Source: a plasmid
Length of the DNA stretch: 64,000 nucleotides
Reading direction: 5' to 3' (one strand)
Sequence record: NZ_CP097382.1
The first letter of the stretch is position 1. Each line of letters starts with the position of its first letter. A program made the position numbers and the translations under genes. Below, in pieces: positions 1-64,000 of the stretch. The notes beneath the pieces were generated by a model. The model was not told the DNA's origin, ran no database searches, and saw only the letters and a program-made list of their open reading frames with translations.

Positions 1-171
1 GTTATTAAATGTTAGTCAGCAGCAAGTTTCTCGGTACGAGAATGGAATTACATCCATTGATGTTAATCGATTAAACCTGATCTTAAAAATATTAGATAAA
101 ACCTGGGATGAATTTTTATGGGATGTTATTAAAAATGAGGATTCAATTGGTGAACACCTTATTCTACTTTA
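1..171 (+). CDS. MrpJ-family (XRE-like HTH) fimbrial-operon transcriptional regulator, C-terminal part (5' end lies outside the window)
   Basis: Frame 1 translates to ...LLNVSQQQVSRYENGITSIDVNRLNLILKIL...EHLILL*. The SQQQ(M/V)SRYERG HTH motif also appears in the regulators at 42226, 38951 and 25731. Confidence 0.6.
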
Positions 172-379
172 AGTAAATTCACTTAAATTATTAGTGGTAT
201 TTTTTTTGTTGTTAACTTATTTTTTTTCCAATTACTACTGAAATCCTAATTTTAGGGTAGTTGGCTGTAATTGGAAAATAAATTAGGGTGAAAATAGATA
301 ATTCTTCTCTATTTTATTTAAATTATCTCAGCTCTATAGAGCGAGAGTATTATTATATAAATATATAAAGGTTTATAAT

Positions 380-940
380 ATGAAAAAAGTAATTCTTGCA
401 ACTCTGATTTGTGGTGCAGCGATGAGTTCATCCGTATTTGCTGCAGATGCTGGTAAAGGAAAAGTTACATTTACTGGCTCAATTATAACAGCTCCATGTT
501 CAATTGCACCTGGTGATGAAAGCCAAGAAGTACCATTAGGCCAAATATCTAATGTAACTCTTGAAAATGGCGGTATGTCTTCAGCTCAACCTTTCAATAT
601 TAGATTAGAAGGTTGTAACCTAAATGCGACATATACAGAAAAAGATGCTCAAGGTAATGATGTAGAGAAAACTTATAACAATACTGTTAATGTAAGTTTT
701 TATGGAACTGAGTGGAATGACACTGGTTTAATCTCAATTACAGGTACCGGTGCTGGCGCGGGTGTTAAATTGATGAATGATTCAGGTGACACTATCAAAA
801 TTAATAGTTCTACAACTCAAAACTTTGTTAGTGGTAATAATACATTGAGTTTCCAAGCAGGCCTACAAGGTGTTAAAGGTACAGCTGTAACTCCAGGCAT
901 ATTTACTGCAGCAACTAACTTTGTTTTAACATACAACTAA
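380..940 (+). CDS. fimbrial major subunit, MrpA/type-1-like
   Basis: 186 aa with a signal peptide, the GKVTFTGSIITAPCSI N-terminal motif and a C-terminal FVLTYN donor-strand motif. It is the first gene of the chaperone-usher operon. Confidence 0.85.
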   Translation: MKKVILATLICGAAMSSSVFAADAGKGKVTFTGSIITAPCSIAPGDESQEVPLGQISNVTLENGGMSSAQPFNIRLEGCNLNATYTEKDAQGNDVEKTYNNTVNVSFYGTEWNDTGLISITGTGAGAGVKLMNDSGDTIKINSSTTQNFVSGNNTLSFQAGLQGVKGTAVTPGIFTAATNFVLTYN

Positions 941-1003
941 TAAGTTATTTGTGAGGTGGGGAAAGATAGCTATCTCCCACCTGTTATGTATAAGGAATAT
1001 GGC

Positions 1004-1519
1004 ATGAAGCTTGTGTTTCAAATATTGGGGTTATATTTAAGTATATCAATATCCGCGGTAAGTGCTGAACTTAAAGGGATCCTTACCATGAATGGTAGTA
1101 TCTTAGAAACCCCTTGCGCCATTGCAATGGAATCAATCGACCAAAGTATTGATTTAGGCGTGGAGCCAATAAGTGTTTTGAAACAATTTGGGCAGGGAAC
1201 GCGCCATCCTTTTAGCATAAAGGTTATAGATTGTAGAATATCATCACTATCAGGTGAACCATGGAATACATTTTCAATAACCTTCTCTGGTCCTTCAGAA
1301 AATAATAATTTCTTAGTTTTTGGTGATGTATCTGGTATAGCGCTCAGATTAGAAGATGAAAAAGGGCAATGGGTAATACCCAATCAACCTATATCCCTTG
1401 GAGGTATATCTCAAGGAGATAGGTTACTTAATTATGGGTTACGTATGATAAGTGATCATTCAACATTTATTCCTGGGAACTTTCAAAGTATTCTCAGCTT
1501 TAAATTGGATTACTACTGA
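1004..1519 (+). CDS. fimbrial subunit-like protein (MrpB-like)
   Basis: Signal peptide, a GSILETPCAI pilin N-motif and a C-terminal SFKLDYY motif. The operon-2 gene at 43247 is a paralog. Confidence 0.7.
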   Translation: MKLVFQILGLYLSISISAVSAELKGILTMNGSILETPCAIAMESIDQSIDLGVEPISVLKQFGQGTRHPFSIKVIDCRISSLSGEPWNTFSITFSGPSENNNFLVFGDVSGIALRLEDEKGQWVIPNQPISLGGISQGDRLLNYGLRMISDHSTFIPGNFQSILSFKLDYY

Positions 1520-1573
1520 TAATAAAAATAAAACCATTGCTATTTAGCAAGTTGTTTTGAACAAGGATTTTTT

Positions 1574-4117
1574 ATGTCTTTTAATTCTATTACGCGTTGG
1601 CGTTATTGTTCTTTGCATATACTAATAGCTGCTGCATTTTATAGCAGTGTTACTCCTCATGTATTTGCAAAAGATATTATATTTAATATGGATGTATTAG
1701 ATATTGAAGACAAAGAAAATATTAATTTAGAACAATTTTCTCGAGCCGGACATATTATGCCCGGGACTTATACTTTAGAAGTTAAAGTCAATCAATATAG
1801 CATCGGTGAATATTCTGTTCCATTTATTGAAGATAAAGAAAGTGAAACCGGAAGTCGTGTATGTATATCTCCAGATATAGTAGATTTAATCGGCTTTAAT
1901 TCTTCATCTGTTAAAGATTTAAAATGGTCAAATTTAGAAAATAAAGATAAATGTTGGGATCCTTCAAATTTACCTGGAGTTACACTTACTGGTGATTTAG
2001 CTACATCATCTTTATTGATTAATATACCACAAGCTTATTTAGAATATAGTTCTCCAGATTGGGATCCTCCTTCTCGATGGGATAATGGAGTTAATGCATT
2101 CCTGTTCGATTATAACTTAAATGGTAGTATAATGGACACGAAAAAAGTCAACCAAAAAACCTATATATTATCCGGAAATGGGGTTGCTGGCATTAATTTA
2201 GGGGCTTGGCGTTTTCGTGGTGATTGGCAAGCTGAATCTAGCCATATTACGGGAAAAAATAGTCAATCAAATACCGATATGACATGGAATCGTTTCTATG
2301 CCTATCGTGCTTTAACCGCTTTAAAAGCTAAATTAACTTTAGGTGAAGATTATTTTGATTCAGGAGTTTTTGATTCATTTCGATTTATTGGGGCTGCAAT
2401 TCGTACTGATTTAAATATGGTTCCTCCAAATCTAAGAGGGTACGCTCCAGAAATTACTGGTACGGCAAGAACAAATGCCACCGTGACAGTTCGTCAGCAA
2501 GGTCGTGTTATTTATGAAGCACAAGTACCGCAAGGTCCTTTCCGCATTCAAGATCTTTCGGATGCTCTTAGTGGGACTCTAAATGTAACTGTCGCAGAGC
2601 AAGATGGAACAACTCAAGAATTTAATGTTGATACTGCTAACTTACCATTCTTAACTCGCCCAGGGCAAGTTCAATATAAACTTGCGGTAGGACAACCAAC
2701 TGATTATGAACGCCATAGTCAGGGTGAAAATTTTGCTTCAGGTGAATTTTCATGGGGGGTAGCAAATGGATGGTCATTATTTGGTGGTTTTTTAGGTAGC
2801 CAGCGTTATCAAGCATTATCAGTTGGCTTAGGTAGAGATTTGCTAGCATTAGGTGCGTTGTCTTTTGATATAACTCAATCTCGATCTAAACTACCAGACC
2901 AGCCAACCTTAAATGGTGGTTCATATCGATTAAGTTATTCGAAAAATTTTGAAGAATATAACAGTCAGGTAACGTTTGCAGGATATCGCTTCTCTGAGAA
3001 AGATTTCATGAGTATGAATGATTTTTTAGAGTCTAAAAAATCTGGAATTCATTTTGGTGGTAGCAAAGAGCTATATACTCTGTCATTTAATAAAAATTTC
3101 GTAGATGCTGGTTTATCTCTATATTTAAGTTATAACCACCAAACATATTGGGATAGGCCTGAAAATAACTATTATAATTTAATGTTATCAAAATATTTTG
3201 ATTTGGGTGATTTTAAGAATATAAGCGCTTCTTTATCTTTAAACCGCCAAGTTAATCAGGGAGTTAATGATGATAGTGCTTATCTTTCTTTATCTATTCC
3301 TTGGGGTAGTCGTAGTAGTATAAGTTACACCATGGATGTCAGAGATAAGCGTAAAGGCGGTATAAATAATAGGGCATCTTATTATAATAGCCCTACAGAT
3401 AGATTTTCCTACCAAATAAGCGCAGGGGAGAATAGAAGAGGAACATCAACCAGTGGATTCGTTTCTTATCAAGGAGATGATGTATTCCTCTCTGGTAATG
3501 CTAGCTATATAACTAGTGATTATCAAGCTGTAGGTTTTTCTGCTAATGGTGGAGTAACATTAACTCCTGATGGCGGCGCTTTACATCGTGGGGGAGAATT
3601 AGGTGGTACGAGATTACTTGTTGATACTGATGGTGCGGCTAATGTGCCAATTCTAGGTGTTGGGGCTCCTGTTAAGTCAAACCATTTTGGTAAAGCAGTA
3701 ATAACCAATGTGAACAGTTACTATCGTAATATTGCCCAAGTAGATTTAAATAATCTACCAGATAACGTTGATGCGGAGCAGTCGGTAGTTCAAGCAACTT
3801 TAACTGAAGGGGCAGTTGGATACCGTAAATTCAATGTATTGTCTGGTGCGAAAGCTATGGTTGTGATTCGTTTACAAAATGGTAGTTTTCCTCCTTTTGG
3901 TGCACAGGTGAAAAATTCTGAAGGTAAGAACACAGGTATTGTTGCTGATAGTGGAAATACCTATTTAAGTGGTATTGTCCCTATGGGCAAAATGACGGTA
4001 TCGTGGGGTGTGGAAGGAGCTTGTAGTATTTCTTTCCCTCAGAAATTACCAAGCTTAGAGCAATCAATACTATTACCATGTGAAAATATTCCCTCAGAGA
4101 CAACTAAAAAAATGTAG
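1574..4117 (+). CDS. fimbrial outer-membrane usher (MrpC/PapC family)
   Basis: 847 aa with conserved usher blocks (ALTLGEDYFDSGVFDSFRFIGAAIRTD, NLRGYAPEITG). It is about 60% identical to the operon-2 usher at 43878. Confidence 0.92.
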   Translation: MSFNSITRWRYCSLHILIAAAFYSSVTPHVFAKDIIFNMDVLDIEDKENINLEQFSRAGHIMPGTYTLEVKVNQYSIGEYSVPFIEDKESETGSRVCISPDIVDLIGFNSSSVKDLKWSNLENKDKCWDPSNLPGVTLTGDLATSSLLINIPQAYLEYSSPDWDPPSRWDNGVNAFLFDYNLNGSIMDTKKVNQKTYILSGNGVAGINLGAWRFRGDWQAESSHITGKNSQSNTDMTWNRFYAYRALTALKAKLTLGEDYFDSGVFDSFRFIGAAIRTDLNMVPPNLRGYAPEITGTARTNATVTVRQQGRVIYEAQVPQGPFRIQDLSDALSGTLNVTVAEQDGTTQEFNVDTANLPFLTRPGQVQYKLAVGQPTDYERHSQGENFASGEFSWGVANGWSLFGGFLGSQRYQALSVGLGRDLLALGALSFDITQSRSKLPDQPTLNGGSYRLSYSKNFEEYNSQVTFAGYRFSEKDFMSMNDFLESKKSGIHFGGSKELYTLSFNKNFVDAGLSLYLSYNHQTYWDRPENNYYNLMLSKYFDLGDFKNISASLSLNRQVNQGVNDDSAYLSLSIPWGSRSSISYTMDVRDKRKGGINNRASYYNSPTDRFSYQISAGENRRGTSTSGFVSYQGDDVFLSGNASYITSDYQAVGFSANGGVTLTPDGGALHRGGELGGTRLLVDTDGAANVPILGVGAPVKSNHFGKAVITNVNSYYRNIAQVDLNNLPDNVDAEQSVVQATLTEGAVGYRKFNVLSGAKAMVVIRLQNGSFPPFGAQVKNSEGKNTGIVADSGNTYLSGIVPMGKMTVSWGVEGACSISFPQKLPSLEQSILLPCENIPSETTKKM

Positions 4118-4184
4118 CAACACGGTATATAGTATATTTTAGAGTTGAATAATTAACTGATTAGAAAATAAAAAGGTACTTGAG

Positions 4185-4925
4185 ATGAAATTGACAACAA
4201 TACAGCGGACAGGACTAGTTATATCTGGCGTTTTTATAACTCATCTGGCTATTGCTGGTATCACGATGGATCGTACCCGAGTTATTTTTGAAGGAGATAA
4301 AAAATCTATTACGCTAAATATTGGGAATAATAATAAAGAATTACCTTACTTAGCTCAAGGGTGGATTGAAAACGATAAAGGACAAAAGGTTAGTAGCCCA
4401 TTAGTTGTTCTTCCTCCAGTACAACGTATAGAAGCTGGAAAATCTAGCCAAATAAAAATAGAGGCATTACCAGCGGTTAATACATTGCCTCAAGATAGGG
4501 AAACTCTATTTTATTTTAATTTACGAGAAATTCCGCCTAAAAGCGAAAAATCAAATGTATTACAAGTGGCTTTACAAACACGAGTAAAACTATTTTATCG
4601 CCCTAAAGCGATAATTCCTGAAGAACAAAGTTCTCCATGGCAAGAGAAAATAACAATTGATAAAAGTGCTCAAATGGCTATGGTGAAAAATCCTACACCA
4701 TTTTATGTGACAATTATTAATGCTCATTCGGTGACATATCAAACAAAGAATAATGATTTTTCACCAGTCATGGTATCTCCATTTGGGCAAGCTAGTTTAG
4801 GCATTACTAGCGCAAAATTAGGTGATAAGCCTTCTCTGATTTATATCAATGATTATGGTGGCCGCCCTGAATTGGAATTTAACTGTCAGGCTAATGTTTG
4901 TAATGTGACTAAAACAAAACCTTAA
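4185..4925 (+). CDS. periplasmic fimbrial chaperone (MrpD/PapD family)
   Basis: 246 aa with a signal peptide and the LPYLAQGWIEN and FYFNLREIPPKS PapD-like motifs. It is a paralog of 46591. Confidence 0.92.
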   Translation: MKLTTIQRTGLVISGVFITHLAIAGITMDRTRVIFEGDKKSITLNIGNNNKELPYLAQGWIENDKGQKVSSPLVVLPPVQRIEAGKSSQIKIEALPAVNTLPQDRETLFYFNLREIPPKSEKSNVLQVALQTRVKLFYRPKAIIPEEQSSPWQEKITIDKSAQMAMVKNPTPFYVTIINAHSVTYQTKNNDFSPVMVSPFGQASLGITSAKLGDKPSLIYINDYGGRPELEFNCQANVCNVTKTKP

Positions 4926-4968
4926 TTGTAGGATGACAGGAGAGTACGCGGTGGTTAACGGAAAATCA

Positions 4969-5592
4969 ATGAATACGACCATGTTATGTATATGGCTACT
5001 GGGAAGTTGTATGACTATAGGCCTAAGTGTACCTGCAACTGCTGCTCAAAAGTTACTGGGATCTGAGGCTAAAGCTATAGATTACAATAATGTGGATGGG
5101 CAACACGGAATTTTGCGTGTGAAAGGTGCGTTAACAGATAGTCCCTGTCGATTACAGATGGAGAGTACTGATCAGACGATTAATTTAGGAATTGTTGGTC
5201 TTGGTGATTTGCCTAATATTGGGGCAGTAGGACGAGGTGCAACTTTACGTATTGGTTTAACGGATTGTTTGGCTGTACAAAATGCCCAATGGGATCGCCA
5301 AATAGGATTGTTGCCTTGGAGTGTTAATCAGCCGGGAGTTAATATTCGATTTACAGGAGCGGATACAGATTCTAGCGGCCAATATCTTCAATTACGTGGA
5401 GGTACTGGATTAGGTGTAGTGATAAAAGACATTCATGGTAATCCATTGAAATTAGGTAGATTTACATCACCGCAGTTATTACCAGTAGGCCAGACTGAGT
5501 TGACTTATACTGTTGCTCCAATCCGTTTACAGCACATGGTTTCACCAGGCGAGTTCTATGGTGTTATGGGGTTTCAATTGAGTTATGACTAA
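4969..5592 (+). CDS. fimbrial minor subunit (MrpE-like)
   Basis: Pilin-like with a GALTDSPCRL N-motif and a C-terminal GFQLSYD motif. It is a paralog of 47415. Confidence 0.7.
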   Translation: MNTTMLCIWLLGSCMTIGLSVPATAAQKLLGSEAKAIDYNNVDGQHGILRVKGALTDSPCRLQMESTDQTINLGIVGLGDLPNIGAVGRGATLRIGLTDCLAVQNAQWDRQIGLLPWSVNQPGVNIRFTGADTDSSGQYLQLRGGTGLGVVIKDIHGNPLKLGRFTSPQLLPVGQTELTYTVAPIRLQHMVSPGEFYGVMGFQLSYD

Positions 5593-5632
5593 TTATTTTA
5601 CCAAAAGAATGAATCAATTTAAGGGGGATACG

Positions 5633-6148
5633 ATGCATAGAGGACTACTTAAAATTGCTTTTACTGTCGTTAGTTGCCTATTTACATCATCTACATTAGC
5701 AGCAGATTCAGTTACAGTTAATATTAAAGGTAATTTAATTTTAAATCCACCATGTGAGATTTCAGGCGTCGGTAATGGCCCAATTGAGGTGGATTTTAAA
5801 GATATGGTAATTAGAACGATTACCGGTACTAATTTTCCACAGCCTGTGCCATATACGCTAAAGTGTGATGCTGATGGCGCTACAAACGTTGCTCTTAGAT
5901 TTAAGGGGGACGGTGCTAAATTCAATACTGACGTACTTGGGACAAGTAATGATGATTTAGGTATACGATTTGCTACTGTATCAGGTAGTAGCCCGACCTT
6001 CTTTGCTTTGAATACAGATATTCGATTTACAAATAGCCAGCGTCCAACGATAAGAGCTTATCCATTATTAAATCCTGGCGTTGCGGTTAAGAGTATCAAA
6101 GGAGGTGCATTTATAAGCACTGTTACATTGGAAGCTAGTTACCCATAA
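5633..6148 (+). CDS. fimbrial minor subunit (MrpF-like)
   Basis: Strong RBS AAGGGGGA, a signal peptide, a GNLILNPPCEI motif and a C-terminal TLEASYP motif. Confidence 0.75.
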   Translation: MHRGLLKIAFTVVSCLFTSSTLAADSVTVNIKGNLILNPPCEISGVGNGPIEVDFKDMVIRTITGTNFPQPVPYTLKCDADGATNVALRFKGDGAKFNTDVLGTSNDDLGIRFATVSGSSPTFFALNTDIRFTNSQRPTIRAYPLLNPGVAVKSIKGGAFISTVTLEASYP

Positions 6149-6190
6149 GCTTTATACTGCTTTGGCTAATTTTAACCAAATAGTGAGTTA

Positions 6191-6745
6191 ATGATGAGAA
6201 CCATTAAATTTAAAAAAATGGGTATTTGTGGAGGAATTCTCTTTAGTATCGCATTTTCGGTTATGGCAAATAATGGCGCGAATGTCAATCTTAAAGGAAA
6301 TTTGATTCTTAATCCTCCTTGTGATTTTACCTCTACAACAGGAGCTGACATTATTAATGTGGACTTTAAAGATATTATAATCCGCAAAATGGAAACTAAA
6401 GCTGCTAATGTAAATGCAACTACAGCAATGTATCAAACTCTCTTACCATTAAAATTAGACTGTGGCGATACCGAAAATGGTACAGCACTGAGAGTAAGAA
6501 TACAGGGTACCACTTCAGGTTTTAATTCGGAGTTTTTAGGTACCGATAATGACGATGTTGGGATCCAGTTTATTAATTTAGGGCGAGGAACGTTTATTCC
6601 CAATAATACCACTAACCGGCGAGCTCGTATTTTAGTCGGTGATACTATTTCTTTTTATGTTGTACCGATCCGTAATGCGGGGGCTTCGGTAATAAAAACG
6701 GGTCCATTTAATGCCACAGCAACGTTAATTGCTGAGTATGAGTGA
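6191..6745 (+). CDS. fimbrial minor subunit (MrpG-like, tandem paralog of the previous gene)
   Basis: Shares GNLILNPPCDF...VDFKDIIIR with the gene at 5633 and ends in a C-terminal LIAEYE. Confidence 0.75.
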   Translation: MMRTIKFKKMGICGGILFSIAFSVMANNGANVNLKGNLILNPPCDFTSTTGADIINVDFKDIIIRKMETKAANVNATTAMYQTLLPLKLDCGDTENGTALRVRIQGTTSGFNSEFLGTDNDDVGIQFINLGRGTFIPNNTTNRRARILVGDTISFYVVPIRNAGASVIKTGPFNATATLIAEYE

Positions 6746-6912
6746 CTAATCTTAGTTAAAAATTGAAGTTAATAGCTAGTGAACATAAATAAAATTCAAA
6801 TAGGATGACAGCTTGTTATCTTATTAATGATAAAAATCAAGTTTTATCATTATTTCATAGTGTTATATGATTAAGGTTATTTTATCAAAAGCCTGAAAAT
6901 GAGGTGGCTAGG

Positions 6913-7464
6913 ATGAAAAAATGCATAAAAAAACAATATATGCCCTTCATTAGTGCAGTGATAATTAGTGTAATGGCATTTTTTATTAATGTTGGAACGT
7001 CAATAGCGAGTAATGATGTTAAAATTAATATGACAGGTAATTTATTAGATTTTCCACCATGCGATGTATATAGCAGTGATGGTGTTGGCTCGCCAATCCA
7101 TATTCATTTTAATGAAATAGGTATACAACGAATTGATGGGAATCGATTTAAACAAAACTGGATATTAAAAGTATCATGTGATGGTACCCTAGGAGCAAAT
7201 GTTCCTATTGAATTGAAATATAATGGAGAAGATAGTGGGTTTGATACCCAAGCTCTAGTAACTGATAAACCTGGATTAGGTATACGGCTATATCGTTCTG
7301 ATAATGGTAGTGTTGTTGAGTTAAATAAGCCATATACTTTAGTCATGTCTAAAGGTGGAAAACTAGATATCCCCTTATACTCTGTTCCTGTTAAAGGTGG
7401 TAAATCTGTATTATCTGCTGGTCAATTTACAGCATCTGCGACATTAGAACTAAATTACCCGTAA
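6913..7464 (+). CDS. additional fimbrial minor subunit
   Basis: Signal peptide, a GNLLDFPPCDV pilin N-motif and a C-terminal LELNYP. The ATG at 6913 has a GAGGTGG RBS; the ORF-track start at 6904 is a GTG. Confidence 0.7.
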   Translation: MKKCIKKQYMPFISAVIISVMAFFINVGTSIASNDVKINMTGNLLDFPPCDVYSSDGVGSPIHIHFNEIGIQRIDGNRFKQNWILKVSCDGTLGANVPIELKYNGEDSGFDTQALVTDKPGLGIRLYRSDNGSVVELNKPYTLVMSKGGKLDIPLYSVPVKGGKSVLSAGQFTASATLELNYP

Positions 7465-7472
7465 GGTGGCAT

Positions 7473-8006
7473 ATGATAAAAATAAATCTAGTTACAATAG
7501 CGGCTTGTTGTTTTTTAGCGAGTAGTTTAACTTGGGGTAATAATACAACTTCAGTTAATTATGATGGTACTCTAGTTAATCTGGCTTGCGTTATTGATGA
7601 TGAGACTCCTATTGAAGTTAATATGGGCTCCATAATCGATAAACAAATCTATTTACATGGTCACTCAGTTAATAAAAAATTTAATTTAATCTTAAAAGAT
7701 TGTGATCCTATGTTAGCTAATTCTATAGTAATAACACTTAATGGTAGTTCAGGAAATGTTACGCCTGATGGATACCTAAAATTTGATACAGGTAGTGAAG
7801 CAAAAGGTGCTGTGATAGGAATTGCGGATGATAAATTATCTCGTGTTCAGATTGGTAAGGAATTGTCACCTAGACTAACAGAATCAGGAACAATGAGTGT
7901 TCCTTTATATGCTTTCGTTCAAGGAACTCCTGAAGCTATACAAAATAATTCTATTACACTTGGTCAATTTACTGCGACATTATTTTACACTATCAATTTT
8001 GAATAA
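7473..8006 (+). CDS. additional fimbrial minor subunit
   Basis: 177 aa with a signal peptide, a Cys pair and a C-terminal aromatic-rich strand (TLFYTINFE). Confidence 0.65.
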   Translation: MIKINLVTIAACCFLASSLTWGNNTTSVNYDGTLVNLACVIDDETPIEVNMGSIIDKQIYLHGHSVNKKFNLILKDCDPMLANSIVITLNGSSGNVTPDGYLKFDTGSEAKGAVIGIADDKLSRVQIGKELSPRLTESGTMSVPLYAFVQGTPEAIQNNSITLGQFTATLFYTINFE

Positions 8007-8088
8007 ATCATATAGTGTTAGATAAATATTCCCAGCGATATGATTCACAATAGGTAGATAAATGAATAAATATGAAGGTATCGTAAAA

Positions 8089-8613
8089 ATGGAGAGAGCA
8101 TTAAAGCAATTCATCGGTGGAATTTGCATATTTTTTTTGGTTTCTCCAACTCAGGCTGTAGAGATTTCACCTGGTAGCAGGGGGACTTTGCCTCTTACTG
8201 TTAGTGTCACTGTGCAAGCCGTTACTTGTGATATTAGTGGTTCAGATAATAAGGATGATATAACTGTTGACTTTAAAACTATAACAAAGAAAGGAATTGA
8301 TAATGGCGATTATGAATTGTCTGTTCCAATAAAAATTACGTGTAGTAATAATACACCATCGTTAAGTTTGCAATTAACAGGCACACCAGCGAATTTTAAT
8401 AAAACATTATTAAAAGCTAATGAAATTTCAGCGTTAGGTTTTGAGTTTTATATCAATGACCAAAAATGGGCATTGAATAGTACATCTCCAAATTTTACAC
8501 TAACTTCGATCCCAGTGATAACGGTTAAACCTAAGCTAAGTGAGTACGCTACAAACTTAAATGGTGGAGAATTTACTAGTACTTCTGCTAGCTTGATATT
8601 AAATTATGAATAA
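8089..8613 (+). CDS. additional fimbrial minor subunit
   Basis: Signal peptide, a Cys pair (CDIS...ITCSNN) and a C-terminal LILNYE. Confidence 0.65.
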   Translation: MERALKQFIGGICIFFLVSPTQAVEISPGSRGTLPLTVSVTVQAVTCDISGSDNKDDITVDFKTITKKGIDNGDYELSVPIKITCSNNTPSLSLQLTGTPANFNKTLLKANEISALGFEFYINDQKWALNSTSPNFTLTSIPVITVKPKLSEYATNLNGGEFTSTSASLILNYE

Positions 8614-9048
8614 AGTATTTTTTTATAAAAATAACTAAAGAGATTATCTTTTCTATAATGTTAATTTTTATGTTTTATTTACTATTATGTTAAGTTACAG
8701 ATAAATACCAAATATTAAAAATTATGATTAATAAGTATAACAACAAAACTGGTTCATTTTGGAGGATTCAGACATATAGTAACGTATCCTTTCATTCTAC
8801 TCATGATTGGAGAGATTAATATCGTTTTACCATTATATGTTATATAGTGGTTTGAAGCGGATTTAGTATTGATGAATAAATGACAGCGCAGTAATTTAGC
8901 TGCTTATGGAAAGACGATATGGTGAAAAAACTCAATAAAATTAAAATAGTAAAATATTGGACACCAGTAGGCAGTCATAATCCTTCTTGGATATATTTAT
9001 ATGCTGATTTTATTGAAAAATCAGGTGAAAGTAAGGAATGTTATTATT

Positions 9049-9972
9049 ATGTTTAACTATGCCAAATATTTTTTGATTTTTGTGGGCTTAATTTTTTTTG
9101 TATCAAATGCAAACTCTGAAAATTTAAAACCAGTAGTGACAAGTTCAGTGTTAAGAGTAGCTCCACATTCTCCTGATCAGGTAATCCACACAATTTCTTG
9201 GTCTTCATTTAGTATTTCTGATGAAGAGGCGAATCGTATAATTTATTGTCCAGCAGTTATTTCTAATCTTTGCGGATGGGGATTTGTTTATAGGCAAACT
9301 TATATCCCAACAGGAAGAACTGCTACATGGGGATTTAGAGGCGGATATAATGGAATGGGGATTAATTCACTCTATACAGTAGGATTTAGAGATGGGCAAA
9401 CACTTGGACAAGCATATAGGGATTTTATCGCGACATTTGGTGCGAGTGGTACAGCTGCAATGATAAGGAATCATAATAACAGACTCGGTGATAATTATCG
9501 TTATGCTGGCTGTTTTGCTCTTTTAAATTCGCGAGATAATACTCTATTCGACCCGCCTAATAACCTGGAATGTTTAGACACTCCAATTGACCCCATACCT
9601 ATGTCATGTCAGATCACTGGCCCAACAGGTGGTGATACAGTAAATCTTGACCATGGAATAGTCAGTACTGGTCGATTGAATGGTAATCAAGCCTCAGCGA
9701 AGATAGGTGTTAAATGTACCGAAAATGCATCTGTCTCATTCAGTTTTACTGAGACAACATTACAATTGGGGACAAACTTATCATCAACCCTTTCGTTAAA
9801 ACGAAATGGTATGGATATACCTATCAGTGATTCACCAGGAAGTAATAATAGTCAAAAAATAGATAAAAATATATTAACTTATATTGATGTTATTTCTACA
9901 TTATCTGCAGCAGGAACGATTGCCCCCGATCGTTATACAGGAAGCTCCACATTAGTTGTAACATTAAACTAA
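9049..9972 (+). CDS. putative two-domain fimbrial tip adhesin (MrpH-like position)
   Basis: AAGGAA RBS, a signal peptide, a Cys-rich N-terminal domain and a C-terminal pilin-like domain ending in STLVVTLN. It is the last gene of the operon after a 390-bp gap. Confidence 0.45.
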   Translation: MFNYAKYFLIFVGLIFFVSNANSENLKPVVTSSVLRVAPHSPDQVIHTISWSSFSISDEEANRIIYCPAVISNLCGWGFVYRQTYIPTGRTATWGFRGGYNGMGINSLYTVGFRDGQTLGQAYRDFIATFGASGTAAMIRNHNNRLGDNYRYAGCFALLNSRDNTLFDPPNNLECLDTPIDPIPMSCQITGPTGGDTVNLDHGIVSTGRLNGNQASAKIGVKCTENASVSFSFTETTLQLGTNLSSTLSLKRNGMDIPISDSPGSNNSQKIDKNILTYIDVISTLSAAGTIAPDRYTGSSTLVVTLN

Positions 9973-10001
9973 CACTCTCTATTTTAGTCCAAACCAAAAA
10001 A

Positions 10002-10033
10002 ATTAAGAAGGCAATATGTCTTCTTAATTTTTG
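10002..10033 (+). terminator. rho-independent terminator after fimbrial operon 1
   Basis: A 9-bp stem (attaagaag ... cttcttaat) followed by a T-run. Confidence 0.6.
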
Positions 10034-10092
10034 TAGATAAGCGTAAGCGACTCATTTAGACCGTCTATCTGTATTCCTCCAGTTAGTGGAAA

Positions 10093-10727
10093 GTAAGCGC
10101 CCCATGATCCCACGGAGCGCTTTAGTTTTAATGTAAGAAGTTCCAGGGAAGAAGTGAGTTGATATCTGGCTCTGACTTTGCCAGCTCTTTCATACATCTC
10201 ACCAGGTAATCGTAGAGGATTAGCCCGTTAGCTTTTGCTGTCTCGATGATGCTGTACAGCAGCGCACTGGCATCGGCACCATGTGCATTATTAGCAAAAA
10301 GCCAGTTTTTTCTGCCAATGACCAACGATTTGATGGCGCGTTCCGCACGGTTGTTGTCGATAGATAAATGCCCATCTTCAACATAGCGTATCAACTTAGG
10401 CCACTGACCCAAGGTGTATTTGATGGCTTTACCAAGCGGACTCGATTCGATGACTTTCTGTGAGGTTAACCAGTCATAAAGTTCATAGAGCATCGGTTTG
10501 GCTTTCGATTGCCTCTCAGACCAACGTTCTTCTACCGAAGCGTATTTTAATCGAGATTCAAGGGCGTACAACTTTTGGATTTTCGCTAATGCCACGTCGA
10601 CTTTACCCGATTTACCTTTACCCTGAAGCTTCTTCGCCTCCATGAACTTACGACGTGCATGCGCGAAGCAACCCACATTGCTCACTCGCGTTAATCCATC
10701 ATAAGCACCGTAGCCATTGTCCACTTC
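10093..10727 (-). mobile_element. IS66-family relic (3' end with terminal GTAAGCG and a transposase C-terminal fragment)
   Basis: ORF 10128-10724 matches the IS66 TnpC C-terminus (...GHLSIDNNRAERAIKSLVIGRKNWLF...). A GTAAGCG terminus sits at 10093. The 5' part is removed by the IS3-family insertion at 10728. Confidence 0.7.
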
Positions 10728-10913
10728 CCCTAAAATAAGACAGCTATAATTAGATTTTCTGCCCTAAAATTTGCAGAGGTCATGATGAAAAAAGCTCGTT
10801 TTACTGAAACTCAAATCGTTAATATTTTAAAACTCGCTGATTCTGGTATGAAAGTGGAAGATATTTGCCGCCAAAATGGGATCAGCAACGCCACTTATTA
10901 TATCTATGGACTA

Positions 10914-12204
10914 CCTCCGTTTTGCAAGTACTGAATCAGGTTTTAGGTTGTTGCTTACATCTATCCGGCATCAGAAATATCTGTGCCCAAATGGGTAATC
11001 CGCACACAATCGCCTCAACAACTGGACGGCCACGAAGGCCAATATAATAATCAGGTTCCGATCGTGCAGGTTTAACCTGTGACCATTTTTCAATACTTTG
11101 CAACTTTTAAAGGTATGCTATTACACTGCCAGTCTGTACTCGGTTTCATTGTGAAGAATTGACCAAATAATTCTGGCATTTTTATTGGCGACTGCAACGG
11201 TCGTTTTGTTAAATCCTCGTCGCTCTTTTAGCTGATTAACCCATTGATTTAAATAACCCTCATTATTATTTGCAGCCACTCTAACGACTGCCCTGGCTCC
11301 ATGAATAAATAAGGTTCGCAAATGCTTGTCGCCTTTTTTCGTCATATTCATCAGTACCTGCCTGTCACCACTCGAGTGCTGTCGTGGAACCAGACCAAGC
11401 CATGCGGCAAAGTGACGACCATTTTTAAATTCAGTTCCTTTGCCTATCGCGGCAACAACAGCTGTTGCTGTTTTAGGGCCAATGCCTTTAACTTTGGCAA
11501 TGCGCTGGCAGGCTTCTGATTGCCTGAACACAGCATCAATTTCTTTATCAAAAAAGCCTATGCGACGACCAAGATCGTTAAAGAGATCATAAAGTTCTGC
11601 AATCGTCCTGCGCATTCTAACGCTAAGACCATTTTCAGCATCTTCAAGAATAAGCGGAACAGCACGACGAACTCTTGAGACTGCCGAGCCGATTGTTATT
11701 CCCCGATCAAGCAGCAGTCCCCGGATTTGACAAACTGTCGCAGTGCGGTGATTAACAATACGCTGTCTTGCACGGTGCAGAGCCTGAATATCCTGCTGTT
11801 CAGGGCTTTTGGGTGGTACGAACTGCATTGTTGGCTGCATCAGAGCAATTGCGATAGCCTGTGCATCATTACCGTCATTTTTTTGCCCGCGGACAAAGGG
11901 TTTTACATACTGGGGACTGATCACTTTTACCTTATGTCCCAGTTTTTCGAACTCACGCTGCCAGTAAAATGCTCCCGTGGAGGCTTCCACACCAATCAGG
12001 CAGGCCGGAATATTCGCGATAGTCTGTAGTAACGTTTTACGATCAGTGCGTTTTTTATAAACCGGTTTACCCGCCTGATTTAATCCACAAAGCTGAAAAA
12101 CATTTTTAGCCAGATCAATACCGAGATAGATAACATTCATGATAATGCTCCTGCTGAGTATATTTTATTCAGTTAACCTCAGAGGGAGGAGGTAGTCCAT
12201 CCCA
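10914..12204 (-). mobile_element. IS110-family insertion sequence inserted inside the IS3-family orfA
   Basis: A 339-aa IS110-family transposase (11121-12140, MNVIYLGIDLAKNVFQ...). The element interrupts the IS3 orfA between codons ...ATYY and NWKSKYGG. Confidence 0.8.
11121..12140 (-). CDS. IS110-family transposase
   Basis: 339 aa with a DEDD-type N-terminus (GIDLAK) and an HhH C-terminal domain. Confidence 0.85.
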   Translation of the reverse strand: MNVIYLGIDLAKNVFQLCGLNQAGKPVYKKRTDRKTLLQTIANIPACLIGVEASTGAFYWQREFEKLGHKVKVISPQYVKPFVRGQKNDGNDAQAIAIALMQPTMQFVPPKSPEQQDIQALHRARQRIVNHRTATVCQIRGLLLDRGITIGSAVSRVRRAVPLILEDAENGLSVRMRRTIAELYDLFNDLGRRIGFFDKEIDAVFRQSEACQRIAKVKGIGPKTATAVVAAIGKGTEFKNGRHFAAWLGLVPRQHSSGDRQVLMNMTKKGDKHLRTLFIHGARAVVRVAANNNEGYLNQWVNQLKERRGFNKTTVAVANKNARIIWSILHNETEYRLAV

Positions 12205-12352
12205 TTAATTGGAAATCAAAGTATGGTGGCATGGAAGCGAATGATGTTAAACGATTAAAAGAGCTTGAAGATGAAAATGCGAAACTGAAAAAGCTCTTTG
12301 CGGAAGTTAGCCTTGAAAACCACGCGATGAAGGAGCTTTTCGCAAAAAAGGG

Positions 12353-13198
12353 TTGGTAGTGGCTGAAAAGAGATCCTGTGCTCAATCATTAAAAGAGGCA
12401 GGCTTATCAGTCATTAAGGCTTGTAAGCTAACGTCGTTGTCACGAGCCACGTTTTACCATCAGCAAATAGATTGGCGTAAAAAAGACCAAGTAGTGATCG
12501 ATGCCATACAATCTGTGTTAGCGAAATCACCACAATCGGGATTCTGGAAATGCTATTTCCGACTGAGATTTCAAGGCTATCCTTTTAATCATAAACGAGT
12601 TTATCGCGTTTATTGTCGATTAGGATTGAACCTGAAACGGCGGGTTAAAAAAGTGCTTCCGAAGCGTGAAAAAAGACCATTAGTGATAGAAAAAGTCCCG
12701 AATATTCAATGGGCATTGGATTTTATGCACGACAGTTTATATTGCGGTAATCGCTTCAGAACTCTCAACATTATTGATGAAGGAACGCGTGAATGCTTGG
12801 CGATTGAGGTTGATACGTCATTACCGGCTGAACGCGTCATCAGGGTGCTTGAACGTTTAAAAGCCGAAAGAGGGTTACCGAAACAGATCCGAGTCGATAA
12901 TGGCCCTGAACTCATTTCAGTTAACTTATTGAATTATTGTGAAGATAACCAAATTTTACTGTGCCATATTCAACCGGGAAAACCGCAGCAAAATGGGTTT
13001 ATCGAACGTTTTAATGGTTCGTTCCGTCGAGAGTTTTTAAATGCGTATTTATTTGAATCATTAAGCCAAGTGCGAGAATTAGCGTGGTTTTGGCTGCAAG
13101 ATTATAACCAAAATCGAACCCATGAAAGTTTAAATCACCTCCCACCGGAGGCCTATCGTCAACAGTTAGAAAACTCTAATTTAACGTGTCTCAATTAA
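12353..13198 (+). CDS. IS3-family transposase orfB (integrase core, expressed by -1 frameshift)
   Basis: DDE integrase core (…IDEGTRECLAIEVD…HSDNGPE-like NGPELISV…). Confidence 0.8.
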   Translation: MVVAEKRSCAQSLKEAGLSVIKACKLTSLSRATFYHQQIDWRKKDQVVIDAIQSVLAKSPQSGFWKCYFRLRFQGYPFNHKRVYRVYCRLGLNLKRRVKKVLPKREKRPLVIEKVPNIQWALDFMHDSLYCGNRFRTLNIIDEGTRECLAIEVDTSLPAERVIRVLERLKAERGLPKQIRVDNGPELISVNLLNYCEDNQILLCHIQPGKPQQNGFIERFNGSFRREFLNAYLFESLSQVRELAWFWLQDYNQNRTHESLNHLPPEAYRQQLENSNLTCLN

Positions 13199-13211
13199 AG
13201 GGGAGTGGACA

Positions 13212-13700
13212 CAGGCTAAGTTGTTCTGCGGTGATCAATTTTGCTGGGCGTTTAAGCCAAGAATAGTAGGCAGAACGACTTATTTTCATTAACTTGCAGA
13301 GCTTCAGCACGGGAAACTGTGAAGATAATTGCTTAATCGTTTTAAACGCTACTTGGTTTCCTTTAGCAGGAGGGCGCTGGCTTTTTTTAGGATCTCTTTC
13401 TCCATCCTAAGTTCTTTATTTTCTTTTCGAAGCCTTAATAGCTCAGCTCTCTCATCGGCATTCAAGCGGCTACCGGATTGTTCAGCGTCGAATTTTGCTT
13501 TCCAGTTATAAAGTAATTTATCGGTGATCCCTAATGAAGCTGCCGCTTTTGGGACGCTATAACCTTGTTCGGTGACTAATGCGACCGCTTCTTGCTTAAA
13601 CTCAGTAGTATAAAACTTGTTTGTTCGTTTTTTCATTTAACACCTCAATAATTGGATTATATTCCATTATTAAAGTGTCCTGTTTGATTAAAGCAGATCA
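13212..13700 (-). mobile_element. truncated second IS3-family element (orfA intact at 13349-13636, orfB cut off by the element at 13211)
   Basis: orfA carries an HTH and a leucine zipper (MKKRTNKFYTTEFKQEAV...LRKENKELRMEKEILKKA) typical of the IS3/IS150 group. Confidence 0.7.
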
Positions 13701-14100
13701 TTGCGCATAGCGATCTCCTCAGGATACATATCAGTATGGATGAAGATCTCTGAAAGTGAATGGGACTTTTTTCCGGGATACTTACAATTTAAGCTATCAA
13801 CATGAATTTTATTTGATTTTAGTAAAATAAAATCAAATATATCATTTATTTTTGACATCTTTTTTTAAAATTAAACTATATGTGATTAATTAATGTCGAT
13901 ATTTGACTATCTATATTTGACTTTAATTATAATTTATCTTTGACATTTTGATTTTTTGATTTAATTTATGATAATGTATTTCATAAATTTATTTTTAATA
14001 ATTCTATTTCATTTTTTTAAATGCTAAATATCTATAAATATGTAAATATCCATAAATATGATTGTCTTTTTTATAAATTTAATCATTATAGGAGTATTTC

Positions 14101-15546
14101 ATGGAATACAAGCTTAATAAGAATATCCCTATAGGAACTAATGCTACTGGACTACGAGAAGAATTCGATAGTATGGGAAAAGTAAATGTTCCCGCAGATC
14201 GCTATTGGGGTGCCCAAACACAACGCTCATTACAACATTTTAATATCGGTAATGACCTCATGCCAAAAGAGGTTTACCACGCCTACGGCTATGTAAAGAA
14301 AGCTTGTGCGTTAGTTAACTTTGCTGCTGGCAGATTACCCGATTGGAAAAAAGATGCCATTGTTATGGCTGCTGATGAGACTATCAGTGGTCAGCTTGAT
14401 GACCATTATCCTCTCTATGTATGGCAAACAGGCTCTGGTACGCAATCAAATATGAATGTCAATGAGGTACTTTCTAATCGAGCAATCCAATTATTAGGCG
14501 GTACATTAGGAACTCAATCACCTATAGGTCCTAATGATGATGTGAATATGGGGCAATCGTCAAATGACTCATTCCCAACTGCAATGCATATCGCTGCAAT
14601 TTTTGCGATTGATGAACAGTTAATTCCAAGCATTGAAAGTTTAATTCAAGTTATTGAAAAAAAAGCTGACTCATGGATGGCCGTGGTTAAAATTGGTCGC
14701 ACACACTTAGAAGATGCAGTTCCCCTCACCGTTGGCCAAGAGTGGCATGGATGGGCAGGTCAGCTCAAAGACGCGTTGGAAGACATTAAACGCAGTAAAT
14801 TAGACCTGTATAAACTTGCGATAGGTGGTACCGCGGTAGGTACGGGTTTAAACGCACCAAAAGGCTTTTCAAAAGATGTTGCTGAAAAAATTGCAGAATT
14901 AACACAAAAACCATTTGTTACAGCACCAAATAAATTTACTGCTCAAGGCTCTTTAGATGCATTAGTACGTGCTCATGCGGCTATTCGAGGACTTGCGGTT
15001 GCATTGATTAAAATAGCCAATGACATGCGTTGGCTAGCCTCCGGTCCTCGTTGTGGCTTAAGCGAATTGATTTTACCGGCAAATGAACCAGGTTCTTCAA
15101 TCATGCCAGGTAAGGTGAATCCAACACAGTGTGAAGCGATTGTCATGATTGGTATTCAAGTGATGGGAAATGACTCTGCAATATCTATTTCTGGTAGCCA
15201 AGGTAATTTTGAATTAAATGCAATGCGCCCTGTAATTATTAATAATTTATTACACTCGATTCGCATCATCTCTGATGGCTGCCATAAATTCAGAGAGTAT
15301 TCTGTTGAAGGCACTGAATTAAATAACACCAAAATTACTGAGTACGTCAATAATAGCGTGATGCTAGTCACTGCTCTCTCTCCAATTATCGGATATCAAA
15401 ATGCAGCTCATATCGCAGAAAATGCGATTGCAAAAAACATCACATTAAAAGAATCAGCTATTTCTTCAGGAAAAATAAGCGAAGAGGACTTTAACAAATA
15501 CGTCAATCCTATTGATATGACAGGTAATGGTTTATCTGGTGCTTAA
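14101..15546 (+). CDS. fumC: class II fumarate hydratase-like lyase (FumC/aspartase family)
   Basis: VNVPADRYWGAQTQRSLQHF and WQTGSGTQSNMNVNEVLSNRA closely match FumC. A GSSIMPGKVNPTQCEA fumarate-lyase signature is present. Confidence 0.8.
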   Translation: MEYKLNKNIPIGTNATGLREEFDSMGKVNVPADRYWGAQTQRSLQHFNIGNDLMPKEVYHAYGYVKKACALVNFAAGRLPDWKKDAIVMAADETISGQLDDHYPLYVWQTGSGTQSNMNVNEVLSNRAIQLLGGTLGTQSPIGPNDDVNMGQSSNDSFPTAMHIAAIFAIDEQLIPSIESLIQVIEKKADSWMAVVKIGRTHLEDAVPLTVGQEWHGWAGQLKDALEDIKRSKLDLYKLAIGGTAVGTGLNAPKGFSKDVAEKIAELTQKPFVTAPNKFTAQGSLDALVRAHAAIRGLAVALIKIANDMRWLASGPRCGLSELILPANEPGSSIMPGKVNPTQCEAIVMIGIQVMGNDSAISISGSQGNFELNAMRPVIINNLLHSIRIISDGCHKFREYSVEGTELNNTKITEYVNNSVMLVTALSPIIGYQNAAHIAENAIAKNITLKESAISSGKISEEDFNKYVNPIDMTGNGLSGA

Positions 15547-15581
15547 TTTATTTTTAAATAATCCAATTATGAGGTTTTTAT

Positions 15582-17375
15582 ATGTATAACCGCCAAGCTG
15601 AAATCGTTGTTGAGAATAACATTCGAAAAATAAAAACTACAGCAAGAGGATATCAAGTATTACGAGATCCATCCTTAAATAAAGGAACCGCGTTTACTGA
15701 AGAAGAAAGAAAAGCACTGGACTTAAACGGTATTCTTCCTCCTGTTATTACAGAAGATATGGAAGTGCAATTAGACCGCTCTTATCGCGCTTATCGCGAA
15801 TGTCGTACAGACCTCGATAAACACATCTATATGTGGCGACTTCACGACAATAATGTCACATTATTCTACGCTTTATTACAGCGCCATATGTTAGAAATGT
15901 TACCTGTCGTATATGACCCTGTTGTTGGTGAAGCCATTGAAAAATATAGCGAAGTGATAACACGTCCAAGAGGTTTATTCTTAAGCATCAATGAGCCCGA
16001 ATTAATTGAAGAGAAATTACGTGCATTTGGTGCAGAAGGCAATGACATCCGACTGATTGTAACAACCGATGCAGAAGAAATTTTAGGTATTGGTGACTGG
16101 GGATCAAACGGTATCGATATTTCTGTTGGTAAATTAGCGGTATACACCGTTGCTGCCGGTGTTGATCCACACAGCGTCATTCCTGTTGTTCTGGATGTTG
16201 GTACAAACAATGAAAAACTATTAAACGACCCTTCATACGTTGGTAATAGACATGAACGTATTCAAGGCAAAGTATATGACGATTTTGTTGATGCCTACGT
16301 TAAAGCCGCAAGAAAACTTTTCCCAAATGCCGTCTTACACTGGGAAGATTTCGGTTCAACCAATGCACGCCGCATACTCGATAAATACCGTGCACAATTT
16401 GCCACTTTCAACGATGATGTACAAGGTACAGGAGCGATCGTACTTGCAGGTCTATTAAACGCCGTTAAATTGAGCAAAACATCGTGGACTGAGCAACGTG
16501 TTGTTGTATTTGGTGCAGGAACAGCAGGTTGTGGGATCGCTGACCAGATCCGTGACCAAATGATCCGCAGCGGACTTACGCGTGAAGAAGCAATTTCACG
16601 TATTTGGCTCGTTGATCTGCCAGGTCTGCTAACATCAGACATGACAGATGACTTACTGTACTTCCAAAAAGACTACGTTAAAGATATCCAAAGCGTAAGC
16701 AACTATCAAAGAAAAGTTGTTGATGTTTCTGTGGAAGCACAAACACGCTGGCCTGCAATGGCGAACATTCTGGCCAAAAACAATAAATCTAAAGGGATCA
16801 TTGACCTTGCCTCTGTCATTGAGCAAGTAAAACCCACCATCTTAATTGGTACATCTACCCAACCAGGCGCATTTACCGAAAGCATCGTGCGTAACATGGC
16901 AAGTAATGTTGAACATCCAATTATTTTCCCTTTATCGAATCCGACATTATTACACGAAGCAACACCACAACATTTAATCGAATGGACTGATGGTCGCGTA
17001 TTTGTTGCAACAGGCGCCCCTTTTGATGATGTCATTTATAAAGATGTTTGCTATAAGATTGGTCAAGCAAACAACGCAGCATTATATCCAGGGCTAGGCT
17101 TTGGGGCTATTGTATCGCAAGCTGAAAAAATTACTGACGAAATGATTTTCTCTGCGGTACAAGCGGTCGCAAGTCAAGCAACTCTAGGAGCGCAAGGCGC
17201 ATCATTATTGCCATCTAACGAAGATTTGCGTATTACATCCAGTATCGTGGCATTAGAAGTGATGAGAATGGCAAAATCTCAAGGCGTGGCAAAAGTGGAG
17301 CCAACGCTTTCAGAAGTGGAAGTTGTTAGAACTGCAGCATGGTGGCCAGTATACTTACCGGTAGAAGCTATTTAA
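15582..17375 (+). CDS. maeA: NAD-dependent malic enzyme (SfcA/MaeA family)
   Basis: 597 aa matching malic-enzyme N-terminal and NAD-binding blocks (VVFGAGTAGCGIAD). Confidence 0.85.
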   Translation: MYNRQAEIVVENNIRKIKTTARGYQVLRDPSLNKGTAFTEEERKALDLNGILPPVITEDMEVQLDRSYRAYRECRTDLDKHIYMWRLHDNNVTLFYALLQRHMLEMLPVVYDPVVGEAIEKYSEVITRPRGLFLSINEPELIEEKLRAFGAEGNDIRLIVTTDAEEILGIGDWGSNGIDISVGKLAVYTVAAGVDPHSVIPVVLDVGTNNEKLLNDPSYVGNRHERIQGKVYDDFVDAYVKAARKLFPNAVLHWEDFGSTNARRILDKYRAQFATFNDDVQGTGAIVLAGLLNAVKLSKTSWTEQRVVVFGAGTAGCGIADQIRDQMIRSGLTREEAISRIWLVDLPGLLTSDMTDDLLYFQKDYVKDIQSVSNYQRKVVDVSVEAQTRWPAMANILAKNNKSKGIIDLASVIEQVKPTILIGTSTQPGAFTESIVRNMASNVEHPIIFPLSNPTLLHEATPQHLIEWTDGRVFVATGAPFDDVIYKDVCYKIGQANNAALYPGLGFGAIVSQAEKITDEMIFSAVQAVASQATLGAQGASLLPSNEDLRITSSIVALEVMRMAKSQGVAKVEPTLSEVEVVRTAAWWPVYLPVEAI

Positions 17376-17451
17376 TTATTTAAATAATCATATTGATACT
17401 CTAAGGTTTCCTCAATGTTACTTAAAAAAGACTAAGTAGCATTAATAAAAT

Positions 17452-17490
17452 AAAACCTGACATCTTTAAATTAGATGTCGGGTTTTATTT
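17452..17490 (+). terminator. rho-independent terminator after the malic enzyme gene
   Basis: A 14-bp stem (aaaacctgacatct / agatgtcgggtttt) followed by a T-run. Confidence 0.7.
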
Positions 17491-17532
17491 TACTAAGGTT
17501 ATTGATAATGAAATTATTTTCACACCTTGAGG

Positions 17533-17848
17533 ACCAAAATGGCAAGTCGTACGCAGATAAATAACCGGCTCTTCGATGTATTTTGCAACTCTTTTGGTTG
17601 GATTTTCAGGGCAGGGTTTATTGTTGATTAATCCTTTCTCGCCATCTCGTTCATAAGCTCTTTTCCAAGTATAAAAAGTTTCTCTACTGCTCCCAAAATG
17701 ACGACAAGTTTTAGCAATATTTTTGCTCTCACGGGCATGATTTAAGATTTTTGTTTTATGTGCAATATCTCGTTTAGCTTTAATGTTCATTATATCTGAC
17801 CTCCGGCGACAATTAGGAAAAACTAATTGTCAACCGAAGTCCAGACTT
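17533..17848 (-). mobile_element. IS481-family fragment (5' third of the element present in full at 57047-58048)
   Basis: The transposase N-terminal ~80 aa (ORF 17485-17790) is near-identical to the 57090-57998 protein and then diverges. The fragment shares the terminal ...tgtcaaccgaagtccagactttcatag sequence. Confidence 0.8.
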
Positions 17849-17859
17849 TCATAGTGTCT

Positions 17860-19023
17860 TTATAAATAACATAATTCAATGATAGAGCGTCCCTTGAATT
17901 TAATTCCTTTATTAACATTGAGCAAATAGGCTTTATTAATAAAGGCTTGGACTTTTATTATACCTTTTATATTGGAAAAAAGAACAGGTTGTAAGCTCCC
18001 TAATTTAGCCCAAGATGTAATTTTATTGGAGGAATTATTTGGTAATAGATCCCCATTTGTATGTTGCCAAACTACATAAGGATCTCCACAAGAAGAATTA
18101 CCTGAGATTGGCTGTACTTTTTCAGCCTTATTATTATCGATATATAAAGAATTTAAGTCTAACGCTACGGCATAACCACCAATAGGAATACCTTCTTGAG
18201 TATTACCTAGCCCCCCGGCCATCATAGAGTGGCTCAATAACTGAACAGGAGGGAGGCCATAACCGTTAATGCCTTCTTGTTTATTTGGAGCTAGTGACGG
18301 TTTCATTTGATTAGAAACTTGGATAGCTATGGCCGTTTTTCCTGAATCACATTGTACAGTAAAGTTAATGTTTTTTTCAGGTAATATTGTATAAGAATAG
18401 TCATTTAGCTCATATCTATTTATAACACCATAATCAATGGAGGTCGAATCAACAATAAGATTACATGCGGTGGTCATTTCTGAATAGCTAATAGCTAAAC
18501 TTGTAGTTCCACCTAGCGTTTGTAAAGGTATTTGGCTTCTAACAATAACACCTTTTTTACTCAATGAATTAATTTTTAAATCAACAACTAAATTGAAGGA
18601 AAATACTTTTCCTTTTTTATCCTGAGCGGGTTGAATACGTATGTTGGGGTGAACTTTAATATCACTTTGTGATGAGTTGATTCTATTTGAACTATTTAAT
18701 TCAATAGCATCTAATAAAATAGGTTTCCCATCGAGCATTGCATTATTTATATTTAAAATAGCTTCAGATGTATTATTTGAAAATGTATTACTACTTTTAG
18801 AAAACTCAAGGTATGGAGTAATTTCTTCACTACATTCTATTACTACTGGAACAATTCGGGTTCCTGCATATACTGCGCCATCTTGTTTTTTTGTATTAAA
18901 ATCAGCCAAGGTATCATAGTTAATCTCATTAGCTCCCAAGCGGATGTTACATGTTCCGTGGCTATCCGATGCGAATGCACTAAAAGATAGGAAAGTAAGT
19001 AGTCCTGCAATTAATTTTATCAT
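17860..19023 (-). CDS. putative fimbrial tip adhesin (two-domain), last gene of a four-gene chaperone-usher operon
   Basis: 387 aa with a signal peptide, placed downstream of the usher, with a C-terminal pilin-like region. Confidence 0.5.
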   Translation of the reverse strand: MIKLIAGLLTFLSFSAFASDSHGTCNIRLGANEINYDTLADFNTKKQDGAVYAGTRIVPVVIECSEEITPYLEFSKSSNTFSNNTSEAILNINNAMLDGKPILLDAIELNSSNRINSSQSDIKVHPNIRIQPAQDKKGKVFSFNLVVDLKINSLSKKGVIVRSQIPLQTLGGTTSLAISYSEMTTACNLIVDSTSIDYGVINRYELNDYSYTILPEKNINFTVQCDSGKTAIAIQVSNQMKPSLAPNKQEGINGYGLPPVQLLSHSMMAGGLGNTQEGIPIGGYAVALDLNSLYIDNNKAEKVQPISGNSSCGDPYVVWQHTNGDLLPNNSSNKITSWAKLGSLQPVLFSNIKGIIKVQAFINKAYLLNVNKGIKFKGRSIIELCYL

Positions 19024-19024
19024 T

Positions 19025-21400
19025 CTAAATCCTTTGGTCAGTCACAAAACAAATGGGATTTATTATTGTAAATAGCTCAGTTTTTGAAATGCTAATATCT
19101 TCGCTAAGATCAATAGTACATTTTTTATTATCATCTATTTCAACAAAGTAATTAGTCGGTAGGGATAAATTATCAATAATAATTCGTCCAGCATTGTCAG
19201 TTATTGTCAGTAAATTACCCATTTTATCATATACTCTTAAATTTTTTGAGAGTTTTTTCCCATTAAAAGATGGGATCAAAATAGCGCGGTTAACTTTATT
19301 AACGTAGAAATTAACTAAGGGAACACTTCCACTGGCAGGTTGAAATTCTATGATCCCATAAGGCGCATTCATATTTTTAGGTAATTTTTGATAGTCTATC
19401 TTGGCATAATTAGTTCTATAACTATCTATGCTAGGGATTACCGCGTAACCTTTACTATTCGTCATCACGGTTCCTGATGACGATTGTATTGGAATATTTT
19501 CCTGATTTTCCGTTTTTGCTATAGCAAACGTGTTCGATATTCGTTTTGATGAAAAAATGAGTTCATTGTCAAAATAAACCATCCCGCCTGATAGTGCCCC
19601 ATAGTAACTGTTGGTATTATTACCTTTACTAACATTGCCCGAAAGTAAAGTCACTGGGGTCGTATAATTAACATTTAATGAGGCGCTTTGATTGCTAGGA
19701 TAAGTATTTTTAATTGTACTAACAGAATAACTTAAGTAATCATTATTATGATTACTATATCTTGTTCCGTAACTTTTATTATCGCCGTAATGATTCATCC
19801 AACTTGATACGTTTTGCCTATTTCCTAACGAAATATCTACATTCAAATAAATAGTATTATCATTTGTGTTGTTATATAACCTTCGCTCATAGCCTAAATA
19901 AACGTTGTATTTATCTGAAAATAAATTATTCCAAGTTGCACTATAATAATTTATTGTTCTATCACCAATAGAACGGTTCCAATTTAACGAAAACGACCCT
20001 AGATTATTGACGTGTGAGTTTGCACCAATACCATATTGAGTTTCACTACTTTTTACATTATTTGAATAAATATTTGTATCATAATTATTTAATGTTTCAT
20101 TAAAGTCTTTATATTCTTTGCTCCGATATAACGAATTCGCCACTAAATTAGCGTTAGCAGCGATAGGGTAATTATAGCTTAATGTATAATATTCACCATA
20201 TTTTTTATCTCTATCTTTAGATATGTTAGTTGTTATCGTCGCTAAGGATAAATTCGGAAACGAATAAGTATTACTTAACCCTAGTCCTTGATAATCTTTT
20301 GATGCAAGTCCTCCGACAAAAATCAGCATATCAGGACGTAAATTAAATCCTTTGCTTATATTCATAACATAGGGTTTTTTATCTACATTATTTTGATTAA
20401 CCTTACCAAAACCAAAATTTATATCTTTATTCATATTATTTGTGGCTAATATAAATGAGCTGACAGGGACAATAAATGTATTTTTTTTATTACTTTGATT
20501 TATTACTGTTACAGATAAATCTAATCTATTATTTAATAGCGGTAGGTTTTCCAATGTATAAGGTCCTTCCGGTACCGTTGTTGTATATATTAAAATCCCC
20601 GCCTGCCTGACTTCAATAATAGAGCGTTCATATGCGATGCCACTGACAATTCCACCGTCTTGAGATGAGTTATCTAATGCCAATTCAGGAGATAACTGAA
20701 AACCAATAACTTGCCCAGAGCTAAAAAATGAATTAGGTAAACTAATCTGACCTATCTGCAAGTTTTTTTTCAAGGATTCTAGTGTTTTTTCTGCATATAA
20801 GGTTTGATGATCGAAACTTGTTTTACCATTAAAATGGGTATATGTTTGATCGCTTCGTACAATCCAATTATATATATTGAACCCTACTGTGAAATTTGAA
20901 TTCAAGAATGATTGAGAATGAAAATCACTTTTAGAAGAAAAATATTTTATATCATAATTGAGAACACCGGATTTTCCTGTATGGATCCAATTATCATTTT
21001 TTTTATTTCTTAACAGTGATGGTGATGCATATATATTGACCCGTAAATCACCCGGTATGAGTTCTATCTCTAAGTTATTGTACTCTTTTATTGTTGGACA
21101 CGTTGATTTACTTTTGGATAGAGCAATATCTGTAGTGTCAATAAACTGAGTATTAAGACAAAGCTCTCCTTTAACATTAAATAAAAAAGAGCTTTGACCA
21201 ATATAATTATCATTCAAGAAAACACTAACAATACTTTCACCTTGAGGAAAATGCGCCTTTTCACTGTACAACTTCGCAACATCAGTTGGTATACCTTTAT
21301 GTTTTAGAACATCTTGATCGAAAATGACTTCTTCTGCGTATGAATAAGTCGCTAGAAATAGTAAAATTGTAACAATTTTAAGCTTCTTTTTTCTAATCAT
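19025..21400 (-). CDS. fimbrial usher
   Basis: 791 aa in the PapC-like usher family, overlapping the chaperone stop. Confidence 0.85.
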   Translation of the reverse strand: MIRKKKLKIVTILLFLATYSYAEEVIFDQDVLKHKGIPTDVAKLYSEKAHFPQGESIVSVFLNDNYIGQSSFLFNVKGELCLNTQFIDTTDIALSKSKSTCPTIKEYNNLEIELIPGDLRVNIYASPSLLRNKKNDNWIHTGKSGVLNYDIKYFSSKSDFHSQSFLNSNFTVGFNIYNWIVRSDQTYTHFNGKTSFDHQTLYAEKTLESLKKNLQIGQISLPNSFFSSGQVIGFQLSPELALDNSSQDGGIVSGIAYERSIIEVRQAGILIYTTTVPEGPYTLENLPLLNNRLDLSVTVINQSNKKNTFIVPVSSFILATNNMNKDINFGFGKVNQNNVDKKPYVMNISKGFNLRPDMLIFVGGLASKDYQGLGLSNTYSFPNLSLATITTNISKDRDKKYGEYYTLSYNYPIAANANLVANSLYRSKEYKDFNETLNNYDTNIYSNNVKSSETQYGIGANSHVNNLGSFSLNWNRSIGDRTINYYSATWNNLFSDKYNVYLGYERRLYNNTNDNTIYLNVDISLGNRQNVSSWMNHYGDNKSYGTRYSNHNNDYLSYSVSTIKNTYPSNQSASLNVNYTTPVTLLSGNVSKGNNTNSYYGALSGGMVYFDNELIFSSKRISNTFAIAKTENQENIPIQSSSGTVMTNSKGYAVIPSIDSYRTNYAKIDYQKLPKNMNAPYGIIEFQPASGSVPLVNFYVNKVNRAILIPSFNGKKLSKNLRVYDKMGNLLTITDNAGRIIIDNLSLPTNYFVEIDDNKKCTIDLSEDISISKTELFTIINPICFVTDQRI

Positions 21401-22100
21401 TTTGCTGGTTATTTATCTTTATAGTGTATTTTTGAGTGGTTGAATATCCCCACTGAGTAAACGGTTGTATCGTGACTTCATCGATTAGTGTGGGAAGGTG
21501 TTGAGTTGTCGTTAACTCTATAGATTGATTAGGCAAAATATAATTGGATGGCAAGATCCACTGAATATTTCCAGGCAAACTCACAACACTATTGCTTAAC
21601 CTGACGATATAAGGACTAGGGTTGGTTGCGATTAATACGTTTTTTTCATACTTCCACTTTAACAACTCCCAAGGCGTATCATTTTCTGGTAGATTTTTAG
21701 GTTTTATAATAAGAGGAAGGTTTTGGCGAATAGTAAACTTAACCTGATCGGCATCGGGATTTGCTTGAGGTGGAATCCCTTCAAAAATAACTCTCATCAA
21801 TACTTCATGTTTTAACTCTGAATTACTAGTGAGCATAAAGCGGATTAATTGTTTAGCTTTAGGCTCAACCCGGATAAGTTGCGGGGTCGCAATAATTAGA
21901 TCTTGATATTCAGGATCGACATTTACTAATTCTGTTGTTAATAGGACAGGATAGTTATCTGTATTAGTCACTACTATCTCACCATCTTGACTTTTTTCAT
22001 TAACAATAGCAACGGATGTTGCAGGCAGTATACCTGAAGCGAATGATAGAAGAGGGGTTAATAATGAGCCTATTAGTAATAAGTATGTTTTTATTTTCAT
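21393..22100 (-). CDS. periplasmic fimbrial chaperone
   Basis: 235 aa with PapD-like N- and C-domains and a signal peptide. Confidence 0.85.
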   Translation of the reverse strand: MKIKTYLLLIGSLLTPLLSFASGILPATSVAIVNEKSQDGEIVVTNTDNYPVLLTTELVNVDPEYQDLIIATPQLIRVEPKAKQLIRFMLTSNSELKHEVLMRVIFEGIPPQANPDADQVKFTIRQNLPLIIKPKNLPENDTPWELLKWKYEKNVLIATNPSPYIVRLSNSVVSLPGNIQWILPSNYILPNQSIELTTTQHLPTLIDEVTIQPFTQWGYSTTQKYTIKINNQQND

Positions 22101-22159
22101 TTTAGCGGTATCATTTAAATAAGGTAACTAAATTAATTTAACTTAGTTACCTCTAAAAT

Positions 22160-22939
22160 TTAGATATAATTTAATTCAATTGTTGATAAGCCATTGAGTA
22201 ATACTGGTTTATTTTTACCAAACTCTGCAGCTTCTTGACTTACATACGCTTGAACTTGTAAAATTCCGTCATAAATGCTGGCTTCAATAGGAGTTGTTTC
22301 ATTTGCTTTTGCAAAAGACGTTTCTAAATCCATACTGTTTGAAAATAGGTTCCCACCTGAAAGCAACCACATATTGCTTATTGTATTATAATAAATATTC
22401 TGAACTTTATTGCCTGAAAGCGTGGTTAGCGTATTATTTTCGCCCAAGGAACTAATGTTCAAGCTATTAGCTTTGTAACGGACAATATATCCACCAATAT
22501 TTATGCCTGTTGAGGTTTTACCTAATCCAGCCACGCCATTTGAAGCATTTCCTGCGCCAATTCCTAATAATTTAATAGGAAGAGCTGCAAATCCTCGAGA
22601 ATTTTCAGTTGAACCAGCAACGGTACCTAAACGTTTACTCACGGCTGATAATTTAACGGGTGCATTAGCTGAGCAGCGAATTGTAAAACTAGCTTCTTGT
22701 ATTGGTAATGCAGCAAATTTCCCGCCAAAAGCGCCGTCTTCAAATGATAATGTGTCAGGATCGATTAGGCCATAATCGATATTCCCACCACCCGCAATAT
22801 CTAATTCACAAGCTGCGGGGTCAATTCGACCTGTTACGCTAATATCAATAGAGCCAACATTTATGGCTGAAGCTGTAAATGATAAAGCCATTGTAGAAGA
22901 AATAAGGAGCGGTAATAATTTTTTCATATTTGTGTCCAA
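22160..22939 (-). CDS. fimbrial major subunit (unusually large, 259 aa)
   Basis: Signal peptide, a Cys pair and a C-terminal TIELNYI donor-strand motif. It is the first gene of the operon. Confidence 0.7.
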   Translation of the reverse strand: MDTNMKKLLPLLISSTMALSFTASAINVGSIDISVTGRIDPAACELDIAGGGNIDYGLIDPDTLSFEDGAFGGKFAALPIQEASFTIRCSANAPVKLSAVSKRLGTVAGSTENSRGFAALPIKLLGIGAGNASNGVAGLGKTSTGINIGGYIVRYKANSLNISSLGENNTLTTLSGNKVQNIYYNTISNMWLLSGGNLFSNSMDLETSFAKANETTPIEASIYDGILQVQAYVSQEAAEFGKNKPVLLNGLSTIELNYI

Positions 22940-23136
22940 GGTAATTGATTTATACTTATTATAAGTGTATTTGCGGATAAAATATAATTAAAAACCATTT
23001 GCACTTGTAAGTTAATGTTAATAAATTTATTATTCTATTAATTATAGAATAATATACTTCCTGTTTTTCGTAAAATGTATGTTCTATAATTGTATATTCC
23101 TGAGAGCTACTTAGAAAACAGAAAATATCCGGTTAT

Positions 23137-23565
23137 GTATTCAATCTGGTGTGGAATCTGTAATATACGGTAATTTATGGTGAGTATTTATAACCTAGGT
23201 CTATGTAAGGTGCCCATTTTGTCAACGAACTCCTTCAGTGAAAAAATATGGTGTAGGGAGAACACGACATCAACGTTATTGCTGCTAAAATTGATGCTGA
23301 AGCTTCCAAGCGGATTATGAATATCGAACCGGCCAACTCCCGGTACTAAAGATAAAATTATTTATCTTACGAAGAATAATGCCAGTATTTGTGATACTGA
23401 TAGAGCCCTTCATATCAGCATCAATTTGCTTGTTCGTCTGTTAAAATACTCTTGCCGAGGCGGATAACATCTTTGCCGCTTGATAATTTGCACCTTCATA
23501 GAGCGTTTATTGAAGTGATCTCCATATTGAATGCATGACCTCATTTTGTTGCGTAGAACAATCAC
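23137..23565 (+). mobile_element. IS1-family internally deleted derivative (non-autonomous)
   Basis: About 75% identical to the IS1-family element at 39774-40558 across the insA region and both termini (IR GGTYATGYATTCAAT). Most of insB is missing and insA is degenerate. Confidence 0.75.
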
Positions 23566-23592
23566 TGATGTTGTATAGCTTAACGGTGTAGT

Positions 23593-24943
23593 AGACTGGC
23601 ACCTTAGATCTCCAGATAGTTGGAGTCACTTAAATTAGTGATAATCTTAATACTAGTTTTTAGACTAGTTCTTGGAGATAACATGATCGATATATTAGGT
23701 CCTGAAGGCAGAAAACGACGTTCCCCACAAGAAAAAATCGCATTTTTCAGCAAAGCTTTGAGTCGGGTATGAGTGTTTCCATGGTTGCTCGCCAACATGG
23801 TGTTGCTGCAAGCCAGCTTTTCCTTTGGCGTAAGCAGTATCAAGAAGTAAGCCTGACTGAGGTGACACACAGTGACCGCAGGTGAACAAGTTGTTTCTGC
23901 CTCTGAGCTAGCCTCCGCAATAAAGCAAATTAAAGAGCTACAGCGTTTACTCGGCCAAAAAACAATGGAAAATGAACTTCTTAAAGAAGCTGTCGAGTAT
24001 GACCGCAAAAAAAGCGGACTGCGCTCGCGCCCTTATTACCCAAGGATGGAAAATAAGTTTAGTGAGCCGAACGCTACGAGTGTCACGAGCGCAGTTATAC
24101 GTTCTAGTAAAACGAAAAAGCGATTGTAAAGATGGACGAGGACGGTACCCTCAAGGTGATAATGATGCCCTTGCACGTATACACAATGTGATTGATAAGC
24201 TGCCAACGTATGGCTATCGCCGTGTCTGGGCAATACTTCGTCGGCAATCTGAAAATGAAGGTATCGCGATTATAAATGCCAAACGCGTTTACCGAATTAT
24301 GAAGCAATCCGCATTATTATTGGAACGTAAACCTGAAATCCCAGTCTCAACGCGAGCTCATACAGGAAAAGTGTCGGTGAGTGAAAGCAACCAACGTTGG
24401 TGTTCAGATGGTTTTGAGTTCCGATGTGATAATGGCAGAGAAACTGCGCGTTACGTTCGCTTTAGACTGTTTTGATCGCGAAGCCCTTCATTGGGCAGCC
24501 AGCACGGGAGGCTTCGACAGTGAAACCGTGCAAAATGACATGTTAGGTGCAGTGGAGCATCGTTTCGGTAACGGGTTGCCTTCAAAGTCAGTTGAGTGGT
24601 TGACAGACAATGGCTCAGCGTATCGAGCCCATGAAACAAGGTGGTTCGCTAAACAAGTTGGTTTATCCCCTCTAGACATACGGCGGTGCGGAGTTCACAA
24701 AGTAATGGAATAGCAGAAAGCTTTGTAAAAATCATGAAGCGTGATTACATAAGCCTCATGTCAAAACCTAACGGATTAACGGCAGTAAAGAATCTTGCGG
24801 CAGCCTTCGAGAATTATAATGAATCGCATCCTCACAGTGCACTGAGTTATCGTTCTCCGCGAGAATATCTGCGGTGTCGAATTCATAATGAAATAAGTGA
24901 TATAAAGTGTCTGGAAATATAGGGTCAAATACATGTAAATCCA
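23593..24943 (+). mobile_element. IS2-like (IS3 family) element with frameshifted orfA/orfB (degenerate)
   Basis: The left end TAGACTGGCACC...AGATG matches the IS2 IRL. InsC/InsD-like ORFs are broken into 23700-24000, 23972-24475, 24381-24713 and 24686-24922. The right end reads ...AAATCCA. Confidence 0.85.
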
Positions 24944-25075
24944 TGTCTACGCAAAAACTGAGTGATGATAGTGGGTATAAAATGTTTACAATTGAACTCG
25001 TTTAGTGACATGAATTTATCCTAATGAGGCAATTAATAACCTTATCATTTAGGTAATTTTTGGCGATAAGCCCCA
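24944..25075 (-). mobile_element. IS6-family 5' remnant (IR plus the first 22 codons of the transposase), cut by the IS2 insertion
   Basis: Contains GGGGCTTATCGCCAAAAATTACCTAAATGA... and encodes MSLNEFNCKHFIPTIITQFLRR, homologous to the MITE-like copies at 41203 and 52031. Confidence 0.6.
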
Positions 25076-25085
25076 CAAATTACCT

Positions 25086-25375
25086 AAAGCTGGTTCGCGC
25101 ATTGGGGGAACTTAAATACATTTTTTGCTTATCCTAATGATATCTGCAAAGCTATTTATAGAACTAATACTATTGAATCGCTCAACAGAGTCATTCGTTA
25201 TTTAATTGAAAAAAGTAAGGTATTCCTCAACGAGGATTTGTGCAGATAGTAATTTATTTAGAGATTGAATCGGTGTCTGAAAAATGGAGTATGTCAATAC
25301 AAAACTGGAAATAGGCAATCAGTCGTTTTATTATAACGTTTGGTGACCGCCTAGACGGTCACCTTTAAATGAAAG
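25086..25375 (+). mobile_element. IS256-family transposase 3' fragment (multiply frameshifted)
   Basis: Translates to ...FFAYPNDICKAIYRTNTIESLNRVIRYLIEKSKVF... and ...FGDRLDGHL*, which are IS256 C-terminal motifs. Confidence 0.7.
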
Positions 25376-25730
25376 ATAAATGCAAAGAATTATTTACAGG
25401 GCTGTGTTCAGCAATGAGCTCTCTATGCCCCATGTCAATGTTCATAACAAGAATCACCTGTAAATAATACATGAGAAACTTACACTAAATTATCTGCAGG
25501 TTCAACTTAAGCACAAATAACAGTAAATCAAAACATTCTTTAAACCAATCATGTAAAATAGTTATTATTGTTTTTAATTAATCTACTTTAAACAATAAAT
25601 AGAGTTATATTGAATTATTAATTCATCATTCATCTATTTGATTTAAATTATGATACATATCGTATAGCCATAATGAAAAATCAATTATATTTTGTAAATC
25701 ACTCGTATTTTACACATAGGCATATCATGA

Positions 25731-26021
25731 CTATGATTTTTTTATTATCGATGAACTTACATGGTGACATAAATATTCAAAAGGCAGTTCTTCCTTATCT
25801 ATAACCAATAAATCAAACAGTGTAACACCTAAAATTTCACTGATTTCAAATAAAAAATCAACTGTAATTTTGTTGACCCCTCGCTCATAACGAGACACTT
25901 GTTGTTGGCTAATGTTTAACATTCTCGCTAGTTTCTCACCTGTGATGCCTTTTTCCTTCCGAATACAATGTATTTTTTTTCCAATTAATATACTCACCGG
26001 ATAGCCTTTATTCTTCATCAT
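25731..26021 (-). CDS. MrpJ-family HTH regulator at the 3' end of a truncated fimbrial operon
   Basis: Carries the shared HTH motif (KLARMLNISQQQVSRYERGVNKI). Confidence 0.75.
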   Translation of the reverse strand: MMKNKGYPVSILIGKKIHCIRKEKGITGEKLARMLNISQQQVSRYERGVNKITVDFLFEISEILGVTLFDLLVIDKEELPFEYLCHHVSSSIIKKS

Positions 26022-26096
26022 AATATTATATTTCACTCTTTATTGGTGTGATAATACTTAAAAATAACACTACGAATTGTTAATATTGAATAACAA

Positions 26097-27224
26097 TCAT
26101 CTCAATACAATAGATAGCTCAGCACTTCCTTTAATTTTACCGGTGATATCCGTTCCTCGTGAATAGAGATTATATGTAATCGGATAGCTAAAATTCGTAT
26201 TTGATTGGTTTGCATTAATATTGCCGATATTAATGAATTCTCGATTAAACGGAATATTTGTTGGCCTACCATCAATATCAATGGACATCGTGACATAAGC
26301 TCCCGCTTTATTTTCACTGTTGAGTAAATTGACTTCATATTCATTGCCGGAATAATAAAGGACGTTAATACCGGCAGATAATGATAAGGTTGCCGATATA
26401 GGCTCCGTTTTTTGTTGACAATTTACTAATAAGTTGCCACCTGATTTCGTCGCTAATAATTGACCTGCACTTGAATTTGCGGGTTGTGGGCCAAAGTCAA
26501 TCGACGTAGGAACCATCAATGTGCACCCCAAATCACTAACATCAACATTATAGCGCCCCGCTGGCATTACCACTCCTGTTGGGAAGGGACCTGGACTACG
26601 AGGATCTCGAAGCAATAGTTGCAAAGGATTTGGTAAATTTATCCAACCTGACCGTTGCTCGCCTGTCCCATATATTAAGACACGCCCTGTAGCACTGACA
26701 TTATGATAGACTGAAAAACCATCTTTCCCATTATTCGGAGTAGATTGATTGGGAAGCCAGATACATCCATTCGGATTTCCTAAGTGTTGGCTGGTTGTAG
26801 ACCCATAGCCATTAAATATCGCGGTCACCGTATCTTGGAAGCTATTACCCCTTATATTCCAACTGCGATTATCCGTATATATAACCTCAGGGACTAACAT
26901 CAGTGTTTTTTGAGAATTGAGCGGTACCCCCATAACTCCATCAATTTCCATTAAATCTGACTCACCGAGTCTGCAAGCAGTATTACCTCCATAAAAAGTC
27001 AATTGTACGTAGGCACTAGGAAGAAAACTAACCTCATTAAGCGTATTTCCATAGAGTCTGACTGAAAATGATTCCCTCATCACTCCCACTAAGCCTCGGC
27101 CATTTTGCACTACAAAAGAATCATAACTGTATGCATAAGGCAAATAGCCCATTAAAATTAATCCAGCCCAGCATATTTTGATATAGTGGTGAAAACAAAA
27201 TATCAACTGCAATAGTAATTTCAT
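26097..27224 (-). CDS. putative two-domain fimbrial tip adhesin
   Basis: 375 aa with a signal peptide, placed downstream of the usher remnant, with a C-terminal pilin-like region (…GSAELSIVLR). Confidence 0.5.
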   Translation of the reverse strand: MKLLLQLIFCFHHYIKICWAGLILMGYLPYAYSYDSFVVQNGRGLVGVMRESFSVRLYGNTLNEVSFLPSAYVQLTFYGGNTACRLGESDLMEIDGVMGVPLNSQKTLMLVPEVIYTDNRSWNIRGNSFQDTVTAIFNGYGSTTSQHLGNPNGCIWLPNQSTPNNGKDGFSVYHNVSATGRVLIYGTGEQRSGWINLPNPLQLLLRDPRSPGPFPTGVVMPAGRYNVDVSDLGCTLMVPTSIDFGPQPANSSAGQLLATKSGGNLLVNCQQKTEPISATLSLSAGINVLYYSGNEYEVNLLNSENKAGAYVTMSIDIDGRPTNIPFNREFINIGNINANQSNTNFSYPITYNLYSRGTDITGKIKGSAELSIVLR

Positions 27225-27235
27225 GGAATAACACC

Positions 27236-28047
27236 TTAACGTAATGAATTGGAATAAGTGGAGCCAGGAATGCTCAATTGACGGAGTGACGAATACGGGT
27301 TCTCTGCAGCTTCTGCCAAATTAAATTCAGCCCGACAACGCTGAACATCAGTATTTCCCCATTTTACATCAAGGTACCCTATCTCAGATAGACCGGATAA
27401 GTACACCTGACCACCATCCCCAACAATACTGGTGTTTTGTTCAGCAGAGTCGTTGTCACTATGGACAACCACTGTCGCTCCCAACGGTATCATGGCCTCA
27501 CATTTTTAATGTCATTAAGGCTTAATACCCATTTTTCGTTTGAAAATGGGCTTTCACAATTGCTCCTTTAGTGGGGTAAAGATTGATGGAAGTCTCTTCC
27601 GTTGTGATATTTTCAAGAAGCGTATTCACGTCTAAATTCACGGTATTCTTACTGTAATCAATCAAATAAGGCACCACCGTATACCCACCAGAGTCAACCG
27701 TCGCTATTCCTCCGTTTAATGTGCTTCCTACAGTATCAGGTGCTTCAACTACTGCCATTGAGGTCCCCATAAAGCGGCTAAATGTCACCCCGTGGGCATG
27801 AGCAATGAGTCCCCCATTCGCGTTGAGGTTCAAAGATTGACTTTCACTACCATAACTGTAGCCGCCCCCCCAAATACACATTGTCACCTTGATAACCCAG
27901 ATTTAGCGTGCTGTTGTGGTGTTGAGCCTGATTATCCCCACTCGCCGTTAATTGGTAGGTCAAAGCATTATCAAGTAATCGCCCAGTAATCCCTAATTGC
28001 TGATCCGCGCGCCCTTGATTATCGTGACTAATTTTTATTACAAACAA
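27236..28047 (-). pseudogene. fimbrial usher 3' fragment (frameshifted; the 5' two-thirds of the gene and the upstream operon genes are missing)
   Basis: Three overlapping minus-strand ORFs (27847-28047, 27522-27887, 27236-27493) match usher middle and C-terminal domains. Homology ends abruptly at 28047. Confidence 0.75.
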
Positions 28048-28049
28048 AT

Positions 28050-30088
28050 AGATATTATATTTAATATATAAAATGAAGATTGAAAGTTATTATTTTCATT
28101 CATCAATAAATAATTAATCAAAATAATAACCTCTAATTCCGATTGCATCAAAAAGATAAATATTATGGTGATAATAATTAAGGATTTGATTTAAGTAAAA
28201 CTGTTAGTTCTGATCGAGATAGCCTATTGTGATAGGTTATCTCGATCAATCATCAGTTAATGATCGTCGATATCTGAGCTTTAATGTTGTAAATCAATGT
28301 AAATTATGAAATAAATCAAATTCACCCATAAAATCAACTTCAATCATAACAGTACTTGTTATATATTATATAAACATTAGATGCAACTCGTTTAAAACTA
28401 TTGATTATTTAATTTTAATCTAAAAATAATTTCATTCATTACTAGATTAGTATATGTAAAATGTAAACATTCAGAAAACAAATGACGCAAAATATGAGTA
28501 CATTCTAACTAAATATATTTGTAAGCGTCAAATATAATATGAATTCCAATCATTTTTCTCTTATCTAGTTACATTTAGATAATAATTAAAAATTTTTTTT
28601 AATAAACAAATAATTGCACATAAAAATCACTATCGGATAATTAAATTAAGATGGCGATTAAATCTAATAAGAAACAAATAATGATTAAATTAAAGATATA
28701 AAGTCCAGTTTTGGAAAAGAAATAAAAAATAGTTACATTTTGTTACTTTTTGTCTATTTTAACATATTAATCATAAATTATTTATTGGCAATAATTACAT
28801 CAGTATTGTTTAACTCTACCATGTACATTCAATAAAAAACCGGCTGAACGTATAAAGTTCACCAAATTAATTTAAGTGAAATTAATTGATTTAATTGATA
28901 ATTAATTATTTTGAAGCTCATGAAAATCGAGTAATCAAACAACTGTTAAGTGATTGAGTTATAAATTCTGTATTCATTTTAATATATTGCTAGCACACTA
29001 AGCACACTAATCAATAAGAAAAATTTATGTTTTTTTTCGTGCTTCTGTCTACTTAAGCACTGTTGATATGTCATCGATTTGAATTAGGGTGGTATATCAA
29101 TTAGTGATTAATCTATCTAAATAATTATCGCCCCCAAAATATACAAATCATTCAATAATGATAGTGACTAGTTCTGGTGTGGTAAATAGACAGGCATTGG
29201 TATAATGACATTATAAAATGATAACCAAGACCGCAATTGCATAATTTTACATTATCAGCGTAAATTTATTACCTCATTACGAATGAATTACTTACATAAG
29301 TACGAAAAAGTTCGATAAGACGGGAATATTGAGAGGGCTTTTAAAGTAGTGTCCTACTACGGCAAACAACCCCAACAAATTTTGTAAGAAGCCACTTTTA
29401 TGCTCTCAAGTTGCCTAAAATACGACTGCTCGTTAATGTTCTAAAAAGCACTGAGCTTGGTATGAAAGTTGAATTGCTAGAGGATAAATAAAGGATACAG
29501 CCTAGATATTGACAGCAATTTTTTGCTTTTGTTACGTATGTTCTCATATCCGGACGCCTTAAAAGATTGTTCATTTAGTTAAATCTTAATTGGCTGTGGC
29601 TACCGTCCTATTTTAGTCAGAATAATCTATATGCCTAAATCGGCATACAATCGATTTTAAGCATCTTTTTTATATATTCATCCAATCACATTGCATACCC
29701 TAATAAAGTCACTCTAAATCAATTCTGCACAGCCTATTTTTTGATCAATTCTTTTTTTTATCATTATTGCGCTTTACCGTCATTCTCCGCAAATGAGGCA
29801 TTTCGCTTATTTTCCCTTATTTAGTGTGATCGTGATGAAGATCTTCACTATATCTTGTTTATTTGAATGATTAATATTATCCGTGTTATGTAACTTATTG
29901 CGGTTTAAGGGAAAAAACGCAATAATACCTAAATTCAGCAGAGGTAAAAATCGGCCCTAAAAGGTGAAAGGATCCGATGGTCGTCATGCGCGAGTGCGCG
30001 ATTTTTTGTTACCGCGTTATATTTAGTTTTAGTCAATGATAATATTTAAAAGTAATTATTAGTATGGTGATTATTAAGGTGATGTATT
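28050..30088. other. 2-kb ORF-free, extremely AT-rich tract
   Basis: No ORF of 60 aa or more appears in any frame. The tract lies between the truncated usher and the recombinase gene. Confidence 0.8.
29763..29926. promoter_or_regulatory. candidate recombinase-associated switch: 9-bp perfect inverted repeats ATTATTGCG / CGCAATAAT flanking ~146 bp
   Basis: ATTATTGCG at 29763-29771 and CGCAATAAT at 29918-29926, plus a direct copy TTATTGCG at 29896-29903. The element lies about 160 bp upstream of the tyrosine recombinase gene. Confidence 0.3.
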
Positions 30089-30814
30089 ATGTCTACTTTT
30101 TTTCCTGTCAATCCTGAAAGTGGTAAATCAATTTTACAGCGACAATCTCAAGCTCTCTTACAAAATGGTCATTTAGAGCGTGCACGACAATTACGAAATT
30201 TGGCGATAGCGGCTGAATTAGATTGCCCAAAATATTTACTGGCACCAGAAGTAAACCAGCTTTTGCAATTTATTCCCGATCTGCATCAGCGAACGCTGAT
30301 TGATACGTTATGGAATACGGGAGCCCGTATTCATGAAGCGTTGGCATTAACCAAAGGGGATTTTTATCTCGATGAAGAAACCCCATTTGTGGTGTTGCGA
30401 ACACTTAAGCAACGAGAAATACAGACAAAGTCGAAGGAAATTAGAGTCAAGGCGCGTCCTAAACGGATTGTTGCACTCTTCGATCCCCAGTATGTGCAAT
30501 TGATGAAAAGTTACTTTGCGACGATGCGGCTGAAGAATCAAAGCCAGATTTGGCCAATCCAAAGTGATAATACGGTTAGAAATTGGTTACGCTCTGCGGT
30601 TGAACAAGCAGAAGCGAATGGTGTTTCCTATGTTGTTAACCCGATCACCTGTAAAACCTTCCGACACAGCTTTGCGATGCACCTTATTTTTAATGGGGTG
30701 CCCATGAAAGTGATCCAAGCGTATCTAGGACACAAAAAATCAAGTTCAACCGACGTTTATACAAAAATTTTTACGCTTGATGCCATGTTACATTTTGATA
30801 TTTCATTTCGCTAA
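30089..30814 (+). CDS. small tyrosine site-specific recombinase (resolvase/ResD-like or FimB-like)
   Basis: 241 aa. The C-terminal box II (TFRHSFAMHLIFNGVPMKVIQAYLGHKKSSSTDVYT) carries the R-H...Y catalytic pattern. Confidence 0.8.
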   Translation: MSTFFPVNPESGKSILQRQSQALLQNGHLERARQLRNLAIAAELDCPKYLLAPEVNQLLQFIPDLHQRTLIDTLWNTGARIHEALALTKGDFYLDEETPFVVLRTLKQREIQTKSKEIRVKARPKRIVALFDPQYVQLMKSYFATMRLKNQSQIWPIQSDNTVRNWLRSAVEQAEANGVSYVVNPITCKTFRHSFAMHLIFNGVPMKVIQAYLGHKKSSSTDVYTKIFTLDAMLHFDISFR

Positions 30815-31269
30815 TGGGATTAAGTGTTCCCATTACTCTACCTGAATTATATTTCTTCCCCCTATATTTATTGAAAAATAGCAGGAAATTTACAGATAAA
30901 AGCGTTAATTATTTTCGAAATTGAATAAATTGCAATTTTATTCGTCTTTTTCTATTTGATAATGATATTCATTAATGCTGTTTTTAGTACAAGATGAGTA
31001 AAAATACTAATTAAGGATAGGGCTGTGTCATTAGTATATTTAATAAAATTTAATTCTCACACTTTTAATTTCATTTGGAATTTAGAATTTAAATTGGTGA
31101 TTTCAGATTGAAATCTTATTTTTATTTTATTTAATATTCTTTAATATCATGGGTTTATGCTATTTTAAAGCTGTGGGGGAAAATAATTAGCAAAAGATTG
31201 TTTACAATACTAAGCTTATGTAGGATTATGCATCCTAATTAAGAATGCTGCATAAGGAGATAAACTGGT

Positions 31270-41670: not shown

Positions 41671-41689
41671 CAGATTGAATACATGACCC
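41671..41689. mobile_element. solo IS1-family terminal inverted repeat
   Basis: cagattgaatacatgaccc equals the reverse complement of the IS1-family left IR GGGTCATGTATTCAAT. Confidence 0.6.
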
Positions 41690-42169
41690 TTATTTTCAAA
41701 CGCTAGGCGAGTTAATATATAAATCAATTTATTATAATATTTCATGGTGTTTTTATAAAATTAGCTTTTCATTATAAAAGCAGTCACAGTAAGGCCTAAT
41801 AGGGTACTTGAGAACAAATAGGAGCATGGCCAAATAACCCAAAATAAGCGTATTTACTTGTTTTTATTTGTGCGTATATTACAAAATAATACAAATTATA
41901 AATATGTGTTTATCCTAGATTAATGTTTTGTTTTTTAATTGTTTATGATTTATTATTCTGCGTTTGGCTTGTCAATTTTTGACTAATTAAAATTTAAAAA
42001 AATTAACTAACCTAACTTACCTAATGATATGTAGGTAAAATTAAAGGGTATTAAAAATTGTAACATGAGAGTAATTAAGTAAAAGTTCGATAGGAGACGG
42101 TTTGATCTTTAAGTTTTACACCTTATAATTGTACCCGCTTGCTTAAACCCGTTATGAATTTTATATTTA

Positions 42170-42195
42170 TTTAATTACTAATTTTAAATTAGTAA
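42170..42195. promoter_or_regulatory. near-perfect palindrome immediately upstream of the operon-2 regulator gene (candidate operator)
   Basis: aattactaatttt aaattagtaatt is a dyad of 12 + 12 bp that ends about 30 bp before the ATG at 42226. Confidence 0.4.
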
Positions 42196-42225
42196 TTGTT
42201 TTCAATTACTGGAAAGATTACTAAT

Positions 42226-42558
42226 ATGAAATTTGAAAAGAATAGCATTAATAGTCAGTGCGATAATCTATTTTCAATTTACTGTGGAGCTGTTATTAAA
42301 AAGATCAGAAAAGAGTGTGGGATGACTGGCACTGAACTGGCAAGAAAATTAAATGTTTCACAGCAACAGATGTCTCGGTATGAACGAGGTATTAATAAGA
42401 TTTCAATAGATATGTTATTTAATTTATCAATGGCATTGAATGTCCCATGTGAAAAAGTAATTAAAAATGCTTTACTTGAAATGGAAAAATCAAATTGTGA
42501 TGACGAGTTAATATTGAAAAAATTATTAATAGCTTCTAATACCGTCCACTTTTATTAA
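42226..42558 (+). CDS. MrpJ-family HTH regulator, first gene of fimbrial operon 2
   Basis: ATG with a GGAAAG RBS (the ORF-track start at 42196 is a TTG). Carries the ELARKLNVSQQQMSRYERGINKIS motif. Confidence 0.8.
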   Translation: MKFEKNSINSQCDNLFSIYCGAVIKKIRKECGMTGTELARKLNVSQQQMSRYERGINKISIDMLFNLSMALNVPCEKVIKNALLEMEKSNCDDELILKKLLIASNTVHFY

Positions 42559-42639
42559 TCATAGTTAAATAAATATTTTTTAGTAATAGTAGTAATAGAA
42601 GTAAATCAAGTTGTTTGTTTATAAATCATTGAGGAATAT

Positions 42640-43170
42640 ATGAAGAAAATATTATTATTAGCACTAGTTTCTAGTGCTATGAGCACTTCTGTACTTGCTG
42701 CAGATATGGGCCATGGAAAAGTGAATTTTAAAGGCTCTATTATTGATGCACCATGTTCTATTTCACCAAATTCAATTGATCAAACTGTTGAGCTTGGACA
42801 AATATCAAATATGGCTTTAGTTAATGGTGGTAAATCTACTCCACGTAATTTTGACATCTCTTTAGAAAATTGTGATTTAACTGACGTAGAGAAAGGTGTT
42901 CAATTAACATTTAGTGGTGCAGCGGCTTCATTTGATAATTCAAACAAAACGTTAGGTATCGTTGGTACTGGTGCAGGAGCAGGCATACAAATTACAAATG
43001 GTGGCGGGAATGTAATTACGTTAGGTACACCAATACCATTCCAAAATATTCAAGATGGGAATAATACCCTGCGTTTCTCGGCGTATTTAATGGGTAATGG
43101 TGGTGATATTAAAACTATTACTGCCGGTGAATTTAGCTCCGTAGCTGACTTTACGCTGTCATACGAATAA
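42640..43170 (+). CDS. fimbrial major subunit (MrpA-like)
   Basis: 176 aa with a signal peptide, a GKVNFKGSIIDAPCSI motif and a C-terminal FTLSYE. Confidence 0.9.
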   Translation: MKKILLLALVSSAMSTSVLAADMGHGKVNFKGSIIDAPCSISPNSIDQTVELGQISNMALVNGGKSTPRNFDISLENCDLTDVEKGVQLTFSGAAASFDNSNKTLGIVGTGAGAGIQITNGGGNVITLGTPIPFQNIQDGNNTLRFSAYLMGNGGDIKTITAGEFSSVADFTLSYE

Positions 43171-43246
43171 TCAATATTTAGTAGCTAGCAAAAAAGGATA
43201 TTTTGCTGGCTTATTTCAAATGGAAGCCAGCGTAGGAGAGGAAGCA

Positions 43247-43783
43247 ATGAAATATTTAATGATCAGTAAACTGCTTTCGTTGAGTCTTAGTATGTATTCT
43301 CTCATAAATATTTCCCCTGCCAATGCGCTAGGTTTGGTAAAGATGAGTGGCAGTATCATTGAAACAGCCTGTGCTATTGATGTTGGTAGCCGTGATCAAA
43401 CTATTAATATGGGAAGCCTCTCTCTGAGTGATATCCGTCGAGATGGTCAAGGCCCAGTACATCCGTTTGTTATTAAGTTAGTTAATTGTGTTCTTGAACG
43501 TCAAAACCCGAATAAACCTAATTGGCAATACTTTCGAGTCACCTTTGATGGTGCACATCAACACGGATTATTTAGTGTGAATGGTCAAGCCAAAGGTGTT
43601 GGACTACAAATTCAACGTAATGATGGCAGAGAAATTATTGTTCCAGGACAAGCTCTATCTGCTCAAACTTTGACGCAAGGCTCCCGTGATTTAGCTTACG
43701 AATTAAGGTTGGTAGCTAATCATACTCCATTAGTATCAGGGCAGTACTACAGCCAATTAAGCTTTAAATTGGATTATGAATAA
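43247..43783 (+). CDS. MrpB-like fimbrial subunit
   Basis: GAGGAAG RBS, a signal peptide, a GSIIETACAI motif and a C-terminal FKLDYE. Confidence 0.75.
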   Translation: MKYLMISKLLSLSLSMYSLINISPANALGLVKMSGSIIETACAIDVGSRDQTINMGSLSLSDIRRDGQGPVHPFVIKLVNCVLERQNPNKPNWQYFRVTFDGAHQHGLFSVNGQAKGVGLQIQRNDGREIIVPGQALSAQTLTQGSRDLAYELRLVANHTPLVSGQYYSQLSFKLDYE

Positions 43784-43877
43784 TTCAATTATTAATTTTA
43801 TATGTCAAAACCAAGTATTGATTTTGAATAAAAAAGCTAAATGGTTTTATTAATAAAAAAGAAATAAGAAGGTCGAG

Positions 43878-46538
43878 ATGATGGCCCTAGGTTTTATTCA
43901 TATGCCGTTGTTACGGGTAAGCCGTCCTCGGTTGATGGGACTACTTATTGCTTTATCCCTAAGTTGTAATAGCTACGCTGAGCAGATTGAATTTAATACG
44001 GATATTTTAGATGTCAATGACCGCGCAAATATTAATTTAGCTCAGTTTTCACGTCCAGGCTTTTTAATGCCAGGAGAATATCGTTTTTCTATTTTTATAA
44101 ATAAGCATCAACTACCTGAACAAACCGTATTTTATTATGTACCCGATGGTCAGCCAGATGAGAGCGTGGCCTGTTTAAGCCCTACATTAGTTGAGCAACT
44201 CGCGCTTAAACCTGATTTATTGCCAACCCTAAAATGGTGGCATGATGGGCAGTGTTTATCACTAGAAAGCTTACCGGGCACTGAAGTTAAAGGGGATTTA
44301 GCTGCTTCCGCTTTATATGTCAGTTTACCACAAGCATATTTGGAATATACAGCCGAAAACTGGGATCCACCTGCTCGTTGGGAAGATGGATTACCTGGCG
44401 CTCTTTTTGATTATAACCTCAATGCACAGGTTGGTCAGCAAACTCGAGGCGGACAACGAACAAATGTCAGTACCAGCGGTAATGGTGTTGCGGGTGTTAA
44501 CTTAGGTGTATGGCGTATGCGTGCTGATTGGCAAATGCGTTTAGACAAACAGCAAGGACAAGATACTTCTAGTTCATTAGATTGGACTCGATACTATGTC
44601 TATCGTGCAATTAAATCTCTCGGGGCAAAACTCACTTTAGGTGAAGATTATTTAGCCTCAGATATTTTTGACAGTTTTCGATTTACGGGACTCAGTCTGA
44701 TCACCGACATCAATATGTTACCACCTAATTTACGGGGATATGCCCCCGAAATAACAGGTGTAGCTAAAAGTAATGCTACCGTTATTGTGAGTCAGCAAGG
44801 CCGTATTATTTATCAAACACAAGTTGCCGCTGGCCCTTTTCGTATTCAAGACTTAAATGATGCACTATCCGGTGAGATTAATGTTGAAGTTAAAGAACAA
44901 GATGGCTCAATTCAAACGTTTACGGTGAATACAGCCAGTGTTCCTTATCTCACTCGCCCAGGCCAAGTACGTTATAAGCTTGCCGCTGGACGTCCAACTG
45001 ATTGGCGCCACCATGTGAGCGGTGAAACGTTTGCCAGCAGCGAGTTTTCGTGGGGAGTAAATAACGGTTGGTCATTATATGGTGGCGGCGTTGCAGCGGA
45101 GAATTACACTTCCGTTGCGGTTGGTATCGGTCGAGATCTGATGACGTTTGGCGCGCTGTCTTTTGATATCACCCATGCGCGTTCACGGTTAAAAGGGTTA
45201 ACTGAAGTCGGCGATAAAACGTATCACGGTAATTCATATCGTTTGAGCTATTCAAAACGATTTGATGCCTACAATAGCCAAGTGACATTTGCGGGATATC
45301 GTTTTGCTGAGCAAGGTTTTATGAGTATGTCTGAGTACTTAAATGCCCAGTCTACGGGTGTCCGCCAGTATAGCAGTAAGGAAATGTATACGGTTTCCTA
45401 TAACCAACAATTTCCGGAGTTGGGGCTCAGTGCTTATATAAATTATTACCATCAAACCTACTGGGATCAGCCTGATAATGACCGTTATAGTCTGTCTTTA
45501 GCACGTTATTTTGATATCGGGAAATGGAAAAATTTAAGTGTTAACTTGACGGCTTATCGAAATCGTTATCGGCAGACTAATGATGATGGGGCCTACCTTT
45601 CCTTTTCATTGCCTTGGGGGGAGAGTGGCTCGCTTAGCATGAACAGCAGTTGGGATGAGAGTGATAATTCTCAACGAGTCAGTTATTACGATCGATTAGA
45701 TGAACGTACTAATTACCAATTAAGTACCGGATGGTCTCGTTCTGGTGGGTTAGTGAGTGGTTATTACACACATCAAGCTGATTTGGCTCAAATCAATGCA
45801 AATGCCACTTATCAGCAAGATAGATATCGTTCTGCTGGCTTATCACTTCAAGGTGGTTTTACGGCGATTAAGCAAGGTGTGGTGATGCATCGTGGTAATC
45901 AGCTTGGGGGGACTCGAATTTTTGTTGATACGGATGGTGTTCCGAATATCCCATTACGAGGTTATGGCTCAACTATTCGAACAAACTATTTTGGTCAGGC
46001 TGTATTAACAGATGTGAACAGTTATTACCGTAATCAGGTCAGTGTCGATTTAAATACATTACCTGAAGATGCTCAGGTATCACAATCGATTAAGCAAGGT
46101 ACCTTAACAGAAGGTGCTATTGGTTACCGCCAGTTTGATGTTGTCGCTGGACACAGTGCAATGGCCTTATTGCGTTTATCTGATAATAGGTTCCCCCCAT
46201 TTGGAGCACAAGTTTTCAATATAAAAGGCCAACAAGTGGGAATGGTGGGGGATGATGGGAGTACGTATTTAACGGGGCTCAACCCTAACGATAAATTACA
46301 AGTTCGTTGGGATGACAAAGCACAATGTGAAATCACCTTACCTAAAATATTACCGAAGAGCGACACGTTGTTAACGAATTGGTTATTACCGTGCGATGCG
46401 ACTGGCATCTTACCCATAGAGCAGACACAGATAGTTGTTGAATCGAATACAGCCAGTTTACCGTCGCCTCATTCATTAATTTCTGAGGCATCAGATAAAC
46501 CGGGTTTGGCCAGCTCAGCGAGCTGGTTAAGAAAATAA
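43878..46538 (+). CDS. fimbrial usher (MrpC-like)
   Basis: 886 aa with the conserved usher blocks. Confidence 0.92.
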   Translation: MMALGFIHMPLLRVSRPRLMGLLIALSLSCNSYAEQIEFNTDILDVNDRANINLAQFSRPGFLMPGEYRFSIFINKHQLPEQTVFYYVPDGQPDESVACLSPTLVEQLALKPDLLPTLKWWHDGQCLSLESLPGTEVKGDLAASALYVSLPQAYLEYTAENWDPPARWEDGLPGALFDYNLNAQVGQQTRGGQRTNVSTSGNGVAGVNLGVWRMRADWQMRLDKQQGQDTSSSLDWTRYYVYRAIKSLGAKLTLGEDYLASDIFDSFRFTGLSLITDINMLPPNLRGYAPEITGVAKSNATVIVSQQGRIIYQTQVAAGPFRIQDLNDALSGEINVEVKEQDGSIQTFTVNTASVPYLTRPGQVRYKLAAGRPTDWRHHVSGETFASSEFSWGVNNGWSLYGGGVAAENYTSVAVGIGRDLMTFGALSFDITHARSRLKGLTEVGDKTYHGNSYRLSYSKRFDAYNSQVTFAGYRFAEQGFMSMSEYLNAQSTGVRQYSSKEMYTVSYNQQFPELGLSAYINYYHQTYWDQPDNDRYSLSLARYFDIGKWKNLSVNLTAYRNRYRQTNDDGAYLSFSLPWGESGSLSMNSSWDESDNSQRVSYYDRLDERTNYQLSTGWSRSGGLVSGYYTHQADLAQINANATYQQDRYRSAGLSLQGGFTAIKQGVVMHRGNQLGGTRIFVDTDGVPNIPLRGYGSTIRTNYFGQAVLTDVNSYYRNQVSVDLNTLPEDAQVSQSIKQGTLTEGAIGYRQFDVVAGHSAMALLRLSDNRFPPFGAQVFNIKGQQVGMVGDDGSTYLTGLNPNDKLQVRWDDKAQCEITLPKILPKSDTLLTNWLLPCDATGILPIEQTQIVVESNTASLPSPHSLISEASDKPGLASSASWLRK

Positions 46539-46590
46539 AAAATAACATGATTGAAGAAGGTTATCCCTCCTTCATACTAAGGTAAAAAAT

Positions 46591-47367
46591 ATGTTACAGA
46601 GTAATAAAACCAATAAAAAAAATCATCATCTAATTGCCATTTTTTTGGTTGGAGCAGTGTTGATATCCGGGACACTGTCTTCCGCGCAAGCTGCAATCGC
46701 TTTAGATCGCACACGTGCAATTATGACGGGTGAAGATAAATCTATTAGCTTAAATATCAGTAATGAAAATAAACAATTACCTTATTTAGCGCAAGGCTGG
46801 ATTGAAAATGCCCAAGGTGAAAAAATCACGGAACCTTTTACAGTATTACCTCCCGTTCAGCGTGTTGAACCTGGTGCTAAAAGCCAAGTAAAAATTCAAG
46901 CACTACCGAGTGTTGCGTCACTGCCGCAAGACAGGGAATCCGTTTATTATTTCAATTTACGTGAAATCCCACCTAAAAGTGATAAACCGAACACACTTCA
47001 GCTGGCATTACAAACGCGAATTAAGTTGTTTTATCGCCCAAAGGCGATTATTCCAACTCGCCAACAAATGGAGAATCCATGGCAAGAAAAAATCACCCTC
47101 ATTCGTCAAGGTGACCAATACAGTGTGGAGAATCCAACGCCGTATTTTGTAACGCTTGTTGATGCTGCTTCAGTGAAAGATGGAAAAACAGTCGCGGGGT
47201 TTGAACCGTTGATGGTTGCACCTAAAAGCAGTTTGCTTATGGGGGGGAGTACTAAAGCCTTAGGAAGTAAGCCTGTACTCACTTATATCAATGATTATGG
47301 TGGGCGACCAACGTTGATGTTTACTTGTCAAGATAATCGCTGTCATGTGGTATCAGATAAACAGTAG
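46591..47367 (+). CDS. periplasmic fimbrial chaperone (MrpD-like)
   Basis: 258 aa. PapD-like with LPYLAQGWIEN and FNLREIPPKS motifs. Confidence 0.92.
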   Translation: MLQSNKTNKKNHHLIAIFLVGAVLISGTLSSAQAAIALDRTRAIMTGEDKSISLNISNENKQLPYLAQGWIENAQGEKITEPFTVLPPVQRVEPGAKSQVKIQALPSVASLPQDRESVYYFNLREIPPKSDKPNTLQLALQTRIKLFYRPKAIIPTRQQMENPWQEKITLIRQGDQYSVENPTPYFVTLVDAASVKDGKTVAGFEPLMVAPKSSLLMGGSTKALGSKPVLTYINDYGGRPTLMFTCQDNRCHVVSDKQ

Positions 47368-47414
47368 CTTAGAACAAGATGACGTTAAAGCAGATTTCAA
47401 CGCAGGAGAGCCTC

Positions 47415-48023
47415 ATGAAAGAAGCAAATAAGATCCCTCATTGTATGATGGCGTGCGGTTTAGGATTGTCCTTACTCAGTAGCACAGCACTCAGTACTGA
47501 ACTCGATAAAGTGGATAACTGGGATGTCGATGGTGCTAATGGCACATTATATGTACACGGAGCTTTAACGGAAAGTGCTTGTCGATTAGCGATGTCGTCA
47601 GCATATCAAACAGTTGAACTGGGGATATTAGGCACAGGGCAATTACAGAAAGTTGGTCAAACAGGTACCCCTATCGCGGTACAACTGCGTTTAGAAGATT
47701 GTTTAAGTGGTGAAAGTCGTAATCGTAATAAACTCGGAAACTTATTGTGGAGTCCTGATATGCCTGCAATGAAAATTCGTTTTTTGGCAGAGGCGGACAA
47801 TCAAAGCCCACAATTAGCTGCCGTTACGGGGGCGCAAGGAATCGCATTACAATTGAGTAATGCTTCTTATCATCCTATTGCAATAGGGGAATACAGTACT
47901 CCTGAGCTAGTTTCTCCAGGGCAGAATCAATTGACCTATTATATTACCCCGATCCGTACTACAGCAGGATTAAGTTCGGGAGCTTATCAGGCAATTATTC
48001 GCTTTCAGGTCAGTTATGATTAG
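47415..48023 (+). CDS. fimbrial minor subunit (MrpE-like)
   Basis: AGGAGA RBS, a signal peptide and a C-terminal FQVSYD. Confidence 0.75.
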   Translation: MKEANKIPHCMMACGLGLSLLSSTALSTELDKVDNWDVDGANGTLYVHGALTESACRLAMSSAYQTVELGILGTGQLQKVGQTGTPIAVQLRLEDCLSGESRNRNKLGNLLWSPDMPAMKIRFLAEADNQSPQLAAVTGAQGIALQLSNASYHPIAIGEYSTPELVSPGQNQLTYYITPIRTTAGLSSGAYQAIIRFQVSYD

Positions 48024-48032
48024 GAGTTAACG

Positions 48033-48569
48033 ATGTTATTGATACAGCATGCGACCATAGGGATTAAAGGCTTTATTACGCTCAGCTTTCTTTTTTTTAG
48101 CTCGCTATTATTTGAAAGTCTATTTCATGTCGTACGTGCGGACACTGCAAATCTGAATTTAACGTTGACCATTACGATGCCTCCACAGTGTACGTTTGGT
48201 GGTGGTAGTTCAATACAAATTGTACGTTTTGAAGAGGTACAACAAGGATTAATTGATGGAGTGAGTTATAAGCGAACCCCTATTGATACCGGATTATCTT
48301 GCCGTGCATTAGAAAAAAATGCGTTGAATATGGCGTTGTCATGGGATCCGGTAACCTTTAATGGCGTTTCTGCTATCAGTACAAGCCGAACAAATTTGGG
48401 TATTGCCATTTATCGGGATTCGACTCGCTTAAGTAACGGCGCATCAATTAACTTTACTTACGGTAATCCTCCGAACTTGTACGCAGTACCGATAAAACCT
48501 AGCGGTATGATGCTTAGTGATGCGGGATCTTTTACTGGCACAATGACAGTGACGTTAAATTATCAATAA
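48033..48569 (+). CDS. fimbrial minor subunit (MrpF-like)
   Basis: Signal peptide and a C-terminal TVTLNYQ. It is a tandem paralog of the next gene. Confidence 0.75.
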   Translation: MLLIQHATIGIKGFITLSFLFFSSLLFESLFHVVRADTANLNLTLTITMPPQCTFGGGSSIQIVRFEEVQQGLIDGVSYKRTPIDTGLSCRALEKNALNMALSWDPVTFNGVSAISTSRTNLGIAIYRDSTRLSNGASINFTYGNPPNLYAVPIKPSGMMLSDAGSFTGTMTVTLNYQ

Positions 48570-48584
48570 ATGTGGGACTATCTC

Positions 48585-49082
48585 ATGAATAATACTCTCT
48601 TTGTTCGGTGTTTTATCGGCCTGCTTTGTTTATTAAGTCCGATATTATCACGAGCATTGGATGTCTATTTTACAGGAACATTGGTTGTCACGCCGCCAGA
48701 ATGTACCGTGAATAGTGGTACTGTGGCAGATGTCAATTTTGGCGATATCCATGAAACACTGATTGACAATAGCAGTTATAAACGCACACGTATTGATTAC
48801 ACGTTAAATTGTACGAATGTCTATAGCAATGCATTAAAGATGACGGTCAGCTGGAACCCGATTACGCTCAATGGGCAAAATGTTATTCGTACTGGTCGGA
48901 CGAATCTCGGGATAGCGGTTTATCAGAATTCGACTCGATTAAGTAATGGTGATGTTGTGAATTTCACTTATGGTAGCAATCAACCTGCACTTTATGCAGT
49001 ACCAGTAAAACCCTCGGGAACGGTATTAACTGATGGCGGAAATTTTAATGGGACATTAACTTTTGTGGTGGATTACCGTTAA
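48585..49082 (+). CDS. fimbrial minor subunit (tandem duplicate of 48033-48569)
   Basis: Shares SYKRT.ID, TNLGIA.Y..STRLSNG and YAVP.KPSG blocks with the previous gene. Confidence 0.75.
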   Translation: MNNTLFVRCFIGLLCLLSPILSRALDVYFTGTLVVTPPECTVNSGTVADVNFGDIHETLIDNSSYKRTRIDYTLNCTNVYSNALKMTVSWNPITLNGQNVIRTGRTNLGIAVYQNSTRLSNGDVVNFTYGSNQPALYAVPVKPSGTVLTDGGNFNGTLTFVVDYR

Positions 49083-49092
49083 GGAGAACAAG

Positions 49093-49590
49093 ATGAAATT
49101 TATTCACCGACAACAAGTAGCTCTCTGCTTTTTTTGTGTAATAAGCTCTCCATTTGCATTGGGGTTAGGGGCAAATCTTTACGGTAATTTAATCGTGACG
49201 CCACCTGAATGTATTCTAAATAACAATAATCAAGCGGAGATTCATTTTGGTGATATTTTATTAACGCGCATTGACGGTAATAACTACTTACAAACATTGC
49301 CATTGAGTCTATCGTGTACAGGATTAGCAAAAAATAATCTGACATTGATCTTAGAAGGCGACCCTACATTGTTTAATAGCAATGGCGCATTAAAAACAAG
49401 CAATGATAAATTAGGCGTTATTTTTTATGTTAACAATATCAGGCAAGCAATTAACCAGCCGGTGAATATTAATTATACTTCTTTGCCTTCTTTAAAAGCT
49501 GCGCCGATTAAAAATATGACTGCAAGCTTTAATGATACAGATGGTGGTAGTTTTACTGCATTGGCGACATTAAAGGTGGACTATCAATGA
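49093..49590 (+). CDS. fimbrial minor subunit
   Basis: AAGGAGAA RBS, a signal peptide and a C-terminal TLKVDYQ. Confidence 0.75.
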   Translation: MKFIHRQQVALCFFCVISSPFALGLGANLYGNLIVTPPECILNNNNQAEIHFGDILLTRIDGNNYLQTLPLSLSCTGLAKNNLTLILEGDPTLFNSNGALKTSNDKLGVIFYVNNIRQAINQPVNINYTSLPSLKAAPIKNMTASFNDTDGGSFTALATLKVDYQ

Positions 49591-50111
49591 AAAAGTCACT
49601 GATAAGCACAAGTCAACGTTATTGTTATTTATGCAGTTTAGGAGGGCTCTTCATGATGATGTCCTCTGCAGTGGAAGCCAATTGGTTTTTTGATGGTACG
49701 CTAATACTGCCCCCCGCCTGTGAATTAGGACAAAAAAATCCTATACGTGTTTCTTTTGGAAAGGTGGGGGTGCGTAAAGTGGATGGGAATTTATTTAAAC
49801 AAGACATACCGTATCAATTGAATTGCCAAGGTGACTTAAAGCAACCGTGGAATGTGACATTGACGTTCAGTGGAACACTCGCGGGTACGGGATTTGATAA
49901 TGCGACATTACAAACAAGCAGCCCTATGAATAACGGAAAATTAGGCATTCAAATTCAAAAGGACGGGATACCGTTAGAACTGAACAAGGCGTTTGCAATT
50001 AATAGTTCAAATCTACCAAAATTATCGGCGGTTCCGATTAAGCGTGCAGGATCGGAACTGGTTGGTGATAATTTTTCTGCGACAGGGACATTGACCATCG
50101 ATTTTCAATGA
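49587..50111 (+). CDS. fimbrial minor subunit
   Basis: Signal peptide and a C-terminal TLTIDFQ. The start overlaps the previous stop. Confidence 0.7.
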   Translation: MKKSLISTSQRYCYLCSLGGLFMMMSSAVEANWFFDGTLILPPACELGQKNPIRVSFGKVGVRKVDGNLFKQDIPYQLNCQGDLKQPWNVTLTFSGTLAGTGFDNATLQTSSPMNNGKLGIQIQKDGIPLELNKAFAINSSNLPKLSAVPIKRAGSELVGDNFSATGTLTIDFQ

Positions 50112-50125
50112 CACGATAAAAGGAA

Positions 50126-50677
50126 ATGAGAAAAATGCAAATACCATTACGTCAATTATGGCCTTTAGTCTTGTCACTAAGTTTAGTTGGAGGCCCGCTT
50201 TGTGCGCGGTCGGAAACCGTACAATTTGATGGAACATTGGTTGAGGACGCCTGCGAAATATATCCTGGCGATGAAAATATCGAATTGGATTTTGGCACTA
50301 TTGTAGACAAATATTTGTATTTGAATACACGAACACACAGCCAGCTATTTACAATTAGGTTAATTAATTGTGATTTAGTGTTGGGTAAAGAAGTTCAAGT
50401 AACCTTTATGGGAACTGAAAGTGCAGCATTACCCGGATTATTAGCACTTAATGCAGGGAGCAAAGCAAATGGGATCGCTATTGGTTTTGAAACTCAAAGT
50501 GGTGAACCTATCTCGTTAAATAGATCAAAAGACTACACTCAACAGCTCCAAGCCAGTGGCACCAATAACATCAATTTGAAAGCTTATGTTCGAGGCGAAC
50601 CTATCGCCCTTCGCGATAAATCAATTACACGCGGAACTTTCGAGGCTACTACCACTTTTATTCTTGAATATGAATAA
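50126..50677 (+). CDS. fimbrial minor subunit
   Basis: Signal peptide, a Cys pair and a C-terminal FILEYE. Confidence 0.7.
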   Translation: MRKMQIPLRQLWPLVLSLSLVGGPLCARSETVQFDGTLVEDACEIYPGDENIELDFGTIVDKYLYLNTRTHSQLFTIRLINCDLVLGKEVQVTFMGTESAALPGLLALNAGSKANGIAIGFETQSGEPISLNRSKDYTQQLQASGTNNINLKAYVRGEPIALRDKSITRGTFEATTTFILEYE

Positions 50678-51201
50678 CTCTAAAGAAATGACTAATTTTT
50701 GTTAATTATTCAAAATCACAATACCACATAAATATAACAGGAGTTATATATGTCAAAATATAGAATGAAGACAATCTTATATAGTATTTCCATTAATCAT
50801 CAATTTTAATAATTCAGCTAATTCAACTGTAGGTTTTGGTCATAGGCCTTACATGAACGCAGCTGTCAGTAACTGTGGTATAGGACAGATGATAGGAATA
50901 GGATACAACGCACAGGGAAGTGGCGAAATTATATCAGAATTGGGTTGGGAGCATTTGAGGCGACGACAGCTTTTATGTTGGAGTAAGAGTGATTGGGGTA
51001 CCATTAGGAAAAATATATGAAATATTAGTATTGTGGTTAAAATAGATTTCATACAAAAATAGGTTGTGTATTTTTGTATGATTATTTTAATCATTTTTAT
51101 ATATAGTGAAGATAGTGATATGAAATAATGAAATTAACTCATCATCACCTATTATATATTATTTAAATAACCGGTCATAATGATTTTAAAAAAGGACGTA
51201 G

Positions 51202-52029
51202 ATGAAAATTTATTCTGTATTATTAATTTTTATTTCTTTTTACTCTTCAGCTACACTCACTATAACAGCGGAGAGTAACACAATACCAATAAATTCCATA
51301 TTGGCACAGGGGCCATTAGATAATACAAATGGTGCCCCTACATGGGCACCTTGTGCGAAAATCATTTGCGCCGATGACATTATGAATGGCGATAATTTAC
51401 TTACTATTCAAATGTCATCTGAGGGTAGAGAATTTACAATCTATAAAATCCCCATTAATTGTGATGGTGCTTTTACAAATAGAGAAGCAGCTATGATTTT
51501 CTCCCGCGATATATTACTCGTACAAAAAAGACTATATTTTTATCGACAATCGGGTTTATGGGAACCGTGGGTTTCAGCCGCAGCTTCCGTAGAATGTTAT
51601 GATAAACAAAATAAAAATTTTATTCTTTATAACTCACATCCGCCGAGCAATATAATTGGAGGTCCTGAGTCTTTAAGTGTTTGTAATTTAAATAGTCAAA
51701 ACTTATTGCTTAATTTTTCATCAGAAAGCCTCATGGTTGCAGGTCTGAGTAAAAATACAAATTTAACTATTACCTGCACTGCAGGTAATGCTAGGGATTA
51801 TAAATTAAGGTTAACGGGAACAAATGTCACAAATGGGAAATTGGATTTCAAAAATGGAGTTTATGCTCAAATATCACTCGATGGTATACATATTAATGCT
51901 AATGGTGATGGAATTAATTTAAATGGATTAGTTAGTCGCGAAATTCAAGTAAAGGCAACATTATCGGGTTCAGCTTCTACTTCAGGCATAACAACGAGTA
52001 ACGGAATTTTAATTCTTGAAGCGCTATAA
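51202..52029 (+). CDS. two-domain fimbrial tip adhesin (MrpH-like, 275 aa)
   Basis: Signal peptide, a Cys-rich N-terminal domain and a C-terminal pilin domain. It is the last gene of the operon after a 520-bp gap. Confidence 0.55.
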   Translation: MKIYSVLLIFISFYSSATLTITAESNTIPINSILAQGPLDNTNGAPTWAPCAKIICADDIMNGDNLLTIQMSSEGREFTIYKIPINCDGAFTNREAAMIFSRDILLVQKRLYFYRQSGLWEPWVSAAASVECYDKQNKNFILYNSHPPSNIIGGPESLSVCNLNSQNLLLNFSSESLMVAGLSKNTNLTITCTAGNARDYKLRLTGTNVTNGKLDFKNGVYAQISLDGIHINANGDGINLNGLVSREIQVKATLSGSASTSGITTSNGILILEAL

Positions 52030-52030
52030 A

Positions 52031-52450
52031 GGGGCTTGTTGCAAAAATTACCTAAATGAGAAACACTCACGATATTGATTATGTCTTATTAGGAATAGGC
52101 CATGCCATCGAATGAGTTTAAATGGAAACATTTTGCCCCCACGATTATCCTTTGGTGTTTACGTTGGTATGGCTCAACACCATTCAGTTATGCCAACGTC
52201 AGTGATATGCTGGCTGAACGGGGGGGGAGGGCAAAGTCGCTAAGCGGGCCTGGGCGACAATCCAAGGCTTTGAAACTTTGCGAAAACTGAATAAGGGTAA
52301 ATTTGATGAATGGCTACGTCGTGATGAACTCGAGTTTCGTGTACGGGAGCGCTCCGCTTTATGAATCGCTTATTCAATGTGGAGACGGTTTTAGCGTGAA
52401 AGATGCCATGGGGCAAAAAATACGCTAATTTATTATTTGCAACAAGCCCC
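52031..52450 (+). mobile_element. IS6-family MITE-like derivative, copy 2 (single heptamer unit)
   Basis: GGGGCTTGTTGCAAA terminal IRs. Encodes MPSNEFKWKHFAPTIILWCLRWYG... (IS26-like N-terminus) then jumps to a C-terminal remnant. It is inserted 1 bp after the adhesin stop codon. Confidence 0.8.
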
Positions 52451-52532
52451 AAAAAACAGTTCAGCTTAAGTATGCCTATAAGCTATAATCCTAATTGACT
52501 CGATTTTATCAAATAGGCTAACTAAAATTACT

Positions 52533-52805
52533 GTGTTAATAATTAACACACAAGGTGATCCTATAGCTCGTACAACAAGTGTAACTATCGGGGCTCAATT
52601 GGATGAGTTTGTAAATCAACTCATATCGTCTGGAAGATATGGTTCAACAAGTGAAGTTGTTCGCTCTGCTCTACGTCTACTTGAGGTTCAAGAAAAACAA
52701 ACGGCAGCATTGAAAATTTTAATTGATGCAGGTGAACAAAGTGGTGAGTCGTCGTTAACACTACATGATATCGCTAAAAAAGTGAAGAATGCTCATAATG
52801 TATAA
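52533..52805 (+). CDS. parD: ParD-family (RHH) type II antitoxin
   Basis: ...ARTTSVTIGAQLDEFVNQLISSGRYGSTSEVVRSALRLLEVQE... matches the ParD/COG3609 pattern. Confidence 0.7.
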   Translation: MLIINTQGDPIARTTSVTIGAQLDEFVNQLISSGRYGSTSEVVRSALRLLEVQEKQTAALKILIDAGEQSGESSLTLHDIAKKVKNAHNV

Positions 52806-52857
52806 ACTTTCCAATCTAGTGGCTAAAGACTTTGATGGGATATTTGAGTATACCTAA
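52798..52857 (+). pseudogene. parE toxin gene remnant (first 19 codons only)
   Basis: MYKLSNLVAKDFDGIFEYT* overlaps the parD stop by 4 nt. The IS30-family element begins 30 bp downstream. Confidence 0.5.
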
Positions 52858-52889
52858 ATGACATGGGGGTTTGTAATATAAAAATCGCG

Positions 52890-53960
52890 AATTCAGATAA
52901 TAAGTGCAACGCTCGGTCATGTTAGATGGAAGGACGGTTAGCTACTGATAAGCTATCCTGCTCTTCCGACCAAAGATGAGCGAGTAAGTATGAAGTATCA
53001 GCAACTAACCGAAGGACAACGATACCAGATATCGATACTGCGTGAGGATAATTTATCCTGCCATGAGATAGGTATCCGTATCGGTGTAAGCAAGTCCACG
53101 GTCTCCCGTGAACTGAGGCGTAACACTTCAGATACTGGTTATAACCCACAACAGGCACACCAGAAGTGCTGTGATAGGCGGCTGTCATCTGCCAAAAGGA
53201 CAATTCCTCAGCAGACCATAGATTTCGTGATATTTGCTCTGGAGTGGAAGTGGAGTCCTGAGCAAATAAGTGCAATTGGCAGCATTATTGGTCTTAGCGT
53301 CAGCCATGAATGGATTTACCAGTATATCTATGCGGATAAGCGTAGCGGTGGCGAGTTGTACAGGCATCTTAGGCAGGGCAAACGGCGATATCGTAAGGGC
53401 TACGGGCAGAAACGAGGGCGCATCCCTGATGCGGTATCCATTGAGCTACGGCCGTCAGTCGTCGATGACCGTAGCCGTCTGGGGGACTGGGAGGCCGATT
53501 TGGTGCAGGGTAAACAGGGCACTGGTGCTATCGTGACACTGGCAGAACGCAAAAGCCGTATTTACCTGACAAAAAAGGTGTTTTCAAAGGATGCGGTGGA
53601 AGTCAGTAAGGCCATTATCTCACTGCTGAGTGAGTATCAGGATGTATGTCACACAATAACGTTCGATAACGGTCTAGAGTTTAGTGAGCACAAGGCGATA
53701 GCAGAAGCACTGAACGCAGATACGTACTTTGCCCATCCGTATGCCTCGCATGAGCGTGGGCTGAACGAGAATACGAATGGGTTGTTAAGACAGTTTATCC
53801 CGAAAGGAACAGACCTGCGGACAGTGACAGAAGAAGACTTACAACGCTATCAGGGAGCGTTGAACAGCAGGCCACGCAAGTGTCTGGGGTTCAGACAACC
53901 TTCGGTGGTGTTTGCGGAGCTAAGAAAGGCGGCTTAGCGTTGCACTTCGGACTTGAATCC
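52890..53960 (+). mobile_element. IS30-family insertion sequence
   Basis: 315-aa IS30-type transposase (52990-53937) with an N-terminal HTH and a DDE domain. Terminal IRs AAGTGCAACGCT / AGCGTTGCACTT. Confidence 0.85.
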
Positions 53961-54071
53961 GCCAATCGAAGAAATAATAATAGAGTGACAAATTATCACT
54001 CTATTATTGGGGGTGATGCAAATAATGAATTAGTGTGTTTTTTGCTCGAGCATAATAATTGAAATATTTGG

Positions 54072-55022
54072 CTAACTTCCTGTAAACCAAATAAAGCCTC
54101 CCATTGTTATTACAGACAAAATCGTACTCCAAAATAGGGTTGATGCCATTTCTTGTTCACCTGTTTTATATTCCACCGCAAAAATAACAGCAATGGATGC
54201 TGTAGGAATAGCTAAGGTAACCGAAACTAAACCACGTTCAACATGAGGTATAGATAAGGCGATCATTATCACTAGAATAATTAATGGCAATAAAATATTC
54301 TTGCTAAGTACGTTTATGATTACTGGAATAGAAAAACTGACTTTTTGTGCGTAAAGAACAGCTCCGACGGCAAATAATGCAACCCCGCCTGTTGCTTGAC
54401 CTAATAAAATAAATGAGCCTTTTAAGAACTTCGGCATATCTAAGCCAATTAATAACAAAATAAAAGCAAGGATTGGTGCCCATACAACAGGTTGTATAAT
54501 TGCATTTTTTATACTGCTAGCAATAACTGAAAAAGCACCTTGCTTACTTGTTGAAGTATCATTGGTATCGGCCCCCACTAAAAAGATTAAGGCTAATGGA
54601 ACCTGAATTAAATTCATTAATAAGCTGCCAACGGCAATTGCAATGTCTGCATCAATAGGAAATAACACACCTAATACGGGAGTTCCAACAAAAGGTACAG
54701 CGGGACCGGCAATGGCAATAGCGCGCAATGCAGCTAAACGCGCACTAGATTTGAAAATAAAACGGGAGATAAGAAAAACAGTAATAAATCCCACAACCAT
54801 ACCAACGAAGATCCACAAGAAAACATCAACATTACTGATTATTTCAGTGAGTGGAGTACTCAGAATTCCCGCAAATAGTAATAGTGGTAATGCATATAAC
54901 ATCACCATTTTATTTAATACAGTAGCTTGATCTTTATTGAAATCATGCCTACACCCTGCAAAATATCCAAGTAAAAGCGTTACCACGATCGGTAATAATG
55001 CTGTAATAATTGTATCTAACAT
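54072..55022 (-). CDS. AEC-family (auxin efflux carrier / malate-malonate permease-like) membrane transporter
   Basis: About 10 predicted TM helices in an MleP/MdcF-like topology. Confidence 0.7.
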   Translation of the reverse strand: MLDTIITALLPIVVTLLLGYFAGCRHDFNKDQATVLNKMVMLYALPLLLFAGILSTPLTEIISNVDVFLWIFVGMVVGFITVFLISRFIFKSSARLAALRAIAIAGPAVPFVGTPVLGVLFPIDADIAIAVGSLLMNLIQVPLALIFLVGADTNDTSTSKQGAFSVIASSIKNAIIQPVVWAPILAFILLLIGLDMPKFLKGSFILLGQATGGVALFAVGAVLYAQKVSFSIPVIINVLSKNILLPLIILVIMIALSIPHVERGLVSVTLAIPTASIAVIFAVEYKTGEQEMASTLFWSTILSVITMGGFIWFTGS

Positions 55023-55090
55023 CAGATAGCCTCTTACTATTCGAAACAATAGGGCGCAATAATATTTATTGCACCTTTTAGTTTATTTAA

Positions 55091-56716
55091 TTACAACAAA
55101 GGCGGGGTTGTTGGAATAATAGGAACTTCAATGACAGTAGGAACTGAACGAGAAAATGCTTCCTTACAGATTTGGTTGATTTCATCTAATGTTTCAGCTC
55201 GTACACCAACACAGCCGTAACCTTTTGCCAAAGAAACAATATCTAAATCAGGTAAATCTAGACCCGGAACGCCAGGTGAATTTTCTAATTTTGCAAAAGA
55301 TTTCAAAATTGCATATTCACCATTACGTGGCACAACAAACAATATTGGTAATTTAAGCTGAGCAGCTGTCCATAAACCTTGAATTGAATATTGCAAAGAA
55401 CCATCACCAATAATGGCAAGAACCGGACGATTTTTACCGCTATCTCTTTCAGCTAATGCAATACCAATACTCGCGGGTAAATTCCAGCCAAGGCTTCCAC
55501 TGGCAAAAGTATAAAAAGAATCGGGTTTATCAATTGACCATGCGGTATGTAACTCGCCAAGGTTAGAGGGTGATTCTTCAACTAATATTGTATTTTCAGG
55601 TGTAAACTCACGCAAACCTTTAAAGAGTTCTAATGCTGAAAGTTGTTCACCTTCTTGCTGTTCTGCCGCAGGGTGGGGAGACATTCTGTGTGATTGTTGT
55701 GGTATTTTAGGAGGTGTTGCTGTACGTTTTTGTACTCGGTTGAGTAATGCTTCTAGTGCTAATACTGGGCTAGATAATAGGCTGTCACCAACAGGTGCTT
55801 TTCCTGATTCATTAGGATCATCTGTAATATGCAATAACTGCAATCCTTCTGGAATGTACTCACCCGCTACATAGGGATAATAACGGAATATTGGTGCTCC
55901 AATGACAATAGCAACATCATAACCTGCTAATTGTTTTGATAATGGCTCAATAGCAAAAGGCAAGCCACCTGCATACAGTGGATGAGTTTCAGGGAATGAT
56001 GGCACTTCAGAAGCCGGTGCGCTGAATACATGGCAATTCAATTTCTCGGCTAATTGAATACCGATATCCCAACCTTGTCCACGAGCAATCCCAGCGCCAT
56101 AAATAAGAGCCGGATTTTTAGCTGTTGAAAGAAGATCAGCAAATTGAGAAATGAGAATAGGATCTGGAGCATATCGTGATGCTACGCTCCGCACAACGGC
56201 ATCTCCTAGCGCAGGTTTATCCCAATCATCTAATGGAATAGATAAAAAGACAGGACCAGCAGGTGGCTGTAATGCCATCGCGTAAGCTCGCATAAATGCA
56301 GCAGGTACATCTTCAGCTCTGACTGGTTCATAGCTCCATTTTATCCAGGGTTTAGGCAATTCTGTAGGTGAAACGTTAGTTAACCATGGTTCCATAAGTA
56401 ACATTTCTCGCGTTTGGTTTCCAGCGGTAATAATTAATGGTGTTTTATTTTGTGCCGCTGTCATGATGTTACTCATTGAGTTACTTAAACCTGCAGAAGT
56501 ATGGACGTTAACAATCGCGGGTTTACGAGTTGCTTGTGCATAGCCATCAGCAGCACCAACTGCGGATGATTCGTGTAATGTTTGCACGTAACGGAAATCT
56601 TCAGGAAAATCCTTTAAAAAAGTTTCCTCAGTTGAGCCTGGATTACCAAATAAAGTAGTTAATTCAAGTTTGCGTAGTAAATTAAAAGTGACATCACGAA
56701 TAGTTTTTACCTTCAT
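55091..56716 (-). CDS. thiamine-diphosphate-dependent 2-keto acid decarboxylase, benzoylformate decarboxylase (MdlC)-like
   Basis: 541 aa. [26 protein letters not shown]... is a near-match to the MdlC N-terminus [20 protein letters not shown]. A TPP-binding GDGS...N motif ([12 protein letters not shown]) is present. Confidence 0.75.
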   Translation of the reverse strand: [541 protein letters not shown]

Positions 56717-57046
56717 ACTGTACTTTCCTTAAATCAAAAAAGTTAATAGTGGTCATGCAGGTGTTATAATAATAAAAGATAAGGTGTATAGATTATTGTT
56801 AATTATTTAATTTAATTGAGGGTAAAGAGTTTGCATATTATAGCATTCAACATAGAAAAAATAATGAAATTATCCTGATTGAATATTGATATTAATAGTG
56901 TTTGTTAATATTTAATTATTCATTATTTGACTTAATTTAGTTCGAATTACTATTTACTACGGGCTTTTTGAAAAAACTGCCTAAGCGAACTGATCCTACC
57001 CGCGTAATGTGGACACAGTCCATGGCTAGGAAGCTGGATAAATAGT

Positions 57047-58048
57047 TTAATGAACTTGTGTCACTCAGAACCTCGGCTGACGTTTGGTCTTAAAGACCAA
57101 GCTTATTTTTTAACACTTCATACGGTGTTTTACCAGCATGAGCTGAGTGGGGGCGATGACAATTATAAAATGCCTCCCATTCAGCTAATTTTTCATGTAA
57201 ATCGACATCATCCTTATAATCGATTAATTGATAAAATTCCTGTTTATCTGTTAAATGAGAACGCTCTACTTTCCCATTCAATCTGGGGGTAGCTGGCTTA
57301 ATATAGACATGCTCCATCCCTAGATCATGAATATGCCAATTAAATTTAGACTGGAATTCGTGCCCATTATCCGTTCTAATCGTTTTGATTCTAAAGGGAA
57401 ATTTATTTACAACATAATTAATAAAATCAATAGCATTAGCCTGATTGTGCCTTTCATAAATTTTAAGTGCTCTGATCCGTGTCGCATCATCAATTGCTGT
57501 ATATTGAAAACGTTTAATTCGTTGTCCATCAGGCGTATTAAAAAATAAAAACTTCACATCGACCTGAACATGGTGCCCTGGCACTTGTTTCTGATAACGT
57601 TTAAATAGTGGTTTAGAGCGACTTCGCTGATTTTGGGGAAGTTGGTTTAATTTGTTTCTGAGCAATACATAATAGCAGCCAGAGCGTGATATTTTGATGT
57701 TATGAAACCGTAGAAGATACCAAGCGATACGTTGGGGACCAAAATGGTAAGTCGTACGCAGATAAATAACCAGCTCTTCGATGTGTTTTGCAACTCTTCT
57801 GGTTGGATTTTCAGGGCAGGGTTTATTGTTGATTAATCCTTTCTCGCCATCTCGTTCATAAGCTCTTTTCCAAGTATAAAAAGTTTCTCTACTGATCCCA
57901 AAATGACGACAAGTTTTAGCAATATTTTTGCTCTCACGGGCATGATTTAAGATTTTTGTTTTATGTGCAATATCTCGTTTAGCTTTAATGTTCATCATAT
58001 CTGACCTCCGGCTACAATTAGAAAAAACTAATTGTCAACCGAAGTCCA
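57047..58048 (-). mobile_element. IS481-family insertion sequence (intact)
   Basis: 302-aa DDE transposase (57090-57998) and imperfect terminal IRs (GAACCTCGGCTGAC / GTCAACCGAAGTCC). Confidence 0.85.
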
Positions 58049-58255
58049 GACTTTCATAGGCATCTGATATCGTACGATGAGACGGTGACAGAGCCTACTT
58101 GTCGCTGTAGGGGCGGTATCAGGGGTTTGACGCTCAATGGAACGGTTTCATACGTTAAGGATTTTTTGTCTGATAAATCATAACATATAAGACACTGCTT
58201 ATATTGACAATATAACCTATAGGTTATATCATTCATTATAATTAGGAGGTTATAT

Positions 58256-58612
58256 TTGTTTATGTGGGAAATATTAACGAGAGATCTCTTTGATTCTTGG
58301 TTTGAAGAACAAAACGAGGAAACTCAGATTGAAGTGTTGGCGGTGTTAATGATTTTGCGCGAGGATGGTCCAAACCTTGGCCGGCCCCAAGTCGATACAC
58401 TGAAAGGCTCACAGTTTCCCAACATGAAGGAACTGCGAATCCAGGTTGGCGGTCATCCAATTAGAGCGTGTTTTGCATTTGACCCTATACGCCGTGGTAT
58501 TGTGTTATGCGCGGGTGATAAAAAAGGAAAAGACGAAACCCGTTTCTATAAGAAATTGATCAAGATGGCTGATGCTGAATATGCAGCGCATCTATTAGAG
58601 CAGGAGAAATAA
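58256..58612 (+). CDS. higB: HigB-like type II toxin (RelE/ParE superfamily)
   Basis: 118 aa, toxin-first arrangement, with the ...MKELRI...GGHPIRACFAFDPIRRGIVLCAGDKKG motif. Confidence 0.65.
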   Translation: MFMWEILTRDLFDSWFEEQNEETQIEVLAVLMILREDGPNLGRPQVDTLKGSQFPNMKELRIQVGGHPIRACFAFDPIRRGIVLCAGDKKGKDETRFYKKLIKMADAEYAAHLLEQEK

Positions 58613-58613
58613 C

Positions 58614-58913
58614 ATGTCCACTTTAGATAAACTACTTGCAAAACAATCCCCTGAAGCACGGGCACAAATCGAAGCAAGAGCTGAAGAAATTCGGCGTGAA
58701 ATAACGCTGGCAAAAATTCGTGAGGAACTTAATCTTTCTCAAACGGAGCTGGCTCAATCACTGGGCGTTTCACAACCTTCTATTGCTAAGCTTGAGAAGG
58801 TTGATAACGATCCTAAGCTTTCAACTCTAAAGCGCTATATTAAAGCTTTAGGTGGTGAACTTTCTATAGATGTCACGCTACCTAATGGTAAGCGGATAGG
58901 ATTGAGTTTATAA
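58614..58913 (+). CDS. higA: HigA-like XRE-family HTH antitoxin
   Basis: 99 aa. The start overlaps the toxin stop. HTH motif LNLSQTELAQSLGVSQPSIAKLE. Confidence 0.65.
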   Translation: MSTLDKLLAKQSPEARAQIEARAEEIRREITLAKIREELNLSQTELAQSLGVSQPSIAKLEKVDNDPKLSTLKRYIKALGGELSIDVTLPNGKRIGLSL

Positions 58914-59095
58914 AAACACCCTCCTAGGGGCAGTTTGGATATCGAAAATTATTGTACGGTAAGCCTGTTTTTTGAACCGGCTTACCTATAGCAATCGGGT
59001 ATACTCAAGGTGAACCGATTAATCATTGTGCTTTGATATCTATTATGAAAGAAGCAGATATTAAAGTTTCTTTAAATGATTAGAATTTGACTATG

Positions 59096-60373
59096 TTAAT
59101 TAAATCCATATTTTTCTCTTCGACGATTGAATGCGTCTTTACCGCCTTCGAGTATTTTTGCGGCTAATGACTGTATTGATTTTTGATCTATCGAGCCTTG
59201 ATTATTTTTTGGTAGTGCCGCGCTGTCTGCTGTTGCTTCAAGAACACCAATCCATTCAGCATCACCAAATACTGGAATATTTGCATTATGTGTAGCGAAA
59301 ATGAATTGTCGTGTTAATTTGGCACTTCTCACCTGAGACACTATTCTGTCGGCAATAAATGCGTTGTCTAGGTTATCTTCGGGTTGGTCTAGTAACAGAG
59401 GATCTTTGTTATCTAGAAGCAACAAATGTAGTAAGGCTGTACATTGTTGACCCGTTGATAATGAGTTGAGAACTTTATAAATAGGTGTAGGTGTCTCGCT
59501 GCTGGAAACATTGAGTTCAATACTTACTAAGTCTTCAACGATAAATTCTTCAATCTCCATGATTTGAGATTCTGAAATTTTAGTTAGCTGCTCCGCAACA
59601 GATTCTGTACAGCCCCAATTTTGTGTGAGGATTGCGTCTTTACCTTCAATAATTTTTTCTGCTAATAGCATTGGAGAGAAATGCTCTGCGGTACTAATCC
59701 ACTGAAGCTTTTTGTTAGCAACGTTTGGCATTCTGAAGGATACGAGTTTGTCAATTAAAGAATTGCGATTCCCCTCTGGAGTATAGTTTACTTTTATGTT
59801 GCCTTTCAGCTTTCGATTTAGTTTTTTCACACCTTGTTCAAATTGACTACTTCGCTGAGACATTTTGTTCGAGAGCGAAGACAGTAATATTTTCCTCATA
59901 GCTACCATTTGAGCGAGTTTAGTTTTTGACTCGATTAATTTTGTTTTGCTCGATTTCAACAGCGCAATGTCTTTCACTAACTGGTTATATTCATCACCAA
60001 TCTGAGAGCCTGTTTTTCCAGCTATAGGGCTAATCTTCTTAAACTCTTTTTCTATTGTAGCCTCATTGGCTTGAATACTTGTATCAAGGCGCTTTTCTAG
60101 TTCAACTATCGCGATATTGTCGCTAGCAAGTCTAGTCATTGCTTGCCCTAGCATAGTACCTAAATCTTTGTTCAAATTTGTGATGATGTTTCTAAGTTCT
60201 CTAAAGATTAATATATCGGGAAAATCCTTGATATCTTCTTCCAAAATGTAGTCTGTTGAGGGAATACCTTCTACCATCTCACCTAATGCGGTGGAAAAAT
60301 CAAAAAGCATTTCACTTACGGTTCTAAATAGCGTTTTCTCTGATGCGAGCAACGGCAAAATTTTTAGTTGTTC
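59096..60373 (-). pseudogene. C-terminal segment of a Rad50/SMC-like ABC ATPase (Ppl-like gene), cut from its 5' part by IS91 copy B
   Basis: A coiled-coil region followed by an ABC signature LSTGQQCTALLHLLLL, a Walker B LLLDQPEDNLD and an H-loop ATHNANI. The apparent N-terminus MFIQFPNH is encoded by IS91 terminal sequence. Confidence 0.75.
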
Positions 60374-61815
60374 ATGGTTAGGAAACTGGATGAACAATTT
60401 AACGAGTCTATAAGGGTATGTTTGGTAGCAGAGTCTGTTAAAAGGTCTCTATCGTATTTAAACTTAACCATGATAACGCGTAATTGCGCTATTTTTAGCC
60501 AAAAACGGGGGTTTTAGATACACTGATCCTAGGCGGCTGTTTGCAGCCATCGTTTTTTGGCCATTTTATCCCGCCTTTCTGACAGTAAAGTGAGTGCGTG
60601 TATGCCTTTTTCCGCACTCATAAACCGCAGTCGGTTTCCACATAAAATACATTGATACGGATCTGTGTTTAAAAAACCTTTGATAAGGGCCGCAAAGCCG
60701 GGTTTTTCAGGTACGTTCGGATGTATCATGTCCAATGCGTCATACACTTTAGATAATAAACGCCCACGCTTGCGATTGGCTAAAAAACCATAATAGCGGA
60801 TCATCTTAAAATGCCGCGCGGGGATATGACTGACATAACGTCGTATCATTTCTTCTTGGGACAAGGTCTGTCGTCGATATTGTTGGCTATGGTGATCATA
60901 ATAATGATGGATGACTGTGCCACCGCTGTAGTGTTTCAACTGAGACGCCGAGATAGGCGGACGTTTTAGGTATCGGCCCAGATATTTCACATTATGCCAA
61001 GCGCCTCGGGTCTTTTTGGCAAAATGGAGTTTCCAATAACGTTGAAACTGTGCATTGAGGTAACGACACCAGGTTGGGTAATCGCGAATATGCCCGAAGC
61101 CAGGCAATTTATTCGGTTGTAACTGAGCATAATTGTCTCGAAGGAGCCGAATAACGGCGCTGCGCCAGACTTTCTCGACGTCTTTCTTTTTGAAAAAAAT
61201 GGGTTTCCAGGTGTCATATTTTGTGAGACCGCCTCGGGTCACCGACAAATGAATATGCGGATGTTGATTAAGTTGGCGACCATAAGTATGCAAGGCACAA
61301 AAAATACCAATTTCGAGGCCATGACGTCTGGCGTGTTTGAGCATAGCTCGCGTGGCACAGCGAAATAGTTGATTAAGTAAGGTCCAGTTGTTGTTAAAAA
61401 AAGACCAAAGCAGGTGGGGCATCGTGAGGGTGATGTGTTGCCATTCGCAGTCTGGCAAAATATGGCGCTGCTGTGCGATCCATTGTTCGGTGCCCTTGAG
61501 GCCACAGGCACTGCAGGCTTTGGATTTACAGGTTTGACAAAAGAATCGCGAATGCGTGCATTCAGGAGAAGAGCAGCAATAGCGGCGAACACCCATCGCG
61601 CAGGTGCTACAAGCGAGCATCTTTTCAACACAGAGGAGTTGCCATTCATCGACAGGGTTGTTATCAATGAAGCGGTTCCATCCGTCATCGTATTGAAATA
61701 GCAGTTTAGCGGGTCTGGGAATATACATAGAGCAGAGTATAAAAGACGAGAAGGGAGTTGCCTAGAAATAGAGCGGCTCAGCCGCGATGCTCACGCCACA
61801 GGCGTGCTTATGTTC
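60374..61815 (-). mobile_element. IS91-family insertion sequence, copy B (identical to copy A)
   Basis: 1442 bp with an identical 399-aa transposase (60529-61728). Confidence 0.9.
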
Positions 61816-63179
61816 ATCAATTCCCAATTCCTAAAAGCGTTTAGCATCCTCTTCCAGTTGTTCAAGCCGTTTAACATCGGACTCAAGATCTGATGACTGG
61901 ACTGTTAAATCTACTATTTTCTGCCTGACCTGAGCTAAATCGTCTACAATTTTGACAACGCCAAACTCTTGCTCAATCTTGCCCCTGTTCAAGAATCTAT
62001 CGACGACTTTTAACTGTTCACTAGAATCTTTATCAATTTCATGAATTTCATTCTGTCCAAATATTTCGATTTCTGGCAATAAATCACTAGGTACGAAGCT
62101 TGATATTTGCCCTGACATTTCTGTAATAATAGGAGATTGTCCATACCTCCTTGTAATCTGATAGTTATTACCATGCTTAGTTGTCGACTTTATCGAAAGT
62201 TTGATTTGTCCAGTGCTTAAGTTCGATTTGACTATTTTCTCGTGTTGTTCACTGGCTTGCTTGCCGATTGGAGTAATATCGAGCGCGTAACGAATACATT
62301 CAAACCCGTACCTCTACCTCCAATAACGGTATTTAGGTGTTCGGAAAAGTCTATTTCGACGCCGCCTAAGTACCCGCCAATAAAAACAACAGACTCCAAC
62401 CTAGAGTAATACTGTTCGCTGATGTCTGAGTTTAATCTGACCCTTGATTCTGGATCATTAAATGCTTGCTTAAATGCTGAAAAACTGGGTATTGTCATTT
62501 TGATTAAACACGACGCGTTGTCTTTCCTTAAAGTTTCAGGCTCTTCAATATCCTTTGCGTTAATTAACGCCATAGGAACATTTCGATGATACGCCATGTC
62601 TTTGTTTGTCAGAATTTGAAAGTTTGCTTGGTCACCTTGTTCTTTTATTGCTTGAAGTGTTGTCGGGATTTGAGCTGCAACTAATAACTCATTTTTCCAA
62701 ATATTGTTCAGTTTTTGTTTGAGTACCCCATTGTCGTCTGTGCAATGGGCTGCATATATGAATCCTCCTTTATCACGCACTTTATTTAAAATATAGTCTG
62801 CACTATGTGGTGAAGGCAATGTGCCTTGGTTAGGATCAATATTTAGTTCGTAAAGATAGTGCTCAAGATTTTTAACTGTTTCGTCTTCATGAAAAAGACA
62901 AACTAAATGCACCTTTTCACTCGACGCAATTTCAAACCCTGGAAAAACAACAATGCCATGCTTGGACATTAAGGCTCGAATTTTGTTTACTTAGCCAACA
63001 TTTCCGTGGTCTGCAAGGCCAACAACTTTGATGTTTTCTTCAAGGCAAACTTCTAGAAGTTTTTGGTTGTATTCATCCCCAGTCAACCCTTGTTGTTTCC
63101 CTCTATAACTAATGTAGTTCGAGGGATTAACTTGAAGTGCACATTTCCAAAATTTTGCTTTAGTGAACGTTGGAATCAT
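61816..63179 (-). pseudogene. 5' segment of the same gene: PHP-domain N-terminus plus ABC ATPase N-terminal region (in-frame TAA at 62988-62990, +1 frameshift near 62290)
   Basis: PHP motif II GLADHGNV, then a stop, then motif III FPGFEIASSEKVHLVCLF. Downstream in the same frame is ...VEIDFSEHLNTVIGGRGTG (ABC N-terminal strand plus P-loop start). The shifted frame continues ...IRYALDITPIGK... through a coiled coil (…RLEQLEEDAKRF) to the IS91 junction. Confidence 0.65.
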
Positions 63180-63555
63180 AAATATCCCTTTGCATTTTTG
63201 ACTAAATTAAGCTTAAGTTTTCATCAATGTTAATTCATTTTAAGGTTTAAACTGTATCTTTTTCAGAATATTGCTGATCATTATTGTGCGATCTATGCTT
63301 TGCTTCATCTTTTTGCTCAAAGCTGACTATCAGTGTTGATTATAATCTACGAGATAAATATTTAATCGCGCCAAACTCCATTCGCCACTCCATTCAAGAA
63401 CCTTCCATTGTGATTTAAATGACAGTGTATCGTTTAAATCAAAAATATAACTCCAATGATATGAAAATTGATAACTAAAATATACTTATTATATAGTTAT
63501 ACTTAAATGGTATGTTGAAGGTTCTTAATGTAAGAATAAGATAATCTTTTAGAAA

Positions 63556-63600
63556 ATTTCGCATGCGAAATTCATTGCATATCAATATTGATATGCAATG
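63556..63600. promoter_or_regulatory. adjacent perfect palindromes (18 bp AATTTCGCATGCGAAATT and 28 bp CATTGCATATCAATATTGATATGCAATG)
   Basis: Both dyads read identically on each strand. The TTTCGCATGCGAAA core recurs at 63762-63777. Confidence 0.8.
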
Positions 63601-63761
63601 AATTTATGATATAATCCCCTCAAGATATGAATTTAGATTCATAGCTTTCAAAGATACATGAAGTTGTGTCTTTTTAGGCGAAACGCCTGACTCATAGGAG
63701 TGGATATGAAAATTGATATTAATATAAGTATATTCTTGTCACACCACACCTTTCTCAACAT

Positions 63762-63777
63762 TTCGCATGCGAAATAC
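63762..63777. promoter_or_regulatory. 16-bp palindrome ATTTCGCATGCGAAAT 13 bp upstream of the ParA-like start (candidate operator)
   Basis: A perfect dyad that overlaps the 3' end of a 24-codon mini-ORF (63706-63780). Confidence 0.6.

Positions 63778-64000: not shown

Follow-up and report, generated by a model that had tools for sequence, protein, structure and literature searches.

A dead stand-alone TrlF-family gene related to the anti-phage protein Ppl on a Providencia-type plasmid

Ppl, as described by Gao et al. in 2020, is reportedly a single-gene anti-phage system. PMC12904381 and Xu et al. (Mol Cell 2026, cited in PMC13434339) present the Ppl of E. coli as an anti-phage 3'-5' exonuclease of single-stranded DNA that is inhibited by NTPs and released by NTP depletion and 3'-OH overhangs. 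The other close relative is TrlF of the Photorhabdus Temperature Restricting Locus (TRL), trlR-trlF-trlG. A single functional study has dealt with a TrlF locus, and it mapped the temperature-dependent growth arrest to trlG, not to trlF (bioRxiv 10.1101/2020.06.02.129163). Our literature search returned no paper testing TrlF in phage defence, and the name was used only in the Photorhabdus TRL preprint.

Here we describe a related locus in a 64,000-nucleotide stretch of plasmid DNA (NZ_CP097382.1), which is called the window below. What is left at 59096-63179 (minus strand) is a single dead gene, originally of about 888 codons, in a Providencia-type plasmid backbone. It is an ordinary decayed gene and no working system. 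In its intact form the protein is one of the broad TrlF family, in which a PHP domain is fused with an SMC/Rad50-like ABC ATPase, and it stands alone. It belongs to the same superfamily as the anti-phage Ppl and to a different subfamily; in other words, it is Ppl-like but not Ppl.

Four lesions in one gene

An intact ortholog was found on a Providencia stuartii plasmid as a single ORF of 882 amino acids (CP099528.1, 25151-27799; protein USR67206.1). It aligns across the whole of 59096-63179, with 90.0% nucleotide and 86.9% amino acid identity to the window gene, in agreement with the original prediction of one large minus-strand gene in pieces. Homologs are single polypeptides of about 883 amino acids in more than 100 clusters among the matches listed, so the unrelated adjacent genes that the prediction had allowed for were not seen. 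The motifs that it had listed are all present on the minus strand: GLADHGNV, FPGFEIASSEKVHLVCLF, VEIDFSEHLNTVIGGRGTG, ECIRYAL (in another frame), a long helical region, LSTGQQ, LLLDQPEDNLD and FATHNAN. The gene had been called broken in three places. It is indeed broken, but the ortholog alignment shows one gene with four lesions, the TAG codon discussed below being a nonsense codon too.

The first fragment (62994-63179, minus strand like all parts of the gene) comprises codons 1-62 and the start of the PHP-like domain, as seen from the ORF list and its translation and from alignment to the ortholog and Ppl. It contains CALQVNP, with Q-V-N in the place of H-x-H, and motif II, GLADHGNV. It ends at a TAA (62991-62993) where intact orthologs have TCA (Ser63); the nonsense codon had been predicted correctly, but at 62988-62990, i.e. 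3 nt off. The second fragment (62304-62990) carries the rest of the PHP-like domain with the equivalents of E83, H91, H145 and D210, followed by a linker, the first strand of the ATPase and the start of the P-loop, and ends in ...NTVIGGRGTG (translation and ortholog alignment). What had been taken for a +1 frameshift near 62290 is in fact a 13-bp deletion between 62304 and 62303, as is evident from the nucleotide alignment with CP099528.1. With the loss of these bases (AAATCAACTTTGA in the ortholog), Walker A (GGRGTGKST) is deprived of Lys-Ser-Thr-Leu and the frame shifts.

In its different frame, the third fragment (61834-62301) runs from ECIRYAL... through the remainder of the N-terminal half of the ATPase and the beginning of the coiled coil to ...EEDAKRF. 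It is closed by a TAG (61831-61833) for which the prediction had left open whether it was native or a mutation. Two intact orthologs have AAA (Lys454) here, so it is a nonsense codon and not a gene boundary. The fourth fragment (59096-60373) contains what remains of the coiled coil, followed by the C-terminal half of the ATPase with the signature LSTGQQ, the Walker B motif LLLDQPEDNLD and the H-loop FATHNAN, all seen in the translation, in the ortholog alignment and as invariant columns of the family alignment; the native stop is at 59096-59098. Relative to the ortholog the window gene also has a harmless in-frame insertion of 6 bp. The gene thus has no intact ORF: with two nonsense codons, the Walker-A deletion and the insertion described next, it is inactivated, as predicted.

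The fourth lesion is a 1,442-bp IS91-family element (60374-61815, minus strand; transposase ORF 60529-61728), the ends of which can be placed only to within 5-7 nt, since both junctions have GAACA. Excising it, as had been proposed, restores the exact ortholog sequence, and five empty-site alleles agree, differing cleanly by 1,442 bp at GATGAACAACTA. The transposase is of the Y2/HUH type with a zinc-binding N-terminus (PF04986, Y2_Tnp, 152 bits; PF14319, Zn_Tnp_IS91, 56.6 bits; NF033538, transpos_IS91, 302 bits). IS91 elements insert beside a GAAC/CAAG tetranucleotide and make no true target duplication. The same is seen here: GAAC precedes this element as well as a second, 100% identical copy at 36412-37859 of the window, both copies end in ...CATGAAC, and there is no true target duplication.

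Five other assemblies (L090-L094) have the same allele with the three small lesions but without the IS, both flanks being 100% identical. IS91 thus entered a gene that no longer worked. The three small lesions, i.e. Ser63 to TAA, the 13-bp deletion in the region of the Walker-A lysine and Lys454 to TAG, came first, and the 1,442-bp element landed next to GAAC in the coiled-coil region afterwards. The dead allele was found on 20 contigs, and its persistence there indicates that the plasmid does not need the gene. The decay is recent, the dN/dS being 0.227 for the window gene against 0.169 for an intact control pair of equal dS.

Family placement and the PHP-like domain

For the comparisons with family models we used the ortholog and the repaired protein, i.e. 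the window gene with its lesions corrected and the IS excised. On the NCBIfam model of the TrlF family AAA-like ATPases (NF045780, TrlF_fam_ATP, cut-off 350 bits) the repaired protein scored 497.7 bits, its residues 8-881 matching positions 3-944 of 944, and the ortholog 539.8 bits. The model is broad: Photorhabdus TrlF scored 547.6 bits and real Ppl 508.9 bits. The Ppl model (NF042955) has a cut-off of 1000 bits. Here, real Ppl scored 1445 bits, the ortholog 181.5 bits (E=2e-54, residues 70-876 against positions 71-879 of 882) and the repaired protein 155.8 bits (E=1e-46). The PADLOC Ppl model (PDLC02208) gave 879 bits for real Ppl, 133 bits for the ortholog (E=3e-39) and 115 bits for the repaired protein (E=7e-34), so the prediction's proviso that no PHP or ABC-ATPase model might match does not apply. 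Its suggestion that the domain architecture is that of the Ppl system is borne out, and the homology extends over the full length; with 156-182 bits against the cut-off of 1000 on NF042955 the protein is not Ppl proper.

The repaired protein, the ortholog and the fold searches all show the architecture of Ppl, i.e. a stand-alone polypeptide of about 880-900 amino acids that has a PHP domain at its N-terminus and, at its C-terminus, an ABC/SMC-like ATPase into which a coiled coil is inserted. Both proteins pass NF045780 and are homologous along their full length; they differ in that the identity to a PGAP-annotated Ppl is about 24% and the scores on the Ppl models are far below the thresholds. 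Photorhabdus TrlF is closer: it has the same length and architecture, is 46-48% identical to the intact ortholog, scores similarly on NF045780 and shares the non-canonical CALQVN. The window copy differs from it in being a pseudogene.

Rad50/SbcC-Mre11/SbcD, SMC, JetC, RecN and RecF share with the window protein an ABC head that is interrupted by an antiparallel coiled coil and carries Walker A, Q-loop, signature, Walker B and H-loop, and Rad50/SMC-type ATPases are its top sequence and fold matches. A full AF2 model (pLDDT 82) matched SMC, Rad50, JetC and RecN heads, which together with the motifs confirms the predicted Rad50/SMC-like ATPase half. In contrast to Rad50-Mre11/SbcCD, the phosphoesterase of the window protein is in cis and has a PHP fold instead of the calcineurin-like fold of Mre11; moreover, its coiled coil, of about 250 residues in all, is short, and the gene is an accessory mobile gene, not a core repair gene. 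OLD, Gabija GajA, PARIS AriA, Septu PtuA and Lamassu LmuB likewise couple an ABC ATPase to a nuclease-type effector and gave weak HMM matches to the ATPase halves. These matches are confined to the P-loop and signature regions (14-48 bits), and the effectors are Toprim, HNH and others, not PHP. PDB sequence searches with the ortholog and family profiles returned Rad50/SMC heads only and no Ppl entry, and no Ppl structure was among the Foldseek matches of the full model.

The N-terminal domain had been predicted to be a PHP phosphoesterase. PF02811 (PHP), which had been proposed as a check, scored 16.8 bits on the repaired protein, below the gathering threshold of 26.4, and was not listed for the ortholog; nor did searching the PDB with a profile give a significant match (an RNase AM PHP protein at E=1.5). 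The PHP-type fold is supported by structure search: for an AF2 model of ortholog residues 1-262 (pLDDT 70.4) the top Foldseek matches were all PHP proteins, namely EndoQ (E=1.9e-5, TM 0.57), Pol III alpha and RNase AM. These fold matches are moderate (TM 0.39-0.57 with a model pLDDT of about 70). The canonical H-x-H and the last His of the predicted phosphoesterase are absent. Four of the nine canonical metal ligands are in fact missing in the subfamily: motif I has Q16-V-N18 where Ppl has FHCH, there is no Asp at its third position, and motif V reads D210-V-E/A without the His of the TDSH of Ppl. Ppl-like nuclease activity is thus not assured. Nevertheless, H58, E83, H91, H145 and D210 as well as Q16/N18 are invariant across phyla. 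This conserved, non-canonical site of the core subfamily is unlike that of the characterised relative Ppl.

The partner-less clade, proposed activity and alternative readings

TrlG, a protein with SLFN_AlbA_2 and HATPase_c_4 domains, adjoins TrlF in 70 of the 72 informative loci of the sister clade (50% identity or less to the ortholog), which includes Photorhabdus, with trlG 10-50 bp downstream of trlF. The clade of the window gene has no TrlG partner. TrlG is absent within the available flanks of all 10 informative intact relatives at 52% identity or more, and these form one clade (bootstrap 80/100); tblastn found no TrlG-like sequence in the whole 64-kb window. Nor was any other conserved neighbour seen in the 10 informative loci of this clade, i.e. 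the gene stands alone, as in Ppl. One candidate, the 332-aa ORF that lies downstream in Marinobacterium, is not seen elsewhere and was rejected as a partner, as were the other neighbours in this clade, which are unrelated (transposases, HrpB, GltX, YhcG nuclease). For TrlG itself, the PADLOC search returned Schlafen-type matches to pAgo-associated proteins and nothing else; no named system was among them.

Some contexts hint at defence: the closest intact relatives are located beside BREX and GAPS4 and beside pAgo and SIR2, and at least 10 genomes and one IncC plasmid have TrlG-paired relatives between hsdMS and hsdR. Most neighbourhoods of the partner-less clade are mobile or variable DNA without recognisable defence islands. 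The family is large and uncharacterised; it comprises over 2,000 protein clusters, and species-representative genomes gave 435 matches. It splits cleanly into one clade that is nearly always paired with TrlG, often inside type I R-M operons, and another that is partner-less; this split and the non-canonical PHP site are useful by-products for research on bacterial immunity and offer testable points from which to study the family.

The intact protein probably works in a way similar to Ppl and Rad50-type ATPases. Its two ATPase half-sites, linked by the antiparallel coiled coil, would dimerise on nucleotide and engage DNA, and the N-terminal PHP-type domain would serve as a phosphoesterase (nuclease) effector or as a nucleotide-sensing module. 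It might thereby act against invading DNA or arrest growth. A defence role is plausible, and for the subfamily it may be an anti-phage one. No surviving fragment has both the P-loop and the signature/Walker B half, so the proposed activity is impossible in the window. To the combined explanation, i.e. one dead stand-alone TrlF-family gene that took three small lesions and then IS91, with a Ppl/Rad50-like action proposed for its intact form, we assign a probability of about 0.85.

Several other readings have to be weighed against it. The gene callers of related assemblies report four ORFs (62, 245, 82-95 and 429 aa), as would be expected if two or more native genes lay side by side, the TAG being a real boundary. 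This has practically no chance of being correct, since every intact relative is one ORF of about 883 aa, the TAG and TAA are the sense codons AAA and TCA in two orthologs, and the P-loop and signature halves of the ATPase fall in different fragments. An SbcCD/Mre11-Rad50 nuclease pair in particular is refuted by the single-ORF alignment and by the PHP fold matches, SbcD appearing in the fold search only at E>0.2. It is also very unlikely that the gene is a decayed Ppl proper, acting exactly as the E. coli exonuclease. Its stand-alone state, the same architecture and the full-length homology (PADLOC E=7e-34 and 3e-39, NCBIfam E=1e-46 and 2e-54) would fit, but the scores are 115-133 bits against 879 for real Ppl (PADLOC) and 156-182 against 1000 bits (NCBIfam), the identity is about 24%, and the H-x-H and D-x-H ligands are missing. 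That a TRL-type pair lost its trlG by rearrangement is highly improbable; the high frequency of TrlG in the sister clade and the rearranged downstream side of the window gene, with a toxin-antitoxin pair and IS481, speak for it, but the window has no TrlG-like sequence and the one clade of intact relatives at 52% identity or more has TrlG in 0 of 10 informative loci.

Two further readings concern the intact protein. Its GenBank label is 'DNA repair protein', its fold is Rad50/SMC/RecN-like, the gene lies beside parAB, umuDC and psiA in Providencia plasmids and most contexts of its clade are no defence islands, all of which would suit a RecN/Rad50-like factor of DNA repair or plasmid maintenance in place of an immune protein. 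We regard this as unlikely: the label derives from similarity only, the family is patchy, mobile and often inside type I R-M operons or near BREX, GAPS4 or pAgo, the characterised relative Ppl is an anti-phage protein, and the 20 contigs with the dead allele show that the plasmid can dispense with the gene. Also unlikely is a catalytically dead PHP-like domain that only senses nucleotide or DNA, while the ATPase or a host partner would supply toxicity or defence. In favour are the invariant Q-x-N for H-x-H of the subfamily, its loss of two more ligands and the case of E. coli Pol III alpha, one of our fold matches, whose PHP domain is likewise degenerate and has no catalytic activity; however, the invariance of the remaining ligands and of Q16/N18 across phyla fits a re-modelled metal site that is still functional.

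Beyond the stand-alone TrlF-family gene of the window, the broad family, i.e. the partner-less clade and the TrlF-TrlG pairs in type I R-M operons, may consist of unrecognised Ppl-related immune or abortive modules with a PHP site re-modelled to the invariant Q-x-N, a proposal to which we would give slightly less than even odds. If it is correct, what appears as 'temperature restriction' in Photorhabdus would be autoimmunity caused by such a module, and the cost of the module would account for its being inactivated repeatedly on plasmids, as in the window.

Plasmid context

The remnant adjoins parA/parB, and the context of the locus is a plasmid partition and maintenance backbone with no defence island. 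The HigBA-like pair and the ParA-like gene with palindromes that had been predicted are present; of the two settings named as typical of them, defence islands or plasmids, it is the plasmid one that applies. In itself the locus is of little weight, as it is a non-functional copy of a family already named by NCBI and shows only that, in this lineage of Providencia plasmids, an allele that is dead is carried along and spread.

On the rearranged downstream side, outside the gene, lies a convergent toxin-antitoxin pair (58256-58913, plus strand) that consists of a HigB-like Gp49 toxin (58256-58612; PF05973, 67 bits) and an HTH_3 antitoxin (58614-58913; PF01381, 49.8 bits). The two proteins that flank the P. 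stuartii ortholog are 363 and 461 aa long and had no informative family matches. On the other side of the window gene, also outside it, is the divergent parA promoter/operator region (63399-63795), the parA gene being identified from the ortholog and the gene calls of L090. A repeat search revealed a perfect 16-nt palindrome, ATTTCGCATGCGAAAT, that occurs there twice (63556-63571 and 63760-63775), and a perfect palindrome of 38 bp at 63568-63605.

Gene remnant, intact ortholog and lesions

The minus strand of 59096-63179 carries four collinear protein pieces that are parted, in order, by a stop, a frame change, a second stop and an inserted element. All motifs quoted in the original prediction were located in the ORF list and the three-frame translation, i.e. 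GLADHGNV, FPGFEIASSEKVHLVCLF and VEIDFSEHLNTVIGGRGTG, with ECIRYAL in another frame, and LSTGQQ, LLLDQPEDNLD and FATHNAN at the C-terminal end. A megablast search against plasmids identified the intact counterpart as a single ORF of 882 amino acids (USR67206.1) on plasmid CP099528.1 of Providencia stuartii TYL-Y13, where it is annotated as 'DNA repair protein'. Once 60374-61815 is excised, the window aligns end to end with this ortholog at 90.0% nucleotide identity (2373/2636), and only two gaps are left: a 13-bp deletion in the window and an in-frame, harmless insertion of 6 bp. The repaired protein, i.e. the window gene with its lesions mended, is 86.9% identical to the ortholog. The predicted disrupted, Ppl-like, single-gene fusion of a PHP domain and an ABC ATPase is supported, and the observation is confirmed save for small corrections to coordinates and lesion type. 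The locus is a pseudogene of a family that has already been named.

There are four lesions. The TAA stop lies at 62991-62993, 3 nt from where it had been placed, and corresponds to TCA (Ser63) in two intact orthologs. The frame is indeed broken further on, but the presumed +1 frameshift near 62290 is actually a 13-bp deletion of AAATCAACTTTGA between 62304 and 62303, as seen in the alignment to the ortholog. The Walker A motif GGRGTGKST thereby loses its K-S-T-L and the frame is shifted, which is worse damage than the one proposed. The TAG at 61831-61833 had been left as either a native gene boundary or a nonsense mutation; it is the latter, since both intact orthologs have AAA (Lys454) at this position. 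The fourth lesion is the predicted 1,442-bp IS91-family element at 60374-61815. Its transposase (60529-61728) matches Pfam Y2_Tnp and Zn_Tnp_IS91 as well as NCBIfam transpos_IS91 (302 bits), and its excision gives the end-to-end alignment.

The window has a second IS91-family copy (1,448 bp, 100% identical) at 36412-37859, directly adjoined by a truncated 156-aa ORF of a different IS91-like transposase (35864-36334), which suggests tandem or nested insertions of this family. Each copy has GAAC in front of it and ...CATGAAC(AA) at its end, so the exact ends of the element are uncertain by a few bases. IS91 inserts adjoining such a tetranucleotide, and the junctions in the window fit this habit.

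The order of events can be read from related contigs. An exact-sequence lookup placed a 245-aa fragment of the window gene on 20 public contigs, and the five that were fetched (L090-L094) agree with the window at 100% identity over 63300-61811 and 60375-59000. They lack the IS, with a clean 1,442-bp difference from the window, and, being identical on either side of it, share all three small lesions (TAA, 13-bp deletion and TAG). The gene was dead before IS91 arrived; of the four lesions the insertion is the most recent, and it is confined to the lineage of the window. When the window allele is compared with the P. stuartii ortholog, dN/dS is 0.227, as against 0.169 for an intact control pair with the same dS (0.28). 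Replacement changes are thus modestly in excess, which would be expected had most of the divergence come before the inactivation.

Family placement and the PHP site

The repaired protein and the ortholog score 497.7 and 539.8 bits, respectively, over the full length of NF045780, the NCBIfam model 'TrlF family AAA-like ATPase' (cut-off 350 bits), on which Photorhabdus TrlF reaches 547.6 bits. The alignment to the NCBIfam Ppl model spans residues 70-876 (model positions 71-879), but at 155.8 and 181.5 bits both proteins are far below its cut-off of 1000; on the PADLOC Ppl model they score 115 and 133. As a calibration we used the PGAP-annotated Ppl of Vibrio rotiferianus pAM7, which gives 1445 bits on the Ppl model, 879 on the PADLOC model and also 508.9 on NF045780. 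The latter is thus, in effect, a broad model for all PHP and ABC-ATPase fusions with Ppl as one specialised branch within it, so that a protein annotated as 'TrlF family' need not come from a TRL-type operon. Identity between the window gene and the pAM7 Ppl is about 24%. The suggested match to the Ppl system holds in architecture and ancestry, yet the window gene is not Ppl; it is a member of the TrlF family and falls in the solo clade, among relatives that lack TrlG. This is a large family, with at least 2,193 protein clusters at E<1e-5, nearly all of about 885 aa and from many phyla, and 435 matches in one-genome-per-species contigs.

The ortholog was modelled with AlphaFold (pLDDT 82.3), and the model matches the heads of SMC, MukB, JetC, Rad50, RecN and RecF with their coiled coils, and Rad50 was also found by sequence profile. 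At the N terminus, the Pfam PHP model stayed below threshold (16.8 vs 26.4 bits) and a profile-to-PDB sequence search for PHP gave no significant match. The top structural matches of a model of residues 1-262 (pLDDT 70.4) were only PHP-domain proteins, namely EndoQ (E=1.9e-5, TM 0.57) and the PHP domains of Pol III alpha and RNase AM. This lends moderate support to an N-terminal PHP fold.

In Ppl the PHP ligands are canonical (FHCH ... SDH ... E ... H ... H ... TDSH). In contrast, alignments show CALQVN in place of H-x-H, and a motif V without histidine, in the window gene, the ortholog, Photorhabdus and Citrobacter TrlF and a Staphylococcus plasmid homolog (residues 13-18 and 207-212 of protein P0001; about 63126-63143 and 62541-62558 on the minus strand of the window). 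The same proteins retain H58, E83, H91, H145 and D210, and Q16 and N18 do not vary across 24 sequences, down to 48% identity; C-A-L-Q-V-N is invariant in the core TrlF subfamily. Distant 'TrlF family' proteins (Listeria, Cupriavidus) retain H-x-H and, like Ppl, have the canonical residues. Because of these replacements, the PHP site of the core TrlF subfamily is re-modelled or degenerate, which weakens a direct transfer of the Ppl exonuclease mechanism.

Partner genes, defence neighbours and a possible mechanism

The Temperature Restricting Locus of Photorhabdus comprises trlF, trlG (AlbA_2 and HATPase_c_4) and trlR, and growth arrest at 36 C is relieved by mutations in trlG, not in trlF (bioRxiv 10.1101/2020.06.02.129163). 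A tblastn search for TrlG covered 88 fetched loci. TrlG lies 10-50 bp downstream in 70 of the 72 informative loci whose TrlF is at most 50% identical to the ortholog, as against none of the 10 at 52% identity or more, nor was it detected in the window. Two loci of the paired clade (L045, L080) have 5 kb of downstream sequence with no detectable TrlG and may represent independent partner losses. By neighbour-joining the partner-less loci group as one clade (13 tips, bootstrap 80/100) with no other conserved neighbour, so the window gene is a member of a stand-alone clade; Ppl likewise stands alone.

One intact relative, which shares 85% identity with the window protein, lies between a BREX cluster (BrxR, BrxA, BrxC/PglY, PglX-like methylase) and GAPS4 genes, and an Alteromonas relative adjoins a Piwi and SIR2 pair and an integrase; the other solo-clade contexts are merely transposases or housekeeping genes. 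Sister-clade trlF-trlG pairs are found between hsdM/hsdS and hsdR of type I R-M operons in at least 10 unrelated genomes (fetched loci L008 530-13018, L020, L029, L044, L051, L070, L078, L081, L083 and L085), and also on a Citrobacter IncC plasmid (L098 1-8646). This embedding points towards an immune role of the Photorhabdus-type 'temperature restriction' module. For the family of the window gene we infer a defence function, with an immune or abortive role being plausible rather than proven.

Ppl is reported to be an ssDNA 3'-5' exonuclease that NTPs inhibit and 3'-OH overhangs trigger (PMC12904381; Xu et al., Mol Cell 2026, as cited in PMC13434339 and bioRxiv 10.64898/2026.05.12.722862). By analogy with Rad50/SMC-type ATPases, the coiled coil would link the two ATPase half-sites, which would dimerise on nucleotide and engage DNA, and the PHP-type domain would act, by analogy with Ppl, as the effector or the nucleotide sensor. 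For the window copy this mechanism is moot: it has lost the Walker-A lysine, a stop interrupts its PHP domain, and its two ATPase halves are found in separate fragments. The division of the family into TrlG-paired and solo clades, its occurrence inside R-M operons and the Q-x-N form of the PHP site are leads at the level of the family, not findings on the window locus.

The plasmid setting

The setting of the pseudogene is a plasmid maintenance backbone, not a defence island. Gene calls on the contigs without the IS91 insertion give the order psiA, parB, umuDC, korB/parB-like, parA, the gene fragments, higA/higB and IS481. Downstream of the pseudogene the window has a HigB(Gp49)/HigA-type toxin-antitoxin pair (58256-58913), an IS481-family transposase (57090-57998) and a thiamine-diphosphate enzyme (55091-56716; TPP_enzyme_N/M/C in related contigs), and L091, L092 and L094 share this order. 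Upstream of parA (63399-63795) there are two copies of a perfect 16-nt palindrome, ATTTCGCATGCGAAAT, at 63556-63571 and 63760-63775, and a perfect palindrome of 38 bp at 63568-63605 that overlaps the best sigma-70-like promoter match (63588-63615). They are likely to serve as partition or autoregulation operators. On the P. stuartii plasmid (L001), a hypothetical ORF of 295-363 aa without family matches lies between parA and the intact gene (6403-7494); it is missing in the window, where the corresponding spacer is only about 610 bp.

The first 10 kb of the window (1-10046) are 98.3% identical to Providencia rettgeri plasmid NZ_CP017672.1, and other parts have matches of 90-98% to Providencia plasmids. 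As a whole the window is a mosaic with an abundance of IS elements (IS91, IS481, IS30 and IS3-type matches), and it carries two chaperone-usher fimbrial operons, in 1-10046 and 42000-51000, with ushers at 1574-4117 and 43878-46538.
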